From IMG/VR virus record IMGVR_UViG_3300050025_000126, positions 32,001 to 96,000 of that record: a DNA stretch of 64,000 bases. The stretch is one strand, 5' to 3'. Positions 1 through 64,000 of this stretch are shown here, piece after piece (position 1 is the first letter of the stretch; the number at the start of each line of letters is the position of its first letter). The position numbers were made by a program, and so were the translations under genes. Source of the DNA: a virus. The notes under the pieces are model-generated. The model worked only from the letters and a program-made list of their open reading frames with translations. It had not been told where the DNA came from and did no database searches.

Positions 1-2
1 CC

Positions 3-275
3 CTTAAGGTTATTATTAATCAGGGTAGCTCTGGAGTTGATCTTACTACTGCCACGGCGGTTCAGTTGGTGGTGATCAAAAAAGGTGATAACACTAGACA
101 GTCTTGGACGGGGTGTGTTATAAACTCTCAAACCTTAACAACCCTGGCTGTAACTCATACTTTTCAACCAGGGGATGTTGGTAGGGAAGGCGTATATTCA
201 GTTATAGCTATGGTCACTATTCCTAGCGGTACGGTGAGGGCTCGGTGCGGTACCTTTAGGGTGGTCGGTGTTTAA
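3..275 (+). CDS. 3' part of a virion structural protein (BppU-like Ig domain), truncated by the window edge
   Basis: Frame is open from position 3 (LKVIINQGSSGVDLTTATAVQLVVIKK...GDVGREGVYSVIAMVTIPSG), resembling the BppU N-terminal pattern; followed by structural genes. Confidence 0.5.
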   Translation, partial: LKVIINQGSSGVDLTTATAVQLVVIKKGDNTRQSWTGCVINSQTLTTLAVTHTFQPGDVGREGVYSVIAMVTIPSGTVRARCGTFRVVGV

Positions 276-309
276 CAACAATCTTTATAGGACAAACAGG
301 AGATAAACT

Positions 310-729
310 ATGGGCTCGTTCTCAGACTACGCAGAAGCAAAAGTTTTGGATTACGTTTTCGGTGGAGCCACCTTCGCCTCGCCAGCTACACTATACGTAG
401 CTCTTTATACAGCAAACCCAACCGATGCAGGCGGCGGTACAGAGCTTACTATTGGCTCGCTTGGATATACTAGAGCGGTCGTTACCAACAACGCAACCAA
501 CTTCCCAGCTTCTACAGGCACTACCCCCACTACCAAATCTAATGGTACAGCTATTACGTTTGCGGCTAACACTACCACTGACTGGGGTACTATTACAGGC
601 GTAGCCTTGTTTGACGCTGCTTCTGCTGGTAATATGATTGCTTGGACCGCTCTGACTGTGTCTAAGCCAGTAATGGTTGGTGATACTGCTTCTTTTGCTA
701 TTGGAGCACTTACCTTTACTCTGGACTAA
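310..729 (+). CDS. phage tail/virion structural protein
   Basis: Common phage tail-protein pattern LYVALYTANPTD..G.E...Y.R..V...F...N..AITF....WGTITGVALFDA...GN; AGGAG SD upstream. Confidence 0.75.
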   Translation: MGSFSDYAEAKVLDYVFGGATFASPATLYVALYTANPTDAGGGTELTIGSLGYTRAVVTNNATNFPASTGTTPTTKSNGTAITFAANTTTDWGTITGVALFDAASAGNMIAWTALTVSKPVMVGDTASFAIGALTFTLD

Positions 730-732
730 GCT

Positions 733-1179
733 ATGGCTTGGTACGAAATAGGATTTACCACTACAGCCACAACAACGGGAGCCCCTGTAGCTGCGTTTAG
801 GGCGCCTACCAGGACATCTAGGTTGTGGGAAATAGGTTGGTCTTGTAACGCCGCGACAGCCTCTACCGCTACCATTCTAAGAAACACTAATGGTTCTTAT
901 GCCGCTTCTACTTCTACTTCAGTAGGGCAACAGACAAACCCCCTTTGGGCTAACGGTACTTCTTTAGTCGATACCGCTTGGACTACCGCACCTACAATTA
1001 CAGCCGCTTCAAGGCTAAGAAGAGGACAGCTACCGGCTTCTATTGGTGCTCAGTGGGTTTGGACATTTAGGGATGGCTTGTGGGTAAGGTCGGCAACAGC
1101 TACAGATATCGTTGTTCTTTGGAACGAAGGCGCTTCTACCAACTCGGTACTGAACGGTTACGCAGTCTGGGAGGAATAA
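733..1179 (+). CDS. putative virion structural protein
   Basis: Thr/Ala/Trp-rich beta-type ORF directly coupled to 310..729. Confidence 0.55.
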   Translation: MAWYEIGFTTTATTTGAPVAAFRAPTRTSRLWEIGWSCNAATASTATILRNTNGSYAASTSTSVGQQTNPLWANGTSLVDTAWTTAPTITAASRLRRGQLPASIGAQWVWTFRDGLWVRSATATDIVVLWNEGASTNSVLNGYAVWEE

Positions 1180-3249
1180 GTGTCGTATTTGTCTGGCCCT
1201 TGTGGGGCAGGCGCAGCGGCTCAGGTACCAAACGGTCTGTTTGACAGTGGTCCCACCCTTGCTATAAACCCTGGGACCGAAGCACCAGGCGAAGACCCTA
1301 ATGGAGTCTACGACAACAACCTTTTCGCAACTTCTTATCCAAGTAGTTTATTAGTAGGAGATCCAAGGCAATCTTCGCCAGATCTTTTTGCTGTTTCTGT
1401 AGGTCAATCTAGTGCTACTGGGGCTTTAATTGAAGCCAAGAATATAGTTGGTTTGTCCGTTTTTTCTTCAAGTTTATTAGCCTCTACAAAAATAAGCAAA
1501 AGTCTCAGCGGGGTTACAGCAGGTTTTGTTAGTGGGGCTAGCGCTAGCGAAAAAGTTGCCCGAGCCTTAGGTGCTATTAGTGTTGGTCAGCTTTCGTTTA
1601 CAACCAGCACTCTTGGAAGAATAAAGATACTGCAAGGGTCTATTAGTCTTTTGTCTAGCCTGTCTGTTGCTTCCAACATTTCAAAGAGGATAGCCGGTAC
1701 GAGTGCTGGAGTTTTTAATCTATCCGCCTCTACAAAAATAAGCAAAGCTATTGGAGGCTCTTCGACATTTGTCTCAAGTGTAACAGCTAACGAAAGAACA
1801 GCTAGAAGTTTCTTAGGGAGCACTGCTTTTGTGTCTAGCTTCCCTTCGGTCAATCAAAAAATAGCACGCAGTGTCAAAGGGGCTTTTGTTCTTCAATCTA
1901 GTTTAACGGCCACCGAAAAGGTTCTAAGAACCATTGTGGGGCCGGTTGTTCTTCAGTCGAATGTAACGGCGACAAAACAAAACGTAGCCCGTACAGTTCA
2001 AGGCTTAAGCCAGGCTACTTCCTCCTTAACTATAAGCAAACCGAACGTAAGCCGTAAATTCGTTGGGAGCATTCCTTTTCAGTCTTCTGTTGCAGGGGCT
2101 TCTAAAGTTTCTAGACCAATAGCAGGAAGCGTTATAGTTGTTTCAAGTGTTGTCGGTTCTGGGGCTATTAAGAGAAACCTTGGGGGTAGCGTTCAAGGGC
2201 AGTCTAGCTTAGTTTTGCCAATAAGGGTAGCTAGAAGGTTTTCCTCTTCTGTGGCTGATATTCTTTCTATGTCAGGTACGCTTAGTGTTCAGGAATTGGC
2301 CAAGCTACTTGTTGCACAGATAGACCTTGTGTCTTTGGTCGTCGCTAACATCAAAATACAGAAAGCAATGAAAGGCACCGTTGCTGATAGCCTAGGGGTG
2401 TTTGGGTCCGCAAGCTTGAGCAAGAGACTGGTCGGGGTTTCTAGCGCCGTAAGTCAATTTAGCGCAACTAGACAAAATATAACACGTCTGGTTGTTGGCT
2501 CTTCAGCATTCCACCTAGGTGTAACTGGTAGCATCAAAGAGAATAAGGCCCTTTACTCCTCCTTTGGCGCCTCTAGTACCTTTGTCTCTACATCAAACTT
2601 AAGCCGTAAACTTGCCGCTAACGCTTCTTCTTTACTGTCTATCTCTGCCTCTCCAAGGGTTTTAAGAGCGACTAGGGGTAATGTGACAGCTTCCCTTCAA
2701 GTGGCCTCCAATGCTTCCGTAAAGTTTTCTATGAAAGGGTTCGTTTCGTCTGCGTTAGGGGTGGTTTCTAATATTGCCCTCAACAAGAGACTGTTTGGAA
2801 ATGGTACAGGGTTTTCCCATGTAGAAGGTAATGTTGGGGCGCGTCGGGGGCTTTTTGGTAGAACAGACCTATTTTTGGTCTCAAGCAGTTCTTTTGTAGT
2901 TTTGCGTCACTTAGAAGGCGCTAGCAGTGGCCAATTCACTTTTGATACTAAACCCTTCGACAATCAAGTAGTAATAGTAATAGATACCATTACTGGAGAC
3001 GTTGTCGATGTCTTTTACGTTTTGAACAGTAATTTAGACAACTCCTTGGACGATTCCTTGGGAGGAGACATAGATATATACACAGAACTCGTGGGAGACG
3101 TAGAGGACCGGGATGTTGTAGTTGGTAGTATAGAGCCTAAATCTTCTCTAGAGGGAGAGATTATTCCTTTGATCTATCCTCTAATTACTTCTGTAATATT
3201 GGCCCCAAACAGTTCTATTAAAGGGGACATCGATCTCAGCTTGAGATAA
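1180..3249 (+). CDS. repetitive Ser/Gly/Val-rich virion protein (~20-aa beta-strand repeats, acidic C-terminus)
   Basis: 689-aa ORF with periodic (K/R)x(L/I/V)xGxxxxxSS(L/V) units, within a structural operon. Confidence 0.6.
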   Translation: MSYLSGPCGAGAAAQVPNGLFDSGPTLAINPGTEAPGEDPNGVYDNNLFATSYPSSLLVGDPRQSSPDLFAVSVGQSSATGALIEAKNIVGLSVFSSSLLASTKISKSLSGVTAGFVSGASASEKVARALGAISVGQLSFTTSTLGRIKILQGSISLLSSLSVASNISKRIAGTSAGVFNLSASTKISKAIGGSSTFVSSVTANERTARSFLGSTAFVSSFPSVNQKIARSVKGAFVLQSSLTATEKVLRTIVGPVVLQSNVTATKQNVARTVQGLSQATSSLTISKPNVSRKFVGSIPFQSSVAGASKVSRPIAGSVIVVSSVVGSGAIKRNLGGSVQGQSSLVLPIRVARRFSSSVADILSMSGTLSVQELAKLLVAQIDLVSLVVANIKIQKAMKGTVADSLGVFGSASLSKRLVGVSSAVSQFSATRQNITRLVVGSSAFHLGVTGSIKENKALYSSFGASSTFVSTSNLSRKLAANASSLLSISASPRVLRATRGNVTASLQVASNASVKFSMKGFVSSALGVVSNIALNKRLFGNGTGFSHVEGNVGARRGLFGRTDLFLVSSSSFVVLRHLEGASSGQFTFDTKPFDNQVVIVIDTITGDVVDVFYVLNSNLDNSLDDSLGGDIDIYTELVGDVEDRDVVVGSIEPKSSLEGEIIPLIYPLITSVILAPNSSIKGDIDLSLR

Positions 3250-3259
3250 ATAAATCTTT

Positions 3260-3754
3260 TTAGATATCATACGTATTAAACCCAAACCCACCCATAGAAT
3301 AATAGCGCGGCTTAGAATCGCTCCTGGGAGTCAATAGGACCATCACAGAAGTAAGCAAATCTTGGCTTGGCTTAGGCGTATCTTTCTCAAAATAGAAGAC
3401 AACCGGCAAAGAGAACTTCTTTAATGTATTGAGCCATTTAGAAGGTTGAGTTAGCTTCAACTTGATTCCAGGGTGTCGTTTAATAGCTCGCTTAGCTTTG
3501 TGGTTGAGCCTAGGAGCGTAGTTTGGGTTGAGTCTGGAGGTTATCTCCTGCCTGAATTCATCGACGCTTAAATCGCTTTTGGCTTGGTTACAATCATAAC
3601 ACGCTGGGTTGAGATTTCTAATTTTCCAAGTGCCACCTTGAGCTTCGGGTTTAATGTGGTCTAACGTAAGAAGGGTAGATGGCTCACCGCAGTAAGCGCA
3701 TCTACCCTCGTACTTATTGTATATCTTTTGTCTTTTTGTCTGGCCTGGTTTCAT
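3260..3754 (-). CDS. HNH endonuclease
   Basis: CAYCG...TLDHIKP...GG....NL.PACYDCNQAK. Confidence 0.85.
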   Translation of the reverse strand: MKPGQTKRQKIYNKYEGRCAYCGEPSTLLTLDHIKPEAQGGTWKIRNLNPACYDCNQAKSDLSVDEFRQEITSRLNPNYAPRLNHKAKRAIKRHPGIKLKLTQPSKWLNTLKKFSLPVVFYFEKDTPKPSQDLLTSVMVLLTPRSDSKPRYYSMGGFGFNTYDI

Positions 3755-3795
3755 TCCCTATATGGTAACACAAACCAGGCTTTAGTCAATTACTA

Positions 3796-4998
3796 TTATA
3801 CCTTTCGGCGGAACTTCTTGAACTTGGCATTAAAGGGGCCTACGACGCAGCTATAATAGGTTCGATCTAGAGGTCCCCAAACCGGTTCTTCTTCGTTAAA
3901 ACCAACAACCTGTTCATCTGAAATTCTAAGGGGTTCATTCTCAATAAGAAATCGATACCCATCTCCTACCTTACGCCGTGCAACAAGACTACCTCCGCAG
4001 TCTCCAGGTGTATCTTCCGCAAGTCCACCAACAGCTATCCAGCTGCTGTTACCCATTGCGGCAAAAATAATTTCATCGGTCTTTTTCATCTTCTCGTCCT
4101 GTCCTAGGCGTCGATATCCCTTGCCAACATCGAAGCCATCGTAAGGAATGGGCTCTACGGGCATAGCTTGCTTGTCTTCGGTGCGTTCAAGCTCAGTGGC
4201 CCAGAACCAGGAATGAGTGTACTTTTCCTTTTCTTGCGGTACGTCATACTTGACACGACACGCCTTATTGGCTAGCTTGTTATAATATCTGTAATCCACA
4301 ATGACGCCCGTAGCTCCAAGGAATCGAGAATATTTGCTCGACACCTTAACCCTATCGTGGGATTGAACAACGCTGGCAGGCTTTGCTGGCTGTTCATATT
4401 TGTAATCGTTTGGCACCTTGCGGCGATATTCAAACCCAGAAAAACCCAGCATATTGGTCTGACACCCTACCCAATGGGGGCGAACGTCTAGCCACTCATT
4501 GGAAAGATTCTTGTCGAAATATTCATCCCCAGTTTCCAGCTTCTCTCCAGCCTTCAGTGGGCGATACTTTTGAACCGGTGTGACAATCTTGCGGCGGTAA
4601 TAGCTCCAGGATGTGTCTCTTGCATTAACCAGACAGCCTACACGGTCAGAAGGACGCCAGGTATTGTCAAGGGCAAGCCATTCGTCACCCTTTTCGATAG
4701 TCTCGCCTTTAACCATATACCTATAACCCGCGTCACAGGCTTTGGGCAATGGACTAACCGGCTCTGGCTTGACTTCAGGTGCCTTAACCTCCACCTTGCG
4801 GCGGAACGTAACGCCTTTCATTTCTCCAATTTTGTTTCCAATGCAGGCGTGAGCGTGGATGAAGTGTGGCTTATTTTTGTATTCTCCATTACTAAAATCA
4901 ACGTCCCAAACAAATTCGTCCCCTTCCTTAACGACCTCTCCCTTACGAAGCCATCGGTAACCTGGTGCGCACTTTGGTCTACGGGTCTTTGTACTCAT
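3796..4998 (-). CDS. multi-module protein: 5 'YRxL-GE-GDE...W...RRK' repeats plus a KOW/SH3-like domain
   Basis: Five internal repeats visible in the translation; own sigma70-like promoter and AGGAG SD. Confidence 0.75.
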   Translation of the reverse strand: MSTKTRRPKCAPGYRWLRKGEVVKEGDEFVWDVDFSNGEYKNKPHFIHAHACIGNKIGEMKGVTFRRKVEVKAPEVKPEPVSPLPKACDAGYRYMVKGETIEKGDEWLALDNTWRPSDRVGCLVNARDTSWSYYRRKIVTPVQKYRPLKAGEKLETGDEYFDKNLSNEWLDVRPHWVGCQTNMLGFSGFEYRRKVPNDYKYEQPAKPASVVQSHDRVKVSSKYSRFLGATGVIVDYRYYNKLANKACRVKYDVPQEKEKYTHSWFWATELERTEDKQAMPVEPIPYDGFDVGKGYRRLGQDEKMKKTDEIIFAAMGNSSWIAVGGLAEDTPGDCGGSLVARRKVGDGYRFLIENEPLRISDEQVVGFNEEEPVWGPLDRTYYSCVVGPFNAKFKKFRRKV

Positions 4999-5033
4999 GT
5001 GTTATCTCCTTTGGTTTTTGAAACTGTAAACGA

Positions 5034-5103
5034 ATACTAACATATCTTAAAAAGTTGTCAATACTTTATTTTAGGTTGACTTTAAATTAAAGTATGGTAA
5101 GAT
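5034..5103. promoter_or_regulatory. divergent sigma70-like promoter pair
   Basis: Minus strand TTGACA-16-TAGTAT (5061..5034); plus strand TTGACT...TAAGAT ending at about 5103. Confidence 0.6.
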
Positions 5104-5111
5104 GGTTGGTC

Positions 5112-5720
5112 ATGGAAACTTTTAAGAAAATTCGTAGGTGGTATGAAGGTTGGCACGTTGGGCCACTTAAACACGTGAGCCGGTTCTTGTATTGGCTTAG
5201 AACCCATACCTATAATAGATATCACATGTTGAACTTAAAGAATAGTAGAAACGGTTATGCCTGGGGATATTTAGACAAGTCTGAGGGCATTCTTTTTGCT
5301 AATATGGCGATTTTGGTTGACTTTGTTGAAAAAGAAAAAGCCTTTGATTGTCACGTAGATTGGCGTAGTGCGGCGGAATGTAACGCCAACGGAGAAAACG
5401 AAAACGACCCATCTAGTGATGCCAATCGTGATGCCCATGCAGCGGCCAAGAAAGAAATACTTGAAATTTATAATTGGTGGGTCAAGGGGCGTAAAGAAGA
5501 ACACGATGCGTTGGATAAGATGTCCGATGACGCATACCAACACACCTCTTTCAAATTAGAGCCATCTAAAGACCACCCTAAAATGTTTGATATGGTAACA
5601 GCTAACCGTCCTTCCAGCGACGTGGTAGAAGACCTTTGGAACCGCGAATCCGCTCTAGAAGAAAAAGATAAAGAAATGATGATTCGGCTTATCAAGGTCT
5701 CTGGATTTATGTGGACCTAA
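5112..5720 (+). CDS. hypothetical phage protein
   Basis: ORF track 5094..5720; Met at 5112 lies downstream of the -10 box. Confidence 0.6.
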   Translation: METFKKIRRWYEGWHVGPLKHVSRFLYWLRTHTYNRYHMLNLKNSRNGYAWGYLDKSEGILFANMAILVDFVEKEKAFDCHVDWRSAAECNANGENENDPSSDANRDAHAAAKKEILEIYNWWVKGRKEEHDALDKMSDDAYQHTSFKLEPSKDHPKMFDMVTANRPSSDVVEDLWNRESALEEKDKEMMIRLIKVSGFMWT

Positions 5721-5748
5721 ACGCAATCTTTTGTATCGGAGGAAAGAA

Positions 5749-6090
5749 ATGAAAACACGCAAGATACCATATGTTTGTCCAGTTTGCAATGGAAGCGGAG
5801 AAGGCAACGTTCTATCTACTTCTATGAGTAATACCCTGCCGCCTAAATGTAAAGCCTGCAAAGGCGAATGTGTGCTGTGGGGCGAGGAAACAGACGACAG
5901 CGTTGATTTCAGCAAGATTACGATTAACCCCGCACCTTTAACAGTTCCTAGTGACTATATTCCTTGGTATGAACCTTATAGCCCCTGGAGACAGATTGAA
6001 CCTTATACACCTCCCACGGTTGCCCCTTATCTTTGGCCTAATATCACCTGGTGTTGTAACAATACAGGCTGTCCTAACTTCGGTTTCTGA
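5749..6090 (+). CDS. small zinc-finger protein (CxxCxGxG)
   Basis: CPVCNGSG...CKACKGE; GGAGG SD before Met 5749. Confidence 0.55.
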   Translation: MKTRKIPYVCPVCNGSGEGNVLSTSMSNTLPPKCKACKGECVLWGEETDDSVDFSKITINPAPLTVPSDYIPWYEPYSPWRQIEPYTPPTVAPYLWPNITWCCNNTGCPNFGF

Positions 6091-6380
6091 TGGCCGAAAA
6101 GGTGTTGCAAATTTGTCCTTGTCCTAAAGAAGTCAGGATTGCCTGGTATAACGCTGGGCGCATTGACTTACACAAACCTACATGTCTAGCAATTGTAGAA
6201 AGAGGCCTCACCCAGGAAGTAGTCTACCTAGAAACAGTTGACAACGTAATCGAAAGGGTAGATACTGAAGATAAAAATTTCTTGGGGTTTGTAGAGATTG
6301 ACGACTCTCAAGAAATAGCAAGACTTACCCAACAGGTCCAAGAACAATACCAAAAGGAACAAAGTGTCAAATCAAAGTAA
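6090..6380 (+). CDS. hypothetical protein
   Basis: Overlapping stop/start coupling with neighbouring genes. Confidence 0.55.
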   Translation: MAEKVLQICPCPKEVRIAWYNAGRIDLHKPTCLAIVERGLTQEVVYLETVDNVIERVDTEDKNFLGFVEIDDSQEIARLTQQVQEQYQKEQSVKSK

Positions 6381-6990
6381 CGACTTTTGCACGCCACCCG
6401 AATTAGTACAGCCAATTAAAGAGTTTTTCGGAGGGAAGATAGACCTAGACCCATGTAGTAATAAGAACAGCTTGGTTAAGGCTTGTACGGAGCTGATGTT
6501 GCCAACCAATTCATTAATGCAGAATTGGTGCAAACTTGGAACAACTGTATTTGTAAATCCTCCTTATGCTCCTTACTATTTGAGTGAAGACGGAACGCTT
6601 TGTCTTTCTGCTTCTGAGCGTAAGGAATATACAGGCCCGGCCCACTTAATTCGTTATACAATTAAGACCTGGCTGTGGAAAGGGAAAGAGGAGGCTAAGA
6701 ATGGCTGCGAATTGATTTATCTTATTCCGGCTAGGGGAGCAGGCAGTTTGGTTTGGCAGGATATCATCTTCCCATATTCTGACGCTATTTGCTATTTAAA
6801 GAAGCGTACTCCATTTTGGGAGAATGGAGAGCCCTGCAAGGGTCCAGATGGTACAGTCAACCCTGGCACATTTGATTGTGCTCTGGTATACTTTGGGCCG
6901 CAGTATTGGGAATTTAAGAAACACTTCAGTAAGTTGGGGTACGTCTTAATTCAGGATATGGCTCTCCCAGAGGAAAGGCTAAACTCATGA
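6364..6990 (+). CDS. phage DNA N6-adenine methyltransferase (Dam-like)
   Basis: F.TP, IDLDPC and VFVNPPY motifs, then LIPAR. Confidence 0.85.
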   Translation: MSNQSNDFCTPPELVQPIKEFFGGKIDLDPCSNKNSLVKACTELMLPTNSLMQNWCKLGTTVFVNPPYAPYYLSEDGTLCLSASERKEYTGPAHLIRYTIKTWLWKGKEEAKNGCELIYLIPARGAGSLVWQDIIFPYSDAICYLKKRTPFWENGEPCKGPDGTVNPGTFDCALVYFGPQYWEFKKHFSKLGYVLIQDMALPEERLNS

Positions 6991-7196
6991 AGGGCTGGAT
7001 TTACGTTGTTAATTGTCCCGAAGATTGGTCTAATACCGCTGGCGGACATAATTATCAAATTCTAGACGCACCGCATGTTATGGCGCAAAACAAAGACCCT
7101 AAGTGGGAATGTACTGAATGTAAAGCTATCATATCCGGAGTCGGATTGGACCCACCCGATCAGTGCTACAGCTGTATGGACAAGTGGCTAAAGTAG
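6987..7196 (+). CDS. small Cys-rich hypothetical protein
   Basis: ATGA overlap; two CxxC pairs. Confidence 0.45.
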   Translation: MKGWIYVVNCPEDWSNTAGGHNYQILDAPHVMAQNKDPKWECTECKAIISGVGLDPPDQCYSCMDKWLK

Positions 7197-7254
7197 TCGT
7201 TCCTATGACAATTGATTCAAAACTAAGAACCCTAGATACCACCTGGAGAAACCG

Positions 7255-7497
7255 ATGAACTGTAACCGATGTGGAACCGAGTTAAGCGATTACAAAACGC
7301 TATGCATCAACTGTGGAAACGTAAATCAATCGCCTTACCAATACTTTAGGGTAGACGCCCAGAACGGTATTAGGTATTGGATTGAACAAATGCGTACTCA
7401 AAACGTAGAAGAGGCTATGAAGTTCATCGAAAAATACAAGCAGGACTACAAGGGCGTTCCTGTAAGGCTCAAGAAGGTGACAGAGGAAGAAGTATGA
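7255..7497 (+). CDS. zinc-ribbon hypothetical protein
   Basis: CNRCG...CINCG; GGAG SD. Confidence 0.55.
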   Translation: MNCNRCGTELSDYKTLCINCGNVNQSPYQYFRVDAQNGIRYWIEQMRTQNVEEAMKFIEKYKQDYKGVPVRLKKVTEEEV

Positions 7498-7805
7498 AAT
7501 ATTACCACATTGCGTTCAATACTCCTTTTGGGCCAGGGACTTACTTTTACCGAGGGGAAAGTCATCCGTTTATGCCTAAAGCCTATGAAGAAAGTACCGG
7601 CAAGCTTGCTTCCAAATTAAATATTCAATACGCCACCAATGTATCTCCAGCGGCTATTACTTATGCTTCTGTTAATGAACTGCCTTTGGAAGTGGCTAAG
7701 GCCCGGTGGCCTGAGGATTTTGTGGAACCTGAAAAAGAAGAGTGTCCTCAATGTAAACTACTTACTAGTACACAATGTTGTACGGCATGCGGAAAGGGGT
7801 TTTAA
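7494..7805 (+). CDS. hypothetical protein with C-terminal zinc ribbon
   Basis: ATGA overlap; CPQC...CTAC. Confidence 0.55.
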   Translation: MKYYHIAFNTPFGPGTYFYRGESHPFMPKAYEESTGKLASKLNIQYATNVSPAAITYASVNELPLEVAKARWPEDFVEPEKEECPQCKLLTSTQCCTACGKGF

Positions 7806-8050
7806 TGATTGATAAATATTCTGAGGCTGAAATGGACAAGGCTGGGAAAGTTGATGTGAAAAAAGTGTGGGTAGACTCAGAAGGATGGGTCTGGATGGAA
7901 TATATCTTACCATTCCCCCTTACATACATCTCAACGGTATTTTATGTAGCGGGAGAAAAAGAATTACCATCTCACCCCAATCTATGTAAGGCTGGGTGCG
8001 GCAATGAGACTGCGGAAAGATCTAAGGCTATTGTACGAGATTGCGTTTGA
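7805..8050 (+). CDS. hypothetical protein
   Basis: TAATG overlap with the previous stop. Confidence 0.4.
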   Translation: MIDKYSEAEMDKAGKVDVKKVWVDSEGWVWMEYILPFPLTYISTVFYVAGEKELPSHPNLCKAGCGNETAERSKAIVRDCV

Positions 8051-8270
8051 AATTCGCACATATAAATGTGTAGGTCTACCCAACGCCTTAAGCGGTTCAA
8101 TTAAAACTAAAAGAGGTAAGTTTGTCGCTTCGTTGCTTGAAGAGTTGTCTGAAAAGCTAATTAAAGATAGCGCTACAGCCCAAATGAAGATAGAGGTCCT
8201 AGAGGAAGAGATAGACGGATTGCGTAATGAAAATCAACAATTGACGGACCAGTTGTTAGATAATCTTTAG
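8004..8270 (+). CDS. hypothetical coiled-coil protein
   Basis: Heptad-like C-terminus. Confidence 0.45.
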   Translation: MRLRKDLRLLYEIAFEIRTYKCVGLPNALSGSIKTKRGKFVASLLEELSEKLIKDSATAQMKIEVLEEEIDGLRNENQQLTDQLLDNL

Positions 8271-8300
8271 TATCTGTCTGGCATCAATCTTAGAGGTGCT

Positions 8301-8876
8301 ATGAATAATGGTGAAGTACAAGACGAGTTCGACCTGAGCATTACCAAACCTCTACCTAAAAAAGTAGAAGGTAACGCGGTTGGTCGTTTTTGGCCTGACA
8401 TGCTCTTGCCGCTTCGCGTCTTATATTCCCCTCTCCTTAGACTTCGCTTCCGCTCTACCTTTGCCTGCTGTGCTCACCAGGTTAACCTAGCCTGCCATAG
8501 AATGATTCTAAGTGACCCCGAAGAGGCCCCTAATCGCTTAGCAGTGGAATTTGAGCAGTTCGACCTAGTTCCCGGCCTTGGTATTGTTTACGTGCAGGAT
8601 TCGCAATGGCGTAAAGCCACACGAGGTGCTGTGCAGTTGTTTGAGGACGAGCAAGGGGTTTTAGCTTCTGCAATTGTAAGACTACCTGAGTCAGAAGACT
8701 CACCGCATCTAACGTTAGGCATTACGATGCATGAGATTGGACACTTGCTAGGATTGACGCATGGAGACGATCCTGGAAGTGTGATGTACTCGAATCCCAA
8801 GGTCAGACCACAAATTCTTTCAGACAAGGACGCCGATATCCTAAAAAGAATCTACGGTGGTAATACCAATCTTTAA
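8301..8876 (+). CDS. matrixin-like (M10) zinc metallopeptidase
   Basis: HEIGHLLGLTH zinc motif plus SVMY Met-turn; AATCTT upstream. Confidence 0.85.
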   Translation: MNNGEVQDEFDLSITKPLPKKVEGNAVGRFWPDMLLPLRVLYSPLLRLRFRSTFACCAHQVNLACHRMILSDPEEAPNRLAVEFEQFDLVPGLGIVYVQDSQWRKATRGAVQLFEDEQGVLASAIVRLPESEDSPHLTLGITMHEIGHLLGLTHGDDPGSVMYSNPKVRPQILSDKDADILKRIYGGNTNL

Positions 8877-8891
8877 TATGTAGTACTTGAC

Positions 8892-9383
8892 ATGACACCA
8901 CCACGTACAGCCATCCCGTTAGGGCCTATTAGAGACGAAGAGTCTGGAACGATTTTAGTAACAGATACTATTCGGAGGCTAGGTAGATTGGAAGAGCAGC
9001 AAAATGAAATGTTACCAATCTTGGGCAAGGTCGCCGAGGCTGTCGACAACCTTACTACAGCTGTGGGCGACATCAAATCCGACGTCAAAACCATAGGTAG
9101 TGGATTTATTGCCTTTAGAATTGAGACCTCTGGATATGGCGGTCGGCTCCAGGTATTAGAAAACTTCCAAAATCGTCACGACACAATGAAATTAGACGAG
9201 CTTGAAAAGGCCCGCCTAAAAGCGGAAGCTGTATTAGAAAAAGATCGTATTGAAGCTGTCGCCATTTTAGAAACCAACCGCAAAGAACGAGTTGATCGCA
9301 GGAATAGAATTCTACAAACCGTTGGAACTGCTGTTAGCGGTTTCTTGGTTGCTCTTATCCTTGCTTGGCTTGGCTTGAAGTAG
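8892..9383 (+). CDS. coiled-coil protein with C-terminal TM helix (holin/lysis-associated-like)
   Basis: Coiled coil followed by hydrophobic GTAVSGFLVALILAWLGLK. Confidence 0.55.
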   Translation: MTPPRTAIPLGPIRDEESGTILVTDTIRRLGRLEEQQNEMLPILGKVAEAVDNLTTAVGDIKSDVKTIGSGFIAFRIETSGYGGRLQVLENFQNRHDTMKLDELEKARLKAEAVLEKDRIEAVAILETNRKERVDRRNRILQTVGTAVSGFLVALILAWLGLK

Positions 9384-9407
9384 GCCTCCGACCCTAATCT
9401 TTAGGGT

Positions 9408-9722
9408 ATGTGCGACAACAAGAATTCGACAGCCGTAGACGGTGGTTTTTGGTCTAGAAAATTACTTTTTGCCTTGTTCAGCTCTATTATGATTTTGGCG
9501 GCATCTAAAATATGCCCTGGAGCTGGTCTTGGAGAGGTTGTTGTAGGGCTAGTTAGCGTATGTTCTTTATATTTGGGAGCAAATACTGTTGTCAAATGGA
9601 GGGCCGCTGACATTGAGAAGGCTAAAAATGAGCTTCCCGGCATGTTAGGTAAAATGGTAGACAAAGCAGTTGAAATCGCTGATAAAAAAGAAGACGCCGA
9701 GGACAAGGATAAAAATGACTAA
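9408..9722 (+). CDS. putative holin (2 TM)
   Basis: FWSRKLL start, two hydrophobic helices, charged C-terminal tail. Confidence 0.55.
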   Translation: MCDNKNSTAVDGGFWSRKLLFALFSSIMILAASKICPGAGLGEVVVGLVSVCSLYLGANTVVKWRAADIEKAKNELPGMLGKMVDKAVEIADKKEDAEDKDKND

Positions 9723-10395
9723 TCAAGACAAAACAAATAAGGCCATAGCCCTTGGTAAGAAATTCTGTCCTGATTACAATGTCAAGCTAAAAAGTTCTAG
9801 CTGGGTACAAAAGGCTATCGGGTGGGTTCTAGGTAAAATTGGTAATAAAGATTACATGAATAGTTACTGTACCACGATGGGTCAAACCACCTACGTGCCC
9901 AATATGGACGGTGACTACTTGTGGGCAACTCTCCTACACGAAATCCAACACGCCAAAGACGCCCAAAAGATTAGTAACACCCTATTCGGTACAGCTTACC
10001 TTATGCCTCAGTTGCTCGGTATCCTGGGTGTCTTCTATACCCTCGTGGTTAGCATTGGCTGCGTGTTTGGCTGGCCTTTGGCGCTTCTATGGGGCTGTAC
10101 CTCTCTTTTATGTCTAGCGCCTCTACCGGCATTTGGGCGGGCCTATATTGAGGTAAGAGGTTATACCGTTTCCTTGGCTGTTTATTTTTGGGCCGGTGTG
10201 TTACAAGACGAACAGGCCTACATCGAATTCCTTGTTAATACTTTTAGTAGCGGGGCTTACTATTTTATGTGGCCGTTTAAATCTTGGGTTCGCTCCTACT
10301 TCCAACAGAAGCTCCAGGAGCTTAAGACCGGGCAGTTTCAATTAGACGCTTATCTGGCAGCGTGTAAGGTCCTGGCCAAAGATTTAGCCAACTAG
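9715..10395 (+). CDS. membrane-associated HExxH zincin-like protein
   Basis: LLHEIQH, hydrophobic hairpin, downstream E.RGY. Confidence 0.6.
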   Translation: MTNQDKTNKAIALGKKFCPDYNVKLKSSSWVQKAIGWVLGKIGNKDYMNSYCTTMGQTTYVPNMDGDYLWATLLHEIQHAKDAQKISNTLFGTAYLMPQLLGILGVFYTLVVSIGCVFGWPLALLWGCTSLLCLAPLPAFGRAYIEVRGYTVSLAVYFWAGVLQDEQAYIEFLVNTFSSGAYYFMWPFKSWVRSYFQQKLQELKTGQFQLDAYLAACKVLAKDLAN

Positions 10396-11415
10396 AGCTG
10401 CCTCCTTTACAATTGATTGAACTACCGTATTAATTTCTTTCAGGTTCGGACTACTAGGCAGCAAGGTCTTTTTCAGAGCCAGTTGAATTAGGCTTTCTGC
10501 ATCGCTAGCCCAAGCCTCTATCTTTTCAAAAGGCCAAGAGCCTTCGCGGATTTCAATAAGTTCTTTTGCGTCTGGACGTTTGATGATTAGTGTACCAGTT
10601 TCAAGGCACTCTAGACATTCTCTATAGAGTCTAACCAAATGCATTAAATGCTTGGAGTCATATCCGCATTTCTCTTCCAACAGCTTTCGCTTAGGGTTTC
10701 TGGACTTAGCCCAATTATCGTAAGCTTCCTTTTGACTTACTAGAGCACTGTACCTCTTCTCCTTATACAAAAGCTCTACGAAGTTGGTTTCAAAGCCCAG
10801 GCCCTTGGCGGCTTCTTTGTATAAATCTAGCTGTTGGGTTTTGTCAATAGCCCAGTCGCCAGCCATCATATCCAGGACCTTTGTCACAGAGGCATCTGCT
10901 GCGTGGAGCTTGGGTACCATACTTCTAGCGGGCAGGCCGAATTCTTCGCGGGTGGGAATTTGAAGCACTGGGTTAAGAAGGTAGCCGCGATGCGTCCTGA
11001 TTTTATGGAGTTGGCCCTTTGCGTAACCGGCAAATGTAGCGGCAATTCTCTTAGACAAGAACGAGCGCCTAATGCTCCTAATCCTCTCCCACTGCGGAGT
11101 AGTCAATAGGATATCTGATTCGTCAACAAACAAAAGCTCTAAAATATTAGGATTGTTGTCATACGCCAGCTTGGCGAATTTCAACAAAGAAAACACCTCA
11201 AAATCATAAGGCTCTTTACCTTGAGCCTGGTCGAATTTTTCTACGAAACCAAACACAACCTCGGGCGGCAAAGTGGCTACACCTTTGATATCAACGTCCG
11301 ACCCTTCTATGTTTGTGTTATAGCAGTGACTACCAGCCAAGGTCAAAAAAATAACGTGTTCTTTCAACCATTTTGGATTTTGTGGATATTGAAGTGTGTC
11401 TAGATCTATTTTCAC
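10384..11415 (-). CDS. Pol-beta family nucleotidyltransferase (RlaP/YcgL/NrdC.11-like)
   Basis: GSHCY....SDVDIKGV, NNPNILELLF, GYDSKHLMHLVRL motifs. Confidence 0.85.
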   Translation of the reverse strand: MKIDLDTLQYPQNPKWLKEHVIFLTLAGSHCYNTNIEGSDVDIKGVATLPPEVVFGFVEKFDQAQGKEPYDFEVFSLLKFAKLAYDNNPNILELLFVDESDILLTTPQWERIRSIRRSFLSKRIAATFAGYAKGQLHKIRTHRGYLLNPVLQIPTREEFGLPARSMVPKLHAADASVTKVLDMMAGDWAIDKTQQLDLYKEAAKGLGFETNFVELLYKEKRYSALVSQKEAYDNWAKSRNPKRKLLEEKCGYDSKHLMHLVRLYRECLECLETGTLIIKRPDAKELIEIREGSWPFEKIEAWASDAESLIQLALKKTLLPSSPNLKEINTVVQSIVKEAALVG

Positions 11416-12110
11416 TTAAGCCCCGCTTCTATCTGTCCCCTAGTCTTAGACCTATCCTTGGTCAAAGCCCAGTAAATATCTAATAGGTCGCCAGCGTTTT
11501 CAGGAATATAATGAACGTCTACCGCCTTTAACTGATCTAGGAAGTCCTTATAGTCAGTAAAACCTCGTTTGGTCAAATCAGCCAAGACAGAAATGGTCAT
11601 GTTGGTCGACTCTCTGCGGCCTAAACCAATCTTCTTGACTACCTTGGGAATTCTAATTAAAGAAGACAAAGGATAGTTAGAGCCCGTATAAGATGTAGTT
11701 TGCAAGGCCATATCCCGCTGAAAGCCCTCTGAACAATAAAAAGCTGTCAGGTCGTTCTCAAGGTTCATCCAAACCCCAATTTGGCAATGCGTAAAGTCAA
11801 AGCTGTCAACGAGAGCCCTTAAAGTAGGTTTGAAGTATTTACACAATTGGACCTTCTTGTCATCAATTGTAATTGTAGCGGCATTAAGGTCGTTCTTTTT
11901 GACCCCCAGCACATCGTTAGCCACTAATTCAAATACGGTTTGGGATTGTTGGGTTGGGTAAAGGTCTAAGTCATCGAATTCCTTAAGTAACCCTCCACCA
12001 GCCAAAACGACCGACCTGATGTGCTTGGATAGAAGATAATCCTTAACTGCCCCTCTTACCCTTTGTATCGCTCTTAGTCGGAATTCTTGCTTTAGCTTGT
12101 TGTCCATCAC
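11412..12110 (-). CDS. nucleotidyltransferase (poly(A) polymerase/CCA-adding head-like)
   Basis: LAGG...DDLDLY and FDFTHCQ motifs. Confidence 0.65.
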   Translation of the reverse strand: MMDNKLKQEFRLRAIQRVRGAVKDYLLSKHIRSVVLAGGGLLKEFDDLDLYPTQQSQTVFELVANDVLGVKKNDLNAATITIDDKKVQLCKYFKPTLRALVDSFDFTHCQIGVWMNLENDLTAFYCSEGFQRDMALQTTSYTGSNYPLSSLIRIPKVVKKIGLGRRESTNMTISVLADLTKRGFTDYKDFLDQLKAVDVHYIPENAGDLLDIYWALTKDRSKTRGQIEAGLK

Positions 12111-12364
12111 TTCACAGCCTCAGGTAGGTGCTTCTTCCAAAACTCCGTCATAGCCTGGGCAATCAAAACGCCCACTGTATCCTGCAATTGCTCTGGATAC
12201 TGCATATAAGAAATTCTACCCCAGCCACGAACCCTAAGGGCAGCGTCGGTATCTTTCAATACGCCGTCTGCTACCATATTGTCCTTTGCGTCATAGATAT
12301 ACCCATGAACATATCGGAATGGTGGGTGATACAACGTCAGGGCTACTTTAGTGATTTCGTTCAT
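12107..12364 (-). CDS. hypothetical phage protein
   Basis: PPF.Y..GYIYD...VRGWGRISY pattern; coupled to the next gene. Confidence 0.6.
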   Translation of the reverse strand: MNEITKVALTLYHPPFRYVHGYIYDAKDNMVADGVLKDTDAALRVRGWGRISYMQYPEQLQDTVGVLIAQAMTEFWKKHLPEAVK

Positions 12365-12400
12365 TTCTTGGTTATACCCTTCTTCTCCTAAATAGTCAAC

Positions 12401-12742
12401 TTAAAACGGAGCCTTTTCTACTTCTGGCTCTTTGCCTTTTCGGATGGCCCCGTAGTACCTTTGGTTAATTCCGCCATCTTTACAATTACAATCGTGACAA
12501 AGCAAGGATAATTTACCGTTTCCGTAGTCTTCTTCATATCGCGTCATCCTCATTTGAGGACTTAGCTTCCTAGCCTCGTATTCCTTGCCAAAGGGATGGT
12601 CGAATTCTAAATTTTCGCTGGACCCACACTTTCGGCACTTACCACCTAGCTTTATGATAAGAAACCCACACCTAATATCAAGTCTGGCTTTTGTTTTTAG
12701 CCATTCTTTATGATAGTTGCGTTTTCTTTTGTTTTGCGTCAT
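12401..12742 (-). CDS. HNH endonuclease
   Basis: LGGKCRKCG...LEFDH...LLCHDCN. Confidence 0.75.
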   Translation of the reverse strand: MTQNKRKRNYHKEWLKTKARLDIRCGFLIIKLGGKCRKCGSSENLEFDHPFGKEYEARKLSPQMRMTRYEEDYGNGKLSLLCHDCNCKDGGINQRYYGAIRKGKEPEVEKAPF

Positions 12743-12820
12743 AATTAAGTTCGTCGGTAGAATCTCCTGGTCTCTCCGACACCCGTCTCAGCCCTAGTAG
12801 CCAGGCCTTGGTCTGAAACA

Positions 12821-13198
12821 TTGCAGACATATTATCACATCGGGTTTTTAAGTCAAGAAGTAATCTTAGGGGTAGGAAAGGCGGGTAGCCAAATCATAAT
12901 CCCTTCAGATGAAATTGTGTCCAAAAGCATCGTAGGAAAACTTGGGAACAAGGTCCTATGGGCGGTTTCAACCATTGGAGGACTTTTTCTAGTAGAATCT
13001 AGATCTCCAGACGGGTCCAAAACTGTCTTAGGAGCTGGTTCGCACCGAGGTGTCGCTCGCATGGTGGCTAAAAGACTACAGCCCGATATCGAATGGACGG
13101 TTTTAGAGAAAAACCAAGAAATTGATGAACGCGATGTCGAAGATATTTTACCGTTCTGGATTCAAGTCGTAGAGATGGCCCAAAAGAAACTAAGCTAA
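12821..13198 (+). CDS. hypothetical (probably virion) protein; start uncertain
   Basis: ORF abuts 13199; AATCTT at 12862 suggests a later start. Confidence 0.5.
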   Translation: MQTYYHIGFLSQEVILGVGKAGSQIIIPSDEIVSKSIVGKLGNKVLWAVSTIGGLFLVESRSPDGSKTVLGAGSHRGVARMVAKRLQPDIEWTVLEKNQEIDERDVEDILPFWIQVVEMAQKKLS

Positions 13199-14026
13199 AT
13201 GGAATCTCCTGGTCTAAAGCCTACAGTCAACAGTATTCGTTTCCCTACAGCTACTAGCGTCGCGTTTGACCTACAGGCTTTCAACGATGGTATTGCCGCT
13301 CACGGATTACTTTTTATTCATCTCCGAGCCATGCGTGACCCCGTTGGTTTAATTGATAAATTTGACGCCCGAAGGCCTAATCCTAGTAGTAAGGAAGCTC
13401 TTAATGGATGTATTCATACTCGGGCAGGCATAGTCAGAGCGTTGTGTCTTGGTAACACTAAAGAAACAAAAGCTTCCGATGCAGGACTAACTGACTCGGC
13501 TCAGGCTCAATTCACCCCATTGAGTCAATATGAAGACACAGGTAAAAGAGTGTTCCTGGCCCCTTATGACCGATTGCTATTGCAAGAAGAATCGGTTTTG
13601 GTGACGAGACACGAATTGATAGAAGCTTCCCCCACTGGTATTGACCGTCCAAAATTCCCGGCTGTGGAGATACTAGACTGTATCGACGCTAACAGCATCA
13701 GGTATCACCAGGGTACCGATTTTGAGATTACTCAAGACGGATTAATTGTATGGAAAGATAGAAGGCCTGGACAAGATGTATCCTCTGGGAAAGGAATTGT
13801 TTTTGGAATTAGGTACGTCTATAGACCGTTTTGGATTGTCGCTAGGATGATTCACGAAATTAGAATGGTACAATGCGATAATTTTCTAACTGGCGAACGT
13901 ACCATGGTCCAAGCGCCTCAATCAGCATTGATCTATCGCGAATTCTATTTTGAAAGCGAAGCCGCTGATTCTGGCACTAGAGCGTCAGAAGAAGGCCCTT
14001 CCAACGGGCAAATAACTGCTCAATAG
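13199..14026 (+). CDS. putative neck/head-completion protein
   Basis: Plus-strand virion-type protein with a Y.QG.DF.I..DG.I.W....P motif typical of large-myovirus neck proteins; the call is inference. Confidence 0.45.
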   Translation: MESPGLKPTVNSIRFPTATSVAFDLQAFNDGIAAHGLLFIHLRAMRDPVGLIDKFDARRPNPSSKEALNGCIHTRAGIVRALCLGNTKETKASDAGLTDSAQAQFTPLSQYEDTGKRVFLAPYDRLLLQEESVLVTRHELIEASPTGIDRPKFPAVEILDCIDANSIRYHQGTDFEITQDGLIVWKDRRPGQDVSSGKGIVFGIRYVYRPFWIVARMIHEIRMVQCDNFLTGERTMVQAPQSALIYREFYFESEAADSGTRASEEGPSNGQITAQ

Positions 14027-14054
14027 CAATCTTCCTAAATAGGAGAAATACAAA

Positions 14055-14507
14055 ATGACTGACATCGTAGCCACCGTAGAAAATGCAGTAAAAGCCGCTG
14101 AACCCGTAGTTGTAGCAGAAGCCGCAAAGGTCGAAGCCGCAGTCGCCCCTGTTGTAGCTGTTGTAGAGACTAAAGCTCAAGAAGTCGCCAAGACTCTATC
14201 TGATATGGCTGTAGAAGCTGTTAAGGCCGCTGAAAAAGAACTAGAAGTAGCTAAGGCCAAGGCTGCTACTGTAAAGGCTGACCTGGAAGCTTCCCTAGCT
14301 AAAGAAGCAGACCGCGTTAAATCGGAGCTTGCTAAGATTCAGGCAATTACAGAAGTCAAGAAAGTAGAACAAGCTGTTGCCTCCGTAGCCAAAGAAGTGG
14401 TGGCCGAAGAAGCAACAGTTGTTAAAGGTCATCCTAATCTAGTAGCGCTTGTAATTGCTGTAGTAAGTCTAGCTATTGGTGTTGTCGGTACCTTGATTCT
14501 AAAGTAA
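14055..14507 (+). CDS. Ala/Val/Glu/Lys-rich helical protein with C-terminal TM anchor
   Basis: Low-complexity coiled coil with hydrophobic tail; AATCTT and AGGAG upstream. Confidence 0.65.
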   Translation: MTDIVATVENAVKAAEPVVVAEAAKVEAAVAPVVAVVETKAQEVAKTLSDMAVEAVKAAEKELEVAKAKAATVKADLEASLAKEADRVKSELAKIQAITEVKKVEQAVASVAKEVVAEEATVVKGHPNLVALVIAVVSLAIGVVGTLILK

Positions 14508-15278
14508 TTACGACACCTTGCGGCGGAAGCGTCTCCCCGGAGTGGTGCTACCGGTGCAACTTGGCCAAATAACAGGAATATAACCAACAGAAGCCTTCAC
14601 CTTCTTCCATCCGCGCTTACACGTATAATACTGGTCATTTTCCTTAATAACCTCTGTAGGCTCCAATTCTCGATACTTAGAGGCCTTCTTTGCTGGCTTC
14701 TTTTCAACCACATCTACCAATTCCAACTCATGGTCGGCATACTTAGGCGTATCTCCTCCGACTACCAAAACAAAGTTGCGCCATGATTCTGGGGCGTCTT
14801 TCTCTAGGACCTTAAAGACCTTACCAATTTCGCCCTTGCGTCCTGCGTGAAGAATCTTGACACTTTGACCAACCTTGAACTTGGTTTCAACGGGCTTAAC
14901 AATCTTGCGGCGACACCGACCTGCGTTACAAGCTGACAAGTGTTCTGTTCCCGGCTGCGTACAACCGTGGTCATAGGTATGCCACTCCTTATGGTCGTCT
15001 GTCCACTGATCTCCTTTTTGAATGACGTCGCCCACCTTCAAATAATAGTAATCATTATTGGTAGGGTCTGGGCGGTACCAGTTCCGACAAATCTCTTCAT
15101 CCCGCAGAACGTTATTGCCAACATTCCTAGAAATGACCGGCTCTGACTTGGCATACTTGTAGAGCCAAAGGTCGCCTTCCTTGATAACATCTCCATACTT
15201 AAGGAAGCGTCCTGGGGGCAAAACTTCTCGTACTTGCTCTGTCTTGGTGATTTCGCGGGTCCACACATGTTCGTTCAT
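14508..15278 (-). CDS. multi-module protein: 3 'YRxL-GE-GDE' repeats plus a KOW-like domain
   Basis: Same module as 3796..4998; KFKVGQSVKI...G.IGKV KOW motif; own sigma70 promoter. Confidence 0.75.
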   Translation of the reverse strand: MNEHVWTREITKTEQVREVLPPGRFLKYGDVIKEGDLWLYKYAKSEPVISRNVGNNVLRDEEICRNWYRPDPTNNDYYYLKVGDVIQKGDQWTDDHKEWHTYDHGCTQPGTEHLSACNAGRCRRKIVKPVETKFKVGQSVKILHAGRKGEIGKVFKVLEKDAPESWRNFVLVVGGDTPKYADHELELVDVVEKKPAKKASKYRELEPTEVIKENDQYYTCKRGWKKVKASVGYIPVIWPSCTGSTTPGRRFRRKVS

Positions 15279-15305
15279 TGATATTCTCCTGAGTTGTTAA
15301 AAGTA

Positions 15306-15344
15306 ATAATACCAAAGGTTCGTAGGCGAGTCAACAACAATCTT
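15306..15344. promoter_or_regulatory. bidirectional promoter junction (GTCAACAACAATCTT)
   Basis: Minus TTGACT-17-TATTAT; plus AATCTT 10 nt before ATG 15355. Confidence 0.65.
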
Positions 15345-15354
15345 TTCTTTAAAG

Positions 15355-16107
15355 ATGTTACCGTCATTTTTCAAGGAAATTTTAGGAGAGCAAGGCGCCT
15401 CAGTAATGATGCAATTGGCCAAGACGTCTAAAGAGCTTGGGGCCTATCTTACTCCTCGCATCATAGTTAGCTGGCTTAGGCAATCTGAATATGGGGCTAT
15501 GCCTATTCCCGCTGGTTGCCCTCTTACTTCTTTGACTAAAAACGGATACGGCTATTCTGGCACAAGCAATATCCTAGGTCAAGATTATTCTTTTAAAAAT
15601 TCATCGGAAGAACACATTGCAGCAGTTATTGCAGTTGCGTCAAATCAGAAGATAGAGCCGGTCGAGGTCAAAGATGTCGACCTAGCGAGACTAGCTAAAA
15701 CCATTGACCTATTGTGTAAAATTGCTTTAAAGGCTCCTAACGACCAACACGAACGCACCCAGACCGCCTCTAATATCCAGCCCGAAGAGCCTATCCAACC
15801 AGTCCTAAAGCAACCTGCTCAGAATCAAACCAAGACGCCTGTTAAGAGTAGAATCCCTAAGATAAAGAAGCCGTTAGTTAATATTCAAAAGCCCTTGAAG
15901 GTAACCAAGAGCGAATCGGAGAGTCTTTGTTTGGTGTGTGGCGGCAAGATGTTTCAAAAGGGTATTTTCGTTGGTTGCACTTGTTTTAAGCCGATGGCCA
16001 AGAGCGTGAAGACTTCTGTAAGTGGTGGTGGGTATTTACTTACGTTTGATGATGAGTGGGATATGGACGCACATTTAGCTTTGATTGGAGCTTTGAAACG
16101 TGGATAA
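15355..16107 (+). CDS. hypothetical late protein
   Basis: 250-aa ORF after AATCTT; CxxC/CxC near the C-terminus. Confidence 0.6.
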   Translation: MLPSFFKEILGEQGASVMMQLAKTSKELGAYLTPRIIVSWLRQSEYGAMPIPAGCPLTSLTKNGYGYSGTSNILGQDYSFKNSSEEHIAAVIAVASNQKIEPVEVKDVDLARLAKTIDLLCKIALKAPNDQHERTQTASNIQPEEPIQPVLKQPAQNQTKTPVKSRIPKIKKPLVNIQKPLKVTKSESESLCLVCGGKMFQKGIFVGCTCFKPMAKSVKTSVSGGGYLLTFDDEWDMDAHLALIGALKRG

Positions 16108-16579
16108 CCAAGAAAAACCAAAATGGCGCAACGTATACGAAACTCTTAAACCAGAGGACCACGACCAATTAGAAGCAAATTCTGCCATTAACGAGTTTAG
16201 GGGTGGACTTCCAAAAGAGGAAGCCGAATCCAAAGCACACCAAGACTACCTCAAGAACCACGCTATGGATAGTGCAGCTTTTCACTATATCGGGATGCGC
16301 GCTGCAACAGCCGCTCAACACGAACCAGCCGCCAAAAAACACGGGGCCGCATACTCCTTGGCTATGAAGCACCTCGGTTTAAACCCGCTAGATGCTCCAC
16401 CCAAAGAAATACTAGATCGCGTGAAGGATGTTGAAAAGTCTCCGTATAAATTCTCTCCACATAGTGCAGATGAATTTTTTGTCCCTAAAATGCCACAACT
16501 TCCAGAGCCAACAGAAGAACAAAAAACTCTAGAGCTAGTTGAAAAGCTTAAATCTATGCGAACAAACAGTCCTAAATAA
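16100..16579 (+). CDS. hypothetical late protein
   Basis: Overlaps the upstream stop; GGAG SD. Confidence 0.6.
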   Translation: MDNQEKPKWRNVYETLKPEDHDQLEANSAINEFRGGLPKEEAESKAHQDYLKNHAMDSAAFHYIGMRAATAAQHEPAAKKHGAAYSLAMKHLGLNPLDAPPKEILDRVKDVEKSPYKFSPHSADEFFVPKMPQLPEPTEEQKTLELVEKLKSMRTNSPK

Positions 16580-16584
16580 CACAA

Positions 16585-17565
16585 ATGTCGCTCTCAGAAA
16601 CTCCAACGTTTAAAACATGTCCAGACTGTAAAACAAAGAAGCCAAGTTCCGCCTTTAACAAAAATGGAAACAAGCTTCAAGACTATTGTAAAGACTGTCA
16701 CTCAAAACGTCAAAAAGCCTCACGCGAAAAAAACAGCAATAGAAAGAACATTGTAATACCAGATTTTAAAACATGCTCTAACTGTGGCGTTGAAAAACCG
16801 TCTTCATGTTTTTGTAGGTCTAGGGGCAATAGAAGCGGCCTTGGCTCTTTTTGTAAGGACTGTCAGTCCAAACACCAGAAGCGCTCATACGGGAAGAACA
16901 AAGCTAGAAAGTATATTTTAATCCCAGACTTTAAGACATGTCCGGGATGTAACATAGAGAAACCGGGTTGTGTTTTTGGGCAATCTAGGGGCTCGAAGGA
17001 TGGACTTGGTGTATACTGCAAGGTATGCTCGGCTATTCATAACAGAAAGCGTAGATACGGTGTCACGGAAGAGTGGTACCAGGCAATCTTACTCGCACAA
17101 AATTACTCTTGTGCTATTTGTAAAACCAAGACACCTGGTGGTAAGGGCACTTGGCACACAGACCACAACCATTTAACGGGTGAAGTTCGCGGACTGTTAT
17201 GTAACAACTGTAATTCGGCAATCGGTTGTTTTAAAGATTCTACCTTTTTAATCGATAAAGCAATTAAATATCTAAGCCTTCCTATGTCGGGTATTGTCTA
17301 CAAAAAAGCTTCGGCTAAAAACATAAGTGCCGCATTTTTAAAGGCCCAAAACGGTTTGTGTAAAGTCTGCCTAACTGACCTATCTATAAAGGGCTCTTGT
17401 TTAGACCACTGTCACTTAACTGGAATAGTTAGAGGCTGTCTTTGTAGATTTTGTAATTTAGGGTTAGGGCGTTTTGGGGATTTTGGGGATTCAGCATCAG
17501 TAATGCAAAGTGCTATCGAGTATCTAATTAAGTTTGAATCCCTTAAGGTCGCTCCGAAAGTTTAA
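16585..17565 (+). CDS. endonuclease VII-family (homing) endonuclease with 3 Zn-ribbon repeats and 2 EndoVII domains
   Basis: FKTCxxC..EKP...F...CK.C three times; DHNHLTGEVRGLLCNNCN and DHCHLTGIVRGCLCRFCN. Confidence 0.85.
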   Translation: MSLSETPTFKTCPDCKTKKPSSAFNKNGNKLQDYCKDCHSKRQKASREKNSNRKNIVIPDFKTCSNCGVEKPSSCFCRSRGNRSGLGSFCKDCQSKHQKRSYGKNKARKYILIPDFKTCPGCNIEKPGCVFGQSRGSKDGLGVYCKVCSAIHNRKRRYGVTEEWYQAILLAQNYSCAICKTKTPGGKGTWHTDHNHLTGEVRGLLCNNCNSAIGCFKDSTFLIDKAIKYLSLPMSGIVYKKASAKNISAAFLKAQNGLCKVCLTDLSIKGSCLDHCHLTGIVRGCLCRFCNLGLGRFGDFGDSASVMQSAIEYLIKFESLKVAPKV

Positions 17566-17693
17566 TAACCTCCGCGTACCTCTTAGCTGTCATCTTTTTG
17601 CCCTTAGCTAATCCTAGGGCTAATAGGTGTCGTTCTTGCCGCCTACGACGTTCAAGAGTAGGATTAGAATTCTTGAACCGTGTTCTGGTGCGC

Positions 17694-18674
17694 TTAGACA
17701 TTAGTCTTATCCTTGCTGTACCATTCTGTGCGAGCCTTGACTGCACCATCAAAGGCCTTAAGGCAATTCGCTAGATACTTGGCCAAAATATAATCCGGTG
17801 TGTCACTGCCGTTTTCGAGGGTATACTTCTTAATAAGCAGCTTTAGCTCATGGGTGAAGGTAGTTGACTTTTCTTCTACTTTGGATTCTACTGGCTTGAC
17901 GTCTGGAATTGTGGTCTCCTTCTTTACCACACTAGTAATCTTGCGACGATAACGGTCTCCCCCTTTCCCAAATCCCGAATCTCCTACTTTGGCATTGTAA
18001 GGCGTATAATGTCCTGAGGACCCCATCCAGTCGTCACGACGGTATTCAAACTGGTCTCCTTCAATCAACTTCTCCCCAATGTCCAAATAGCGATGCGTTG
18101 CGTCTTGCATACGAATAGGACGACGAATCTCTCCATTCTTTACCCAACTCTTCCCTACAACCATGCCATGCGCCCCAGGGCTAGTAACGGCTTCCCACAC
18201 GCCCCTATTATTCTTCCACTGGTCAGTAGTCGTAGTCGCTACTTCGCCCTCTGCAAGAATACGATATTCAATCTTTTCAACCGGTTTAGCTACAGGTTCA
18301 GAGGTCTTAACCTCAACAACAGGCTTGGTAACTCGCGGGCGACGGTATTGGGCCTCTAGAATGTCTTTCTTTTCTAGAGCTTCCCCGTAAGACGACACAA
18401 TCTTTTGCCACTCCTTTTGATTCCTACACCGGTATTCGTCACCCTTACGCAGCTTGTCACCAGTGCGTAGCTTGATGTAGGGCGAAAGAGTCTTTGGCAC
18501 AGGACGGCGAAACCGGAATCGCAATACTCCACTGTTTTTCCACTTGTTGGGAGTGTTGATTCCATCTCCGGTCCACTTATTTACATCTTCCCACTTATCC
18601 TTAAATGGGTATGCCCACTGGTCTCCAAGCTTAATGGCTTCGTCTGCTCCTAAAATTCTATACTTTGTCTTCAT
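17694..18674 (-). CDS. multi-module protein: 4 'YRxL-GE-GDE' repeats plus a C-terminal LENGSDTPDYILAKYL helical phage domain
   Basis: Repeats visible in the translation. Confidence 0.75.
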   Translation of the reverse strand: MKTKYRILGADEAIKLGDQWAYPFKDKWEDVNKWTGDGINTPNKWKNSGVLRFRFRRPVPKTLSPYIKLRTGDKLRKGDEYRCRNQKEWQKIVSSYGEALEKKDILEAQYRRPRVTKPVVEVKTSEPVAKPVEKIEYRILAEGEVATTTTDQWKNNRGVWEAVTSPGAHGMVVGKSWVKNGEIRRPIRMQDATHRYLDIGEKLIEGDQFEYRRDDWMGSSGHYTPYNAKVGDSGFGKGGDRYRRKITSVVKKETTIPDVKPVESKVEEKSTTFTHELKLLIKKYTLENGSDTPDYILAKYLANCLKAFDGAVKARTEWYSKDKTNV

Positions 18675-19084
18675 TGTAGCGGTACCTCGTTCCTTGTGTC
18701 TGCTCGTTTGTATTGTTCCGCTATTGAATTACTACATAAATCAACCAGGTCCTTAATGCACTCCGCTGCGGCATATCGAAATGCTGGATAGCTGATTGGT
18801 TTTACCGTTAGCATAATCGCTTGGATTAGCTCATTGATTTTGTCTGTTTCATCCTTGATTACATTTAGAATAGTAGCAGGCCGGGCTTGGTAAGCTTCTC
18901 TAAGCATAGAGATTGCTTGGCTTTTGAAAGTCTCCATACGGGCCTCAACTTTTTCATTCAAGGCTGTCATTAATTCAGTGTAGTCTTCTTCAAACGCCTT
19001 AGCCTTAGCTGCTGTGGGTTCTTCCTGGGCCTTGATATGGCCAGTCATTTTAATGTTTCTACGTTGTTTCTTGTTCAATGCCAT
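18671..19084 (-). CDS. hypothetical protein
   Basis: Helical ORF with ATGA overlap to the next gene. Confidence 0.55.
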   Translation of the reverse strand: MALNKKQRRNIKMTGHIKAQEEPTAAKAKAFEEDYTELMTALNEKVEARMETFKSQAISMLREAYQARPATILNVIKDETDKINELIQAIMLTVKPISYPAFRYAAAECIKDLVDLCSNSIAEQYKRADTRNEVPLQ

Positions 19085-19093
19085 TATTATACC

Positions 19094-19879
19094 TTAATTT
19101 GAGGAAAGGTCAAGGTTTAAGTTTTTGTATATCAGTTTTACCAGTTCTAAGAAGTCCTCATAAGACATAGCCAACTTGGCGCGATTGCATCTTCCACAAC
19201 AGGAAACACAATTATCGATCTCGTAACCCTTAGAGTTATCTTTTCTGTCTATACCATTGTAGATGTATATTGATTTTTCTATGCCTCTAGCGGTTACGGT
19301 ATTTCCGCTTGATTTAATTATTTGTGAGGGCTCTTTCCCGCAATACCAACACGGCTGCTTTGACAGCCATTTGATGTCGTCAATGCCTAAAGAAAACGTC
19401 AGACTACGTCTTATAGCGTTAGCTTTATAGCTTCGACACAGCCTACGGAAGCTGGATTCTCCATCTGGAAGAGTCCAATTTGCCATTCTATTACAGCCAC
19501 AAGATATTCTTCGCCCTTTTCTTAAACAAAAACCAGTTACTAAGACTTCTTTGCCGCAAAAACACTGACAAATCCATTCGTATGATTTTTGGGAAGATTT
19601 TGATTGACCTATTACTTTAAGATATCCAAAAACAGATCCTATCTTTATAGGTATTTTGTTCTGTTTGCCAACCTTTCTCATTGTTTCAGATTTAATACAT
19701 CCACAAGAGGTCCTTTTATGATCTCTTAGGCTTTTGCTTGTAGCCTCTAACGTTTTATCACTACCACACTCACACCTGCAAAGCCACAGTATTTTATTGC
19801 GGGCAGACCTCTTACCGGTTTTATTTAAAACCCTAAGACGACCATATAGATGTCCTGTAATATCTATTTCAGGTGGCAT
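19094..19879 (-). CDS. HNH-type homing endonuclease
   Basis: Two G..(Y/F)G.L.V...W.C.C.CG repeats; CWYCG...GIDRKDN.KGY...NCVSCC..CNRAK. Confidence 0.8.
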   Translation of the reverse strand: MPPEIDITGHLYGRLRVLNKTGKRSARNKILWLCRCECGSDKTLEATSKSLRDHKRTSCGCIKSETMRKVGKQNKIPIKIGSVFGYLKVIGQSKSSQKSYEWICQCFCGKEVLVTGFCLRKGRRISCGCNRMANWTLPDGESSFRRLCRSYKANAIRRSLTFSLGIDDIKWLSKQPCWYCGKEPSQIIKSSGNTVTARGIEKSIYIYNGIDRKDNSKGYEIDNCVSCCGRCNRAKLAMSYEDFLELVKLIYKNLNLDLSSN

Positions 19880-21040
19880 TTAATCATAATCTCGGATGCT
19901 TTTTCCAATAGGGAACCGAGGAATTCCATAGGCGGTAAGTTGCTGATACTTTATTGTAAGTAACTTGTTTTTCCACTGTTTTGGTTCGTTAAACAACTCC
20001 CTGCGCCTCTCATAAGTAGCCCTTAGGCGTGCTTTAAATTCCGATCCATCCTTGGTCTTACATACAAATGCCCCAACCGTTCCGGCGTCCTTACCTCGGC
20101 CCTCTTCTGCACCAATTATAGGCCACTCGGCTTCCTCAAAATTCTTTAGTTTTTGTAAATAGTAAGAGCGCTTGCCTCCTTCGTAAGGGCCATCTCCGCG
20201 AACCATAGATCCTTCAAAGTTTCCTTCAAGGTTTTTCTCGTGACACGCCATAATTTCATCGTCATTATGACAGATAGCCGTTTCTACAGGAACAAGTGGG
20301 CCACCAAAGCAATTGTAATTATCCTTTAGCCATCTGTCTCTAACAGAAAAAGTACCTTTATTACTTGGTACGTCATAGATATGATAATCCACCTTCTCAT
20401 GACCTGGTCCAGGTTCACTTTGGCGGATAAGACTCATAAGTTCTTCAAATTGATCGTGATACTTGACTGAATAAGCCTCTCCATCAAGAACCAGATCGGG
20501 ATACTTTTTGCCAAAACGTTCTTCAACGGCTTTGACAATATGTGGCAAGGAATTCACCTGTTTTCTGGTGCGACTCCACAGTGTACACTTACCGTTGCTC
20601 AAAACGGCCACTAGACGCGAACCATCATATTTGCTCTGTACGTAAACAGGAAACGTAAGCTTGTGCTTAAAGGTAGGATAGATTTTAGACGGGGCAAGCA
20701 TAACATCAACCCCACCTAAAATAACAGTAGAATCAATCTCTCCGTTTTCTGCATCCTCAAGGCTTTCGACGTATTTCTTCTTTTTTTGTTTGGTCCACCT
20801 CGCTTCTGCCTCTGCCAGAGCCTGTTGTGCCGCCGTGGTCGCATTGGCCCTGCCCTGGTTCTTGCCCGACTTAATCGTCTCAGTGGCTACCTGAATAGCC
20901 CCACCAAGTTGACCATGGCTTACCGTGATTTGGTCTCCATTAACCTGAATCTGCCAGGTTTGAATAGCTCCCGTAGACGACTTTTTATAGAGAATCGGGA
21001 GAGTGTTTGTGTTTACGCCGTTTTTTAGTTCTTGAAACAT
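19880..21040 (-). CDS. lig: ATP-dependent DNA ligase with N-terminal WGR-like domain
   Basis: QSKYDGSR adenylation motif, LDGE, FEGSMVR, KLK, C-terminal OB fold ending PRFP. Confidence 0.9.
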   Translation of the reverse strand: MFQELKNGVNTNTLPILYKKSSTGAIQTWQIQVNGDQITVSHGQLGGAIQVATETIKSGKNQGRANATTAAQQALAEAEARWTKQKKKKYVESLEDAENGEIDSTVILGGVDVMLAPSKIYPTFKHKLTFPVYVQSKYDGSRLVAVLSNGKCTLWSRTRKQVNSLPHIVKAVEERFGKKYPDLVLDGEAYSVKYHDQFEELMSLIRQSEPGPGHEKVDYHIYDVPSNKGTFSVRDRWLKDNYNCFGGPLVPVETAICHNDDEIMACHEKNLEGNFEGSMVRGDGPYEGGKRSYYLQKLKNFEEAEWPIIGAEEGRGKDAGTVGAFVCKTKDGSEFKARLRATYERRRELFNEPKQWKNKLLTIKYQQLTAYGIPRFPIGKSIRDYD

Positions 21041-21052
21041 ATGTCCTTTATA

Positions 21053-21529
21053 CTACTTCTTGTTCTTTTTGGCAAGCAATTTCTTTGTACGCTTTGTGAT
21101 TTCTAGGTCTACGAACAACCTGGCCATACGTAGCCGCTTGGGTTCTTCAAATGCGTCAAAAAACCACAAATAAAACAAGGCCTTCTCAATGTTCCTAGGT
21201 GCCTTCCCTACGATGGCGACAATCTTATTACCGCTCTGGTGGTTAAGGCACGAAGAGTCTTGCTTCCAGCGATTCTTTTTGTCTCCCTTACGGAACCTAA
21301 GGGTCTTTCCTGTCTGTTGAAAGTATTCCCTATTGACATACCAACGGGCCTTCTTCAAATCCTCTAGGGGGCTCCATTTGTTTTCAAAACGGAACAGATA
21401 CTTAAAGGCGTTCCCAGGATTAAATCCCATATATCCACACATTTCAATTGCTTCTATACCAGAAGGGTGCGAGGTATAATGCGCTGGGTGGTTTACGGGA
21501 TTGTTGACGAGCTTAGACTTTTTGGCCAT
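21053..21529 (-). CDS. DUF3310 / T7 gp1.7-like nucleotide kinase domain protein
   Basis: VNHPAHYT...IE.I....F..GNAFKY..R...K...EDLKKARWY. Confidence 0.8.
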   Translation of the reverse strand: MAKKSKLVNNPVNHPAHYTSHPSGIEAIEMCGYMGFNPGNAFKYLFRFENKWSPLEDLKKARWYVNREYFQQTGKTLRFRKGDKKNRWKQDSSCLNHQSGNKIVAIVGKAPRNIEKALFYLWFFDAFEEPKRLRMARLFVDLEITKRTKKLLAKKNKK

Positions 21530-21570
21530 ACTGGTAATTATACTCCGTTTGTTGAAATTGTAAAGCAAAA

Positions 21571-21720
21571 GCCTGAGGTAGGGATTGCACCTACACCGTC
21601 GTCGGTTCTGGCCTACGCCTTGATTGGATACTTGGGCCGAGGCCTTGCGCCTGTCAAGGTTGGTAGGATTACTAAGACGAAAGTTCCCTTAAGCCGCTAG
21701 CAGCACTTCGGAACTCAGTT
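21571..21720 (-). ncRNA. 150-nt tRNA-like RNA with a large nested hairpin replacing the anticodon loop
   Basis: CTGAG/CTCAG acceptor core, T-arm GTAGG-TGCAATC-CCTAC, TCGTC/GACGA stem enclosing CCTAC/GTAGG and CCTTGA/TCAAGG. Confidence 0.55.
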
Positions 21721-21722
21721 CG

Positions 21723-21844
21723 TGTACAGGTTTGGAATCGAACCAAAAATTCCACCGGTTCAAGGTGGTGATTTACCTCTGCGTATCTGTAGATGTGGGT
21801 GACTATAGATTCCACAACCCAGATTATCTTTAATCTACCTGCAC
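21723..21844 (-). tRNA. tRNA-like (anticodon GAA) with a 58-nt D-loop
   Basis: Acceptor GTGCAGG/CCTGTAC, D-stem GATT/AATC, CCACC-TTGAACC-GGTGG, T-arm TTTGG-TTCGATT-CCAAA. Confidence 0.65.
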
Positions 21845-21853
21845 GTATTAAAT

Positions 21854-21916
21854 TGGTGCGGAACAGCGTCTTATACGGGGCGATAGCGCCTATCTCATAT
21901 AGGTCCGATGTTCCGT
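21854..21916 (-). ncRNA. 63-nt CCA-ended mini tRNA-like RNA
   Basis: CGGAACA/TGTTCCG stem followed by C-ACCA; small internal hairpins. Confidence 0.4.
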
Positions 21917-21917
21917 T

Positions 21918-22018
21918 TGGGCAGGAGGAAGGAATCGAACCTTCGGTAGAGCGTATTCGTTAGAATCTTGCTCTGGCGGTCGTAATGCTGCTGTGTCTAC
22001 CACTTCACCACTCCTGCC
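21918..22018 (-). tRNA. Leu-type tRNA-like RNA with aberrant anticodon arm and ~30-nt variable arm
   Basis: GCAGGAG/CTCCTGC-CCA, D-arm GTGAAGTGGTAGACAC, T-arm GAAGG-TTCGATT-CCTTC; anticodon stem poorly paired. Confidence 0.6.
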
Positions 22019-22022
22019 ATAT

Positions 22023-22155
22023 TTGCCCTCTTGTAGCTTTTTATCCGGATTAGTTATGCTACGACTGTAAGGTCGGTAAACGTCATTCCTTACTGTTCTG
22101 CGGATGCTCTCCAGCTGTCAATGACCGACTGGCATATCTACCACCGCAGGGGCAA
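22023..22155 (-). ncRNA. structured four-way-junction RNA (strand inferred from the cluster)
   Basis: Closing stem TTGCCC/GGGCAA with arms CTGCGG/CCGCAG, GTAAGG/CCTTAC, GTAGC/GCTAC. Confidence 0.45.
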
Positions 22156-22161
22156 TGTTAA

Positions 22162-22410
22162 TTACTTCTTTGCAATCGGATTAAACAGACTGAACCCAAT
22201 AAAGTAAATAGGTACAACTACCGTCTCTACCAAAAGAGCTGTCCAAATAATATTTCCTACGCTTACCTCATAGCGGATTGTGGGGTCTTTGTTTTCGTCC
22301 TTGTTCAGTAGGCCATATGTAGGCTGACACTTACCTTCGATTACCTTTGGTTCTCCACACCCAACCATTAGACAGGCGCTTAGAACCACGGCAGCAATCA
22401 ACTTCTTCAT
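22162..22410 (-). CDS. small lipoprotein
   Basis: MKKLIAAVVLSACLMVGC lipobox; additional hydrophobic helix. Confidence 0.7.
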   Translation of the reverse strand: MKKLIAAVVLSACLMVGCGEPKVIEGKCQPTYGLLNKDENKDPTIRYEVSVGNIIWTALLVETVVVPIYFIGFSLFNPIAKK

Positions 22411-22628
22411 TACTCTACCACCGGCTCTTCCACAACCTTCTTGGCCCGTGTCTTGACAGGCACTCCAGTTGCTGCACTGCGAAGCTCATACATCCTCTTG
22501 AGGCCCATACGGCTACCATGCTTGAGAGCCAGGGCTTCGTTGACGTCCTTTACAGAGCCGCCAGCCTTAAACGCCGCTAGGGCTTCTGCTTCTCGTTCTT
22601 CTACTACATTCTTTGCTAATCGTCCCAT
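22410..22628 (-). CDS. small basic helical protein (possibly DNA-binding)
   Basis: ORF with its own promoter and AAAGGA SD. Confidence 0.55.
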   Translation of the reverse strand: MGRLAKNVVEEREAEALAAFKAGGSVKDVNEALALKHGSRMGLKRMYELRSAATGVPVKTRAKKVVEEPVVE

Positions 22629-22634
22629 TTTACT

Positions 22635-22678
22635 TCCTTTCGATTTTGTAATTATATCAGGTTTCTTTTTGTTGTCAA
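22635..22678 (-). promoter_or_regulatory. sigma70-like early promoter with conserved leader
   Basis: TTGACA-16-TATAAT followed by TACAAAATCGAAAGG; near-identical leader at 23046..23070. Confidence 0.7.
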
Positions 22679-22839
22679 CCTACGTTTTCGGATTCAGCCG
22701 CCAGCACCTTAGTACCGAGCATTGCGTCAAGCTGGGCCTGTTGCTCCTTGGTTAAGGGTTCTCCTAGCTTTGGAAAACATCGCAAAACATCGTTCTTCTT
22801 TAGGTTCTTTGGTACACTTGTTTTTCCCATTTCGCTCCT

Positions 22840-23040
22840 TCAATTAAGCCACGGATAATAAGTAATGGCCGTTCCATCTTCTAGAACGTCCACAAACCAT
22901 GATTCTTCCCCTGGGTTTACGTCACGTAATACGCCAGCGGTCTTGTCAGATACAATCGCATCCAACATTTTGGCCCCAGGAAGACATCCTCCGTTGAAGC
23001 CAAGCTCTCCGTTCAAAAAGTTCTTTAGATTTGCTTTCAT
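22840..23040 (-). CDS. small hypothetical early protein
   Basis: Promoter and SD directly upstream. Confidence 0.55.
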   Translation of the reverse strand: MKANLKNFLNGELGFNGGCLPGAKMLDAIVSDKTAGVLRDVNPGEESWFVDVLEDGTAITYYPWLN

Positions 23041-23062
23041 ATGTTTCCCTTTCGATTTTGTA

Positions 23063-23100
23063 ATTGTATCATATTTTTAAACCACGTCAACAACAATCTT
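23063..23100. promoter_or_regulatory. bidirectional promoter junction (GTCAACAACAATCTT)
   Basis: Minus TTGACG-16-TACAAT; plus AATCTT 7 nt before ATG 23108. Confidence 0.65.
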
Positions 23101-23107
23101 TAAAACG

Positions 23108-26100
23108 ATGAGTATTTCGTCGACACCAACGCCCCAGTCGTATCAGCAAATTTTAGGTGCTCAGCTTAACACTGTGCGTAGTAGACTTGGGTTAAGGAAA
23201 TTCAAACCAGGTGGCCAATTCCTCACGATTTTCGAGGCTTCTGCCCAAAGTGACGCCCGTATTTCCGCCGACGTTTTCAAAGGTTTACTATCACAGGACC
23301 TGGATGCGTCAGAAGGCATTGTTCTAGACCGTATTGGTAATAGCGAAGGTGTGCCACGACGCAGCAAGAAAGCTTCTCAGGGTCAGATTACAGTTACCGA
23401 CCCATCGTTTCAAAAAGTTTCGTCTACTGTATATCATGGTAAGCCAGCTCCTATCGTTGGCTCAGTGTCGGTATATGTAAGCAAAGGTAGTACGTTTGAT
23501 TTAGCCCCTCCCACAGGTCAAGTTTACCTAGGCCGAGGAACAGTTAATTACGAAGGGCCTCTAAGCTATTCAGCTAAAACAGATTCTGGATCTTGCTGGA
23601 CTCTGACCCTTTCGTCAACTACTAAATTCCACAACCAAGGCGAATCTGTAATCTTAGCTCAGGGCGGCAATAGGCCTATCCAAATTGGTCAAATCGTTTC
23701 AACTACCCAAGGCGCCTCGACTGCCCCCGTCACCTTTACAACTGCCCAAGCCGCCGCTGTAGCCGATGGTGAAGTACAAATAGACCTAGTCCCTATTACT
23801 TGTACGGTCGATGGCATTGCCGGTAACCTAGCTCCTAATAGCATCGTCTCGTTTGGCGACTCTCCTCCATTTACAAACGCAACAGTTACCAACCCCAAGG
23901 CTATTAGCTTCGGTAGAGATGTAGAACAAGACAACGATTACAGAGATAGAATTAGGCAGGCAAGAGCTGACAAGCAAAGAGGGACAGCTACCGCCATTAA
24001 AGGCGCCGTTATTGATATAACTACCTCCGATGAAACCTCTTCTGTTCTTTCAGCTAATGTAGTCAAACGCAAAGACAAGCCTACCGTTCTATATATTGAT
24101 GATGGTAATGGATATGAAGAAAAGTCTGATGGTGTAGGTTATGAAACCGTTGTAGACCAAGCTGCTGGTGGAGAGACAGATTTTCTATCTATTATGTCTC
24201 CTATTGCTCAGGCCTATGTAGAAGCAACTAACCAAGCTCCTTATACAATTCTAGACGGAACAACTCTTACAATTAGAGTTGGTGGAGTAAGTTCTACCCA
24301 CTACTTTGATTCAGCTACTTTTACTTCACCTCTATCTGCGTCATCTTTTGATGTGGTGTCGTCTGTAAATGCTAATTCAAGCCTTCTATTCCAGGCTAGA
24401 CTTGCTCAAAACACAGCTTCAGTTGCTTTCTACGCAAAGTCAGAAACCAATGATGACCTACAGGTTATTCTGGCTCCAGACCCTACTATGGATGCGGCAG
24501 TTGTATTGGGATTAAGTACCGCTCCAGTCTACACTACTTCTCTGTATAGAAACGACGTTCTTCTTTCTAAGGATGGTCTTTTAGCTCAAGTCGTATCGAA
24601 TCCTTTCTCTACTTGGTCGCCTTTGTTTACTTCTGAAACCCTTATCGTAAACACTGACGCAACAGGTAATATCACCGTTACAATTAATGACACGGATTTT
24701 CAAAACCTTGGATACCCAGCCCTAAGCAACGCCGACCCTAAGACTTGGGCTGACGTATTGTCCCATAAAATCCCAGGCGTAACCGCTACAGACGAAATCG
24801 ACAAAGTAATCCTTACCTCTAACAAAGGCCGCTCTTCGTTAGCGTCTGTTTCTATTATAGGAGGTACTCTTGTAACCAAGGGCGTATTTGCTCCTTCTTC
24901 TAGTTTTGGTGTTTCTAACGACTATAGCGTAGACCGTTCAGTCGGAGCGATTGCTATAAACACATCTTTGATTCAGGACGACCTTTTAAGCCTTGGTACT
25001 CAATGGTCAGAAGCCTTTATTGAAACCGACTTCGGCTATAACTTTATCGACCTTACCTCTGACGCTTCTTATTATCTAATTGTTGACGATAATACCTCCG
25101 AGATAATCCCAACCAGTATGTTTAGAGCCGGTCTCTTTACGGCACAGCGTTTTGAAAGTTCTCCCCTCTTTACCTCTTTTGATATTTGTGATGGAACTGC
25201 TCCTGGCCCTATTCTTCCAGATATTACAGTTCCTGGCGCAGCTGATGGTGATTGGGTTTTGTTGACTGACCCTGCTTTTGATCCTACTTGGAAAGGTGTT
25301 TACAGGAACAGCGCAGACAACCTAATTAGAATTATCAAAGACGCAGATACAGCTACTAGAATTGGTCATACTTCTACAGCTCTGGATGGCACTGCTTCTC
25401 TGTTTGTGTTAATTTGCGGCGGGTTAACTACTATTCAAAGCGGCGTTGGTTTGCCTGGGGCCATTAAGGGACGTGGCGTCACGGGGAATTGTCGTCTATA
25501 TGATGCTAATTTAGGTGCGTGGATTCAACTACCCGATTTGATTACTCCTAGAGCTTACCACACCGCAACTCTTTTGCCAAGTGGTAAGGTGTGGATTACT
25601 GGCGGATTTGACGCATCTGGCAATCCGTTGGCGTCAACCGAAACTTTCGACCCAACCACAAGAACCTTTACTGCTGGGCCTCCTCTTCCTATTAGCTCTG
25701 TAGACCTTACTCCTCAACCCAGAGTCCACCATACGGCGACCTTGTTGACAAATGGTCAGGTGGTTGTTGTAGGTGGATGTAAGACAACCGCTTTGGGTGA
25801 CTCAGCCCTAAACACAAGCGTTCAATACGAACCAATCACAGGAACCTATCTCCACGACGGCACCCTCCATGTCGCTAGATATGGGCACCAGGCTCTATTA
25901 GACGTCACCCAAGACCTTGTTATTGTTTTTGGGGGTGTCTCTACCATTGCAGCCCCTGCCACGCCTATAACGAGCGTAGAGAGCTATACAGACACTGTCT
26001 CCACTTGGTTTAATAGAGTCCCCATGACCAGTGGCAGGGCGTTCTTTGGTGCTGAAAAGATTCTTGGGGGAGCTAATAGTAAAATCGTTGTAGCCGGTGG

Positions 26101-29100
26101 CTCGCTGCATCTATTTTCAGACAACTCTGTAACCACTACGGCAGCTACAGGTACGTATCAAACCTATACTCCTGCTACCGACAGCTGGACTACAGAAAGC
26201 AATATCAACACAAACGTTCCTACTATAACTATAAATTTTGCTCAAAGCGACCTGGTAAGAACTTATACAACAAATACCGTTATCTTAGGCGGACTTGCTA
26301 GCCAGCTTCTAAAATACAACAATTCAACGGACGCTTGGGACGCTTTAAGTGCCGACCCAGGTATCAGCCTTTATATTGTCAGTAGGGAAGGGTTTACAGC
26401 ATCAGCCCCTATAAGTGGTGGTCCTAAGGGCGATAACTGTGCCTGGTTTGGTGGAGCTATTCCAAACTCGACTTCAGAACAGAGCTTCCAAGGCATCGCT
26501 AACGTAGACTTTTTGGATACGGTGGTAAACCTAAGAAACCATCCATATCCTGTGTTTGCTTCTCTAGCTCTAACAAATGGTCGAGTTACCGTTGTAAGAA
26601 GCGAAACTCCTCCAGATGTAATTACTGTGCCTGCTAATGGTGGAACTTTCTATACAGCAGATTCCTTTGCTCCAGCCATTAACTTAATCGCTCAAAACGA
26701 AGTAGCAAAAGTAAAAGACACTACCAAGGTAAGGCTGTCAACTCTATCTACCGACGGGTCTATTTCTATTGTTGACCAAGACACGACCCTACCTGTATTC
26801 GCACCTAAGAAGACAGTTGTAAGTCAAAGGTCCCAGCACGCTATCGTTGTTTCTGGTAGCGATATCTCTGTTCCTTCTGGATTCCAACTACGCACTGTTT
26901 CATCTAAGACGGCCAACTCAACCGGGTTACCTCAATCCGTCATTCTTCCAGACTATGGCCCTGAATTAGACTTAGGACACATCCCAGAACCGCTAAATAT
27001 TAACGGTAAGGTTGTAGGACTAAAAAATATTCCGTTTGGTGGTCCGCCAGTAATTTCCAGATCAACCGATTTTGGCTTTGGCGACGCTAAAGGTGTTACT
27101 TCGCTTATTGGTAGTTTTAGCAGCCCAGGAGTTTTTGAAGAGACCTCAACCTCTACAGTTTCTTCTTTGGGTTCTTACCTTGGTCTTCGGTCTGCTTTGC
27201 CTGTGACCGTTGGTAACCCCGTTTATGTAGCAGAGCCTTTCAAGTTCTCAGTGTCTGACTTTCTGGACATAACCGTTGATGGAGACAGCTCTACAAAGCG
27301 ATTCTCTGTTCCTATGGCTAGAAAGATGACTACTGTTGGTAGCTATCAATCTCCCCTAACGCTTAAAGACGCCGACAATTCTAATTCTACGATTGCCACT
27401 GCCTTTGGGACTGACTATAGCTTTGACGACTTTGCTATTCTTTCAAGGGCTAGGGTAATTTCAGACCCAGCTGATGTTAGCAAGCGGGCCTTGTGGCGAT
27501 ATTACCGATACGGTGAAGAGGGCAACTATGCCTCTGTAAGGTACGTTTGGCCAACAGGACCCAACCAACCTATATCCGTGTCTGCTAGTTCTGTTCAAAA
27601 GCCCTCGGACTTTTCTTATTATAAAGGCCTCCCCAAGGCAACTACCGATATCAATATTGGAAGCGGAGCATTGCGCAAAAACCGTAATATTTCTCTTAAT
27701 ACCAGAATTGGTGTAGGTAAAGGTAGCGTAATCCTTACAAGCAACAACATTTGGACAGTTACATTACAAGTAGGCTTCACAGTTGTTAATGCTAGTCGAC
27801 TTGTTCTCAATGGAGACACAACCCTTAATATTACCACTCTGTTTGGTCCAGGTCTACCCGGCCCAGGTCTAAATCCTGGCGATGTTTTATGGTTTGAGGG
27901 AAGTTCTCCGGCTTCTTCTACTTTGCAAACCGGGCAGTTTGTAATTAAAACCATCGCTCCAGCAGGGCCTCCGGGGGCATGGACAATCACTATCAACTCC
28001 ATGATGTTGAATGATGGTACGATTTGGCCTCTTACAGCCAATCCCGGTACGATTAGCACAGACCCAAATCAAAAAGCTAAGTTTGACGATGAAGTTCTTG
28101 TAGGAGATTTGATCTCCTTTAATGATCCTACTGGCAATCTGACAAGTGAAGTTATGGCTATTTCGGTTATTGACCCAAATCGTCAATACATTGAATGTAA
28201 CGCCGTAAACTTCAACCCAACTCCTGTAAGCACATTAGCTTACGGAACGATGCCCAAGCTAACCGACCTACAAATCTTTGCTCCAGCTTCAAATACAATT
28301 ACTTCTGTCGTAGCTGCCGTTAACGCCAATCCTAATAGCCCCATCCAAGGAACTGTGACGGGTACGGGCGCAGGCATTATCAATACCGCTAGTTGGGTTT
28401 CTGGTTCCAACGCAGATTTTAGGTACAATCTAAGCGACGGTATCAATTACGTAGCAAACACCAACAAGCCCGCTAACCCAACCATCCAAACCACGTTCTA
28501 CCTTAAGTTGCCGGTAACAGGTTCCTTAACAACAAACAACGATTTCGCAAATGAAACGTTTTACGTCATTCCTCAATTAGCTTCATCGGTTGTTAAGTGG
28601 CTAAACACTCCACCCGTAACGGGTTTGTGGTCAGTTGCGTCAATAACTACTTGCGCGGATGGTAGCAAGGTCCAAATTAAATCCAACACTGCCGGAAGCG
28701 CCGGGTCAATTCTTGTTGAAGGCGGCACTGCAAATCTAAAAACTGCCGCAGTAATCGGTCAGGCCACAGAAAGTCAATTTAACAGCAACCTAACCAGCGG
28801 CTTAGTCATTACCACCACAGCCGCTGAAGCTGAAGGGTTTTGCGGCAACTCTTGGGTAGAGCTTAATAATACCGAAAGACTTCCCAAGCTAGTCGATACT
28901 TCTCCTAATTGGTCTGGAAATACAATTACGTCGATTTCTCCTGGTGGTCTAATCACATTTTCAGCTCCTCCCTATTACCTTTCTGATCTTGGAAGTGGCT
29001 CGCCGGTATTCTTCACTGTAGAAAAAGTAGGCAAATACGTAACTATAAACCTCCTTAAGTCATTCTGCGATATTTCTCTATTTCACGCCCCTACAGACTG

Positions 29101-30049
29101 GATATGGTTACAGGATTCAATTATATCGGGTATCTTCAAAATCCTTAGAGTTTCTCAGACCGAATCGGCCTATACATATTGGATTGATTATCCAGAAGCA
29201 ATTGAATCCACAGCTGGTCATAGCCTAGTCCATACGATTTCTGGATATAGCCCTATCCCAGGCGATACACTATCTATTAATAGCAACGTTTTTGGTGAAG
29301 CAAATCGTGGTAGTTGGATTGTTACTAACGTAGGCAATGGGTACACGGACAATACTCTAAAGGTGTCTGTGGTTGACAAACCTCTTGTTGCCTTTTCGGG
29401 TAGTGTATCTACAAAAGTAAAAGATGTCTCTGTTGTAGAAAAACTTCCTTTGACAGCAATCAAGAAATTGTTGTCCGTATCGCCAAATTCTGCGAACACA
29501 GAAAACGCAGACCTTCTCTTGGACGATGCGTCAAACATTGAAAGCTGGAGCCAATCTGCTGGCACCGTGTTGACATCTCTAAGCAAGCTGTCCTTCCCAA
29601 ATACAATTCAAGTGGGCAATGATGCCTATCGTTTCAATACCGGTCTAATCGCAGAGTCAAAGCGCGTCATTTACGGAGACAGCGCAGACGTTGATAACTA
29701 CCCAGGTTACGTATCAGATGGAGCAAGAGTCCTAATTCAAGGTCCAACTATCAAGCAAATAAAGCTAATTCTTCAGGTAAGACTCCAAAGCAACGATATT
29801 ACATCTGCTGATATCGTAGGGTCTATAAAGTCTGCTGTAGCTGGAGTCGTAAATTCTTCCCCTGTTGGATTCCCGATTGCTATTTCAGACATCGTCTCAG
29901 CTGCACAAGCCATTAGCGGCGTTATTGCCGTTAGCGTGGTTTCTCCCGCTTACAGCTCTGTGCAAGACCAGATTCCAGTAAGAGGTCAAGAAAAGGCTAT
30001 GGTTGTTGACCTTGATAATGATATCAAAATCCTAATCGTAGGTAACTAA
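23108..30049 (+). CDS. giant baseplate wedge protein (baseplate J-like N- and C-termini) with an inserted Kelch beta-propeller
   Basis: LDRIG...GV.R, G..GNL....I, VTNP....GRDVEQDNDYRDRIR...RGT..AI; C-terminal I.ISDIV......GV..V; Kelch repeats such as RAYHTATLLPSGKVWITGG. Confidence 0.8.
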   Translation: MSISSTPTPQSYQQILGAQLNTVRSRLGLRKFKPGGQFLTIFEASAQSDARISADVFKGLLSQDLDASEGIVLDRIGNSEGVPRRSKKASQGQITVTDPSFQKVSSTVYHGKPAPIVGSVSVYVSKGSTFDLAPPTGQVYLGRGTVNYEGPLSYSAKTDSGSCWTLTLSSTTKFHNQGESVILAQGGNRPIQIGQIVSTTQGASTAPVTFTTAQAAAVADGEVQIDLVPITCTVDGIAGNLAPNSIVSFGDSPPFTNATVTNPKAISFGRDVEQDNDYRDRIRQARADKQRGTATAIKGAVIDITTSDETSSVLSANVVKRKDKPTVLYIDDGNGYEEKSDGVGYETVVDQAAGGETDFLSIMSPIAQAYVEATNQAPYTILDGTTLTIRVGGVSSTHYFDSATFTSPLSASSFDVVSSVNANSSLLFQARLAQNTASVAFYAKSETNDDLQVILAPDPTMDAAVVLGLSTAPVYTTSLYRNDVLLSKDGLLAQVVSNPFSTWSPLFTSETLIVNTDATGNITVTINDTDFQNLGYPALSNADPKTWADVLSHKIPGVTATDEIDKVILTSNKGRSSLASVSIIGGTLVTKGVFAPSSSFGVSNDYSVDRSVGAIAINTSLIQDDLLSLGTQWSEAFIETDFGYNFIDLTSDASYYLIVDDNTSEIIPTSMFRAGLFTAQRFESSPLFTSFDICDGTAPGPILPDITVPGAADGDWVLLTDPAFDPTWKGVYRNSADNLIRIIKDADTATRIGHTSTALDGTASLFVLICGGLTTIQSGVGLPGAIKGRGVTGNCRLYDANLGAWIQLPDLITPRAYHTATLLPSGKVWITGGFDASGNPLASTETFDPTTRTFTAGPPLPISSVDLTPQPRVHHTATLLTNGQVVVVGGCKTTALGDSALNTSVQYEPITGTYLHDGTLHVARYGHQALLDVTQDLVIVFGGVSTIAAPATPITSVESYTDTVSTWFNRVPMTSGRAFFGAEKILGGANSKIVVAGGSLHLFSDNSVTTTAATGTYQTYTPATDSWTTESNINTNVPTITINFAQSDLVRTYTTNTVILGGLASQLLKYNNSTDAWDALSADPGISLYIVSREGFTASAPISGGPKGDNCAWFGGAIPNSTSEQSFQGIANVDFLDTVVNLRNHPYPVFASLALTNGRVTVVRSETPPDVITVPANGGTFYTADSFAPAINLIAQNEVAKVKDTTKVRLSTLSTDGSISIVDQDTTLPVFAPKKTVVSQRSQHAIVVSGSDISVPSGFQLRTVSSKTANSTGLPQSVILPDYGPELDLGHIPEPLNINGKVVGLKNIPFGGPPVISRSTDFGFGDAKGVTSLIGSFSSPGVFEETSTSTVSSLGSYLGLRSALPVTVGNPVYVAEPFKFSVSDFLDITVDGDSSTKRFSVPMARKMTTVGSYQSPLTLKDADNSNSTIATAFGTDYSFDDFAILSRARVISDPADVSKRALWRYYRYGEEGNYASVRYVWPTGPNQPISVSASSVQKPSDFSYYKGLPKATTDINIGSGALRKNRNISLNTRIGVGKGSVILTSNNIWTVTLQVGFTVVNASRLVLNGDTTLNITTLFGPGLPGPGLNPGDVLWFEGSSPASSTLQTGQFVIKTIAPAGPPGAWTITINSMMLNDGTIWPLTANPGTISTDPNQKAKFDDEVLVGDLISFNDPTGNLTSEVMAISVIDPNRQYIECNAVNFNPTPVSTLAYGTMPKLTDLQIFAPASNTITSVVAAVNANPNSPIQGTVTGTGAGIINTASWVSGSNADFRYNLSDGINYVANTNKPANPTIQTTFYLKLPVTGSLTTNNDFANETFYVIPQLASSVVKWLNTPPVTGLWSVASITTCADGSKVQIKSNTAGSAGSILVEGGTANLKTAAVIGQATESQFNSNLTSGLVITTTAAEAEGFCGNSWVELNNTERLPKLVDTSPNWSGNTITSISPGGLITFSAPPYYLSDLGSGSPVFFTVEKVGKYVTINLLKSFCDISLFHAPTDWIWLQDSIISGIFKILRVSQTESAYTYWIDYPEAIESTAGHSLVHTISGYSPIPGDTLSINSNVFGEANRGSWIVTNVGNGYTDNTLKVSVVDKPLVAFSGSVSTKVKDVSVVEKLPLTAIKKLLSVSPNSANTENADLLLDDASNIESWSQSAGTVLTSLSKLSFPNTIQVGNDAYRFNTGLIAESKRVIYGDSADVDNYPGYVSDGARVLIQGPTIKQIKLILQVRLQSNDITSADIVGSIKSAVAGVVNSSPVGFPIAISDIVSAAQAISGVIAVSVVSPAYSSVQDQIPVRGQEKAMVVDLDNDIKILIVGN

Positions 30050-31329
30050 TGTTAGCTATACAAGATGTAGCAAATAGTAATGGTCCAGCCACCATTGGGA
30101 CAGATTTCTTACTTAGCTCTATTGAACTGGTAGACGATCAAACTCTTTTGGTTTGGTTTACGAGAAATACCACTGGGGCAACCACTACCAGCAACTATAC
30201 TGTGACTGGACCCTCTGCCAGATCTGTAATCTTAGCCCAACAAAATGACCTAAACGGAGCTAGGATATATCTAGATCTACCGCTAACGGTAGGCCAATGG
30301 ACTCTATCCGTAACCTCTATCACATCAAACGACCCAGACGCTTTAACCCTTCCATCAGACACTAAAGTAATTTTCGATTTGGTAGATAAGTCTACTCAAG
30401 ATACTGTAGGCACCAATCTAGTCGAAGCTCCTGTATCAAAATTCATCCCCAAGGAGTTTAGGAACAAGAAGGTAGTAGGAGCTATCATCGCTGGCTTAGA
30501 AACCGGTGACGCTATTGTTAGAGATCAGACCCGCCTAGCTTTTGACCAAAGCTTCTTGTCTACGGCTAGCGGCAAATATCTAAACACCAAGGCAAGTGAT
30601 AGAGGCGTTCCTAAGCCGACGAAACTAGGATTGTCTGACACACAATTCAGAAAACTAGCAATAGATATAACAAACAGTAAATTGACCAATGCCGCTCTTT
30701 TGTCAGTTTTGGAAACTATGTATGGCGAAGATTCAGTAAGAGCCTATGTAGAGACAGAGATGTCGGGACCTTTCCAATTATTCGACCAAGGATATCTGGA
30801 TTTTTTTGTAGACGGCAAACATTCCTTTAGATTTGTAGCAAATATTTCAGGTTACACAACACCGACAGCCGTAACATCTGTTGAGTTGTGTAATTCTTTG
30901 AACTTTGCTTTTGATAAAAACAGCTTTCCAGCGCATGCAATTATAAAAAGAGAAAAGGTTAGGGTTTACAGTAATACGACAGGCATCCAGTCTAAAATAT
31001 CAATAAAAGGTGGAACACTACAGCCTTACGTCGGATTTGATTTAGATGTTTTTGAAGGAACGGGTTCCTTAAACCAACTTTCCAGTGCTTCCTGGACCCT
31101 TACCAACCCAAGACCAGGGATAGTAAGATTTACGTTGGTAAACCCAGAGCCTGCTCTCCCAGGAGTTCTAGCTTTCGTTACAGAAAAAGACTATGTTACT
31201 GTAATTGGTAGTGAATTCCCACTACCATTAAGGGGTAGCTACAATCTTGTTGCCGTAAACTGGACACAAACCTCTCCAACCGTTTGTGTTCAGTGGTTTG
31301 AGATTGAATCTTCCTATGTGGTAGTCTAA
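30049..31329 (+). CDS. baseplate protein (wedge/I-like)
   Basis: FLSTASGKYL...ASDRGV.KP..LGLSD..FR motif; coupled to the J-like gene. Confidence 0.6.
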   Translation: MLAIQDVANSNGPATIGTDFLLSSIELVDDQTLLVWFTRNTTGATTTSNYTVTGPSARSVILAQQNDLNGARIYLDLPLTVGQWTLSVTSITSNDPDALTLPSDTKVIFDLVDKSTQDTVGTNLVEAPVSKFIPKEFRNKKVVGAIIAGLETGDAIVRDQTRLAFDQSFLSTASGKYLNTKASDRGVPKPTKLGLSDTQFRKLAIDITNSKLTNAALLSVLETMYGEDSVRAYVETEMSGPFQLFDQGYLDFFVDGKHSFRFVANISGYTTPTAVTSVELCNSLNFAFDKNSFPAHAIIKREKVRVYSNTTGIQSKISIKGGTLQPYVGFDLDVFEGTGSLNQLSSASWTLTNPRPGIVRFTLVNPEPALPGVLAFVTEKDYVTVIGSEFPLPLRGSYNLVAVNWTQTSPTVCVQWFEIESSYVVV

Positions 31330-32984
31330 TGAGCATCAACCAAACCTATTTAAAAGATCTGTGGTTCTGGAACCCTAAGACCAAAAGAATCTTCGATAAC
31401 GATTTGTGGGCCTCTGTAACTCAAATAGACGGCGTAGCCAAGGTTTCTATTCCCGCGACCTCTCAAGCCGTAAACAGAACAAACGGATTTGCAGCATATT
31501 TAAGGTATCCTTTCTATGTAGAGCCAACTATTGCAATTAGCCCCGCGCCAAGTCAGGTAACCAGATCTTCTCAGGCTTATTCTGACGCAGAAGGTAATGT
31601 TCAACCCAGAATCTCTGCTATTTATTCAGCATCTGCGTTAATTGTAACTTCTGATGGCAACCCCTCCCCGGCCCCTGGCTTAGATGTAGGTAGCGTTCTA
31701 TTAGTCGAGGGATCTGTTAATAACGGCCCTAGGGGTTCTACTGCCGCTACTGTCTATCCAGTCGCCCCAGCGGCCTATAAACCTCACGTAGGCGCTTTGG
31801 GACAGGCGGTAGTAGGCCGTTCTACGACTTCTAATACTCAAAACATGTGGTTTGTTGGTGGGAACGCTAGCTTTGGCTCAGCGTCTTTATATTCTCCTAA
31901 AACAGGCGTTGATTTTGTCCAAGTTACCTTGAATGACGATAGCTCCTTGACGGTTACAGATAGCCTAGTTGGTACCGTAAATAACCTATTCCCGTCTTGT
32001 TGCGTTATTGAAGGGGAGAGATTTCTAGATCAATTATTCTACACAGGCGGAATGACTTCTTGGTCTACCCTTAGCGCAGCAACAAAAATGATTAGTCCTA
32101 CAGGCGTAGAAACAGCTGTTACAGACTGCCCAGAAAACGTAACAAAAGCCGCTTGCCTTAGCTCTCCTTACCCAACCACAACCTTTCTCCCTACTACAAA
32201 ACACTATATCACCGTTATCGGTGGGTTAAACGATGCTTTAACAGACTCTAAAGATAGCGTATGGTCGTATGACCCCTACCTGGACGAATGGGGAACTAAC
32301 CATCCCTTGATTACTCCTCGTAGAGACCACCAAACGATCAACATTAATGTCAAAAGGGCCAGCAATTGGGATATTTTAGTTGTTGGTGGTAAAAGGGGCA
32401 TCTTTTCAAACGGTGGACAATTAGGTCCCGCTCCCTCACCTTTGGGTGTTCCTCTAAATTCTTGCGAAATCATTGGTGGATTTGGAGGGGCGCCCTCTAC
32501 CCAAGACCTTTCTCCTCAACGCACAGGTCCTATGGCAGATGCCCGATACGCTTTTGGTATGACGACCTTGCCAGACGATAGGGTGTTGGTTTGTGGTGGC
32601 ATTGGTTACAACCCTAGCTACCCTCAACTCGACCCTGCTGTACCTGAATACAATTACGAGCTGAGTCGTTGTGAGGTTTACGATCCTGAAACACAACTGT
32701 GGACACCTATCCAGCCTATGCTAGAAGCTCACAGCTATTGTGTCTGCCATTGGGTTAAAGAAGCTAACAAAGTGTATGTGTATGGAGGATATGGGTCTAC
32801 ATTGATTGAATACCTGGACCTTGACACTATGCTTTGGCACAAATCAGTCTATACCATGCCTTCGCCAGTTGTTGTTGGTTCTCCTTTTGGTATGGACCAC
32901 GGTTTTATGGGTCTTATTGGTGGCGGGGCTTATGATACGAATACGGGAATTTTTACTCCTAACGATAACGATATTTTAATGTAA
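31329..32984 (+). CDS. Kelch-repeat virion/baseplate protein
   Basis: MADARYAFGMTTLPDDRVLVCGG, CEVYDPETQLW and similar repeats. Confidence 0.7.
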   Translation: MSINQTYLKDLWFWNPKTKRIFDNDLWASVTQIDGVAKVSIPATSQAVNRTNGFAAYLRYPFYVEPTIAISPAPSQVTRSSQAYSDAEGNVQPRISAIYSASALIVTSDGNPSPAPGLDVGSVLLVEGSVNNGPRGSTAATVYPVAPAAYKPHVGALGQAVVGRSTTSNTQNMWFVGGNASFGSASLYSPKTGVDFVQVTLNDDSSLTVTDSLVGTVNNLFPSCCVIEGERFLDQLFYTGGMTSWSTLSAATKMISPTGVETAVTDCPENVTKAACLSSPYPTTTFLPTTKHYITVIGGLNDALTDSKDSVWSYDPYLDEWGTNHPLITPRRDHQTININVKRASNWDILVVGGKRGIFSNGGQLGPAPSPLGVPLNSCEIIGGFGGAPSTQDLSPQRTGPMADARYAFGMTTLPDDRVLVCGGIGYNPSYPQLDPAVPEYNYELSRCEVYDPETQLWTPIQPMLEAHSYCVCHWVKEANKVYVYGGYGSTLIEYLDLDTMLWHKSVYTMPSPVVVGSPFGMDHGFMGLIGGGAYDTNTGIFTPNDNDILM

Positions 32985-32990
32985 GGAAAC

Positions 32991-33788
32991 ATGGCACCTC
33001 CAATTGGGTCATCTTGGAACGCGATAAGGGCTGACATACCTGAATACAACAGATATGACAGTTTAAATTCGGAATGGCGTGTCAATAGTTATGACGCAAA
33101 TACCGATACGTTATATTTAACCTCTGCGTCATTAGGAGATTTTACTAATACCGACGTTCGTTGGTCTGATGCTGCCACAGACCGACAAGGAGCCAGGTTT
33201 GTTCTAGCAAAAGCTGTGCCAAGTTTTGAAGTTGATATTATTGGCCCCTATATTTTTGATTTGGGTCAGCCATTCGCCGTTAGCGGCGTTAATTTGACCC
33301 TTAACCAAGAAGTCTTCAAAGGCCTTTCGTATAATGCCCTCGCCGTGACCGGAGACGCGCATTTGGTAGGTCCTGGGTGGTTGGTGTTCAATTACGGTTA
33401 TGCGAGCCAAGAAGGCCCCGTGCGGTGCCTTGGAGCGACTGACGATGTAACCCTTACGATTGACGCTGGCTACAAGTTCAAAAACATGCTTGGATTTGGA
33501 AGCAAAATTAACGTTCTTTTCCAGAGAGCCGCATTTGAGCCTAGCTCGCCCGTTGGTTCATTTTGGCTTACCGCTTCAAACGCGGGTAGAGCTGCGGCAA
33601 TTGACTTGTTACGTCAGATTTCAGCAGCGGGCATCGAAATGGATATCACAACGCGTTATCCTGGCGACCGGGGAATTGGAGCAGAAGGATTTCCTGTGTC
33701 GAATAACTATAAGCTATCCGATATCGTTGAATGCTTTGGTCGAGATGATATTAACGTAGAATTAGAAGAGGCTCGAAATGGCAATTAG
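32991..33788 (+). CDS. baseplate-associated protein
   Basis: In the baseplate operon; LL..I.AAGI C-terminal wedge-like motif. Confidence 0.5.
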   Translation: MAPPIGSSWNAIRADIPEYNRYDSLNSEWRVNSYDANTDTLYLTSASLGDFTNTDVRWSDAATDRQGARFVLAKAVPSFEVDIIGPYIFDLGQPFAVSGVNLTLNQEVFKGLSYNALAVTGDAHLVGPGWLVFNYGYASQEGPVRCLGATDDVTLTIDAGYKFKNMLGFGSKINVLFQRAAFEPSSPVGSFWLTASNAGRAAAIDLLRQISAAGIEMDITTRYPGDRGIGAEGFPVSNNYKLSDIVECFGRDDINVELEEARNGN

Positions 33789-34197
33789 CAATCTTGTGAC
33801 GAGTCCCCATTGCGTTGCTTATGTGAACAGCGTCCCTTTTGCTCGGGTATGTGGCCTTACGTATGATATAGTTTCTCCTAGAAGAGAACTTCACGGAATA
33901 GACATCTTAGAACCCACCGAATTGGTGCCATCAAGTCTTTCTATACATGGTACAATCCAGGTGTATCGTTTGCACCAAGATGGAGGAGTCGAGGCAGCTG
34001 GGTTGGTGGCTACTTGGCAAAAGTTAACCAAGGAGAAGTACGCGAGTTTAATGGTACTCGACAGGGCAACGGACACGGTTCTCGTTCAGGTTGACAAATT
34101 CTGCGTTAATAATCAATCATGGCGCATTACACCTAAATCATTTGTCCTGGGAACTATAACCTGGACCGGGTTCGGTTATTCCAACGATTCGGACTAA
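33778..34197 (+). CDS. tail tube-like/hub protein
   Basis: 139-aa beta-rich protein with a GID...P.EL.P pattern seen in tube-fold proteins. Confidence 0.45.
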   Translation: MAISNLVTSPHCVAYVNSVPFARVCGLTYDIVSPRRELHGIDILEPTELVPSSLSIHGTIQVYRLHQDGGVEAAGLVATWQKLTKEKYASLMVLDRATDTVLVQVDKFCVNNQSWRITPKSFVLGTITWTGFGYSNDSD

Positions 34198-34241
34198 TAG
34201 CAATCTTTAAAAGGCATGAATACGCCTAAGGATAATTTATA

Positions 34242-36368
34242 ATGGCTGTTAACGCGGACGGCAATTGGCTTGGACAAGAACGTGTAGACGTCCCCCATCT
34301 ACGACTCATCGAGTCAGGAGTTCGCTATGACTTCGACTCATTGGCTTATATTTTAGTCGGAGAACAGCCCATGGTCATCAAGGGCTTTGAGCTGTTGTCC
34401 AACCCTGTAGGTTTTGAAGCTTCTTTACTCACTTTCAAAGTAGCCGGTAGTAAAGTAATCCACCCCCTCGCAAGTGAATCTGGAAGCATCTTCAGTGTCC
34501 CTACCGCGAGAGCAAATGAAGTAATCAACCCCAATATCAATACCAGGGTACTCAGTTCTATTCAGCCCAATTCGGTTAACTTCATTGGGATTGATCTTCA
34601 AAGAAGTCCCGATGCGTCAACAGCCGATGTGGTACAGCTCCTCGATCCTTCTCTAAATCAAGAATCACCACAAAAAGTTCCTCTTAGGAGAACGCTTGAT
34701 TACGTTTGGATTGTTTCTGCCGTCGATTTTACCTTTAATCGCTCTGTATGCCCAGTAGCAATTGTAACAACCAACGCTTTAAATGTTGTAACGGCTTTCC
34801 AAGACGCTAGGCCGTTAATGGGGAGACTAACGCCCGGTGGAGCTGTGTCTACCGAAGTCAATCCCTTTGGCTGGCCCGGTGGTCGTTCTGATGTTACTCT
34901 TTCTTCTACTAATCCAATTGTAGGAGACAAGGCCCTCAGGAGCTTTAAGGACATTATCAACGCTATTGAAACAAGGTTGTGGGAACTTGGAGGTGGGGAT
35001 TCGTGGTACTCGCCGACAGCAGACAGAAACGTCAATCTACTAACTGGCTCAAGCGTCTTTACTTCTAGTGGTGAAAGCTTTGAAATCGTTTCCGGTAATC
35101 TGCACTGGAAAGGGTTGAAAATATCCTACGATAACTCGTTACAGCACGTTACCTCTATAGTAGATCAAATTACAGATGTCCCTGGACTCACTGACCTTAT
35201 TGACGGCGAGTGTATTTATATCGATTTAGACCGTACCTCTGGTAGTTCTATACATGCCCAAAAAGCCCTGTTATCATTCTTGGGTCTAGGTGCAAAGCCT
35301 GGTTCTCGTTGGGTTATTGCTTCTAGGATTGGGAGCAATTATTATGTAAATGGCATTCCCTATCCGATTGGTAGTTCCTTTAGCTTAGCTACAACGTCAC
35401 ATTCGGGCACACTAAAAACCAATTTAGACGTTGCTTCACCAAATCCTATTGCTGCTACTATAGTGCCTTCTGGGGCATTTTTCGATTATGCGGCTGGAGT
35501 TGTTACAGGAAGAGGCCTCTCAAACAATAGAGACATTGGTTCAGTAAGGACCTTCGACACCAACTCGGATTTACTAATAGGTCGTGGAACCGCCGCTGGT
35601 GACAACAATGTTCAAATTCATACAGACACGACCACAACTGGGACTGTTGTAACAGGAAGTGGCGATGTTAATCATCCTTATTTAGCTGTAAACCCAAACG
35701 GAAGCGGAATAACCACGTTTAACAGTACTCCGCTCGATTTAGTGTCCTCTAGATATGAAGGAACTAAGTCGTGGAGAATTGAAGCTATAAACGTTTTGCC
35801 ATTTATACCATCGGCAGGTTCTTTGAAATACTTTTACAAAAGAGAAAAAACATTTAAAACAGATTGTCGACTGTTGCTAGACGATCCTGGACCTTTTGCC
35901 TACAACGATACAACAAAAACTTTAACGGCGACATCTCATTATGTTGTTTCTATTGATTCGACTGTGATAGGTTTAGGTGACAGAATATTTGTAAACAATC
36001 TCTCAAGTGGTCTATATAATGGTATTTACGTGGTTTCTCAGCTGGGGATATCAGATCCCGGAGGTCAACCGGCAATTCTTACCAGAGCATTTGATTGTTG
36101 TGGACCTCTTAGCGCCACTGTTTTAAATTTAGGTTATGACGCATTTGATGGAACTTCAGTTAGAATAACCGCAGGCACTACATATTCGGGGACTTCTTGG
36201 GTTCTGAATGCTCCTAGGGTTGCGGGTAGCGTGGTTCTTAATGGTACAGTGTCAGTTATTTGGAGCCAAATAACACCAAGCGATAAAAACGCAGATCAGT
36301 TTTGTGTTATGTGGTTTGATGGAAGTTACACACCAATTACAACTAGTCCAGAATATTCATTAACCTAA
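34242..36368 (+). CDS. tail/baseplate fibre-associated protein
   Basis: C-terminal IDS..I.LGDRIFV.N.....NGIYVV....LTRA.D tail-fibre motif; AATCTT at 34203. Confidence 0.6.
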   Translation: MAVNADGNWLGQERVDVPHLRLIESGVRYDFDSLAYILVGEQPMVIKGFELLSNPVGFEASLLTFKVAGSKVIHPLASESGSIFSVPTARANEVINPNINTRVLSSIQPNSVNFIGIDLQRSPDASTADVVQLLDPSLNQESPQKVPLRRTLDYVWIVSAVDFTFNRSVCPVAIVTTNALNVVTAFQDARPLMGRLTPGGAVSTEVNPFGWPGGRSDVTLSSTNPIVGDKALRSFKDIINAIETRLWELGGGDSWYSPTADRNVNLLTGSSVFTSSGESFEIVSGNLHWKGLKISYDNSLQHVTSIVDQITDVPGLTDLIDGECIYIDLDRTSGSSIHAQKALLSFLGLGAKPGSRWVIASRIGSNYYVNGIPYPIGSSFSLATTSHSGTLKTNLDVASPNPIAATIVPSGAFFDYAAGVVTGRGLSNNRDIGSVRTFDTNSDLLIGRGTAAGDNNVQIHTDTTTTGTVVTGSGDVNHPYLAVNPNGSGITTFNSTPLDLVSSRYEGTKSWRIEAINVLPFIPSAGSLKYFYKREKTFKTDCRLLLDDPGPFAYNDTTKTLTATSHYVVSIDSTVIGLGDRIFVNNLSSGLYNGIYVVSQLGISDPGGQPAILTRAFDCCGPLSATVLNLGYDAFDGTSVRITAGTTYSGTSWVLNAPRVAGSVVLNGTVSVIWSQITPSDKNADQFCVMWFDGSYTPITTSPEYSLT

Positions 36369-36376
36369 AGGACAAT

Positions 36377-37399
36377 ATGCCAACGCCCGGATTTATAGGA
36401 ACTGGTTTTTATACTTCAAAGCTGTTGTTTGGTGGACTTTTAGACGGTGGGTTTACCAATCCGTGGGTTGTGTCTAGTCCAACAAACCTAACCGCAGACT
36501 TAATTACTCAAAACATTGTTCTTAATAATGCGTTAAATGTGTATTCTGGCAGTGGTAATCGCGATTGCTACAAGATAATCTGTTCAGGCACCCTAACTAT
36601 AAATAGCGGCGGGTATGTGTCAGCCTCTGCAAATTTATTTAATGGAGGTAATACCACGACGGCTCTTTCGTCTCCGGGACTTGGTTTTGGTGGGTCTGTA
36701 GGTGGAAGTGGGTTTGGTGGTGCCGCTGAATTGGCAGCAGGAGCAGCAGGCGCACCATCTTCTCCACAGCCGGTATTCTTAGGTGGCGCAGGAGGCCACG
36801 GTGGTACCCGTGGGGGTGATGCAGGGGGGGCTGGAGGAACGTCTTCGCCAGCAAGTATTAACAATCGGTTTCAACCTTCTATATACGAACACGCTGGAGT
36901 TTGGGTTAATCCCGCTATATATGCCGACTCCCCTTCTACTTTTACAAATTGGGCTGGGGCATACGCCCCTGGTTATGCTATGGTCCCTGTTTGTGGTGGA
37001 TGCGGTGGTGGCGGATGCTCAGATATCGGAAGTAACAATAACGGCGCTGGTGGGGCGGGCGGGGGCGTTGTTTACATTGCCGCCAATAAGATTGTCATGA
37101 ATGGCGGTAGTATTTCCGCTAATGGCCAAAGCGCAGGAAATTTAACTGGTGGAGGTGGAGGTGGAGGTGGTGTTATAATACTGGTTACAAACGATTTGGT
37201 TTTTGTCCCAGGTTCTGGGAGTTCCATTACGGTTAACAAAGGGTTTGGTGGGGGATTAGGTTCTACTGATGGAGGGGATGGAATGACCGTTCTTTTTAGT
37301 GATCAGTTGGTAGCATCGTTTTCCGCCCCCTTAACCGAAATCGTATATAAACAAGCTGTAATAAATTTTCAATTTCAAGGTAAAAAACTAACAAGTTAA
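36377..37399 (+). CDS. glycine-rich virion/fibre protein
   Basis: GGGGGGG.I.L and I.ANG..G glycine-rich repeats. Confidence 0.65.
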   Translation: MPTPGFIGTGFYTSKLLFGGLLDGGFTNPWVVSSPTNLTADLITQNIVLNNALNVYSGSGNRDCYKIICSGTLTINSGGYVSASANLFNGGNTTTALSSPGLGFGGSVGGSGFGGAAELAAGAAGAPSSPQPVFLGGAGGHGGTRGGDAGGAGGTSSPASINNRFQPSIYEHAGVWVNPAIYADSPSTFTNWAGAYAPGYAMVPVCGGCGGGGCSDIGSNNNGAGGAGGGVVYIAANKIVMNGGSISANGQSAGNLTGGGGGGGGVIILVTNDLVFVPGSGSSITVNKGFGGGLGSTDGGDGMTVLFSDQLVASFSAPLTEIVYKQAVINFQFQGKKLTS

Positions 37400-38109
37400 C
37401 AAGCTGGTCCACCGGAAAACTTGTAATTTGGGTAATTTTTACAAGACACAGCGCAGTATCCGCACGAAGCAAAATAGCTGTCGTCACAAGCTCCTTCATT
37501 GGCTAGTGTAGAACAACTATCCCTAGTAATAGCAATCTTTTGATTTAATGAAGTATAACCTAGCTCCAGCAGTCCCATAGGTGGCAAAATGTCCTGACAA
37601 GCTTCGGGGGTCTTATGTTGTATAAAAACGCTGTACGAGGACGATAGGAGTTCTGGCACGGTACATCCGTCGACAAATTCGTCTACCACAACTGCCGTAT
37701 TTGTAATCGTCAACGTTTTTGTTTTGTCAGATCTGTCTACATAAGTCATTGTTTGGGTTTCTGTTCCCGTGGAGGTAACCGTGAAGGTAGTGGGGCCAGA
37801 AATCGCCGAAGTAAAGGTTTCAGTGTTAGTCTGACTCACTGTCCCAGTATTCGTCTGACTCACTGTCCCAGTATTCGTATCGCTAACGCTAACGCTTTGC
37901 GTATTGGTTTGGCTTTGTGTGTCACTTGAGGTTGCGGTTTGGGTGTTCGTATTAGTCGCTGTACCAAACTTTCCAACGCCACCGGTTGAAGTCTGCGTGT
38001 CGGTTTGCGTCGAAGATGTGGTCGTAGAAATGCCGTCTCCAACCCCGATGCCGGAACCGCTCATTTCGCATCCGGTCAAAAGTATAATAGCTAAAAATAT
38101 GTTCTTCAT
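37396..38109 (-). CDS. Thr/Ser-rich lipoprotein with Cys-rich C-terminus
   Basis: MKNIFLAIILLTGC lipobox; TQT/TNT low-complexity stalk. Confidence 0.7.
   Translation of the reverse strand: MKNIFLAIILLTGCEMSGSGIGVGDGISTTTSSTQTDTQTSTGGVGKFGTATNTNTQTATSSDTQSQTNTQSVSVSDTNTGTVSQTNTGTVSQTNTETFTSAISGPTTFTVTSTGTETQTMTYVDRSDKTKTLTITNTAVVVDEFVDGCTVPELLSSSYSVFIQHKTPEACQDILPPMGLLELGYTSLNQKIAITRDSCSTLANEGACDDSYFASCGYCAVSCKNYPNYKFSGGPAC
37829..37878. repeat. 24-bp tandem duplication (TNTGTVSQ x2)
   Basis: gtctgactcactgtcccagtattc repeated twice exactly. Confidence 0.9.
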
Positions 38110-38135
38110 GATTTGTATCTCCTTAGGTTGGACCT

Positions 38136-38174
38136 ACCATACCACTAGACTTTCTTGGTGTCAACAACAATCTT
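38136..38174. promoter_or_regulatory. bidirectional promoter junction (GTCAACAACAATCTT)
   Basis: Minus TTGACA-17-TATGGT; plus AATCTT upstream of 38214. Confidence 0.6.
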
Positions 38175-38213
38175 TTTTATATGCCATCACTTATCTCTTG
38201 GGAGCTAAAATAA

Positions 38214-39593
38214 ATGCCCAGTCTAGACATCCCCGCCCAATCATTTTCAGTAACAGCAGTTGCTTACGGAGACCTTACTGTAGCTGCCAACCCTGGGTAC
38301 AATGTCAACAATTTGTACAGCGGTTTGATCGGCTACATTGTAGGCCCTGGAGGAACTCCCGCTTCACAACGCATTGTGATAGAAGCCGTTGTGTCGACTG
38401 GCGTTATTAGATGTCGCGTTGCTCCATTTGAAGGAGTTGGAGGGGCTGGTACATCTTTTAACTTCGCTGCTTATAACGGGGGCAACCTTACATTTGAAGC
38501 TCAATTAGCTACCGTTGCTTCTTTGTATTTAGACGCCGGTCAAATTGCTGGCGGCGATTTAGGTGGTTCTTTCCCTAATCCAAGTGTAGTTAGTGGGGCG
38601 AATATTGTTGCTTCTACTTTGCCTATAGCCACCCCCCTCCAGCCGGGGGCGATGAGCGCCGCCGACAAAGCCAAGGTGGACAACGTCCCCGCCAACACGA
38701 ACGCATCGCTGGCTCTCCAGGCTGATGACTATTTCGTCGGAACGGCAGGGGCGGGCGACCTTGCGGCCAATAAGCTGTGCTACTACGCCGCTGCATCGTC
38801 CACGTTGCTCTACGCCAAGGCTGACGCCATTGCGACGGCTCGTAAGATCATGGGTGCCACCACCGTGGCCGTCACCGCTGGCCAGCAAGCGACGCTCATT
38901 CGACTGCGCCAGGCTCGAATCACCGTGGCCGCTGGATGTGCCCCTGTCATTGGTGCACCCGCTTACTTATCGGGAGCAACCGCTGGCTGCGTGTATCACG
39001 CCATCTCGGGCACGATCTATCCGCGCAAGGTCGGGACATTCTTGGAGGGCGCAGCGGACGGCAGCAGCACGGTACTGGTGCAGCTTTCGCTTGACGACGA
39101 ACGCGACGACGAACGCCTGTGGGTTATCGCCAACGACACGCTGGCCGCCGCTGCGTCGTCCATCTCCTACGCCACCACCCGCGCACTCTGGCGGGAACTT
39201 CGCATTGACTGCGACCTCGTCGGCATCGCGCCGGGAGCCGCATCGACAGACATCACCTACCCGTCCGACATGGCCAGGGGAGCTCTCGTTCTCATCGGTG
39301 ATGGACCGATCACCTCGTACAGTTCCGGGAAGATCAACTACATGCGCGTCTACAACACCGGGGCGGGCAAGAAAAACATGCTCAAGATGGTCGACACGTG
39401 GCTGTCTGGGACCATGTGGGACACCAACGCCGAATCGTGGGCGAACAGGGCAGCTCAGAGCGCTTTGGGCTGGTGCACGTCCAAGGGGGCGAAGGATGCA
39501 CCAGCCGACGCCATGGCGTTGTCAACGTCTGGAGACCTGGCATTTCAGATCGGGACCACCGTGCGAATCAGCGGGAAGGTCAGGCTGCCGTAG
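38214..39593 (+). CDS. tail fibre protein (chimeric)
   Basis: AGGDLGGSFPNPSV and GAMSAADKAKVD fibre motifs; GC content jumps mid-gene. Confidence 0.7.
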   Translation: MPSLDIPAQSFSVTAVAYGDLTVAANPGYNVNNLYSGLIGYIVGPGGTPASQRIVIEAVVSTGVIRCRVAPFEGVGGAGTSFNFAAYNGGNLTFEAQLATVASLYLDAGQIAGGDLGGSFPNPSVVSGANIVASTLPIATPLQPGAMSAADKAKVDNVPANTNASLALQADDYFVGTAGAGDLAANKLCYYAAASSTLLYAKADAIATARKIMGATTVAVTAGQQATLIRLRQARITVAAGCAPVIGAPAYLSGATAGCVYHAISGTIYPRKVGTFLEGAADGSSTVLVQLSLDDERDDERLWVIANDTLAAAASSISYATTRALWRELRIDCDLVGIAPGAASTDITYPSDMARGALVLIGDGPITSYSSGKINYMRVYNTGAGKKNMLKMVDTWLSGTMWDTNAESWANRAAQSALGWCTSKGAKDAPADAMALSTSGDLAFQIGTTVRISGKVRLP

Positions 39594-41029
39594 TGGCTAT
39601 CACCTATCTGCAAGTCAGCGGCCAGACGTTCCAGTTCAATGCTGACGCGGGAATGGTACCTGCTGCGCTGATGGCGGCGAGTGCAACCACGGATAGGGTC
39701 GCAGACCTGGAAAACTTCGGATTGCAAGGTGGGAACCACGATGACACAGGGGCATTTTCCGATGCCCTGACCAAGCTCGGGGCGGGCGGGACTATTAGAA
39801 TACCCACAGGCGACTTTCAGATCGGCCCGCTCGCCATTCCCGCGTCGACGCAAAGCCTGTGCATCGAAGGTGTCCAGGGCTCCTACGCTCCGTCAGGAAT
39901 CGGCTCGCGCATCGTGGCCGGTGGGTCAGGGGCCAGTCTTCTAAGTGTCATCGCCAGCACCACTAAGCTCACCCTGCGAAACGTGGCGCTTGACGGGATG
40001 GCACGCACTGATGATGTAGTGCTGTTTCTTCAGCAGGGCGGACAGATCATCGACTTTATTCTCCTGGATGGAGTCGACTTCCACAACGTCAAGGCAGGAG
40101 GCTCGTTCATCAAGAGTTGGGCTGACGACTTCGTGGGCGGCGAAAACGCCCTGGTGGTGATGCGTGGATGCACGTTCAACCTAAATGGTTCCGTGTCTCC
40201 GTCGTCGAAGGGAAGCGCTCTGAAGTTACGCAACTACGGCGCCTGGGGATGGCTCGCAGAGAAGTGTAATTTCTTTGGAGGCTCGGGGGACGAAGGCTCC
40301 GTGGTGTTGGAATCCGGAGAGCTGACCATCCGCGATGCTGAATTTGAAAACAACTCAGTCCACGACATCGTTATCTATGGCGCTTCCAGGTTTCACGGGG
40401 ACAACATCCATTCGCAGTCCCCCGCCCCCGTGCTGGATATTCTTCCTCCGCTCGACGGGTCCGATACTTCATTGCTTTGGTTCCGCGACGGGGTGACGGT
40501 CGACAATCTCCAGCACCGAACCACCGCCACGCCTCCTGCCTGCAGCGTGCGGGACACCGGCAACTTGCCGCTGCGCCTGCGCAATGTGAACGGATACGGC
40601 GTTCAGATGGAATTCTCTGGTAACAAGGTTTTCGAGGTTGATGGCAACCACGGGGGACTAGTCACGCTCAATGGCGTGGATACCGTCGCCTCAATGGTTC
40701 GCTCTCAAATCATGGGCGATGATGGGCAGGACATCCAGCGGCTCTATTCACGTGACGGAGGCGCCTTCTGGGGAGTCGGATACACTCCCGCCACGGGGGA
40801 GGTCGGCGTGCAGTCGTATCGGTCGGGAATCGGATACCAGAACATGTCATACTCGGCGAGCTTGCATCGCTTCCTCTTTGGCCCCGTAGAGCTCGGGAAA
40901 ATTACCAGCCTGGGAACTCCGCCAGCAGGCGCCCTTCGCTTTGGGTGCCTCGACAACGGGTCCGGGAAGATGCAGCTCGTGGTGCAGTTTCCTACAGGCG
41001 CCATCCAAGTGTTAGGGACCGAGCCATGA
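39593..41029 (+). CDS. tailspike/depolymerase with pectate-lyase-like beta-helix
   Basis: FGLQGG.HDDTGAF..AL.....GGTIRIPTG.F Pectate_lyase_3-type start; GTG overlaps the upstream TAG. Confidence 0.75.
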   Translation: MAITYLQVSGQTFQFNADAGMVPAALMAASATTDRVADLENFGLQGGNHDDTGAFSDALTKLGAGGTIRIPTGDFQIGPLAIPASTQSLCIEGVQGSYAPSGIGSRIVAGGSGASLLSVIASTTKLTLRNVALDGMARTDDVVLFLQQGGQIIDFILLDGVDFHNVKAGGSFIKSWADDFVGGENALVVMRGCTFNLNGSVSPSSKGSALKLRNYGAWGWLAEKCNFFGGSGDEGSVVLESGELTIRDAEFENNSVHDIVIYGASRFHGDNIHSQSPAPVLDILPPLDGSDTSLLWFRDGVTVDNLQHRTTATPPACSVRDTGNLPLRLRNVNGYGVQMEFSGNKVFEVDGNHGGLVTLNGVDTVASMVRSQIMGDDGQDIQRLYSRDGGAFWGVGYTPATGEVGVQSYRSGIGYQNMSYSASLHRFLFGPVELGKITSLGTPPAGALRFGCLDNGSGKMQLVVQFPTGAIQVLGTEP

Positions 41030-41130
41030 CCACCGACGAGCGCGAGGCGACGAACGAGGAGTAGACCGCGATGATCGATAAGACCAGGGATGTCACCGAC
41101 ACCGACGAAAGACTAGAGTAGTACCCAATA

Positions 41131-41988
41131 TTATAGTAGTCCAATCAAGCTAAAGCATTCGTACTCAAGTAGTTTAGCTTTCAAATTAGAAAAATCTCCG
41201 CTTACTTTTACCACCGATTCCTGTTTGAAATCGAGTTGGGGTAGAACAACCTCGTAGTTCTTTTGTACTCTAGATTTCTCCAACTGTAATTTGTCCCAAT
41301 TCTTCAAGCTAACGCACTGAGGCTTAATAGGCCCCATAGTCTGATAAAAGGCTTCAGGCGTATCTACATTCAAAGCGTTTAAAAAAGGTTCTACCTGTTT
41401 CTTTGTTAATCTCTCTACCCCCTTGATCCCGTCTGAAGCATCACCAAACAGCGCCTTAGCGAGGTAGATGCGTCCTGGATTGTTTACTAGGTGATAGGCC
41501 TCATAAATATCTGAATCCTCCACAAATCGCTTTAGATTAGGCGAGAACACCTTTACATTGGGGAACTGTAGAAGGCTCCATAGGTCACGGTCGCCAGTTA
41601 GAATAACGCACGGCTTTCCTTGACGCATCTTGACAGCATATGCCATTGCATCATCTCCTTCCTTGCTGTCTTCCAAGAGATGTAATCCAGGCCATAACCT
41701 CAATACCTCGCAAACCTCGGGTAATGGGTCTATGTCTCTAGGAATTCTATTTGCCTTGTAAGTGGGAACAATTGTCCTTCTGAAGTCTTTAGCATTCTTG
41801 CCATCATAGCAAAAACACATAACTACGTTTTGACCAGCCATCTCATTACGCAAGAATGCTAACAGACTAGCAACCGCTCCAAACACATGCCCGCTAAATC
41901 TTCCTTGAGAGGTAGTTAGATTACGATTGGCGTATGCACTTCTGTAGGCAGCGTTACTTACGTCAATTATTAGAAACGTGTTAGGCAT
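41131..41988 (-). CDS. 5'-3' exonuclease (PolI-N/T4 RNase H-like)
   Basis: LIID.SN..YR, YKANR, EGDD, TGDRDL, ALFGD.SD.I.GV. Confidence 0.9.
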   Translation of the reverse strand: MPNTFLIIDVSNAAYRSAYANRNLTTSQGRFSGHVFGAVASLLAFLRNEMAGQNVVMCFCYDGKNAKDFRRTIVPTYKANRIPRDIDPLPEVCEVLRLWPGLHLLEDSKEGDDAMAYAVKMRQGKPCVILTGDRDLWSLLQFPNVKVFSPNLKRFVEDSDIYEAYHLVNNPGRIYLAKALFGDASDGIKGVERLTKKQVEPFLNALNVDTPEAFYQTMGPIKPQCVSLKNWDKLQLEKSRVQKNYEVVLPQLDFKQESVVKVSGDFSNLKAKLLEYECFSLIGLL

Positions 41989-41989
41989 C

Positions 41990-43192
41990 TTATCCCTTTA
42001 ACATAATGAATTCTTGTTGCCATTCAGCCCCAGAACGAAGAGGTCCGTTCAGGGCATCCTTTTTGATCTTAGATAGGAGTTTTTTGCCCCCTCCAAAGAA
42101 TGCCGAAGCCATTTTCCCAACCTCAGCTGGTTTCATTAACCCGATTTCAAACTTCTTGTCAATCCTACCAGAGCGGATTAAGGCTGGTCGCAACTTCTCA
42201 ATGTGATTTGTCGTCATCACCAATATCCTGCCCTCAATAGAGCAAGCCCCGTCAATAGCATTTAAAACAGCTGACATTGAAACCGGCGACGTTTGATTGT
42301 CTTCTTCTTTATCGTTCTTCTTTTTGTTTTTATTAGACTTATCGGGTGGTTCTAGGACATCAGCGTCTTCAATTAGTACGATAGCGTTCCTAGGAACATT
42401 AGAAAAGGCCTGAGAAAAATTCTGTTCACTGCCGGAAGAAAAGGGGTTTAGAAGGTAGAGGGGCCTATCTAAAACCGAGGCCATGGTAATCGCCGCAGAG
42501 GTTTTTCCAGTGCCAGGAGGTCCGTAGAAAAGATACCCCATTCTGTAGGGTACACCTCTCTTTAAGTACCAACTCTCATTTTCGCAAAACCATTTAGCGT
42601 GGTCAAATATTTCTGTCTTTAATTCTTCTGGGATAAATAAACGGTCCAGGGGTCTTTTCGATCTTGTCTCTATTTCTGTCCAATATCCATAATTCCCAGT
42701 GACATACAGCCTTATCTTGTCTTTCTTGTTTTTTTCTTGTTCCTTCTCGATTTTTTCAATAATATCCAATATCTTCTTATGGCTTCTGCCAAAAACAGTG
42801 AGATAGATGGTCTCCTTTGGCCTTATTGTATAAGCCCCGCTATTTACCTTATCGTCCTGTACTCTTCTTACAAATATTGGTAAAACGTTTCCGTCCCAAA
42901 AAACATGTTCACCAAACCCAGGAGCGAGTCTAGCTGTGGCTGACCCAATAGAAAAGAACTTCAGATTTCTTGATTTCTCGGAAAAAGACTGCTGAGACAA
43001 CCAAACGTTAATTAAATCAAACGCTTTATCTTCTCCAGTTACGGCAAGCGTTATTGTTATTCTTCTCAAAAGGAAAGAATAAACTTTAATCGGCAATGAC
43101 TTAAACATGTACATTACCGCACCGGAAATCATTACGGCAATCACGCCTTCCACAACAGGATTTTTGAACAGACCAGAAAGGAATTCTATCAC
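41990..43192 (-). CDS. BCS1-like membrane-anchored AAA+ ATPase
   Basis: N-terminal TM, LAPG.G.H, WY..RG.PYR.GYL.YGPPGTGKTS, LIED.D, MTTNH...L..ALIRSGRID. Confidence 0.85.
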   Translation of the reverse strand: MIEFLSGLFKNPVVEGVIAVMISGAVMYMFKSLPIKVYSFLLRRITITLAVTGEDKAFDLINVWLSQQSFSEKSRNLKFFSIGSATARLAPGFGEHVFWDGNVLPIFVRRVQDDKVNSGAYTIRPKETIYLTVFGRSHKKILDIIEKIEKEQEKNKKDKIRLYVTGNYGYWTEIETRSKRPLDRLFIPEELKTEIFDHAKWFCENESWYLKRGVPYRMGYLFYGPPGTGKTSAAITMASVLDRPLYLLNPFSSGSEQNFSQAFSNVPRNAIVLIEDADVLEPPDKSNKNKKKNDKEEDNQTSPVSMSAVLNAIDGACSIEGRILVMTTNHIEKLRPALIRSGRIDKKFEIGLMKPAEVGKMASAFFGGGKKLLSKIKKDALNGPLRSGAEWQQEFIMLKG

Positions 43193-43602
43193 AATGACAC
43201 CACAGGTCTAAAGCCAGTTACAATTGGAACAGGGCGTTTATTAATTGCAAACGATTCATAGACCAAAGTACTAAATTGAGCAGCAGTGAAAGTAGTCCCT
43301 AAAGATGGCATGAAGATGTCTCCAATTAAAACAACAGTGGCCAGGTATGAAGGTGCGAATGGGGTTAGCAATCTAAACAACACCACGCACATATCCGAGG
43401 TAGGCTTTGACAAAATATACGTGGCATGCTTTTCAAAGAAGGCTTGTAGATGCCACCTGTTCATGTAAGGAGAATCAGCAAACATAGAGTTAAACATCAG
43501 CCTAAGCTCTTCCATCTCGTTGGAGTCAAGCTCTTCTAGGCCGGTCAACTCTTCCCAGCTATGCCTAATTATTTTTGCGGCTTTCATAAAGATTATCCAC
43601 AT
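43189..43602 (-). CDS. hypothetical protein
   Basis: Coupled ORF in a minus-strand operon. Confidence 0.5.
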   Translation of the reverse strand: MWIIFMKAAKIIRHSWEELTGLEELDSNEMEELRLMFNSMFADSPYMNRWHLQAFFEKHATYILSKPTSDMCVVLFRLLTPFAPSYLATVVLIGDIFMPSLGTTFTAAQFSTLVYESFAINKRPVPIVTGFRPVVSL

Positions 43603-43783
43603 AGGCAGAATACATCATAAGAACGAAGACGATTGGCCACACAAACGATAGTAAAACTACCGCTGCATTGTGTTGCTTCCAGTCAAGACCGTCTTTAAAA
43701 TAAGAAGTCAACCCTATCTTTAGACCGATTGCTAAACCTACAGCGTAAATGATAAGCACTCGTATCCAATAAAACTCGTCCAT
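43565..43783 (-). CDS. small membrane protein (2 TM)
   Basis: Hydrophobic helices with a WP motif; Met at 43783. Confidence 0.5.
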   Translation of the reverse strand: MDEFYWIRVLIIYAVGLAIGLKIGLTSYFKDGLDWKQHNAAVVLLSFVWPIVFVLMMYSAYVDNLYESRKNN

Positions 43784-44003
43784 CCTACTTCTTCGCTTTC
43801 TTCCTTGGTCTATAACTAGGATCGTCCCCGTTAGACAACTCAAACTCGTCTAACAGGTCACTTAGGTTCTCTGGCTTGTTACCATTAAGTTTTTCTAGCT
43901 TTTCTTTTTCGTCGAACGTTAGGTCGTCTTGCATCGGTGCTCCTTAAATCTGCCTTTATATTACCCTACTTGGATATAAAACGCAAGTAGTAATCTTAGG
44001 GAT

Positions 44004-44585
44004 ATGTATCAAGAAAATCGAGTTACAACAAAAGAATTCGGGTCACTGGCTACTAGCTCTGACCTGTTAGTAAACGTTCCTACAGCTCCTGGACACCCCC
44101 AACAACGCCTACATGTAGTTGCCGCTAAACTATTGGTTCCCATGTCTGAAGCCGTACAGAGAGACCTGGGCTTTCCTCTACTGGTAGCCTCAGGTTGGCG
44201 CCCTCATCGTTGGGCGTCTAGAGAACAGTATGAACAGGTTCTGATTCAAAAATATGGAAGCGTAGCTAAAGGTAGATTATATTTGGCTTTTGACTCACCA
44301 CATGAAACGGGCCTAGCAATGGATCTAGGTTGTGGCGGACTTGAACCAGTTTCAGCAACAATTGAGAAGCAAAAATCAACCCCTCTGTTTAAATGGCTTG
44401 TTGAAAACGCTTATAAATACAATTTCACTCCATACCGCGTTGAGTCATGGCACTGGGAATGTCGGATTAGCTTAAACGCATACGATTCTGGAGTAGCAGA
44501 CAACACCACTCCAGAACCCGTAACTACTTGTATGGACCCAAATGACGTTTGTATCGAAACGGTTACAGCCCCGCTAATGCCCTAG
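44004..44585 (+). CDS. M15 (VanY-like D,D-carboxypeptidase/L-Ala-D-Glu peptidase) putative endolysin
   Basis: SGWR, SPHETGLAMD, ESWHWE; AATCTT 6 nt before ATG. Confidence 0.85.
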   Translation: MYQENRVTTKEFGSLATSSDLLVNVPTAPGHPQQRLHVVAAKLLVPMSEAVQRDLGFPLLVASGWRPHRWASREQYEQVLIQKYGSVAKGRLYLAFDSPHETGLAMDLGCGGLEPVSATIEKQKSTPLFKWLVENAYKYNFTPYRVESWHWECRISLNAYDSGVADNTTPEPVTTCMDPNDVCIETVTAPLMP

Positions 44586-46017
44586 CTCTAATTACGTCAA
44601 ATCCTTCTTCGTAGACAAACTTACCGTCTACCCAAACCGGTTGCAAAACGCTTAGGGCTTCTTGTTCTGGTGTTGCCTGGCTTATTAGTTCAAGCTTACC
44701 GTTTGCATTAGGAATCACGGCTAGGCGACCTTTAGCAGAATTCTTCATGCCGTTATCTGTAATTGGCTTCTTGAAAATGTCGTAGCCTTTGCCATCGATC
44801 TGAACCCAGGTAGCCTTCATGGCGAAACCAAAGGTGTCTCGCGTCACGTATTGATATGTGAAGCTGCCGATACCAAAGACCATATTGCCAGAAGCAAAGC
44901 CTTTCTTGGCCAAACCGTTGCAAATTGCCTCACAGCGCTCAAACGTAATAGAGTCGCCGTAGATGCATCCGATGTGCTGGTCAAGTAGTCGGTGCCCGGT
45001 ATTAGTTTCCGTGCCTCCAAAGACGTCCCAGAGGCATTCCACGACGCCTTTATAGGCAGGGCTGCCAACGGCTGCGTCTGGGTCGCCACAGATAATCTTT
45101 ACAGGGTCTCCGCTATCTGGCCGAATGACCACTTTGCCATAACGCGCCATAATCCTAGTCTTAAGGGCTGGCAGAATCTTGGTGAGAACGGCCCAAAGGT
45201 CCCAAGTATCTGACACAATGCTTACAATGCCAGCAGGGTAGAGGTCAAGAAGACGTTCAAAGGTCTGCTGTTCGGACATTTCGCCACCAGCACACATGAC
45301 GCTGTGTTCGGTTGCCGCAACGCTTCCACCAATAAAATAATCTGAAGGTGGAGTATAGTAATCCTCAACAAAATCCAAGGCCGGAACCGTATCTGTACCG
45401 ATAAAATACAACAAGTGCCCCGCTCCAGACGACGCAGCCGCTTCAGGACAGCCCATACCACGGAAGCTAAAATCATGTCCCTGCCAGCCGACAAACCCAT
45501 CGGGGCTACCAGTTAGCTTGGCCTTCTCATTCAAAAGCTTGCGCATCCTAGAAGCAGTAGTAGCAGATGTACAAGGCATCCATAGGACGCAAGACATAAT
45601 TGTCTCAAAGTAGTTGACCAACCAGGCAAAATCTTTGTGGGTGTTTTCAACTGTCAGCATCGGGCAGCGAAGGGGGACCTTAGAACCCTCCTTGACGGCA
45701 GAAAACTTGAGAGGCAGGTAACCTAAATTGTGTAGTTCGCGAATGTGGTCTGAGCCAATTTGGTTTGGGCCAAGATAGCCATTGACACGCTTGGTATATC
45801 GGTCGCAGACTTCATCAACGTTAGAGGTAAAGAACTTGTTCCACTCTGCCATCATGTACTTCTTGAGGAAGAACTGGAGGCCGAAGAAAACAACCTCGTC
45901 CTGGGCAGCGATACGGGACATCCTGGGGGTCCAGTTGCTGTATACAAATTCCGTACATGTAGGATATTGACGCCTATGGTCAAATTTGTATCCGTCAATC
46001 ATAGTTTCTGGCTTCAT
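44563..46017 (-). CDS. nicotinamide phosphoribosyltransferase-like (probable Namat of NARP1)
   Basis: DGYK..H..QYP, HDFSFRG, ATEHSVM, SIVSDTWD, VIRPDSGDP, IYGDSIT. Confidence 0.9.
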   Translation of the reverse strand: MKPETMIDGYKFDHRRQYPTCTEFVYSNWTPRMSRIAAQDEVVFFGLQFFLKKYMMAEWNKFFTSNVDEVCDRYTKRVNGYLGPNQIGSDHIRELHNLGYLPLKFSAVKEGSKVPLRCPMLTVENTHKDFAWLVNYFETIMSCVLWMPCTSATTASRMRKLLNEKAKLTGSPDGFVGWQGHDFSFRGMGCPEAAASSGAGHLLYFIGTDTVPALDFVEDYYTPPSDYFIGGSVAATEHSVMCAGGEMSEQQTFERLLDLYPAGIVSIVSDTWDLWAVLTKILPALKTRIMARYGKVVIRPDSGDPVKIICGDPDAAVGSPAYKGVVECLWDVFGGTETNTGHRLLDQHIGCIYGDSITFERCEAICNGLAKKGFASGNMVFGIGSFTYQYVTRDTFGFAMKATWVQIDGKGYDIFKKPITDNGMKNSAKGRLAVIPNANGKLELISQATPEQEALSVLQPVWVDGKFVYEEGFDVIRARALAGL

Positions 46018-46886
46018 TAGTAATTACCTTTCATCAATTGTTCACAAATTTCAATAACTTTTACACCTGGAATGTCTTCTGGCCGATTTACAATCGAATC
46101 AGTAGTATATACGTTTTCAAACCGCTTAGTCAAGGCTTTCGTTCCTTGGCTGAAAATACCGTGAGTTACAAAAAGGTCCGCATTAATATTGCTCTCTGCT
46201 AACTTATCACCGAGGCCTAGAAAGGTTCCTCCACCGTCGCAAATATCATCCACAATCAAAACCTTGTCTGTAGGGGCAAATGGTTCATGACCAAATCCTG
46301 TAATTTTGCCGTCTTTGACATCTCTAGACTTCCAGGCGTGGATAAGAGGAACCTTCATAGCCTTAGCAAACATCCCAGCACGCTTTTCAGCTCCTGCGTC
46401 TGGGCTAACTACCGCGCAATACTTTGGTTGGTAAAAATATCCAGAAAGGTGAAAAGCTATGTCGCTATGGACGACTTCGCAATTATTGATAAGGCCTGCA
46501 ATTACCTCAGAGTGTGGGTCCAGGACGATAACCTTCCTAAACTGACGCTCATTAATCATATTAGCTACAGACTTAGCTGTAAACAAGAAGTCTCCTGTAT
46601 TGTTCAAACGGTCTTGTCGTGCTCCTGGAACCGAGGGAAGGACGAGTGTTGGCAGGTCGTATCCACGCCACTTAAAGGCATCTACAAAAAACAATGCAGC
46701 AAGTAAATCTGTCATTGTAAGAGGCCTTACGAGGATAGATTTAAGGCTACCTTCAAATGGCCGAGCCTGACCCATAACGTAATACTTTGGGTGTTGTACA
46801 ATAGGAACATTGTCAGGATAGACGTTGTTGTCGATCTCGATAATTTGATTGGTGTTTGTTAGAGCGTGGATTCTTACGTTTTTCAT
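46017..46886 (-). CDS. ribose-phosphate pyrophosphokinase-like (probable Adps of NARP1)
   Basis: PGARQDR, LDPHS, VSPDAGA.KR, LIVDDICDGGGTF. Confidence 0.9.
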   Translation of the reverse strand: MKNVRIHALTNTNQIIEIDNNVYPDNVPIVQHPKYYVMGQARPFEGSLKSILVRPLTMTDLLAALFFVDAFKWRGYDLPTLVLPSVPGARQDRLNNTGDFLFTAKSVANMINERQFRKVIVLDPHSEVIAGLINNCEVVHSDIAFHLSGYFYQPKYCAVVSPDAGAEKRAGMFAKAMKVPLIHAWKSRDVKDGKITGFGHEPFAPTDKVLIVDDICDGGGTFLGLGDKLAESNINADLFVTHGIFSQGTKALTKRFENVYTTDSIVNRPEDIPGVKVIEICEQLMKGNY

Positions 46887-46900
46887 GGACGTACTCTACC

Positions 46901-47197
46901 TTATTTCTTGTCTTTTGGCAAGTCTTTTATTCGATAGGTTGCCGGTTTGTCATTACTGTAAATCTGAACTAGAAGCGGGGTATTGGGGCGGTCGTGTCCC
47001 TCATGATCCTGGCAAATCTTATTCCAAATCCTTACCGCTTCATAAAGAGTTCTTGCCTTCGATTGCCACGAGAAGGTACATTTAGGATTGGAGCAAAAGA
47101 TAAGAATAGTTCCCTTGCCATCAATTCTAATTCCCCAGCCGCAAGTACACTTCGGGCAGTTAGAGGGCTCATTCCATTCGACAAGTTTAGTCGGCAT
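46901..47197 (-). CDS. Lar-like zinc-finger protein
   Basis: CPKC...I.CSNPKC...EAV..WN pattern. Confidence 0.45.
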   Translation of the reverse strand: MPTKLVEWNEPSNCPKCTCGWGIRIDGKGTILIFCSNPKCTFSWQSKARTLYEAVRIWNKICQDHEGHDRPNTPLLVQIYSNDKPATYRIKDLPKDKK

Positions 47198-47285
47198 ACT
47201 TCTTTAACATTTTTCTCATTGCTTGAATATCTTTCAATAGGCGGTATTGCCATACGTTTAGGTTGACCTTGCTGTCCATGATCAC

Positions 47286-47324
47286 ATTATAGTATTTTAG
47301 ATACAAATAGTCAACAACAATCTT
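47286..47324. promoter_or_regulatory. bidirectional promoter junction (GTCAACAACAATCTT)
   Basis: Minus TTGACT-17-TATAAT; plus AATCTT 6 nt before ATG 47331. Confidence 0.7.
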
Positions 47325-47330
47325 ACAGCT

Positions 47331-47957
47331 ATGAATGAAATTGCCCCCATAGAAGGTCTATATCAAGTTTTGTTAAAGTGGTGCCCCAAATGTAAACTAG
47401 AAAAACCTGTTGATATGTTTGGTAAAAGCCGAAGGACAAAAGACGGATTACGCTGGTGTTGTAAATTGTGTAATAACATATCTTCGATAGCGTACAACGA
47501 AGCTCACCCGGACCAGATAATCGCGAGTAAAAAATTGTGGCGTGAAAACAACAAAGATCGAATTCTAGCCAAATCAAGATTATGGCGCCATGCTAATAAG
47601 CCAAAGATAAACGCAAGAGAAAAAAACCGAAGACTGACAGACCCACAACATAAACTGTCGAGCAACCTAAGATGTAGGGTTAACGCAGCTATTAAAAGTG
47701 GTCGCAAGGCTGGCTCTGCTGTAAGAGATTGTGGATGCTCTATGGAGTTTCTGAAAGCTTATTTGGAGGCCAAATTTCAGCCAGGCATGAGTTGGGGCAA
47801 TTGGGGACGCAAGGGTTGGCATATCGATCACATCACCCCGTTAGACGCCTTTGACCTTACCAATCGTGAACAATTTTTAACAGCAAACCACTACACCAAT
47901 CTTCAACCTTTGTGGTGGCAAGATAATTTATCAAAACATAATTCGATTAATTTATGA
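47331..47957 (+). CDS. HNH homing endonuclease
   Basis: Zn ribbon CPKC...CKLC; WHIDHITPL..FDL....HYTNLQPLW..DNL.K. Confidence 0.85.
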   Translation: MNEIAPIEGLYQVLLKWCPKCKLEKPVDMFGKSRRTKDGLRWCCKLCNNISSIAYNEAHPDQIIASKKLWRENNKDRILAKSRLWRHANKPKINAREKNRRLTDPQHKLSSNLRCRVNAAIKSGRKAGSAVRDCGCSMEFLKAYLEAKFQPGMSWGNWGRKGWHIDHITPLDAFDLTNREQFLTANHYTNLQPLWWQDNLSKHNSINL

Positions 47958-47959
47958 CT

Positions 47960-49063
47960 TTATTCAGTTATACCGATTAGTTTCATGTATGCGCCTAGAG
48001 ACAGTTTAGGTGATGTCAGACATTGAGCGGCTGACGCTCCGGTCTTGCGCATCTGGAAGAGAATAGAGGCGAACGGATACTTGGTAGCTTCCAGGGCGAA
48101 TTCCTTTTGGTTCTCAATATGCTTGATAGACTGATATGCCATAAATGCCGTGAAGCGACAATTAGCGTCTAGCTCGAAAATCTCGTCAAAAATCTTCCTC
48201 AATTCTGGGAAGCTATTGAGGGCCAACCCAAATTCAGAGGCTTCCCCCTTCCTAATTATTTCGCACATTCTCTTCTTGGACAAAGAGTCCTTGGCGTGGT
48301 GCAACATAACGTAGGCTGGCGACTTGATTTTAACACGGTTGAAATTGGCGTCAACTACAACGTACCCCTCGTGCTCCAAAGGATTAAGGGCTTCTGCTGC
48401 TTTGATACAATCATCAACAGAATGGAGAGGAAAGCTCTTAGGACAGGGGGTGTTGAGCTTATGTCCTAGCCCCAGCATATTGGGAGTTAGCTCCTGTAGA
48501 GTGGTGTTGTCCCTAGCTCCTAGTAGCCAAATTTTACAATCCTTATGGTCGACTACAACCCTATTGAAAGGTGTGGTTAGTTCAAAAATCCAGGTGTAGC
48601 TTGGGCCTAAAAATTCAATCGTTGCTTTTTGGGCTTTAACAGTCTCCCAGAATAGCTCCTTGAAGGTCTTGCCAAAGCCGTTTACTTCACCAGATGCGTC
48701 AGGGGTTCCAGATGTTGCAATGTGCCACTTGTTGTCGTAATGGTAAAGCAGAATGAGGCTTCCGTCAATTTTTTCTTGCACCTCCGCAGTAAGCCAGTCG
48801 ATGTTTGCGGCTAATGATTCGCTCTGGTTGTGGATTTTTTTAAATCCCATTGCCACAACGTTCCAATTGTCCGATTCGTCAAGTATGATTCCTCGGGCCT
48901 CTTGAACGATAGGCTCTTTGAACGGTGAGTCAATTTGATTATATTTAAAAAGACAAAGCTGCGGGTATTCACCGTGGCGCTTACAATCAATAGCAAAACG
49001 AGACTTTAGCTCTTCGATGCCATTTGGCGTTTCTCGTAAGAATTTTTGAGTTTCTAGTTCCAT
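47960..49063 (-). CDS. T4 Rnl1-like RNA ligase
   Basis: EARGIIL, EKIDGSL, FEL.TP.N..V, EGYVV, RVKIKSP.Y. Confidence 0.85.
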   Translation of the reverse strand: MELETQKFLRETPNGIEELKSRFAIDCKRHGEYPQLCLFKYNQIDSPFKEPIVQEARGIILDESDNWNVVAMGFKKIHNQSESLAANIDWLTAEVQEKIDGSLILLYHYDNKWHIATSGTPDASGEVNGFGKTFKELFWETVKAQKATIEFLGPSYTWIFELTTPFNRVVVDHKDCKIWLLGARDNTTLQELTPNMLGLGHKLNTPCPKSFPLHSVDDCIKAAEALNPLEHEGYVVVDANFNRVKIKSPAYVMLHHAKDSLSKKRMCEIIRKGEASEFGLALNSFPELRKIFDEIFELDANCRFTAFMAYQSIKHIENQKEFALEATKYPFASILFQMRKTGASAAQCLTSPKLSLGAYMKLIGITE

Positions 49064-49118
49064 GATTCTGTGATTCTTTTAATTAACGCTTCCAAATATC
49101 TTCAAAAATACAAGGGAA

Positions 49119-50102
49119 TTAAGCACTCTTTCTCAAAAGATACCCCTCGCCAATCATCTTTAGGATAACTCTGCCGCACTTGTGGTCCCATCGCTCTTTA
49201 ATGGGCCGTGCAACGAACCCCTCTCGCACGTGGTCAGCGTTCGGCAATGTCGTCTTGCCTTCGGCCAAGGACAGTAAATTTTGCGTCCAAGGGCCTCTGT
49301 ATAGCTCTGGAGCTGTATTGAGGTCTAGCTTAGATATTAGAGCCCTGAAATCGTCATAGTCTAAGTAACGCCGTGTGTTTACATACATTGCGTCAAAGCA
49401 AATAAGTTTAACGCCAGAAGTAATACCATAACGCAAGTCTTGAACCTGGCCGTAAGCCTCTCCATAAACAGCAATGTCTGGAATAGTAGCTAATTTTTCT
49501 TGCAAAAAGTAATCTGACGCCAACTTCCACCACAAATTACGTTCGTCAAACTTTTTAACGTTCTTGTGCGATCCAACCCACAACCGGTTGTTTTTAAACA
49601 GGAACCTTGAGTTTGATCCGTGTACCTTCTCGGTTAAGACCACTTCCTCACCCGTAACAAAGACCCCCTTATGCTTCCTAAGCCCCTCAATGTCAGTATA
49701 GACAGGTAGGAACCCTGGGTCAGATTCGTTTTCGGTATTCATATATTCAGCCCGGTCTAGTTCTGGCTCCCACTTTTCAATGCCGAGCACCTTTTGGACG
49801 TTTTGGCCCTCTATCCATTCTGGCAAAGCCTTGGTAAATAGCCCCATAGAAAATACACCACGAAGCTTCCTGGCCTTAATGCGTCGGTGACCACTTAGAA
49901 AGGCCCATTCAGGCGAATCTGGCACAATAGAGTCAACTGGCACATAAGTTGCAAGCTGGCCTTCTTCAAAGTCTCCTGTGCGAAAAATAACAGGATACCC
50001 TAGCTCCTTATCCCCATCAATATAGGTAATAGACAAGGTATCAGCGTTAGGGTGCTTTTCTACTGGGCCTATTTTTACGACTCTTACATTAAATTCACTC
50101 AT
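49119..50102 (-). CDS. RNA ligase, DRB0094/Rnl2-like, with N-terminal OB domain
   Basis: HPNADTL, KLRGVFSMGL, TEKVHGSN, GEAYG, REGFV, ILK.I...YL. Confidence 0.85.
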   Translation of the reverse strand: MSEFNVRVVKIGPVEKHPNADTLSITYIDGDKELGYPVIFRTGDFEEGQLATYVPVDSIVPDSPEWAFLSGHRRIKARKLRGVFSMGLFTKALPEWIEGQNVQKVLGIEKWEPELDRAEYMNTENESDPGFLPVYTDIEGLRKHKGVFVTGEEVVLTEKVHGSNSRFLFKNNRLWVGSHKNVKKFDERNLWWKLASDYFLQEKLATIPDIAVYGEAYGQVQDLRYGITSGVKLICFDAMYVNTRRYLDYDDFRALISKLDLNTAPELYRGPWTQNLLSLAEGKTTLPNADHVREGFVARPIKERWDHKCGRVILKMIGEGYLLRKSA

Positions 50103-50115
50103 ATTTATCCTTTTG

Positions 50116-50203
50116 TAGAGGTAGTAGGAGTTGAACCTACACAAACCTTGTTAGGGTCTCACGTTTATAGAACATGGGCTTTAACCAATTAAGCTATACC
50201 TCT
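50116..50203 (-). tRNA. atypical tRNA: loop TCTATAA (anticodon TAT, Ile-like; C33) with a long variable arm
   Basis: AGAGGTA/TACCTCT, GCTT/AAGC, CATGT/ACGTG, AGACC/GGTTT, GTAGG-TTCAACT-CCTAC. Confidence 0.75.
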
Positions 50204-50221
50204 GAAATAATTAAGTTTTTG

Positions 50222-50294
50222 TGACCCCAACAAGATTCGGACCCACGATTTTTCAATTATAGATTGAAAGCCTTAACCGCTTGGCCACACCTCA
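50222..50294 (-). pseudogene. chimeric pseudo-tRNA (loop TCTATAA) with an unpaired 3' acceptor strand
   Basis: Intact D and anticodon arms; T-stem almost all G-U; TGAGGTG cannot pair with TGGGGTC. Confidence 0.6.
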
Positions 50295-50298
50295 GTAT

Positions 50299-50426
50299 TG
50301 GTGCCCGATTTTTCGTCACGAGCAACGCTACCAGCACAAGCCACCTATAGACGGTGTAGAGCGTTAGACTGGTAAGGTGATCAACCGCCAAATCTACTGC
50401 CGTGCTTACCTAACTTTTCATTAAGC
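50299..50426 (-). ncRNA. 128-nt CCA-ended tRNA-like RNA
   Basis: GCTTAAT/ATCGGGC-ACCA; arms GGTAAG/CTTACC and AACGCT/AGCGTT with inner CACC-GTCTATA-GGTG. Confidence 0.4.
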
Positions 50427-50427
50427 G

Positions 50428-50501
50428 TGACGCCACCAAGACTCGAACTTGGGACCTACGGTTTAGGAAACCGTTGCTCTTTCCGGCTGAGCTATGACGC
50501 C
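50428..50501 (-). tRNA. tRNA-Arg(CCT)
   Basis: Canonical cloverleaf, ACGGT-TTCCTAA-ACCGT. Confidence 0.9.
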
Positions 50502-50563
50502 AAAATAGGAGCAGGAGACTAACCGACTGTCTTACAGCTTCCCGTATGCGAACGCATCTTGTT

Positions 50564-50594
50564 TGGCTGCCAGGGATTGAACCTGGGTTCCCGC
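50564..50594 (-). pseudogene. tRNA 3' fragment (T-arm only)
   Basis: CCAGG-TTCAATC-CCTGG-CAGCCA with no 5' half. Confidence 0.45.
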
Positions 50595-50598
50595 TTTG

Positions 50599-50672
50599 CC
50601 CCTCCCCGTAGAATCGAACTACGACCTCTGCCTTTTCAGGGCAGCGCTCTAACCAATTGAGCTAGTGGAGGG
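50599..50672 (-). tRNA. tRNA-Phe(GAA)
   Basis: CTGCC-CTGAAAA-GGCAG, canonical D and T arms; one acceptor bulge or mismatch. Confidence 0.85.
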
Positions 50673-50676
50673 AAAT

Positions 50677-50776
50677 TGGTGCGCGCCGCACTGTTGGATT
50701 ATGCTATCCTAATTGTTAAATGGTTGCAACCAATATTTACAATTATGGATCAGGATTGTCACCTGAATCTGCGCGT
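50677..50776 (-). ncRNA. 100-nt CCA-ended tRNA-like RNA
   Basis: CGCGC/GCGCG-C-ACCA; TCAGG/CCTGA arm; long central hairpin TAATTGT/ACAATTA. Confidence 0.45.
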
Positions 50777-50779
50777 TTG

Positions 50780-50920
50780 TGATATGAATAGGAGTTGCAC
50801 CCAGCCGAAGATACCTTCATCTTAAATGTACCTCTCTTCGGTTCAACTGCTTGAATCTAGCGGCGATCACTCCGCGTAGTCATTCAAGCCGTAGCAGATT
50901 CTACTCTGCCAGTTCATACC
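50780..50920 (-). ncRNA. 141-nt expanded cloverleaf tRNA-like RNA
   Basis: 8-bp acceptor GGTATGAA/TTCATATC, 6-bp D-stem GGCAGA/TCTGCT, GCTTGAAT/ATTCAAGC arm, CCGAAGA/TCTTCGG arm, TGGG-TGCAACT-CCTA. Confidence 0.6.
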
Positions 50921-50943
50921 GTTATTTTGTTTTCGATTTATGT

Positions 50944-50972
50944 ATACTAACCTATCCCCAACCCACTGTCAA
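50944..50972 (-). promoter_or_regulatory. sigma70-like promoter of the tRNA/ncRNA-RNA ligase cluster
   Basis: TTGACA-17-TAGTAT, about 24 nt upstream of the first RNA. Confidence 0.7.
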
Positions 50973-51154
50973 CTTTTATTTTCCCCAAACTAAATCTAAT
51001 TCTTCTTCAGTCAAAGGCACAAGTTCTCCGTCTACCTTCTTAAAATAATGCCCGCTGCCTTGACGCAACTTACCTGGAGAACAATCGCCGCCGTTTTTCA
51101 TAAATTCATCAATAATTCTACAAACTTGCTCGGTTTCTTCCTTAGTAGGCATGG

Positions 51155-51607
51155 CTAAGCTGTCTGCTGCCTTACGATAGCGTCTAGGTGGAATAAAATA
51201 GCTGCTACGATTTGGGTATCGTTCATTTTCTTTTCTTCTCGCCATTCTCTAATTGTCTTAGCTAGGCGTTCTTCCCTGGTCATGCCCGTATTGGCATCGA
51301 TGTGTTCGGCTCTATCGTCCAACAGCACATCAAACATGGTTTTTTGACAAGTAACACCAAGCTCTTGGCCCAAATGCTTAACGCACCACTTCTTAACTGC
51401 CTTTGTAGCCGCTTCTACATCGGCCAGCTTAGTATACCTGGAATCAGGGCTAATGCGAGCCGTAAAAATCGTTATCTTGTCTCCATTAGCTAGCCAGGTC
51501 TTAACCTTCTTGAGCATTTCTGGGATTGGCTCACCAATATGTGTAGGACCTTCCCACACATCAAAATGCGCAAGAGTCCTATCTAGGTCTACAAATCGTT
51601 CTCTCAT
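51155..51607 (-). CDS. HAD-family phosphatase (polynucleotide 3'-phosphatase-like)
   Basis: FVDLDRTLA, IFTAR, K, LLDDRA; AAGGAG SD before Met 51607. Confidence 0.8.
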   Translation of the reverse strand: MRERFVDLDRTLAHFDVWEGPTHIGEPIPEMLKKVKTWLANGDKITIFTARISPDSRYTKLADVEAATKAVKKWCVKHLGQELGVTCQKTMFDVLLDDRAEHIDANTGMTREERLAKTIREWREEKKMNDTQIVAAILFHLDAIVRQQTA

Positions 51608-51615
51608 AATGCTCC

Positions 51616-52230
51616 TTAGAATGAAACAGACAGCTGCAAGCCTGCCCCAGGTTGCGATGTAGCCCACAGCCCTGCGTTTAGAGGCCCGATAATCTTTCTT
51701 TCGGCAAAGGCTCCCACAATCAATCCTGGGACGCCTGTAATCAATCCTGAGGCGTTGTAGCCATATCCTCCCAAGACACCTACGCGCCAATTCTTAGAAT
51801 TATTGATAACAACGGTTTTGGAGTGTTCTTCGGCTCGGTAGTCGTCCAGGACCTTTTTGATGTCGGTAAGTTGGGTAGTTTTGGTTTCGTTGGTGGTATC
51901 TGTGTGTTGCTGTGTGTCTATGTGGGAGTGGTCGGTTTCGGTCTCGATTTTTGTACCATCCGGTTTAATTGTAACCAACCTTACAACATCTCTGTCAACA
52001 AACTTGGTCTTGTCCTGTACTTGTTTTAACAGTTTATCAATATCTAGCTGCTGTACCACCTGGGTGCTTTCATGGTGGACTTCAACCACCTTGTCAACCG
52101 TTACGATCTTTGTGTGTTCAGGTGTAGTATATCTACCTCCAAGAAAAGCCAAAGCAGCGACAATTACAATAAAGAACGGTCCCTTAACAAAACCCTTCCA
52201 GTCAATATTGCTCAAAGATGTAATATTCAT
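51616..52230 (-). CDS. envelope protein with N-terminal TM and C-terminal beta-strands ending in Phe
   Basis: FFIVIVAALAFLGGRY; C-terminus GAGLQLSVSF. Confidence 0.55.
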   Translation of the reverse strand: MNITSLSNIDWKGFVKGPFFIVIVAALAFLGGRYTTPEHTKIVTVDKVVEVHHESTQVVQQLDIDKLLKQVQDKTKFVDRDVVRLVTIKPDGTKIETETDHSHIDTQQHTDTTNETKTTQLTDIKKVLDDYRAEEHSKTVVINNSKNWRVGVLGGYGYNASGLITGVPGLIVGAFAERKIIGPLNAGLWATSQPGAGLQLSVSF

Positions 52231-52991
52231 TAGCTAATCTTTCTGCGGTATTCAAAAGGCTTATTTTTACCAAGGTCAAACGTTCTAGGGGAGCCAGCAC
52301 ACTCACCTACATTACAAGACGGCAGCCATTCTCCCGTAGGAACATTAAAGCACTCGTCACCAGCTCTAATTTCTTCTCCCGCCTTGAGATAATGATATTC
52401 GCTCTTAATTGGCCGTCGATACTTACCAAGGGACCTTTCATCCATTTTCTCGTGTGTCCATGTTGTAAGCGACCACTGACCGTGCCACAACAGCTCGTCC
52501 CCTAAGTTTTTCTGAATGTAATCGTCTACAGTCAGCATACGATATTGAACAACTGGCTTTTCGTTGACCGAAGCCTTAGCCTTCAATTCATTAATTTCCG
52601 CCATTGCGTTGGCTAATTGGTCTTTGAGGGTTGAGACCTCTTGCTTAAGCTCAAAAACCTGTCCGTTGAGGTAAGCTTCTGTGATTTTGTTATTCAGACT
52701 TGACAAAAAGTTATGGTCAACCTTCCTACGATAGCAGCCCTTGTCAGCCTGGAACTTTGACACAATCGCGTCAATGTTGCCATTCTTGCACTTTTCCCAG
52801 CGGCCACTGCTACAACAATTTTCAATAAAGACCTCGTCGCCTTCCTTGGTGAATTCTCCGGCTTGAAGGTAATAGTAATTCGGGTCTTCTTCTGCTACAA
52901 AGGAAGGGCTGTCCAATATAAACATTCGTGGGTCTGGAAGGCGAAGGGGCGAGTATCGATAGTAAATAGGGTCGTAGTAATGATAGTTCAT
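52230..52991 (-). CDS. multi-module protein: 3 'YRxL-GE-GDE' repeats plus a coiled coil
   Basis: YYYLQAGEFTKEGDE...YRRKV; YRMLTVDD...GDE...YRRPI; YHYLKAGEEIRAGDE...YRRKI. Confidence 0.75.
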   Translation of the reverse strand: MNYHYYDPIYYRYSPLRLPDPRMFILDSPSFVAEEDPNYYYLQAGEFTKEGDEVFIENCCSSGRWEKCKNGNIDAIVSKFQADKGCYRRKVDHNFLSSLNNKITEAYLNGQVFELKQEVSTLKDQLANAMAEINELKAKASVNEKPVVQYRMLTVDDYIQKNLGDELLWHGQWSLTTWTHEKMDERSLGKYRRPIKSEYHYLKAGEEIRAGDECFNVPTGEWLPSCNVGECAGSPRTFDLGKNKPFEYRRKIS

Positions 52992-52994
52992 GTG

Positions 52995-53567
52995 TTATTT
53001 CTTTCCTTTACGTTTCTTTGTTTGTCCAAGTATTCCATCCGCTAGCCCGTAGCCACAAGCTACGTTCGCGTCCATATAAGTCTCATTATTGCCCAAATTC
53101 TTTACCTTGTCAACCGTTAGTTCACTTTTTTCTGCTAATTTTTCGTAGTACATATTCGTCAAAAAGTTTTCTTCCTTTAACGCAACGTTTATCTTGTCCA
53201 GGGGGCCGGTGTAAGAGGCTGTACCGTCGTGTATCATAAAACGGCAATTTGGAGAAAGCAATCGAGTATCACAGGCTTGTAAAACTAACGCAGCGATAGA
53301 CATACATTGACCGTAAGCCTGGCCAATCACCTTGGAGCGCGTTAAACAAATTGCGTCATAGATTGTCCACCCAGCCGCTTCTTCCCCGCCACCGCTACTA
53401 ATTATCAATGTGATGTTGGCTTTCTTGGCTCGGTCTAACTTCCTTAAGGCTAATATTACCTGAGAAGCGGTGCTACTGTCTATATCTCCAAACAAAAAGA
53501 TTTCTCTGGCATTCTCGTCCATCGCCACAGCTACAGTTTCTAATTCGGTTGCTCCACAGTGTGCCAT
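52995..53567 (-). CDS. clpP: ClpP-like protease
   Basis: REIFLFGDI, IISSGGG, CMSIAA (Ser), FMIHD (His), TYM.A..A..YGL.D. Confidence 0.85.
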   Translation of the reverse strand: MAHCGATELETVAVAMDENAREIFLFGDIDSSTASQVILALRKLDRAKKANITLIISSGGGEEAAGWTIYDAICLTRSKVIGQAYGQCMSIAALVLQACDTRLLSPNCRFMIHDGTASYTGPLDKINVALKEENFLTNMYYEKLAEKSELTVDKVKNLGNNETYMDANVACGYGLADGILGQTKKRKGKK

Positions 53568-53575
53568 AGTACTCC

Positions 53576-55051
53576 TTACTCAATGTTAGAGATATCTGTG
53601 ATATTCCGTTCCAAATTAACCCAATAAGGCAATTCGCCTTTCAAAGACTCCCACTTTTGCCCATTCTTGCTCAATTTACCAACAGAATAATAGGGGCTAT
53701 AGGTATTGGTGTAAGTATGAAAAAAGGTCATCCCCGTATAGTAAAGCAATCCGCCGTCTAACCTGGACTTAACCGCCTTAATAAGAGTAGGACTGCCAAC
53801 AGCCCTTGAATCCGCAGAAGTAACCCCTTCGACTTTAGACATCATAATACCGGTAGTGGCCGTTTTGAACAAATTAGACGCACCGTGAAAATCTTCCATC
53901 TCGGGAACGAGTCCTTGCGACCTACCAGACTTCTTTAAGTGAGCAACGCATATCACGGGGATTTTCAGGACCTGTGCCGTCTGTCTAACTCGTTTAATAA
54001 GAGCGGATAACTCGGCTACTTCGTTTCTTGCATCCAAATCAACGAAGTGAATGTGGTCTAATACAATTAGCCTAGACTTTCCTTTTAGAGCATAGACAGC
54101 CCTATCAAAATCTTCCATATCGAAATCGGTCCTGGACCGGTAATAAGCATGGAGAGTTGAGTATTCCTCTTTGAATAGCTTGTTAGCTCTATCACGATAT
54201 GGGTCTAGTTCCTTTTTCAAGAAGTTCTGTCGCCATCGTTTATAGCTAATCATTCCGCGAGGAACGCCTTCGGGGTGGTCGTCTTTGTACCACTGCGCTA
54301 TATATCCATACTTGAGACGTCGTGCTATTTCGTTTGGTTCTGCTTCTAGGGCGAAATAGTGTACAGGAAACTTCTTTTCCCTGGCTACTTCACTTGCTAT
54401 TAGTTTAGCCATTTCGGTTTTACCAGCGCCCGAAGTAGCTCCCAATAGAATTACATCTGTAGGCAGAATCATACCTAATGAATCTTGCAAAAATGTACAA
54501 CCCGCATAAGGGACAGACCATTTGGCGTCTTCGTCTCGCTCAGCTTCCTCTTCTAAGATACTATCCGCTACAGACCTAAAGCAATCTGCCCCCATTCCAG
54601 TAACGGCATCTATCCTTTGTAGGGCGAGGGCGTTCTTTTGCCATAGTTCAAAAGCCTCGGTGTAATTACTAGAATTGAATTTTTCGTTTAATTCTTTAAT
54701 TCCTACGAATATTGTTCTTGCTTTTGCCCAATCGGCAAGTTTTTTCTCTAGTACGTCCCAGGGGTGGTGTTTCTTTGACTCGATGCATTTGGTTAATGCT
54801 CGCTGGGTGGCCCCCTTGATAAGGTCGTCTTTGATACTCTCTAAAAGCTCCTCTAGGCTATAGGGGGTTCTTTTGAAATGGTTCTTAAAGTCAACAAGTT
54901 TCTTATATGCTTCTGCTACTGGGGGTGAAGTAATCCAGGCTGCTGTAAATCCGACTTCATGCAGCATATCCCAAACACGTGGATGCTGCAATGCGTGACC
55001 TATTGCCGCTTGTTGCTGGGGTTCAGAGAGGTGAATTGGTAAATCTGACAC
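53576..55051 (-). CDS. dnaB: DnaB-like replicative helicase
   Basis: GATSGAGKT, FALE, LIVLDHIH, IPVICVAHL, GAS.L, KSR. Confidence 0.85.
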   Translation of the reverse strand: MSDLPIHLSEPQQQAAIGHALQHPRVWDMLHEVGFTAAWITSPPVAEAYKKLVDFKNHFKRTPYSLEELLESIKDDLIKGATQRALTKCIESKKHHPWDVLEKKLADWAKARTIFVGIKELNEKFNSSNYTEAFELWQKNALALQRIDAVTGMGADCFRSVADSILEEEAERDEDAKWSVPYAGCTFLQDSLGMILPTDVILLGATSGAGKTEMAKLIASEVAREKKFPVHYFALEAEPNEIARRLKYGYIAQWYKDDHPEGVPRGMISYKRWRQNFLKKELDPYRDRANKLFKEEYSTLHAYYRSRTDFDMEDFDRAVYALKGKSRLIVLDHIHFVDLDARNEVAELSALIKRVRQTAQVLKIPVICVAHLKKSGRSQGLVPEMEDFHGASNLFKTATTGIMMSKVEGVTSADSRAVGSPTLIKAVKSRLDGGLLYYTGMTFFHTYTNTYSPYYSVGKLSKNGQKWESLKGELPYWVNLERNITDISNIE

Positions 55052-55076
55052 TTCAAACCATTCTACGCCTTAGGCG

Positions 55077-56087
55077 TTAAAAAGTCAACGGCTTAAACCA
55101 AAGGTAAAGCTTACCTCTAACCATTCTTTCGCTACTTTGGATAGCCTTTAAAGCATCTTCCATTGAAAGCGACCCTAGGTCTACTTTCTCTTTGTCTGAT
55201 TCTGGTAGATTAACGCGATAAAGTTCTACGTCATCGCCAAGTTTGTAAAGAAGCGAGTCTAGCTCAGTAAAGGCATCCTGGTCAAGGCCTACATAGACTT
55301 TTTTTATGCCAGACCTAAGGAGAGTTGCTATGTGGGCGCTGCTGATTGATTTACCCATTGCGGCAATATTGCCTCCTGCGTAATGGGCTTTGATTGCGTC
55401 GATTGGCCCCTCGCATAAAACCGCCGATTCTACCCCTATCAATCTGTTAGCAAACATAAAAACTTTGTCCCTGGGCAAATTGGGGCTAGACCAGGTCTTA
55501 GGTTTTTCTTTTACCTCGTCATCTATCAAAAACCGGTTGGGGTCGATTGTCCTGTATTGCCAACCTAGAAGGTCCTCCCCAACATACACTGGGAAGGCCA
55601 CAGCTCGATTCTGGGGCGAGTATCTAATCTGGTAGACGTTTGCTATGTCTAAGGGGATTCCTCGCTTCTGGAGGTAAATGGCGCCGTTTTGGGAACCTGA
55701 GTCATCTATGGGTAGGCAATGGTAGGGCCATGTAAGTACAGGTGGCTTAATAACTACCTCATCTTCAATTTCCTCCCCTTCCTCCAAAAAGTCTTTCATC
55801 ACCAGCTCTACATAGCTGGCCCGTTCTTGCTCCGACCCATACAAACTCTCTTTAACTTGCTTTAGAGGCAAGTCCGTAAGCTCTATAATAGCATACTCGA
55901 CATTACCACTAAACCCCTTATCAGTAACACACTTAAAGCACCTAAACCGACCATCTGATTTTCTGATATAGAGCTTGTCCTTACCTCCACACAAAGGACA
56001 GTTAAACATAAAGGACTGGGATGTTTCTTTGAATGATAATCCCAAGTCCTTTATGTACTGCGCCAATTTATTTGGCAGCAGCTTCAT
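55077..56087 (-). CDS. DNA primase
   Basis: CPLCG...CFKC Zn finger; YL..RGI; TOPRIM LCEGPIDA...LDQDA. Confidence 0.85.
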   Translation of the reverse strand: MKLLPNKLAQYIKDLGLSFKETSQSFMFNCPLCGGKDKLYIRKSDGRFRCFKCVTDKGFSGNVEYAIIELTDLPLKQVKESLYGSEQERASYVELVMKDFLEEGEEIEDEVVIKPPVLTWPYHCLPIDDSGSQNGAIYLQKRGIPLDIANVYQIRYSPQNRAVAFPVYVGEDLLGWQYRTIDPNRFLIDDEVKEKPKTWSSPNLPRDKVFMFANRLIGVESAVLCEGPIDAIKAHYAGGNIAAMGKSISSAHIATLLRSGIKKVYVGLDQDAFTELDSLLYKLGDDVELYRVNLPESDKEKVDLGSLSMEDALKAIQSSERMVRGKLYLWFKPLTF

Positions 56088-57226
56088 TACTCTACTTCGT
56101 CTTCGGGAGAGTCTTCACCTTCAAATGGGTCAGCAGGCAAAACAACTGTTCCGGTCGTTTTCTCTCGCTCAATTAGTCCAGCTAATACAATCTTTTGTAG
56201 GTCTGGGCGTGTAGCCAAAGCGTTCAATGTAGCTGGCTTGCCTGTGAATTCTTCTGAACCGATTTTGTAGGTTAGCTTGTTAGGACGTTCGATAATGCCC
56301 CAGTTCTTACCAAGCTTGAACACTTCTTCGTGTTGATTGACAAACCCCTTGGTGTAGTCAAAGGTCGCTTCCGATTGCCGGTTAGCAGGGCCAAGGGTGT
56401 TCCCACCCATAAAGAATCGAATCTTATGGCCAGTACGTTCGGCGTTATCTTTACCTTCAGACATATCCAGCTTGGTTTCGTCTACTAGTTTGTTTTCTAG
56501 TTCGTCTACGTTACCAGTCTTAGTTACGTTACGCTCCACGTTAAGAATGAATTCGCAGAGATGCTTTACCGCCATTGCAGCAGCTGGCTTCTTCTTGTTG
56601 CCACGCATAATTTCTGCTTGGTCCATTTCATCTCGGGCATGAGCAGTGAGGTACAAATGGATACGCTGCTTAAACAACATTTCACGAATCGATTGTAAAC
56701 CAATTTGCAAAGTCATGGCGTGGTCGCCAATTTGGAAGTTAGAGACGGACTTCTGAACAGCTGTCCTACGACCCATAAGCATTGAAATTGAATCAATGCC
56801 CATTAGCTTAACGTTGCCACCTTGCTGAATAATATCCATGACGTCATTATTAATAACGTCGAACACCTTTTCAGGCTTGTTGGTTTGGAATACGATATAA
56901 CGGTCTAGATCAATTCCATAGGCAGCAGCATGAGCTTCGTCGAGCTGGCCATCGTCACGGAATTCTGTGTCAAACTTAATCGCAATTGAGTCTTTCCACT
57001 TTTGATGCATCTGGCCAACTAAGTCATAGAACAGTACAGACTTCCCAGCCTTTTGTTCTCCCCAAGCCAAAGTCGTATACCCCAAAGGAATACCGTGATT
57101 CTTTCCCCACAACCAGTTAACCCCAGGGCTAGAAGACCTAATTAGATTGTCTGGCGCCCAAACATCGAATCGTTCCGTAACTGCGTTTTCAAGCTTCCGT
57201 AATTTCGCTGCAAATTTATTGGCCAA
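56087..57226 (-). CDS. recA: RecA/UvsX-like recombinase
   Basis: G.PLG.....WGEQKAGKS, FDTE, GID...YIV, IDSIS; TTG start. Confidence 0.8.
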   Translation of the reverse strand: MANKFAAKLRKLENAVTERFDVWAPDNLIRSSSPGVNWLWGKNHGIPLGYTTLAWGEQKAGKSVLFYDLVGQMHQKWKDSIAIKFDTEFRDDGQLDEAHAAAYGIDLDRYIVFQTNKPEKVFDVINNDVMDIIQQGGNVKLMGIDSISMLMGRRTAVQKSVSNFQIGDHAMTLQIGLQSIREMLFKQRIHLYLTAHARDEMDQAEIMRGNKKKPAAAMAVKHLCEFILNVERNVTKTGNVDELENKLVDETKLDMSEGKDNAERTGHKIRFFMGGNTLGPANRQSEATFDYTKGFVNQHEEVFKLGKNWGIIERPNKLTYKIGSEEFTGKPATLNALATRPDLQKIVLAGLIEREKTTGTVVLPADPFEGEDSPEDEVE

Positions 57227-57306
57227 TTGTATCCCCTATCGTAATAGTAAAAGTGTAAACAGTAACCCAGCTAGAATAATAGCTCCAACAATTTCGGTCC
57301 AGGTTC

Positions 57307-57882
57307 TCATTTTGCTCCAAATCCTGGTGGTAGGGGGTCTGAGTCTTGTTCTACTTGTTTTTGTGTTGGTGGAGGAGCAAACGATTGTGGCTTATTTGCG
57401 TCCCCATAATGTTGCCCAGGTAGACTTGGGCCTGTTACCAACTTCTTAACGCTGTTGTAAGCGTTGTAGAAGGCTTCCATTTTACCCCTTAGCGTGTCCA
57501 AAATAAAGGAAATTTCGTCTAACCGGTCTTTTGTTGCCTGAACTGTAGGGTCTTTCTGTACAAAGGCAGCTCTTAAATCGGCACTGGCTTTGGTATGGCC
57601 AAGTTTTTGTAGAGCCTCTTCGGTACAAGCAAGCTTGGCGTCTGCAATAGCGTTCTTGTGGTGATTGTCGGCAATATTCTTTTGGTAGGTTAACTGGGTA
57701 ACAGACCTGTTGAGTTTAAGCCACACCGCATTAAACGTTGATAACATCTCTGGCGCCGTAAACTGATTTACAATTGCAACATCTTGAAGCCTTAATTCAG
57801 CCTGTACAATTTCCTCAATGTTGATAACAATTTTGTTCTTGCCATCTCCAGTAGGAACTAGATAGTTTGTTTCTTCGGTCAA
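57307..57882 (-). CDS. putative UvsY-like recombination mediator
   Basis: Helical protein between SSB and RecA; call rests on synteny. Confidence 0.4.
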   Translation of the reverse strand: MTEETNYLVPTGDGKNKIVINIEEIVQAELRLQDVAIVNQFTAPEMLSTFNAVWLKLNRSVTQLTYQKNIADNHHKNAIADAKLACTEEALQKLGHTKASADLRAAFVQKDPTVQATKDRLDEISFILDTLRGKMEAFYNAYNSVKKLVTGPSLPGQHYGDANKPQSFAPPPTQKQVEQDSDPLPPGFGAK

Positions 57883-57901
57883 GATACCTCCAAAAAGAAA
57901 A

Positions 57902-57939
57902 GCTAGCCAGAGACGAAAGGAGCACCGCCCCTGGCTAGC
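57902..57939 (-). terminator. hairpin/terminator after the SSB gene
   Basis: GCTAGCCAG...CTGGCTAGC inverted repeat followed on the minus strand by TTTTCTTTTT. Confidence 0.55.
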
Positions 57940-57948
57940 ACGAACAGT

Positions 57949-58980
57949 TTACGTCCAGAGGTCGTCGAAGTTTTCTGGAGCCGGTGGGGCCTTGGGCTCT
58001 TCCTTGGGAGCCTCGACCTTTGCGGGTTCAACTTTCGGTGTCTCTGTAGGTGTTACAACTACACTCTTCTTGGACTCGCCCGGTGTTGCAGACTCTCCCG
58101 TAGCTACCCCACCCGTGTAATCAACATCGTCAACCGGAGCCGCCTTCTTCTTTTCGACTTCTAGAATGAGGTCTACTTCCTTGGGGTCTGGACTGCCCTT
58201 GCCAGCCTTATCTAGAGCCACCAGGGCGTTGATTTGCTCAACTGTAATACGGTTCTGCTCCCGTAGGTCCTTAAGGTCAGGAATGCGTCCTGCGGCTTCC
58301 ATAAGCTGTTCGTCTGAAATACGATGGATATCCTTGATTTCGGAACCGTCGGCTTGAGTAATGCGGTTAACCACTGCCTTGTCAGAAGTAGGAGAGGCCT
58401 TGCCAGTACGAGTGAACTTGAACCAGACACCCTTACGACCAGCAGGCTTGATAAGCTCTGTAGTACCAGGGTAGGTTTGTGTTCGTAATTGACGCATCTC
58501 TTCCTTAAGGCTCTTAACGAAATTGTAAGGAGCTACAAAGATACCAAACTGCCCTTGCTTATTAATGCAAGGAATACGGAACTTACCATCTAGACCGTGG
58601 TCATCCTTCCAGGCCTGAAGCTTCTTACCCATTTCTGAATTAGGGTCAGTTGCCTTAATCTTTTCAATAAAAGAGTTGCGATATGTACAAGCAGGGCACT
58701 CCGTTGTAATCATCCCGTAATTCTTCTCTTGAATACAAAGGAATGGGTGATAGGCCTTCTTGGAAGGGTCTTTGTCGTTGATACCATTCCAGCCATAGTG
58801 AAGAGCCCAGTACAGCCCGAAATCATCAAGCTGCAACAGAGACTTCATCATAGGAAGGACTCGTAGGATATGCTCATCTACTTCACCGTCCTTGATGTTC
58901 TTGAACTTCCAGATTTCATACTTTTGCGACATACCACTTGGGTCGCCAAATCCTGCGGGCAATTCGTTGTCATTACTCAT
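57949..58980 (-). CDS. single-stranded DNA-binding protein (gp32-like)
   Basis: ILRVLP, HYGW, C...CPAC, acidic tail NFDDLWT. Confidence 0.7.
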   Translation of the reverse strand: MSNDNELPAGFGDPSGMSQKYEIWKFKNIKDGEVDEHILRVLPMMKSLLQLDDFGLYWALHYGWNGINDKDPSKKAYHPFLCIQEKNYGMITTECPACTYRNSFIEKIKATDPNSEMGKKLQAWKDDHGLDGKFRIPCINKQGQFGIFVAPYNFVKSLKEEMRQLRTQTYPGTTELIKPAGRKGVWFKFTRTGKASPTSDKAVVNRITQADGSEIKDIHRISDEQLMEAAGRIPDLKDLREQNRITVEQINALVALDKAGKGSPDPKEVDLILEVEKKKAAPVDDVDYTGGVATGESATPGESKKSVVVTPTETPKVEPAKVEAPKEEPKAPPAPENFDDLWT

Positions 58981-58981
58981 T

Positions 58982-59233
58982 CTACTTCTTCTCCTTTTTT
59001 ACTTTCTTCTTTGGTTTTAGGTCTTCGACCTTTTCTTTTGCTTGATGGGCCTCTTCGCCCAGTTTGAATTCGGGGTATTTATTGATAAGCTCTTCTGTCT
59101 TTAGTTTTACTAGAAAATCTTCTAAAAACGATTTAACGTCCTTTACAAATTCAATCCGTGCTCCGTAACTCATCTTCCCTAGTTCGTAAACAAAGGCGTA
59201 AATTCTGGGTTGCTCGTCGGTTACTTTATTCAT
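58982..59233 (-). CDS. hypothetical protein
   Basis: Coupled ORF in the replication operon. Confidence 0.5.
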   Translation of the reverse strand: MNKVTDEQPRIYAFVYELGKMSYGARIEFVKDVKSFLEDFLVKLKTEELINKYPEFKLGEEAHQAKEKVEDLKPKKKVKKEKK

Positions 59234-59966
59234 CTGTGCTTTCTACTTGTACTGGCTTTTGGGCCTTAAACAACGCTACAATCTTTGCTGCCGTGGGTAC
59301 AAACCCTACAGGTAGGACACAGTCTGAAGACCTACTAAAAAGTGTTGCAATTGCGTTTCGCTCTTCCATTGACCCAACTCCAGTTACCATTACGGGGATT
59401 TGCTTAGAATCGATTTCATTCCGTACTATACCATCTACAAGGGTCTTAGTCAAGAGGTCAATGTTGGCTTGGTCCCCTACCCGACATTCACGAAGAATAC
59501 TTCTAATGTGAGCTAGTGTAGCTGCTGCATCCTTACAGACAGCTTCACGGAACTTTGGAGACTCAATCTCCATATAGCCCAGGTCGGTAGCAATCTGAGA
59601 AATCTTCTGGACCATCAAGCTATATTGAGTAGTGCAAAAAAGACGGTCAGCACTATAGGAGGGCTCGACTAGATCAGTAATGGATTGATAAAGCTGTGCT
59701 GCGTCTAAAACCACTCCCTCGTTATCATTAAGGAACTTGGCCGTGCTTTCCATAGCCTCCTTGTCTCCACTTACAAACAATCCAACCAAATTAGAAGGAA
59801 TTACAATTGCCCTCATTTCGTCTAGGAGCCTGGGAAGCTTCTCCGACGCCTGGATAACTTGTATCTGTACCGCTGGCCTTTGACCATAAGGAACAGCTTC
59901 AATCTCCTGTGAGATGACTTGGTTTGTGTTCTCGATGTCCTTACTAACTTCTGCAATTGTTCTCAT
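59226..59966 (-). CDS. hypothetical protein
   Basis: AGGAG SD; 246 aa. Confidence 0.6.
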   Translation of the reverse strand: MRTIAEVSKDIENTNQVISQEIEAVPYGQRPAVQIQVIQASEKLPRLLDEMRAIVIPSNLVGLFVSGDKEAMESTAKFLNDNEGVVLDAAQLYQSITDLVEPSYSADRLFCTTQYSLMVQKISQIATDLGYMEIESPKFREAVCKDAAATLAHIRSILRECRVGDQANIDLLTKTLVDGIVRNEIDSKQIPVMVTGVGSMEERNAIATLFSRSSDCVLPVGFVPTAAKIVALFKAQKPVQVESTDE

Positions 59967-59975
59967 AAATCTCCT

Positions 59976-60161
59976 TTAGTTCAATACTATCGTTGCTTCT
60001 GCTTCTTGTTTTACTTGTGCTACCGACTTGCCCAAAAGGGTCTCTAGAAACACCAGATGCTTGTGTTGGTGTTCAAGTAATTGTAAACTAGAGTTAAGCT
60101 CCCTGGTAAGCTGTCGGATTAATCTTTGGTCTCTTGTGAGCGGCTTACTTTGTTTCTTCAT
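59976..60161 (-). CDS. small coiled-coil protein
   Basis: Overlaps the dnaE-C end. Confidence 0.4.
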   Translation of the reverse strand: MKKQSKPLTRDQRLIRQLTRELNSSLQLLEHQHKHLVFLETLLGKSVAQVKQEAEATIVLN

Positions 60162-62427
60162 CTTTTACCTTTTCTACGGGGCCTCTAATTAATTGTAATT
60201 TGCGGAAACTCCAGCCTTTGTTCAAGTCGGTTTTGGTAATTACTCCGACTATAATTGAACCGACCTTCAAATTCGTTACTTCTGCTGGGTATCCTCCATC
60301 TTGACCTGGCCATGATACCACTTCTTTTTTGAAACCGCAAGCGTCGATGAAAACTTTCTTGGCCGACTTGGATTTGTTTTGGTAGGAGAACGTCTCCAAA
60401 TTGTCTACATGTCCTACAATTGCACACTTGAACCCGTTCTGTGGCAGTTCCAACGCCGTGTCCACATCAACAAGGTCTGCTCTACTTACAACCCTATCTA
60501 CTGAATCAACCTCTTCTCTAGCTTCTCTGCTCCAGGCCTTGTAGTGGTAAAGCAAATCTCCCGTTTCGTTTTCGGTAAAATAAAGCCCATCGTTTACCGA
60601 CATCAAATTCCTAATATCCTCTGAATAAGCAGGCAATACATCTTTCTTTACCTGGAAGCGCCCCAATGCGTCTAATGTAGGATATTGGACCTTTGACTTG
60701 TTATACTTTTTCCCTTCTGCCAGCGTATAACGCTTTAGCAGTGTCTGGTATTGCTCGATTCGTTCTGCGATTGATAAATTGGGGTCGAACAAGCTGTCCA
60801 AAATCCCAGCGACAAACAATGTATGCATAGTTCCAATTGTAATAGCACTTCTACGCCACTTACCCTCTACCGCCCCAGCCTTCCTATACTCCACAATCTT
60901 CTTGCAAAAATCGTCTGCCGATTCGTAAGGCGCATATTGATTGAGCTGGGCATGGGCCGTTTCACCAATACCATAGCACAAATCAATAGGGGCTCTAATT
61001 CTATCACCTACAATAGCCCAAGTAGGCTTAGACAATTTGATATCTGGTAAGTCTACGATATTTTCGACGTAAGGCCAGAATTTTTCTGTCACTTCTTCTT
61101 TTTTAGCGTTTTTTAATACGCTACACCACCACTCTAAGGGATAGTAATGCTTGAGCCAGGCACAAGCATAAGAAATAACTACATATCCCACACTGTGTGC
61201 TTGGCAAAAAGAGTAAGCAGAAAATTCGAGTAAGCCAGACCACACTTCTTTTGCCTTATTTAATCCAATCTTAGGTGCGGCACGTTCGGTGAAAAAGGTG
61301 TATAATTTTGCCATTTCTTCGGGCTTCTTTTTTGCTGACAATCGGCGAAACGCTTCCGCTTCGCCTCCTGTACACCCGGTTAGATTTTGATAAACCTTCT
61401 GCAACCCCTCCTGGAATACAATTAGACCATAGGTGTCAGGAAGAAGAGCGTCAAATTCTGGTAAAATGTCTTTACTACCAGGAAGGCCTCTAACCCTTCT
61501 AGCGTACTCTACTAACAGATTGTGTTTCTGCCCTGGTACGTCTGGATTGCTGACCACATAATTAAGCGGTCCAGGGCGGTCCAGGGCGGTAAAAGCTGCC
61601 ATAGCCGCAATGCTATTGATTCCAGGAGTACCGTCGGGCCTTATGTGGTTAAATTGTCTTAGCCACTGAACGGCAGATGCTGTGTTATACTGAAATACGG
61701 TTTCTGTTTTACCTTGACTGACATCTTTGTACACATCTAGATCTGTCGGAAGGTCCCAGATATCAACAAAATTATGGGAGACAGGGTCTAGAACAAGCCG
61801 GTGAGAGGGCACCTTGCGACCGTTTACGTTTTGTTCTACGGGGGACAATTGATTCTTTCTGCTGGCAATCAATTGTAAACACGATTGAATGTCCCTTAAA
61901 CACAGCACGACAAGAAAATCAAACTTTAGAGCGCCTACATTTTCAATTTCTGAACCAGTAAAGGCTGTTACCTTAATTCCAGATACGGACGTAATAGGGA
62001 TAAAGTCACTGATTGGTTTGGGAGCAATTACGAATGCAGAAGCGTGCCTTCCTCTTTGACGTGGAAGTGCTAGTGCAGACTTGGCTATAGCCCACTGTTC
62101 TGGATATTTACTAATGTAGGTCTTTAGGGCCTCGTCCCTCTCGATGCTGCCCTGATGGTTGCCTTCATCGTCAGACCATCCCATGATAAACCTTAGGTCC
62201 GAAAGCCCCTGAGGAGGCATTTCAAATTTCTTTACAAGGTCTTCGATATCTTGAGGGACCACCCCTAGAGTAAAGCGGGCCACGTCCTTAACACTGTTCT
62301 TTAGCTTAAGTGTAGTCAAAACACTTACCTGCGCCTGGCAATCTCCAAATCTTTCCTGAAGCCAGCCAGGGAAATATGGCTTAAGGGTGCCATTTTTAGA
62401 ACTATTTGTTATTTTTGCGAATTTCAT
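60145..62427 (-). CDS. dnaE: DNA polymerase III alpha, C-terminal polypeptide (760 aa)
   Basis: KNSVKDVAR, RGRHASAFVI, LKFDFL, TVFQY, ALDRPGPL, TYGLIVFQE, YSFCQAHS, LKHYYPLEW; ATG 62427 overlaps the upstream TGA. Confidence 0.9.
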   Translation of the reverse strand: MKFAKITNSSKNGTLKPYFPGWLQERFGDCQAQVSVLTTLKLKNSVKDVARFTLGVVPQDIEDLVKKFEMPPQGLSDLRFIMGWSDDEGNHQGSIERDEALKTYISKYPEQWAIAKSALALPRQRGRHASAFVIAPKPISDFIPITSVSGIKVTAFTGSEIENVGALKFDFLVVLCLRDIQSCLQLIASRKNQLSPVEQNVNGRKVPSHRLVLDPVSHNFVDIWDLPTDLDVYKDVSQGKTETVFQYNTASAVQWLRQFNHIRPDGTPGINSIAAMAAFTALDRPGPLNYVVSNPDVPGQKHNLLVEYARRVRGLPGSKDILPEFDALLPDTYGLIVFQEGLQKVYQNLTGCTGGEAEAFRRLSAKKKPEEMAKLYTFFTERAAPKIGLNKAKEVWSGLLEFSAYSFCQAHSVGYVVISYACAWLKHYYPLEWWCSVLKNAKKEEVTEKFWPYVENIVDLPDIKLSKPTWAIVGDRIRAPIDLCYGIGETAHAQLNQYAPYESADDFCKKIVEYRKAGAVEGKWRRSAITIGTMHTLFVAGILDSLFDPNLSIAERIEQYQTLLKRYTLAEGKKYNKSKVQYPTLDALGRFQVKKDVLPAYSEDIRNLMSVNDGLYFTENETGDLLYHYKAWSREAREEVDSVDRVVSRADLVDVDTALELPQNGFKCAIVGHVDNLETFSYQNKSKSAKKVFIDACGFKKEVVSWPGQDGGYPAEVTNLKVGSIIVGVITKTDLNKGWSFRKLQLIRGPVEKVKDEETK

Positions 62428-64000
62428 TGGTTGTTCCACCAAGGAACGAAATCTATGTTTTCTTCTACCACTTTTTTAATAGGAAGTACACCTTTTTCTG
62501 TTTCTACTCGAAAATCTTCCGGGAGAACATGTTTTGTGCCATCTTCCGCCTCAACCTCTACGACATCACAGTCCTTGCCGCAAAGAAGATCTCTATTAGA
62601 GAAATCCAAATCCACGTCTGGCATAGTGTGGGACTTAATTCTGTCCAATGTAAGAAACCTGTCTAGGCTAAGTCCATGTTGAATGGGGTCAATCGAGGTG
62701 ATACCTAACAGATAAGAAAGTAACACACCTCCTGCGCTATTGTGTACCGCGTATTCAGAGGTCAAAAAGGAATGGTCATGTTCAACTTCGAGGTCAAACA
62801 CCTCTTTTATTGATGAATATTCCTTACTTAAAACAGTAGACCAATATCCTATAGTTGATTCATTGGACCATCTAAACTCTATTTTATAACTTCTATTACA
62901 TAGATATTTTCCACGATAAAAAGGCTCTCTTGTATTTACAGACGATGGGATTCCAAACCTTAGAAGAGCTTCCCTAAAAGAATCCTTCAGAAGCACGCTG
63001 GTTGTATCGAAGGTGTAGCTTGGTCTTCCCTTTCCTTTTTTAGGTTTTTTTGTGTGACCATCAGAGTCCATGAGGCCCAGGAGGAGTGATTTTAGCAAAT
63101 TTTTTGGCCAATTCAACCACTCTTTCGGGATGTATTTTGTTCCAGAAGAGTTTTTGTACAACGGAAACAAGCTCCGGAATAGTTTACACAGAATACTTGA
63201 ACTTGCCATCAGCTGAACTAGTTTTTTAGTCTTGTGTTGGACCTCAACAGGTTTAGATACGCAGTAAGGGGCTAGAATGGCTTTTATCTTTTCTATGCCG
63301 TCACGATCTTTTGTGTTGAACGCAACCCCTAGTCGTTGTTCTTTGTTTATCCAACCGTCCCCAATCCACCGACCCAGAAGATAGGAAAAATCTTCAGAGA
63401 CGTTAATATACCTTGGGTGGTTAACAGTTTTGGGGGTCCTCCATTCGTCGACCGTGAGACCAACCTTACTTAGTTCATCGTTTATTTTAGATAAAGCTAG
63501 AATGCTTCTTGTGGCTTTTCTCCCATTTTTCATAACAAGAGGCGGGACGTATCCGTTTCTGACTTTCCCTAGAAAGGTCCTGTTCCCACCGAGACGTCTT
63601 CCTCCAGGTATTTCGCTGATAAAAGTCCGTGAGATAATCTTCGACTCTTCAACGTCCACCCCGTCGTGGACAAACTCAGCCAAGTCTAACGGGTCTGGGG
63701 AAACTTCTTTTACCAAAATTCTAGGAGTGAAAACAACATCTCCGACTTTAAGAGCATCCGCTTCTATCCAGCTCGGGACCCATTTTTCATCTTTCCAAAC
63801 CCTGATACTGGACAGAGTTGATTTGCTGAGCCTTTCCAATCCGGCAATTTTCGATCTTTTGAAACCGTATACTTTGTGGTCTTTTGTTAGAAGAAATGGA
63901 GTGTGTTTGTAGGTTGTCTTAAGCTTCACGCATTCTTCGTCTGTGTTGTATTTGAAAGTGTTCGTAACTTTGCGAACATTTCCCTGGTGGGAGTAAACTT
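62424..64000 (-). CDS. dnaE: DNA polymerase III alpha, N-terminal polypeptide (partial, intein-containing)
   Basis: After the intein: SAGGVLLSYLLGITSIDP....L..DRFL...R....MPDVDLDF; frame runs off the window. Confidence 0.9.
   Translation of the reverse strand, partial: VYSHQGNVRKVTNTFKYNTDEECVKLKTTYKHTPFLLTKDHKVYGFKRSKIAGLERLSKSTLSSIRVWKDEKWVPSWIEADALKVGDVVFTPRILVKEVSPDPLDLAEFVHDGVDVEESKIISRTFISEIPGGRRLGGNRTFLGKVRNGYVPPLVMKNGRKATRSILALSKINDELSKVGLTVDEWRTPKTVNHPRYINVSEDFSYLLGRWIGDGWINKEQRLGVAFNTKDRDGIEKIKAILAPYCVSKPVEVQHKTKKLVQLMASSSILCKLFRSLFPLYKNSSGTKYIPKEWLNWPKNLLKSLLLGLMDSDGHTKKPKKGKGRPSYTFDTTSVLLKDSFREALLRFGIPSSVNTREPFYRGKYLCNRSYKIEFRWSNESTIGYWSTVLSKEYSSIKEVFDLEVEHDHSFLTSEYAVHNSAGGVLLSYLLGITSIDPIQHGLSLDRFLTLDRIKSHTMPDVDLDFSNRDLLCGKDCDVVEVEAEDGTKHVLPEDFRVETEKGVLPIKKVVEENIDFVPWWNNQ
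62739..64000 (-). mobile_element. intein with LAGLIDADG homing endonuclease in dnaE (N-terminal part beyond the window)
   Basis: Block B LTKDH, LLGRWIGDG and LLGLMDSDG, terminal VFDLEVEHDHSF...VHN/S. Confidence 0.92.

Follow-up and report, generated by a model that had tools for sequence, protein, structure and literature searches.

The GD box is a supersecondary element that consists of a hydrophobic-x-x-G-D-x-hydrophobic hairpin and a non-contiguous third strand. In DGR variable proteins, such as Mtd of a Bordetella phage, a fixed scaffold carries a hypervariable binding surface. The KOW arrays of Spt5/NusG (PF00467; e.g. 5OIK chain Z) consist of small beta domains strung on flexible linkers and work as multivalent adaptors. 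Fraser et al. in 2006 reportedly described the Ig-like accessory domains found in phage structural proteins. Together with LysM and SH3b domains they are promiscuous small beta modules of about 45-100 aa, found in lysins and virion proteins and acting outside the cytoplasm. The hyperplastic regions of T4-type phages are said, after Comeau et al. in 2007, to be made of small accessory ORFs that have their own early promoters and lie between conserved modules.

The window analyzed here is a stretch of 64,000 nucleotides, bases 32001-96000 of one 107,276-bp phage contig; the public runs containing this contig were peat and permafrost metagenomes. A sequence-only reading of the window had described about 15 copies of a module with fixed ends in four minus-strand genes. 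All four ORFs were present, and a scan of them for the start and end motifs gave exactly 15 units (5+3+4+3) of 47-57 aa each, with the aligned consensus [G/K]YRxLxxGExIxxGDE...W...G...YRR[K/P][V/I]. The features of these genes are, in window positions:

3796-4998, minus strand: module gene 1 (P0004), 400 aa, five units around a central beta-barrel domain
4792-4962, 4585-4728, 4414-4569, 3967-4119 and 3799-3960, minus strand: units of P0004
4120-4413, minus strand: central SH3/KOW-like beta-barrel partner (P0004 aa 196-293), kept among five orthologues
5034-5061, minus strand: promoter of gene 1 (TTGACA, 16 nt, TAGTAT, with TG)
between this promoter and the ATG at 4998, minus strand: AGGAG ribosome-binding site of gene 1
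3260-3754, minus strand: HNH endonuclease gene directly downstream of gene 1 (phrog_2118, E 1.3e-26)
14508-15278, minus strand: module gene 2 (P0001), 256 aa, three units and a KOW-like domain
15063-15212 (variant first unit, GRFLK...GDL...YRPD), 14901-15053 and 14514-14678, minus strand: units of P0001
14679-14900, minus strand: KOW-like domain of P0001
15306-15344, minus strand: promoter of gene 2 (-35 TTGACT at 15334-15329, 17 nt, -10 TATTAT at 15311-15306)
17694-18674, minus strand: module gene 3 (P0002), 326 aa, four units and a helical C-terminal domain
18498-18665, 18333-18482, 18114-18269 and 17937-18098, minus strand: units of P0002
17715-17861, minus strand: helical C-terminal domain of P0002 (phrog_31227, unknown function, E 1.3e-8)
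52230-52991, minus strand: module gene 4 (P0003), 253 aa, three units and a coiled coil
52719-52880, 52407-52547 and 52236-52400, minus strand: units of P0003
52548-52706, minus strand: coiled coil of P0003 (weak coiled-coil Pfam matches)

A profile built with one of the four window genes left out recovered the omitted gene with E-values of 1e-13 to 4e-22, while shuffled controls (200 per protein) scored 7 bits or less against it, indicating that the unit pattern is not due to chance. The partner domains proposed for the units, a SH3/KOW-like barrel, a coiled coil and a helical C-terminus, were all recovered. The linkers, described as Pro/Lys/Val segments, were of Pro/Glu/Val/Lys composition, and in 167 module proteins the segments between units were rich in P, E, A, V, K and T.

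Conservation along the unit was determined in 414 complete units from these 167 proteins, taken from the best profile matches. The units were 40-68 aa long, with a median of 48. D15 and R49 were found in 100% of them, R50 in 98%, L5 and W25 in 94% and Y2 in 88%, and R3, E9, G14 and E16 were conserved in 77-83% (G14 in 83%); position 11 was I/L/V in 90% and position 17 Y/F/V in 60%, all these frame figures being somewhat inflated, as the profile that selected the units had been built from those of this genome. Apart from W25, each of the positions 17-47 held less than 1.3 bits and was near-random, supporting the earlier description of a hypervariable core between fixed ends. Four proteins of the genome begin with a variant unit, LPxGRxLK...GDL...YRPD, and these first units mark a sub-family. 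In this variant class Y2, E16, W25 and R50 were lost together and R3, L5, D15 and R49 were kept.

The frame positions also co-varied, R50 with E16, Y2 and W25, and R3 with E9, replacement of R3 by Y or I being accompanied by replacement of E9 by D. Three conserved bases stand against three conserved acids in the frame. Since the acids and bases are balanced and co-vary, they look like internal pairs within the unit, which suggests conserved acid/base pairing inside the domain. The basic RRK ends had been taken as a hint of RNA binding; this part of the sequence-only reading was not supported. The bases are offset one for one by the acids E9, D15 and E16, which co-vary with them, and no result connected the family with RNA, ribosomes or the tRNA-like RNAs. 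The basic ends look like internal contacts of the frame and not like a nucleic-acid-binding patch.

On the other hand, the face formed by R3, E9, D15 and R49 is so invariant that it could instead form a conserved ligand site. According to this alternative, these four residues together with Y/W residues would make a common site for nucleic acids or nucleotides, the cores would be unconstrained loops, and tandem units would bind DNA, RNA or small nucleotides with avidity and would tether the fused enzymes to them; binding of RNA, of the ribosome or of tRNA-like RNAs is a sub-case of it. The occurrence of D15 and R49 in all of the 414 units, and of R50 in 98%, holds for units from very different phages and argues for such a site, as does the pI of 8.9-9.6 of eight of the ten module proteins of this genome. 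However, the 3:3 balance of acids and bases that co-vary as pairs argues against it, one module protein is acidic (pI 5.8), single units are near neutral (net charge -1 to +3 in 12 of the 15 window units), and no likeness to a known nucleic-acid-binding family or fold was found. We consider this alternative doubtful, and further evidence on it is given below with the operons, fusions and strain comparisons.

The claim of a dispersed family was borne out, and the family was larger than had been noted. The profile of the 15 window units added 13 units in six genes outside the window on which it had not been trained, all of them on the minus strand, so that the genome has 28 units in 10 minus-strand genes; none of the plus-strand frames of the phage genome scored with this profile. 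The six further genes, all open frames, are, in genome positions:

19211-20023, minus strand: module gene with 4 units
16316-17038, minus strand: module gene with 3 units
12811-13356, minus strand: module gene with 2 units
6935-7126, minus strand: module gene with 1 unit
31313-31930, minus strand: module gene with 2 units, weak
2095-2313, minus strand: module gene with 1 unit, weak

The module genes share their strand with the replication genes, including that of the DNA polymerase. Promoters of the sigma70 type, with a consensus -35 and an extended -10, were found directly upstream of six of the 10 module genes, and the remaining four are within minus-strand operons. In the window, plus-strand genes flank the genes at 3796 and 14508, each of which has a sigma70-type promoter of its own, as had been stated for at least two genes; those at 17694 and 52230 are inside minus-strand operons. 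The promoter of gene 2 lies within a recurring element, AAGATTGTTGTTGAC, which is common to four of the six promoter-bearing module genes (gene 2 and three others, with the same 15-mer). The P0002 gene closes an operon in which a DUF3310 gene and one for an ATP-dependent DNA ligase also lie, and the P0003 gene comes directly after a ClpP-family gene (52995-53567) that is in turn preceded by a DnaB-like helicase gene. The location of genes 3 and 4 in operons with the DNA ligase and the helicase is in favor of the nucleic-acid or nucleotide site considered above. An endonuclease VII gene was also found among the neighbors of the module genes.

Host-type promoters, and the strand shared with the replication genes, indicate that the module proteins are probably made early. 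These promoters fit the early timing suggested before, and from them we infer early or middle expression of the module genes.

The structure of the unit was predicted with AlphaFold2, the alignment used for the single unit consisting of the 28 paralogous units only. One unit was modeled as a small four-strand beta domain (strands 2-4, 16-19, 25-28 and 47-51) with a pLDDT of 89.7; a single unit that folds autonomously in prediction, at a pLDDT near 90, agrees with the small beta scaffold proposed earlier. The full-length P0004 had a pTM of 0.25, with pLDDT values of about 60-85 in the units (10-residue block means) and below 50 in the linker segments, and models as beads on a string, with the strands of its barrel within residues 216-272. 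Foldseek matched the full-length P0004 model to Spt5 KOW arrays (E 2.6e-3) and to the SH3-like PetP and PsaE (probability 1.0), rows which probably reflect the central barrel. The single unit gave no convincing match against the PDB with Foldseek (E 1.6-5, TM 0.15-0.38). Its top rows, all non-significant, were cupin and cNMP-binding barrels (eight-strand jelly-roll), and this likeness is probably just that of the G-D hairpin; the unit has four strands in only 48-52 aa. Matches to the unit in BFVD were uncharacterised phage proteins only, the best being from Pseudomonas phage SM1 (probability 0.99, E 0.13), and the unit model reached scores of at most 0.80 and TM of at most 0.23 in the ESM Atlas. 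A beta-propeller formed by the units was ruled out by the copy number of 1-9, the long linkers, the folding of the lone unit and the pTM of 0.25.

The best-conserved stretch of the unit, I11-x-x-G14-D15-E16-aromatic, fits the hairpin sequence pattern of the GD box (Alva et al. 2009, Protein Sci 18:1961, as listed among the references of PMC9907106); this is a comparison by sequence only, and the GD box is a local element of many folds and not a family. The GD-box pattern would explain a structural invariance of D15 as well as the cupin and cNMP rows of the Foldseek search.

The unit had not been assigned to a named family, and this was upheld by the profile searches, with no family match in Pfam, NCBIfam or PHROGs and none among PDB sequences, where the best E-value was 0.2, on the G-D hairpin of LytM. 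The sole Pfam row inside a unit was DUF7204, with 12.6 bits (E 0.19) over 23 residues of P0002, against a gathering cut-off of 27 bits. PADLOC defence profiles had no match at E <= 0.01 in six family members. Among 50,697 GenBank phage records, tblastn of three family members (P0004, P0021 and P0148) found nothing even at E 1, and blastn of the region found no match. A literature search on the unit motif returned unrelated papers only, and a search for related loci found none with P0004 in viral contigs and none with P0022 in metagenome contigs.

When the profile of all 28 units was run against 1.84 billion representative proteins, 1,399 clusters (50% identity) matched at E<=1e-3 and 317 at E<=1e-10. 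All clusters looked up were of metagenomic origin and had no informative name, and 2-9 units were counted in each of the 167 module proteins drawn from the top matches. The unit profile matched six of six viral records tested, one of which (G002) had 11 units in about five genes, and a degenerate DNA pattern for the unit motif matched eight IMG/VR viral contigs. Of 185,579 prokaryotic species genomes, only a Verrucomicrobiia MAG matched this pattern, once, weakly and partially, and the unit profile had no match in 401 Verrucomicrobiota genomes. The match in the MAG adjoins an integrase-like (tyrosine recombinase) gene. Judged from these searches, the unit is an undescribed, well-defined domain family that is common in uncultured phages.

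Most family members consisted of units and linkers only; among about 150 proteins, fewer than 10 were fused to an enzyme, so such fusions are rare. The fusion partners found in other phages were dGTP_diPhyd_N, Peptidase_M28, AAA_5, DUF4406, Nuc_deoxyrib_tr (NDT-like) and DUF6378 domains, a HNH-like nuclease domain (IscB-type, E 7e-7, below the NCBIfam threshold) and an amidotransferase-like (GATase-like) domain that was below the Pfam cut-off. Several of these partners (dGTP_diPhyd_N, Nuc_deoxyrib_tr/DUF4406, DUF6378 and HNH-like) act on nucleotides or DNA, again in favor of a common nucleic-acid or nucleotide site. The peptidase fusion and the amidotransferase-like fusion, one of each, are instead what would be expected of surface or cell-wall-binding repeats, comparable to LysM, SH3b and Ig-like decoration domains, which would attach to glycans on the virion or the host envelope, and repeats of about 50 aa in variable number with Pro-rich linkers are also consistent with this. 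We regard such a role as very improbable, since most of the fused enzymes are cytoplasmic nucleotide enzymes, the genes have host-type promoters and share a strand with the replication genes, the N-termini of the four window proteins showed neither a signal peptide nor a membrane segment, and the units had no match to LysM, SH3 or Ig profiles; a Pfam search for LysM and SH3b in 4 + 10 + 139 proteins was likewise negative.

The evolution of the module genes was analyzed by comparison with G001, an IMG/VR phage of 65,981 bp that is syntenic with the window. Positional orthologues were found in it for all four window genes, with 34% identity for P0004, 38% for P0001, 41% for P0002 and 39% for P0003. 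Neighboring genes were mostly 45-91% identical, with a median near 66%; the module genes diverge faster than nearly all of their neighbors. The HNH orthologue was 64% identical and had the same position downstream of the gene 1 orthologue, and this conserved neighbor is a further point for a nucleic-acid or nucleotide site. The ClpP-family gene was directly ahead of gene 4 in both phages. Within the G001 pairs, frame positions were 52% identical, cores 25% with 35% gaps, and other parts 45%. Partner domains had thus changed less than the cores, and TLKDQLANAMAEINELKAK of the P0003 coiled coil was identical in G001.

Units were gained and lost among five orthologues of P0004. The gene 4 orthologue of G001 has extra units, and for one of these the nearest relative was unit 4 of gene 3 (E 6e-15), so that the shuffling of units proposed earlier is seen here as exchange between paralogues. 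The gene 2 orthologue of G001 has two KOW-like copies; the number of KOW-like domains varies, with domain-level indels between strains. A module gene at 31200-31586 in G001 had no counterpart in this genome.

Among near-identical strains, 10 of 14 amino-acid changes were in cores (binomial p = 0.011). Six strain changes of the gene at 19208 were in or beside one unit and none in its other approximately 220 residues, three strain changes of P0002 were within one core, and one strain had 5 SNPs in gene 14508 versus 0 in the adjacent 997 bp (p = 0.01); contig joints within module genes (4801-4984 and 17909-18240), with sides of less than 30 nt, were left out. Such clustering in the cores would be odd if these were neutral loops, as the linkers are at least as free, and it counts against a conserved site flanked by unconstrained loops. 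The fast divergence of the cores could also reflect relaxed constraint.

A blastn search of the genome against itself revealed no DNA repeat between units beyond one 49-bp linker match of 84%. Units without DNA similarity indicate neither DGR activity nor recent duplication, and a DGR origin of the core variability was ruled out by the lack of template/variable repeat pairs in this search.

The variation between phages raises the question of whether the module genes are dispensable mobile 'moron-like' cassettes, that is, promoter-bearing accessory genes that insert between operons, drift fast with little selection acting on them and serve no single function of importance. Several of them form one- or two-gene minus-strand units amid plus-strand genes, each with a promoter, presence and absence vary (as for the G001 gene without a counterpart), strains are separated by domain-level indels, and the neighbors include genes of the HNH and endonuclease VII types, which are classically mobile. 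However, all four window genes hold their position and reading frame in G001, where other proteins are at about 66% identity, the frame residues are invariant in 1,399 clusters, and a DNA-level repeat signature of recent spread was lacking. These results make such cassettes improbable.

The reading that we favor, with a probability of roughly 0.4, is that the module proteins are multivalent binding adaptors made early in infection that bind changing host targets, in takeover of the host or in counter-defence. Each unit would fold independently into a beta mini-domain of about 48 residues, its frame being built by the G-D hairpin turn (I11-x-x-G14-D15-E16), the pairs R3/E9, R49/D15 and R50/E16, and an aromatic cluster of Y2, W25 and Y48. 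The approximately 30 residues between the frame parts, a hairpin and a long loop, would be free to vary and would serve as the working surface, and we infer that this variable core is the binding surface. One to five different units would be strung on flexible Pro/Glu/Val/Lys linkers, often with an added oligomerising coiled coil or small SH3-like barrel, resulting in multivalent adaptors. With host-type (sigma70) promoters and a strand shared with the replication genes, their genes would probably be expressed early. The fast turnover of the cores and the shuffling of units fit proteins that track changing host or rival targets. In the other phages, units fused to enzymes would direct these enzymes to a target.

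A further reading, which we put forward only tentatively, takes the module proteins as a natural, phage-specific 'mini-antibody' repertoire, in which units with a salt-bridged frame of 48 residues and a hypervariable insert of 30 residues, recombined by shuffling into multivalent early proteins, would capture host defence or housekeeping proteins. The captured protein would sometimes be passed to an attached or neighboring enzyme, a hand-over suggested by the ClpP-family gene before gene 4 in both phages and by the fusions to M28 peptidase, HNH-like nuclease and nucleotide hydrolase domains. If true, this would make the module proteins counter-defence adaptors of a new class and the unit a new minimal scaffold for binding.

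Although uncultured phages carry the domain often, Pfam, PHROGs, NCBIfam, the PDB and the genomes of cultured phages do not reveal it. The split into frame and core, the expansion to 10 genes, the shuffling and the fast divergence are the usual marks of proteins of the phage-host interface, which is where new counter-defence mechanisms keep appearing. If the cores bind, the unit would be among the smallest natural scaffolds that tolerate a large variable insert, which would be relevant to binder engineering. If they do not, it would be another fast-drifting 'dark matter' domain, whose definition still improves phage annotation.

Compared with the systems mentioned at the outset, the module proteins resemble the Spt5/NusG KOW arrays in their small beta domains, flexible linkers and putative role as multivalent adaptors. 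KOW/SH3-like barrels occur as partners inside them, and the best PDB rows for the full-length P0004 model were the Spt5 chains (E 2.6e-3). However, a Pfam hmmscan of the four window proteins up to E 10 gave no match to a KOW profile, and hhalign of the unit with the KOW-like partners gave a probability of 0.1-0.3%, showing no relation. KOW4_SPT5 matched somewhere in one of 139 family members (E 6.7e-4). With LysM, SH3b and Ig-like domains the units share small size, beta structure, variable copy number, linkers (Pro/Thr-rich in those domains), fast evolution and fusion to enzymes, but those domains belong to lysins and virion proteins, whereas the module genes are on the strand, and in part in the operons, of replication genes, have host-type promoters and have mostly nucleotide enzymes as partners. 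Like the DGR proteins, the module proteins combine a fixed scaffold with a variable part in a phage, but the family has no template/variable DNA repeat pair and varies also by indels and whole-unit exchange. The genes of T4-type hyperplastic regions are likewise promoter-bearing accessory genes, often on the opposite strand, fast evolving and thought to be host-adaptive; here, in contrast, mostly one domain family is involved (10 genes, 28 units) and the positions are kept in G001. The domain family itself is new, and its pattern of evolution is striking.

Module genes, which are built from units (beta domains of about 50 residues with a fixed frame and a hypervariable core), lie beside nuclease and protease genes at the following places in the window:

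3260-3754, minus strand: HNH endonuclease gene (164 aa), matching phrog_2118
52995-53567, minus strand: ClpP-family protease gene, among replication genes, not head genes

The HNH endonuclease, whose phrog_2118 match covers the C-terminal half only (profile positions 161-295 of 301), forms a two-gene cassette with module gene 1 (3796-4998, minus strand), and this cassette is kept in G001, a related and syntenic phage, where the HNH protein is 64% identical. Since the cassette is conserved and an HNH-like domain is directly fused to a unit in another phage locus (L009), the module gene 1 protein might be a targeting partner for the HNH nuclease. The ClpP-family gene ends 4 nt upstream of module gene 4 (52230-52991, minus strand), whose protein contains both units and a coiled coil, and the same adjacency is present in G001; the two may constitute a protease/adaptor pair.

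Other genes of the window had no match in Pfam or PHROG:

1180-3249, plus strand: gene for a 689-aa protein rich in Ser, Ala and Val

Within this unmatched protein a short pattern recurs periodically (...S.S..A...ISK/R..G...); the protein may be fibre-like. The G+C content of 38001-42000 is 51-57%, compared with about 44% elsewhere; ORFs 38214-39593 and 39398-41029 within it were likewise without Pfam or PHROG matches, and the segment may be foreign.

Strain comparison, using contigs from public peat and permafrost metagenomes that contain the phage (X2, X3 and X4), revealed variation in several genes, including the following:

16585-17565, plus strand: neighbour of module gene 3, encoding 326 aa with two Endonuclease_7 stretches
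10384-11415, minus strand: RlaP-family (RNA-repair pathway) nucleotidyltransferase gene

The Endonuclease_7 gene, which has no orthologue in G001, is missing from contigs of X3 and X4, where 16456 is joined to 17540, and it resembles a mobile, free-standing endonuclease gene. A contig of run X4 carries 25 other letters in place of the RlaP-family gene (joint 10364 to 11414), and only about 59 residues of the protein align with its nearest G001 counterpart (157 aa). The RlaP-family gene is a strain-variable accessory gene.

Module proteins also differed in domain content. P0162, from a near-identical strain, has a 52-aa insert resembling a KOW domain (a small beta-barrel) that is missing from the gene at genome positions 16313-17023 (locus L001, outside the window); this is an indel of a whole domain between strains. 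The G001 orthologue of module gene 2 (14508-15278), at L013 13927-14946, encodes two KOW-like domains, and its last unit may be frameshifted or decaying because the YRRK end is missing. In another gene of the window (5094-5720), the X2 strain has 13 substitutions in 67 bp (5558-5624), 10 of which are shared by X3. Since the flanking sequence is nearly identical between strains, this stretch looks like a recombination patch.

Follow-up and report, generated by a model that had tools for sequence, protein, structure and literature searches.

What does a phage tRNA cluster do once most of its members are no longer tRNA? Such clusters are usually viewed as a codon supply or as spares against tRNA-cutting defenses. 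The question is raised by a minus-strand stretch, 22155-21571, of IMG/VR virus record IMGVR_UViG_3300050025_000126. The window analyzed here is the 64,000-nucleotide piece of that record from position 32,001 to 96,000, and all coordinates refer to the window unless another contig is named. Most of the array in this stretch, which we call cluster 1, is no longer tRNA, yet its tRNA-like bodies are under structural selection. On balance, we favor the view that the units of cluster 1 derive from a phage tRNA array and now mimic tRNAs without decoding, that tRNA enzymes process them, and that their function probably lies in the conflict over host tRNAs.

Five folded units lie between two operons

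The stretch is noncoding and runs from the stop of ORF 22410-22162(-) to the promoter of a ligase operon, with a small-ORF operon as its upstream neighbor and the promoter of the DUF3310/DNA-ligase operon downstream. None of the four small ORFs inside 22155-21571 has a Pfam match. Five folded units, M1, M2, M3, M4, and M5-M6, fill it with spacers of 0 to 9 nt (Table 1), in agreement with an earlier note on this DNA that had described five tightly packed minus-strand folded units and no credible ORF. The sigma-70-type promoter upstream precedes small ORFs 22628-22410 and 22410-22162 and then the RNA array, and no strong terminator-like site was found between this promoter and the array or within the array. 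It is likely the start of a transcript common to the small ORFs and the array. A second promoter-like site, also of sigma-70-like sequence, begins 7 nt past the array; the U-rich tail of M5-M6 enters its -35 box, and UUUUGCUUUACAA at this site is also kept in the syntenic relative described below (IMG/VR contig L256, genome G004).

Table 1. Positions of the array units and flanking promoters, with the main evidence for each
Feature	Coordinates	Strand	Length (nt)	Evidence
Sigma-70-type promoter, consensus TTGACA-16-TATAAT, TG extended	22651..22678	-		12/12 match
M1, multi-branched RNA	22023..22155	-	133	Fold z = -2.5
M2, tRNA-like RNA (~100 nt)	21917..22018	-	102	Rfam tRNA 37.6 bits; fold z = -3.0; orthologue L256 1986-2084(-)
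M3, rod-like hairpin	21854..21916	-	63	Fold z = -2.6
M4, tRNA-Phe(GAA)-like RNA	21721..21844	-	124	Rfam tRNA 24.3 bits; fold z = -2.2
M5-M6, one tRNA-shaped RNA (~147 nt)	21571..21717	-	147	Covariation with L256 1648-1808(-)
M5-M6 rod internal loop (8x8) and enclosed helices	21604..21675	-		Loop kept, flanking helices covary
Promoter-like site TTTACA-16-TATAAT, DUF3310/ATP-dependent DNA ligase operon	21537..21564	-		

None of the units is a canonical tRNA

ARAGORN made only two tRNA calls in the array, M2 and M4, both odd. In Rfam, searched over positions 21400-22300 at E<=10, M2 and M4 matched nothing other than tRNA, and M1, M3, and M5-M6 had no match; the gathering cut-off of the tRNA family (RF00005) is 29 bits, which M2 exceeds and M4 does not reach. 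tmRNA was sought with ARAGORN -m, which returned nothing, and in the Rfam tmRNA families, which gave no match.

Unlike canonical tRNAs, which measure ~70 to 95 nt and have a standard D arm, the units range from 63 to 147 nt, and M2 alone shows a D arm whose loop contains GG. A standard anticodon arm (5-bp stem, 7-nt loop, U33, purine 37) is present in none of the five. Acceptor stem and T arm are retained in three of the five, each with a different arm enlarged, just as the earlier note had proposed: the variable arm in M2 (a 25-nt hairpin), the D region in M4 (~52 nt), and the place of the anticodon arm in M5-M6 (a ~90-nt rod). The expanded parts are base-paired in the folds of the array units, also as proposed. 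The inserts fold alone, and the single-sequence folding z-scores of M1, M2, M3, and M4 run from -2.2 to -3.0. No copies of the array inserts were found elsewhere in the genome. M2 lies above the Rfam tRNA threshold, a correction to the earlier note, but it lacks a workable anticodon arm, so the description of the units as noncanonical holds.

M2 combines a fully paired acceptor stem (GCAGGAG/CUCCUGC, 7/7 pairs), a D arm (GUGA/ACAC) with GG in its loop, and a T arm at 21944-21928 (GAAGG-UUCGAUU-CCUUC), so that the GG and UUCG partners of the D and T loops are retained. Its anticodon region (21991-21975) is degenerate and its variable hairpin (21973-21949) long, and ARAGORN calls it either Gly-acc or Leu-caa with a 13-nt "intron." Against its orthologue in G004, gene c, we count six compensatory pairs, distributed among the acceptor, variable-arm, and T stems, with the D arm and the inner variable helix identical. 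Three of five anticodon-stem pairs are broken in M2 only, whereas the orthologue has an intact 5-bp stem. The best alternative anticodon stem in M2 has 4 bp, includes an A.C mismatch, and closes an 8-nt loop that lacks U33; the orthologue's loop, GUGAAAAA, is also 8 nt, contains GAA, and has U as its second nucleotide. By base-pairing potential, G22018 could pair with C21920 to give a tRNA-His-type end (G-1:C73), and the orthologue keeps G-1 and C73, with A1.C72. Since the anticodon GUG is absent from M2, we do not claim membership in tRNA-His. A scan of IMG/VR for the variable-arm motif revealed no homologue among the at least 118 matches listed. The body of a tRNA kept around a broken anticodon stem fits the idea that tRNA ends can serve as a scaffold.

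M4 has an acceptor stem with 7/7 pairs (GUGCAGG/CCUGUAC), A73 at 21723, a T arm at 21747-21731 (UUUGG-UUCGAUU-CCAAA), and an anticodon arm at 21768-21752 (CCACC-UUGAACC-GGUGG) whose stem is intact and whose loop has GAA, U33, and C37. The D-region insert spans about 21821-21770, and the ARAGORN call is poor. "Acceptors" of 6 to 7 bp beside a loose T-like hairpin are frequent by chance in this genome, so the M4 acceptor by itself is weak proof.

Could M2, its orthologue, and M4 nevertheless be unusual working decoders? They would then be charged, codon-reading tRNAs, with 8-nt loops reading four-base or shifted codons and with M4 as a tRNA-Phe able to accommodate its D-region insert and to withstand anticodon nucleases of the host. 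The Rfam score of M2, the retained GG and UUCG partners in its D and T loops, the intact 5-bp anticodon stem of the orthologue with its loop, and the intact M4 anticodon arm with GAA and U33 all speak for such a role. We consider it improbable nonetheless: with three of its five anticodon-stem pairs broken, M2 is left with an 8-nt-loop alternative that lacks U33; M4 carries C37 and a D loop without GG; an anticodon arm is missing altogether from M1, M3, and M5-M6; and a standard tRNA-Phe(GAA) is already encoded elsewhere in the phage, in a second cluster.

Compensatory changes preserve M5-M6 and M2

M5-M6 resembles a tRNA in outline. A 4- to 5-bp acceptor-like stem (21717-21714/21577-21574) closes it; a hairpin (21712-21686) takes the place of the D arm, the ~90-nt rod (21684-21595) that of the anticodon arm, and a T arm follows at 21594-21578 (GUAGG-UGCAAUC-CCUAC). 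The acceptor-like stem, at 4 to 5 pairs, is shorter than those normally used by RNase P or the CCA enzyme.

Aligned with its counterpart in G004 by RNAalifold, M5-M6 has 38 consensus pairs, of which 13 are compensatory and none is broken, the comparison being with one relative, as for M2, and the consensus fold being drawn from the same two sequences. Slid-partner controls gave 0 to 1 compensatory pairs. Against column shuffles the fold scored z = -6.0; shuffled alignments reached at most seven compensatory pairs, and 13 were reached in 0 of 300. The 25-nt core of the first hairpin (21710-21686) is identical in the two phages. Within the rod, an internal loop has its 5' side at 21675-21668, UUAGUAAU, and its 3' side at 21611-21604, CCAGAACC; the two phages share UAGUA and CCAGAA without change, and AGUA opposite GAA is presumably the register of a loop-E/sarcin-ricin-type motif.

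Searches for further copies placed M5-M6 in these two phages. A covariance model (R1), run on phage loci totaling ~1.2 Mb and on five kin records in full, found only its two source copies and weak tRNA-like matches. The pattern scan of IMG/VR for the 25-nt core returned L256 only, and scans of genome contigs for the core and for the M6 T arm gave no match. Antisense targets of the core in the phage genome were at chance level. An M5-like flank motif in another contig (L037, 1-177) was dropped, as it folds no better than shuffles.

The folds of M2 and M5-M6 are kept by compensatory mutations in the relative, which argues that they are working RNAs and not decayed genes. We conclude from these alignments that selection retains the tRNA-like body and the added helices in at least M2 and M5-M6. 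The covariation that the earlier note had asked for in related phages is therefore present, in one relative (G004), and its claim of selection on structure stands for M5-M6 (13 compensatory pairs) and M2 (6); for M1, M3, and M4 the evidence is single-sequence folding z-scores.

M1, M3, and M4 lack counterparts in G004

M1 is closed by a UUGCCC/GGGCAA stem and has neither a T loop nor a tRNA score. Contigs from two studies of lake metagenomes carry its segment 22110-22021 at ~85% identity between unrelated flanking sequences; the stem of its 3' hairpin (GUAGC-20 nt-GCUAC, 22062-22033) reads GUGGA/UCCAC there, a compensatory change as read from the alignment tables. Pattern scans of IMG/VR for the M1 core gave chance matches in coding DNA only.

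M3 ends in a CGGAACA/UGUUCCG stem, after which come C, ACCA (21857-21854), and a trailer rich in A and U; the unit appears to mimic the acceptor end of a tRNA and nothing more. An encoded ACCA with an AU trailer also lies 3' of two elements of the second cluster, where the canonical tRNAs of the phage have no encoded CCA. The 11-mer CGCACCAATTT has two copies in the 107-kb record, one in M3 and one after the cluster 2 element at 50683.

No counterparts of M1, M3, and M4 were found in G004. Pairings of M3 with gene a and of M1 with gene b' of G004 as homologues gained no support in fold and homology tests, and M4 aligns to the position of a normal tRNA-Tyr. Beyond-chance evidence for these three units consists of single-sequence folding z-scores from -2.2 to -2.6. 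Lacking G004 homologues and having modest z-scores, they may be young, decaying, or neutral.

The array varies among relatives and shares its phage with a second cluster

The array of the syntenic relative G004 holds canonical tRNA-Asn and tRNA-Tyr together with odd tRNA-like genes. The closest relatives by ligase (P0002-P0004) have 70 to 80% identity; one contig at 80% (L037) carries canonical tRNA-Tyr and tRNA-Ile (Ile-tat) upstream of the ligase operon, and array gene content varies across three relatives. Near-identical strains from other metagenomes show five substitutions in 21700-22099, none stem breaking: one gives a U.G pair and one mends a mismatch. No array deletions were seen in these strains. 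Blastn and megablast with the stretch and 20 kb around it found no match among 50,697 phage records, a search for related loci with single DUF3310 and ligase proteins returned nothing, and none of the 115 loci from a ligase-alignment search has a homologue of the stretch.

Besides the standard tRNA-Phe(GAA), cluster 2 encodes a permuted tRNA and a giant RNA of tRNA-like form (alifold z = -7.2), each of them kept in G004. Two RNA ligases follow this pair of conserved RNAs, one Rnl1-like and the other with Pfam RNA_ligase and a PHA02142 OB-fold. In the 107-kb record (~65% complete by CheckV) there was no match to a TROVE (Ro60) gene, and no PolyA_pol-family (CCA-adding-type) nucleotidyltransferase was found in that record.

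This variation could be taken to mean that cluster 1 is a graveyard of tRNA genes, with insertions and point mutations and no present function except perhaps in the flanking promoters. G004 lacks homologues of M1, M3, and M4; M4 stands where G004 has an intact tRNA-Tyr, the tRNAs upstream of the ligase operon in L037 are intact, the anticodon stem of M2 is degraded where that of its orthologue is not, and gene content differs among the three relatives. We consider decay an improbable explanation, however. At ~30 to 35% divergence, M5-M6 and M2 have 13 and 6 compensatory pairs, respectively, and breaks occur only in the M2 anticodon stem; the 25-nt core is invariant amid diverged sequence, strain variants bring no stem-breaking change, and the inserts fold alone and are not copies of other genome sequence.

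Also improbable is a cis-acting module, in which the folds are mainly RNase P/Z cutting signals or a terminator or insulator that separates the small-ORF mRNA from the downstream ligase operon and the excised RNAs have no role. The position of the array between two same-strand operons agrees with such a module, as does its U-rich end, which overlaps the next promoter; this arrangement is kept in G004. One tRNA-like fold would suffice for this purpose, though, and five elaborate folds, a 25-nt core, and a conserved internal loop exceed the need; similar RNAs also occur in cluster 2, in a different setting.

Intron-bearing pre-tRNAs, an alternative raised in the earlier note in which the extra hairpins are excised and the halves rejoined by phage RNA ligases, are very improbable: the two ligases beside cluster 2, phage tRNA genes with odd inserts recorded in Lak phages (PMC6784885), and the 71-nt Phe-gaa cloverleaf left when the 52 nt at 21821-21770 are deleted from M4 are in their favor, but that product still has C37 and a D loop without GG, an exhaustive scan of single deletions (8 to 130 nt, ARAGORN) restored no standard tRNA from M1, M2, M3, or M5-M6 (calls with malformed anticodons only for M2, no calls for the others), and the M5-M6 rod has conserved loop motifs. 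With no insert removal there yielding a standard tRNA, the intron reading is not supported. Moreover, the M2 orthologue has the same variable arm with covarying stems, so the arm belongs to the mature fold, and because G004 shares the long arms, no insert-free allele is seen.

A proposed role for the mimics

We return to the reading that we favor, of a tRNA array turned into non-decoding mimics. A single transcript from the strong promoter at 22678 probably carries all five RNAs, and host tRNA-maturation enzymes probably cut it into the separate units. RNase P would read the acceptor/T-arm stack, and at the encoded tails (ACCA-AU or CCCAA) the 3' ends would be trimmed or their CCA repaired. 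The released RNAs would engage proteins that recognize the shape of tRNA; candidate partners are host tRNA-cleaving defense nucleases, modification or aminoacylation enzymes, and the phage RNA-repair ligases by cluster 2. The earlier note had put forward decoys for anticodon nucleases, ligands of synthetases or T-boxes, and guide RNAs as candidate roles. They could act as decoys, sponges, or adaptors in the contest between phage and host over tRNA, the decoy function being conjecture on our part. In the M2 pair the anticodon arm changes and the rest is held, a pattern expected of a decoy or escape variant. M1, M3, and M4 would be lineage-specific members of the same fast-changing array, with a less secure function.

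A bolder version, which we regard as doubtful, is that M2 and M5-M6 are new tRNA-scaffold RNA families and form, with cluster 2 and the two ligases, a toolkit of phage tRNA mimics for counterdefense. In M5-M6, a minimal acceptor/T-arm "handle" would then provide for processing and stability, and one particular protein, of the host or the phage, would bind what the handle displays: the ~90-nt rod, with its loop-E-like platform, and the invariant 25-nt hairpin. The tRNA body of M2 would be acceptor competent and may be of the His type (G-1:C73); with its anticodon arm free to vary, M2 could soak up or mislead tRNA-directed defense nucleases or tRNA enzymes.

If the RNAs are processed and stable, they would constitute two new structured RNA families absent from Rfam and a tractable case of tRNA genes turned into other RNA tools. 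M5-M6, in which a tRNA handle bears a long rod with a conserved internal loop, could serve as bait for its binding protein.

Comparison with known systems

The earlier description of the clusters as an undescribed system was too strong, since T4 RNAC and RNAD, phage YrlA-type RNAs, and Lak tRNA inserts are known. Like the tRNA-like domain of tmRNA, M5-M6 joins an acceptor and T arm to a long helix in the place of the anticodon arm; unlike tmRNA, it is ~147 nt long and has no pseudoknots, tag reading frame, G3.U70, or 7-bp acceptor. Allo-tRNAs and class II tRNAs have long variable arms and unusual stems and occur in phages (Mukai et al. 2017, PMC5389517). M2 and its orthologue resemble these tRNAs in that the variable hairpin is long, the D stem is short, and the acceptor could have 8 bp. 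Allo-tRNAs, in contrast, are charged decoders with a normal 7-nt anticodon loop, whereas M2 has no formed anticodon stem and its orthologue an 8-nt loop.

The tRNA genes of Lak megaphages carry "enigmatic" inserts (Devoto et al. 2019, PMC6784885). As in those genes, inserted folded sequence makes a phage tRNA too long for bacterial tRNA finders. The Lak inserts lie in the anticodon loop, insert-free alleles exist, and removal leaves a normal tRNA; in cluster 1, no standard tRNA results when an insert is taken out, and the relative has the same long arms, which covary.

YrlA-type Y RNAs, which partner with Ro60/Rsr, resemble tRNAs (Chen et al. 2014, PMC4201824). They, too, are noncoding tRNA mimics with look-alikes of the T and D arms and a long extra stem, and they are also found in phages and near RNA-repair ligases. 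The Rfam Y-RNA and YrlA families had no match in positions 21400-22300 (E<=10) or in L256 1600-2420 (E<=5). A genome with a Y RNA is expected to encode Ro60, usually next to the RNA, and the 107-kb record gave no TROVE match. YrlA is permuted, with its ends at the long stem and a closed acceptor, whereas the acceptor is where M2, M4, and M5-M6 begin and end; in this phage it is cluster 2, not cluster 1, that shows a permuted, YrlA-like topology.

RNAC and RNAD of phage T4 are released by tRNA-processing enzymes. These small RNAs of the T4 tRNA region, also called species 1 and 2, are not tRNAs, and their function is still unknown (PMC3014915, PMC9697503). The array differs from them in having five differing units, three with a full T arm and one enlarged arm; M3, with its end helix and ACCA, is nearest to them in design, a likeness drawn by description only. 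Like RNAC and RNAD, the array sits at the position of a tRNA array, on the same strand, where G004 has canonical tRNAs.

Cluster 1 resolves into five RNA units

Folding of cluster 1, the minus-strand RNA array at window positions 22155-21571, whole and in parts yielded five units with spacers of 0 to 9 nt (M1, M2, M3, M4, and the single RNA M5-M6), which bears out the near-gapless tiling by five folded units described in an earlier note. The same note held that three units keep an acceptor stem and a T arm, with a different arm enlarged in each, and this matches M2, M4, and M5-M6. In these units, the sequence immediately 3' of the T arm is complementary to the 5' end of the unit. Enlargement affects the variable arm of M2, the D region of M4, and the anticodon-arm position of M5-M6. 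ARAGORN reported two odd tRNAs in the cluster: M2 was called "Gly-acc" at 99 nt (alternatively, "Leu-caa" carrying a 13-nt intron), and M4 was a poor 71-nt "Phe-gaa"; the Rfam tRNA model scored them at 37.6 and 24.3 bits, respectively (cutoff, 29). No other Rfam family matched cluster 1 at an E value of ≤10. Chance 6- to 7-bp "acceptors" are quite frequent beside loose T-like hairpins in this phage genome, so acceptor stems alone carry little weight; tRNA likeness is judged mainly from the strict UUCGAUU T loops and from comparison with the relative.

Past the promoter-like site that follows the array lie the genes for a DUF3310 protein and then an ATP-dependent DNA ligase. The four small ORFs that overlap 22155-21571 have zero Pfam matches. 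Divergent from the array operon is a gene for a 2313-aa protein (window 23108-30049, plus strand) that resembles baseplate J in its N-terminal part and contains Kelch/beta-propeller repeats.

Features of the two RNA clusters and of the related array (window positions unless a locus is named)
Feature	Position	Strand	Basis or remark
Perfect sigma-70-type promoter	22678-22651	minus	Precedes two small ORFs
Small ORF 1	22628-22410	minus	Upstream of RNA array
Small ORF 2	22410-22162	minus	Start resembles lipoprotein; RNA array comes next
M1	22155-22023	minus	Folding
M2	22018-21917	minus	Folding, ARAGORN, Rfam tRNA
M3	21916-21854	minus	Folding
M4	21844-21721	minus	Folding, ARAGORN, Rfam tRNA below cutoff
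M5-M6	21717-21571	minus	Folding, comparison with G004
Second promoter-like site	21564-21537	minus	After RNA array
CGCACCAATTT copies	21860; 50683	minus	At M3 end; after cluster 2 element (record-wide count)
Giant cloverleaf	50778-50945; L263 2782-2950	minus	First cluster 2 element; ~165 nt, 77% identical in G004
Circularly permuted tRNA-like element	50502-50602; L263 2688-2790	minus	79% identical in G004
Two RNA ligase genes	47960-50144	minus	Directly downstream of cluster 2
G004 'a'	L256 2305-2378	minus	ACCA-ending 74-nt cloverleaf, 7-bp acceptor

A syntenic phage carries a related array

Cluster 1 had no match in the public phage collection, and loci anchored on 115 ligase homologues held nothing resembling it. 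In the closest readable ligase relative (80% identity, on a 4-kb contig, L037), the place upstream of the ligase operon that the array takes in this phage is occupied by two canonical tRNAs, tRNA-Tyr and tRNA-Ile(tat). An IMG/VR scan with the M6 T arm (GTAGGYGCAAYYCCTACC) returned at least 118 matches (loci L145 to L262). Of the 85 distinct matches listed, 45 show a 7-bp acceptor without mismatch and 29 encode N73 plus CCA; given the sequence context supplied, ARAGORN missed 92 of the 118 listed, several of which have the fold of an oversized tRNA-like RNA. Many phage contigs thus carry this type of T arm (GUAGG-UGCAAYY-CCUAC), in which G replaces U at T-loop position 55. Its UGCAAYY loop is a common phage variant; among these matches it is found in real tRNAs as well as in many tRNA-like RNAs not called by ARAGORN.

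One match, locus L256 of the 66-kb record G004, is a true syntenic relative. Its layout is promoter and small ORF, RNA array, TTTACA promoter, and DUF3310 protein, the last about 85% identical by eye to that of this phage. The array runs in the order 'a', a long element ending in b', 'c', tRNA-Asn, tRNA-Tyr, and a counterpart of M5-M6. Both tRNAs are canonical, and b' and 'c' are tRNA-like RNAs of 104 and 99 nt, respectively. Element 'a', which neither ARAGORN nor Rfam calls, has 8-nt loops in its anticodon-like and T arms, an encoded ACCA, and a fold z-score of -3.1.

A more distant, high-GC relative (G001, locus L124; ligase about 50% identical) has 13 ARAGORN-called tRNAs and two uncalled tRNA-like elements in array gaps (L124 1576-1682 and 1860-1950), one with the end CGGCCCC-ACCA-AUG and the T arm GUAGG-CGCAACU-CCUAC.

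M5-M6 covaries with its G004 counterpart

RNAalifold comparison of M5-M6 with L256 1648-1808 (minus strand) gave 38 pairs in the two sequences, 13 of them compensatory and none broken. Sliding the 3' partners by 1 to 3 columns left 30 to 46% pairing and 0 to 1 compensatory pairs. Against 300 column shuffles that kept the conservation pattern, the alifold energy had a z-score of -6.0, and the shuffles held a mean of 2.1 compensatory pairs (maximum, 7). The comparison of these two phages indicates that M5-M6 is one conserved RNA. A search of five kin records and of phage loci totaling ~1.2 Mb with its covariance model recovered only the two source copies.

The predicted fold is a four-way junction with a 4- to 5-bp acceptor-like stem, no variable region, and the T arm GUAGG-UGCAAUC-CCUAC. 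The hairpin in the D-arm place has a 25-nt core (CGAAGUGCUGCUAGCGGCUUAAGGG) identical in both phages, and its GAAGU/UUAA loop presumably resembles a UAA/GAN loop. In the anticodon-arm place is a ~90-nt rod with a terminal YUCG loop. The rod is interrupted by an 8x8 internal loop in which the letters UAGUA and CCAGAA are conserved, and the helices on either side covary; AGUA opposite GAA forms what we take to be a loop-E/sarcin-ricin-type pattern.

M2 keeps a tRNA body with an altered anticodon arm

The G004 element that aligns with M2 is 'c'. In a hand-registered alignment, compensatory changes affect 6 pairs: three acceptor pairs, two pairs of the outer stem of the variable arm, and one T-stem pair. 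The two RNAs are identical in the D arm and in the inner helix of the variable arm (loop AAR/AC, stem AUUC/GAAU), and the CCCAA tail is present in each. A G at -1 able to pair with C73, the pairing that is a hallmark of bacterial tRNA-His acceptor ends, is kept in M2 (22018 / 21920) and in its L256 orthologue; a normal loop with a GUG anticodon is absent from both. The anticodon stem of 'c' is intact, with the 8-nt loop GUGAAAAA; that of M2 has 3 of 5 pairs broken. The best alternative stem in M2 has 4 bp with an A.C mismatch, repaired in a near-identical strain from a lake metagenome, and an 8-nt loop. The M2 body is therefore, from the one relative compared, under selection, with a decoding end not kept in standard form.

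M1, M3, and M4

In M4, all 7 acceptor pairs form and the GAA anticodon arm is intact, with C37; the D region contains an insert of ~52 nt. The alignment position of M4 in G004 is the tRNA-Tyr slot. M3, a rod of 63 nt, terminates in C-ACCA, after which comes AUUU; ends of this "stem + ACCA + A/U" type are also seen in G004 and G001. The 11-mer CGCACCAATTT (stem end, ACCA, and AU trailer) is found twice in the 107-kb record, once per RNA cluster; GCACCAAT has 9 copies, of which 3 lie in RNA clusters, and a site at 50304 was also noted.

No tRNA signature is present in M1. The 90 nt at its 3' side (22021-22110) recur at ~85% identity in short contigs from two lake-water metagenome studies. These contigs carry frame-breaking indels and match only that interval; since their flanks are unrelated to the window, part of M1 is present in another genomic setting. 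By our reading of the match tables, their changes convert the hairpin stem of M1 from GUAGC/GCUAC to GUGGA/UCCAC. M1, M3, and M4 have folding z-scores of -2.2 to -2.6, no supported homologue in G004, and no repeat copies within the phage genome.

Cluster 2 holds further odd RNAs

Cluster 2, the second RNA cluster of this phage (about 50950-50100), comprises three canonical tRNAs and several odd elements. For the giant cloverleaf, RNAalifold comparison with G004 gave 40 pairs, 4 of them compensatory, and a z-score of -7.2. The acceptor of this RNA has 8 bp, and its D-like, anticodon-like, and variable arms are all extended. Its T stem has 4 bp, and the T loop is UGCAACU in this phage and UUCGACU in G004. 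The permuted element runs T arm, closed acceptor-like stem, and D arm, a topology like that of YrlA, with 3 compensatory pairs relative to G004. The neighboring ligase genes encode an RNA_ligase (Pfam) protein with a PHA02142 OB-fold and an RNA_lig_T4_1 (Rnl1-like) protein. Neither a Ro60 (TROVE) gene nor a PolyA_pol-family (CCA-adding-type) gene was found in the 107-kb IMG/VR record (window, bases 32001-96000; CheckV completeness estimate, ~65%). Elsewhere (window 44563-46886, minus strand), a nicotinamide/nicotinate phosphoribosyltransferase-like gene adjoins a ribose-phosphate pyrophosphokinase-like gene, which looks like a phage NAD-salvage pair.

Interpretation

Four rival readings were weighed: unusual decoders, decaying relics, a cis-acting processing module, and spliced pre-tRNAs. 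The least probable is the last, the intron-bearing option of the earlier note: when all single deletions of 8 to 130 nt across cluster 1 were given to ARAGORN, a cloverleaf came from M4 only (71 nt, on deletion of 21821-21770), M2 gave only calls with malformed anticodons, and M1, M3, and M5-M6 gave none. Since the relative also has long arms that covary, this outcome favors mature RNAs that retain the extra helices.

The best reading is that cluster 1 is a tRNA array turned into non-decoding tRNA mimics. With a single informative relative, structural selection is shown for M2 and M5-M6 and is plausible for M1, M3, and M4. The RNAs would be made on a shared transcript, freed by tRNA-processing enzymes, and may engage proteins that read tRNA shape in a phage-host contest over tRNAs.

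Cluster 1 contributes two RNA families that Rfam lacks and that the comparison supports well; the design of one, with its long rod, is unusual. Odd small RNAs are known from phage tRNA clusters, as in T4 RNAC and RNAD, whose role is still unknown (PMC3014915, PMC9697503); Y RNAs of the YrlA type, which mimic tRNA, are found in both bacteria and phages (PMC4201824), enigmatic inserts interrupt tRNA genes of Lak phages (PMC6784885), and viral tRNA-like candidates appear in a large RNA survey (PMC10690425). Cluster 1 adds to this kind of RNA.

Follow-up and report, generated by a model that had tools for sequence, protein, structure and literature searches.

The question raised by this locus is how a replicative polymerase keeps one active site when its gene is broken right beside it, and what the extra sequence on either side of the break might be. 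In the window, i.e. the whole 64,000-nucleotide stretch of viral DNA analysed here, dnaE is encoded by two ORFs joined by an ATGA overlap, and the active-site aspartates are divided between the two products (Table 1). Both points had been made in an earlier sequence-only reading of this DNA, and both are borne out by the ORF coordinates and the motifs. The break lies 10 residues downstream of the catalytic DxD motif. Chain 1, whose whole gene is L002:2424-5525 (1033 aa), comprises the PHP domain, an intein, the start of the palm and a tail, while chain 2 holds the remaining palm with the third aspartate, the fingers, HhH and the C-terminal part. We take the ATG at 62425-62427 (MKFAKITN...) as the real start of chain 2 because all relatives begin with MK(F/I) at this codon; the upstream TTG at 62442 given in the ORF listing was rejected on the same ground. 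The cyanobacterial split site is unbroken within chain 2, so the dnaE break represents a different site, as previously stated. The intein of chain 1 is a separate LAGLIDADG element that extends 73 nt beyond the window end, is missing from the L003 orthologue and is no part of the clasp discussed below.

Table 1. Features of the dnaE locus in the window (positions are those of the 64,000-nucleotide stretch).
Feature	Position	Strand	Remarks
dnaE chain 1, 3' part	62424..64000	-	ORF ends at TGA 62424-62426; Pfam DNA_pol3_alpha, E 9e-11
dnaE chain 2	60145..62427	-	760 aa counted from ATG
ATGA overlap	62424..62427	-	chain 1 stop and chain 2 start, read on the coding strand
Acidic tail of chain 1	62427..62582	-	52 aa; 13 D/E vs 6 K/R, net -7
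Basic head of chain 2	62368..62427	-	20 aa, MKFAKITNSSKNGTLKPYFP; net +4
Catalytic MPDVDLDF, chain 1	62601..62624	-	two of three active-site aspartates; aligned with PDxDxD of all relatives
KFDFLVV, chain 2	61906..61926	-	third aspartate
YSFCQAHS, chain 2	61192..61215	-	cyanobacterial split site, intact
LAGLIDADG intein, chain 1	62739..64000	-	separate, full-size, 445 aa (CLEGD...AVHN/S)

Overall, the extra sequence at the break is best explained as a splicing-dead relic of one half of a HINT domain, which probably pairs the two DnaE chains non-covalently. In this explanation, a loop on the palm surface of DnaE, some 10 residues past the catalytic DxD strand, bears an insert of about 65 aa that corresponds to one pseudo-twofold HINT unit, namely, in terms of DnaE-type split inteins, the second half of IntN together with the opening strand(s) of IntC. 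The gene is broken within this insert, in the loop just ahead of the long IntC-like strand, which is the canonical split and endonuclease-insertion site. The N-terminal lobe with the block A nucleophile and the C-terminal end with blocks F/G, His-Asn and the +1 residue are missing, and TxxH of block B is replaced. Acidic tail and basic head most likely come together as a single small beta-rich domain, which would hold or guide the palm halves so that the three aspartates meet in one active site of the two-chain polymerase. The module would be the relic of a 'fractured gene' element, composed of a split intein and a free-standing homing endonuclease, and the window would have lost, or never had, an endonuclease gene at the break. 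The words 'domesticated' and 'clasp' are interpretive labels, and we infer from the features below that tail and head bind each other and that this binding matters for assembly.

In unsplit relatives, the gap between RDLL and (G)WL amounts to 2-9 residues, e.g. ID in L004, VNEEN in L007, VDPEDPTK in L008 and 5 aa in phage Mx1. The sequence-only reading had placed a 52-aa acidic tail where these few residues normally stand; its length and charge hold, but the start of the insert had to be moved. C-G-K-D, with which the tail opens, has its counterpart in the native loop of relatives that are unsplit (RELLVGKD...); the first ~6-8 residues (CGKDCD) therefore belong to that loop and the inserted part begins ~6-8 residues later than assumed, with the remainder (VVEVEAEDGT...FVPWW) resembling the second half of IntN. 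The head of chain 2 resembles the start of IntC, a long beta-strand followed by a loop, and completes the half-HINT module. The whole module measures ~65-72 aa, divided as ~45 + 20 aa when split and as ~40 + 14 aa in the short forms of L047, L061 and L057. The Cys that follows RDLL was considered as Cys1 of an intein and rejected, as the position is variable (V/I/E/T/A in relatives) and part of the native loop.

The net charge is -4 to -13 in all 13 tails and +1 to +5 in 10 of the 13 heads. Between the window and L003, pN and pS are 0.22 and 0.95 for the tail and 0.10 and 0.82 for the polymerase core, values which point to purifying selection on tail and head at levels near those of the core. 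A complex prediction of tail against head gave a score of 0.28 with the mark at 0.32, and was counted neither for nor against.

At least 14 distinct viral contigs have dnaE split in this way, and their tails and heads are homologous; the split family as assembled here comprises L003, L005, L006, L028, L033, L034, L046, L047, L052, L057, L110, L061 and L069, and the proteins P0001-P0011. The halves either overlap, are separated by an in-frame stop, or lie 0.4-1.2 kb apart with inserted genes between them. An indel at the stop or overlap had been named as a possible cause of the break, and we reject such a sequencing error because many independent assemblies share the split with different junctions. 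One clade carries the module unbroken (contiguous forms P0012-P0016). Hence the module is a family, neither unique to this phage nor always split. A metagenome scan with P0013 retrieved insert-less DnaEs only and no DNA locus of the contiguous form, an ESM Atlas search with the P0013 insert retrieved only DnaE-fragment clusters under 0.9, and a word-index search with the tail retrieved two close relatives and nothing more. Related phages had also been suggested as a source of either an intact split intein or an unsplit dnaE at this site; the latter exists, as in L004, and no complete, catalytically competent split intein was found at this site among the relatives and loci inspected.

This distribution bears on the first alternative, in which the HINT ancestry is retained and the clasp is not: the module would be no more than the scar left by a selfish element (intein plus endonuclease), or its landing site, tolerated or rarely removed cleanly, and the palm halves would join via their own large interface. 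L004, a close relative, has cleanly lost the module and re-fused the gene, the contiguous forms keep it though they need no clasp, and it is patchily distributed on the DnaE tree. Polymerase function as such does not depend on the module, as L004 works in its absence. The charged tails of the split NrdA of Aeromonas phage Aeh1 are likewise unneeded for formation of the a/b heterodimer (PMC3045599), and by analogy the palm halves might associate adequately on their own. However, a scar without a role accords poorly with the purifying selection near core levels, with the conserved charge complementarity and with the head strand that is confidently predicted to pack on the tail. Moreover, the module is present in every split form at this site, and inspection of viral and metagenome loci and of proteins revealed no split form without it. 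We consider a relic without a clasp role unlikely, and prefer the half-HINT module that pairs the chains.

A second alternative concerns the ancestry itself, i.e. that the module is an ordinary small beta domain inserted into phage DnaE in particular lineages, with no relation to inteins, HINT-like only by convergence and later cut by endonuclease insertions. Searching the PDB with a profile of four tail sequences places Npu-type DnaE split-intein chains in the first 8 positions (E 9e-4 to 5e-3), and with a 13-sequence profile DnaE inteins make up 14 of the 15 top matches (E 5.6e-4 to 0.018). All of these matches fall on IntN residues 55-97, collinear with the tail, and thus cover the same stretch of the second half of DnaE IntN that the sequence-only reading had aligned. 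Consistent with convergence, Pfam detects no intein family in the tails, the sole hit being a chance match to SHS2_FTSA (E 0.2), and the head profile alone, too short at 21 positions, yields one chance match in the PDB (E 2.2). A profile search of 1.84 billion proteins returned family members together with repeat proteins (ankyrin, TPR, Rib-like), which we judged spurious because their scores sum over many repeats; inteins were absent at E 1e-3 in this search, as expected for ~22 bits in so large a library.

The fold was predicted with AlphaFold from the natural in-frame read-throughs of L046 (TAG as Q) and L052 (TAA as Q), since no DNA locus of the contiguous form had been obtained; relative to the window, their tails are ~50% and their heads 54-76% identical. 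The models reach pLDDT 82.7 and pTM 0.67 for L046 and pLDDT 85.3 and pTM 0.73 for L052, with the head strand packed at pLDDT ~85-92 and, in both, the break located in the loop preceding this strand. In Foldseek, the check that had been proposed for HINT similarity, both models match HINT folds: the first 18 matches listed for L046 and the first 33 for L052 are inteins throughout, with DnaE inteins among the best (probability up to 1.0, TMq ~0.5). With VIA-align, the best 27 of 48,161 chains all belong to the HINT superfamily for either model, with gp41-1 at Z 6.5 (residues 35-107 of 127) and a DnaE intein at Z 5.4-5.7 (residues 45-120 of 140); Hedgehog and BIL domains are also among the HINT matches. 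The models overlap approximately residues 35-120 of mini-inteins, the central HINT part. The position of the break in the models has a counterpart in gp41-1, whose natural split site Beyer et al. (bioRxiv 10.1101/546465) locate, within the second C2 unit, 'at the front of beta6'.

Both models drew on one small alignment of ~27 rows and so are not independent, and the intein-like fold may merely echo the local sequence likeness. Taken singly, sequence E values of ~1e-3, structural Z scores of 5-6.5 and Foldseek E values of at least 0.04 are modest, as convergence would allow, and the weight comes from the uniform kind of matches. Nearly all sequence matches are DnaE inteins, the best structural matches are HINT domains twice over, the match is collinear with the break at the canonical intein split site, and endonuclease genes occur at the break as in fractured genes. 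We therefore regard convergence as very unlikely and homology to the HINT superfamily, found in both sequence and predicted fold, as the better account.

The endonuclease genes are free-standing and of the endonuclease VII/HNH type, and lie between the dnaE halves in three relatives: in L003 as an antisense ORF matching phrog_1035 endonuclease VII (E 7e-24), and in L047 and L061 as ORFs matching PF02945 (E 9e-8 and 2e-10). In the window, no homing endonuclease gene lies between the halves, as the ATGA overlap leaves nothing between them. Still, the two adjacent, co-oriented ORFs are cut at the canonical split and endonuclease-insertion site of HINT, which is the arrangement of a fractured gene. 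A third alternative would dispense with two chains altogether, producing a single-chain DnaE by recoding through a -1 frameshift at the ATGA overlap, so that the module becomes an internal domain as in P0013. The natural contiguous forms would fit this, as would L046, where the halves are in frame with one TAG between them. However, a slippery heptamer is absent at the overlap (...TGGTGGAACAACCAATGAAA...), and L003, the closest relative, has ~670 bp with the antisense endonuclease gene, a TATAAT box and GAGG before chain 2. Since genes lie between the halves in L003, L028, L034, L047 and L061, two-chain enzymes must work in this family, and we regard recoding in the window as highly improbable.

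The splicing chemistry is missing throughout. As the sequence-only reading had recognised for the block A lobe, TxxH and blocks F/G (HN), the catalytic blocks are absent across the family. A complete HINT fold with both pseudo-C2 units takes ~125 aa or more, and the insert has ~65-72 aa. In place of the block A Cys/Ser/Thr first residue, the 13 members read C, C, V, V, E, V, V, A, T, T, T, E, V after RDLL; block B TxxH reads P-E-D-F in the window, Thr being kept only in L047 (T-S-S-L). Instead of ending in the (His-)Asn of block G with a Cys/Ser/Thr at +1, the heads pass directly into the extein (GWL...), and the family alignment contains no conserved Asn or nucleophile in them. With no block A nucleophile, no block B TxxH and no HN/+1 at the end, splicing is not expected. 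It is barely conceivable that the module is an active, highly unusual mini split intein that still trans-splices, e.g. joining RDLL to S/T of the head: the window does have a Cys after RDLL and TN/SS in the head, but neither is conserved (C/V/E/A/T after RDLL; TN-S, TN-N, TR-T, TA-R or KP-V in the head), the smallest known inteins have ~125 aa or more, and the contiguous forms lack nucleophiles at their borders. Profiles, fold, genomic setting and chemistry thus agree with the earlier proposal of a splicing-dead split-intein piece, IntN second half plus IntC start, cut at the canonical split site.

The fractured genes with split inteins reported by Dassa in 2009 include three DnaE loci (PMC2677866). 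Like these, the present locus is an essential replication gene in two adjacent co-oriented ORFs with HINT-derived broken ends at the canonical split site and oppositely charged IntN-like and IntC-like parts, and relatives L003, L047 and L061 add an endonuclease gene at the break with promoter-like and RBS-like elements of its own. Unlike Dassa's split inteins, with six HINT motifs, five catalytic residues, an IntN of 88-105 aa and an IntC of 33-54 aa (PMC2677866), the module retains none of the catalytic residues, and the window itself differs in the absence of the endonuclease gene. The cyanobacterial DnaE split inteins (Npu, Ssp; PDB 4kl5, 2keq, 4lx3, 1zd7) give the best sequence and fold matches and share the acidic N part, the basic C part and the host protein, with the tail corresponding to IntN 55-97 and the head to the IntC start. 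They differ in their insertion site (YSF/CQAHS) and in possessing the N1 lobe, the C-terminal strands and TxxH, and trans-splicing is not expected of the module.

Another parallel is Aeh1 NrdA-a/NrdA-b, which is split by the HNH endonuclease gene mobE and whose charged tails are essential (Crona et al. 2011, PMC3045599); these authors raised the possibility that a degenerate split intein had left the tails behind. Both are essential enzymes broken close to the active site by a mobile endonuclease, and both bear unique, oppositely charged tails that are not removed; for DnaE, the lack of processing or splicing residues suggests that tail and head are retained in the mature chains. In contrast to the DnaE module, whose HINT ancestry is seen by profile and predicted fold, the Aeh1 tails are short and without detectable similarity to anything; their function has been assayed, whereas the role of the DnaE tail and head is predicted here from sequence and models.

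Inteins are thought to last only while they are splicing-competent, and one that is dead and sits in an essential gene would be expected to prove lethal or to be deleted. Here, a phage replicase family keeps a shrunken, chemically dead split-intein piece at the break of a two-chain polymerase, beside the active site. Should this remnant indeed keep the two chains paired, it would show how a selfish element becomes a useful protein-protein clasp, the 2011 idea of degenerate intein tails in the split RNR of phage Aeh1 would gain a concrete, testable case, and one pseudo-symmetric half of HINT would prove able to exist by itself, a point relevant to the duplication from which the fold is proposed to have arisen. 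The direction of evolution implied here, from split intein to clasp, is likewise our interpretation. A literature search of incomplete coverage found no published description of a half-HINT DnaE module, and an earlier description is possible.

More tentatively, the module may be a self-sufficient mobile 'clasp cassette', in which one pseudo-twofold unit of the intein fold can fold by itself from two chains of ~45 + 20 aa, or only ~40 + 14 aa in the short forms. It may move together with homing endonuclease genes and render a break in an essential gene harmless, with no need for splicing chemistry. If so, it would add to introns and inteins a third way in which nature copes with fragmented genes, would directly support what Crona et al. 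guessed on Aeh1 NrdA and would be a natural minimal heterodimerisation tag.

Engineered splicing-dead split inteins serve as high-affinity pairing or purification tags. The DnaE module is predicted to share their non-covalent IntN-IntC association without splicing; unlike these engineered forms, which keep the whole HINT fold and are inactivated by point mutations, it keeps one pseudo-C2 unit, and its short forms could be small natural pairing tags.

The window covers positions 32001-96000 of a viral contig of 107 kb from IMG/VR. Judged by DnaE, the closest cultured relative of this phage is Myxococcus phage Mx1 (40% identity). The phage dnaE is encoded in two chains that meet in the palm loop between RDLL and (G)WL. 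The acidic end of the first chain (the tail) and the basic start of the second (the head) form an insert, here called the module, which a sequence-only reading had interpreted as a splicing-dead half split intein domesticated as a non-covalent clasp. That reading's charge count holds on recount (tail net -7, head net +4), and the sequence confirms that the cyanobacterial DnaE split site (YSFCQAHS) is unbroken in the window.

Features of dnaE and associated genes in the phage (L002 is the contig of the window in its own coordinates) and in related contigs (other L numbers); coordinates without a contig name are those of the window
Feature	Position	Strand	Description
dnaE chain 1, 1033 aa	L002:2424-5525	minus	PHP domain, 445-aa LAGLIDADG intein, palm start with MPDVDLDF, 52-aa tail
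Chain 1 stop TGA	62424-62426	minus	
Chain 2 start ATG	62425-62427	minus	ATGA overlap with chain 1 end
dnaE chain 2	from 62427	minus	remaining palm including KFDFLVV, fingers, HhH domain
LAGLIDADG intein, 445 aa	62739-64000, on to 64073 (L002:2739-4073)	minus	complete; CLEGD...AVHN/S
Ribonucleotide reductase gene	L002:11010-13904	minus	outside the window; intein C...SN/C, LAGLIDADG-like motifs
Region between dnaE halves, L003	L003:3278-4000		antisense ORF, 222 aa
Region between dnaE halves, L028	L028:3163-4407		
Region between dnaE halves, L034	L034:2740-3231		
dnaE break, L046	L046:2250-2270		...WWESR-TAG-TTG-KITAIT...
dnaE chain 2, L028	L028:4404-6158		additional intein, ...AVAHN/CSHATAYSF

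Profile searches of all PDB sequences point to an intein ancestry of the tail. With a profile of four tails, chains of Npu-type DnaE split inteins occupied the first eight places at individually borderline E-values (9e-4 to 5e-3), and IntN residues 55-96 aligned with tail positions 9-49, the same alignment as in the earlier reading. When the profile was extended to 13 tails, including divergent short forms, 14 of the 15 top matches were DnaE inteins, again at borderline values (5.6e-4 to 0.018), and the Ssp intein moved from E 0.45 to 0.004. The weight of these matches lies in their near-uniform, collinear kind. The tails have no match in Pfam, and the head profile of 21 positions, too short to find any, returned none.

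Since the two frames of the window cannot be read through, AlphaFold models were built for two relatives with naturally in-frame halves, L046 (86 aa, pLDDT 82.7, pTM 0.67) and L052 (102 aa, pLDDT 85.3, pTM 0.73), with their single stops read through under an NCBI table and the family as alignment. In both models, the tail is predicted to form four short strands and a helix, followed by a loop that holds a conserved WW and the break; the head forms a long strand after this loop, and the extein helix comes next. Foldseek against 350,542 PDB chains gave inteins throughout the first 18 (L046) and first 33 (L052) matches listed, and the best of them include DnaE inteins (probability up to 1.0, TMq about 0.5, E only 0.04-0.5). 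Against 48,161 representatives, VIA-align placed the HINT superfamily, Hedgehog and BIL domains included, in the first 27 places for both models, at Z-scores that are weak singly, being below 8: gp41-1 (Z 6.5, residues 35-107 of 127), NrdJ-1 (Z 5.9) and a DnaE intein (up to residue 120 of 140, Z 5.4-5.7). Both models rest on a single alignment, yet lists this uniform are hard to attribute to chance. The matched range is the central intein, essentially the second pseudo-C2 unit and preceding strands if one follows Beyer et al. (bioRxiv 10.1101/546465), who place the natural split site "at the front of beta6", where the break of the dnaE family also falls.

The losses of splicing chemistry listed in the sequence-only reading are all borne out by the alignments. 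The module has no counterpart to intein block A (the ~45 N-terminal residues) or to the last ~17 residues (the end of block F and block G), P-E-D-F occupies the block B TxxH position in the window, and the family alignment contains no conserved nucleophile or Asn at either module border. One detail has to be corrected, namely the use of the Cys after RDLL as an intein residue. In Mx1 and many viral contigs dnaE is uninterrupted and RDLL is spaced from (G)WL by 2-9 residues, such as ID (L004), VNEEN (L007), VDPEDPTK (L008) and VGKDAKSG followed by YL (L011). By its likeness to the L011 sequence, C-G-K-D in the window is evidently native loop, and the Cys position is occupied elsewhere by V, I, E, A or T; therefore, this residue is not an intein Cys1.

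Homologous tails and heads flank the same break in L003 (DnaE 83% identical to that of the window), in the long forms L005, L006/L010, L052, L028/L029, L033, L034 and L046 (halves in one frame), and in the shorter forms L057, L110, L047, L061 and L069/L070. Searching 1.84 billion proteins with a profile added P0003-P0011 to the family, and also revealed four DnaEs (P0012, P0013, P0014 and P0016) in which the module is contiguous, simply retained as an internal domain. The junction is an overlap in the window, L005, L006, L033 and L057 and one in-frame stop in L046 (TAG, with a TTG start directly after it) and L052 (TAA and a 10-codon spacer), and it consists of inserted genes in L003, L028, L034, L047 and L061. 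Because the junctions vary in this way among contigs, a sequencing artefact is ruled out as the cause of the split, and the same variety shows that two-chain DnaE enzymes function within the family. In L046 the TAG is all that separates the two halves, no further in-frame TAG was seen within its two dnaE ORFs, and a contiguous DnaE would result from a single suppression or read-through event.

Some of the inserted genes resemble endonucleases. The ~670 bp between the L003 halves hold an antisense ORF with matches to HNH families and to phrog_1035 "endonuclease VII" (E 7e-24); its 3' end and the end of chain 1 overlap. A TATAAT box and GAGG lie just upstream of the chain-2 ATG, and the downstream dnaE half seems to be supplied with expression signals by the element itself. 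Sense-strand ORFs between the halves match Pfam Endonuclease_7 in L047 (E 9e-8) and L061 (E 2e-10); these three contigs are arranged like the "fractured gene" described by Dassa et al. 2009 (PMC2677866). No family in Pfam or PHROG is matched by the between-halves ORFs of L028 and L034 (86, 206 and 164 aa), which may be cargo or homing endonucleases that escape recognition.

In a tree built from the first ~520 residues that follow the break (from GWL), the module appears in at least three places: a main clade that unites nine split lineages and has the contiguous clade next to it, L057/L110, and L047/L061/L069 among insert-less relatives. The module-free L004 (RDLL-ID-FLEKRYG) is sister to the window and L003 (SH-aLRT 99) and, since it is nested inside the split clade, represents a clean loss. 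This patchy distribution is consistent with a mobile element that is gained and lost. The split may, tentatively, be the more parsimonious older state, because it occurs in all three places and the contiguous form in only one clade.

Most likely, tail and head complement each other to form one small HINT-half domain, which would clip the two palm pieces together with no peptide bond. Their opposite charges would aid pairing, as has been proposed for DnaE-type split inteins; the tails are acidic in 13 of 13 cases and the heads basic in 10 of 13. Purifying selection acts on tail and head: between the window and L003, pN is 0.22 and pS 0.95 in the tail, with 0.10 and 0.82 in the core, and between L005 and L006 pN is 0.26 in the tail and 0.24 in the core. 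The main rival explanation is that the module is a mere relic or landing site and that the palm halves cohere unaided, for which there is a precedent in the tails of Aeh1 NrdA, essential for activity and dispensable for heterodimer formation (PMC3045599). Degenerate split-intein remnants were proposed there as a possible origin of such tails, and the split dnaE family is a case where this ancestry is actually visible. The module is akin both to fractured genes and split inteins and to genes-in-pieces with interaction tails. The literature covered, which was incomplete, contained no description of a gene break that carries a natural half-intein incapable of splicing, and a prior description is possible.

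Further inteins occur in these phages. The LAGLIDADG intein of dnaE chain 1 sits at RG/SAGG, with only ~50 codons between it and the half-HINT tail downstream; the L003 orthologue is without it, and L011 and L026 carry an intein at the same site. Because the ribonucleotide reductase gene is also intein-bearing, the phage genome holds, in addition to the dead half-module, at least two inteins that look live. In L028, the additional intein of chain 2 lies at the equivalent of the cyanobacterial DnaE split-intein site.
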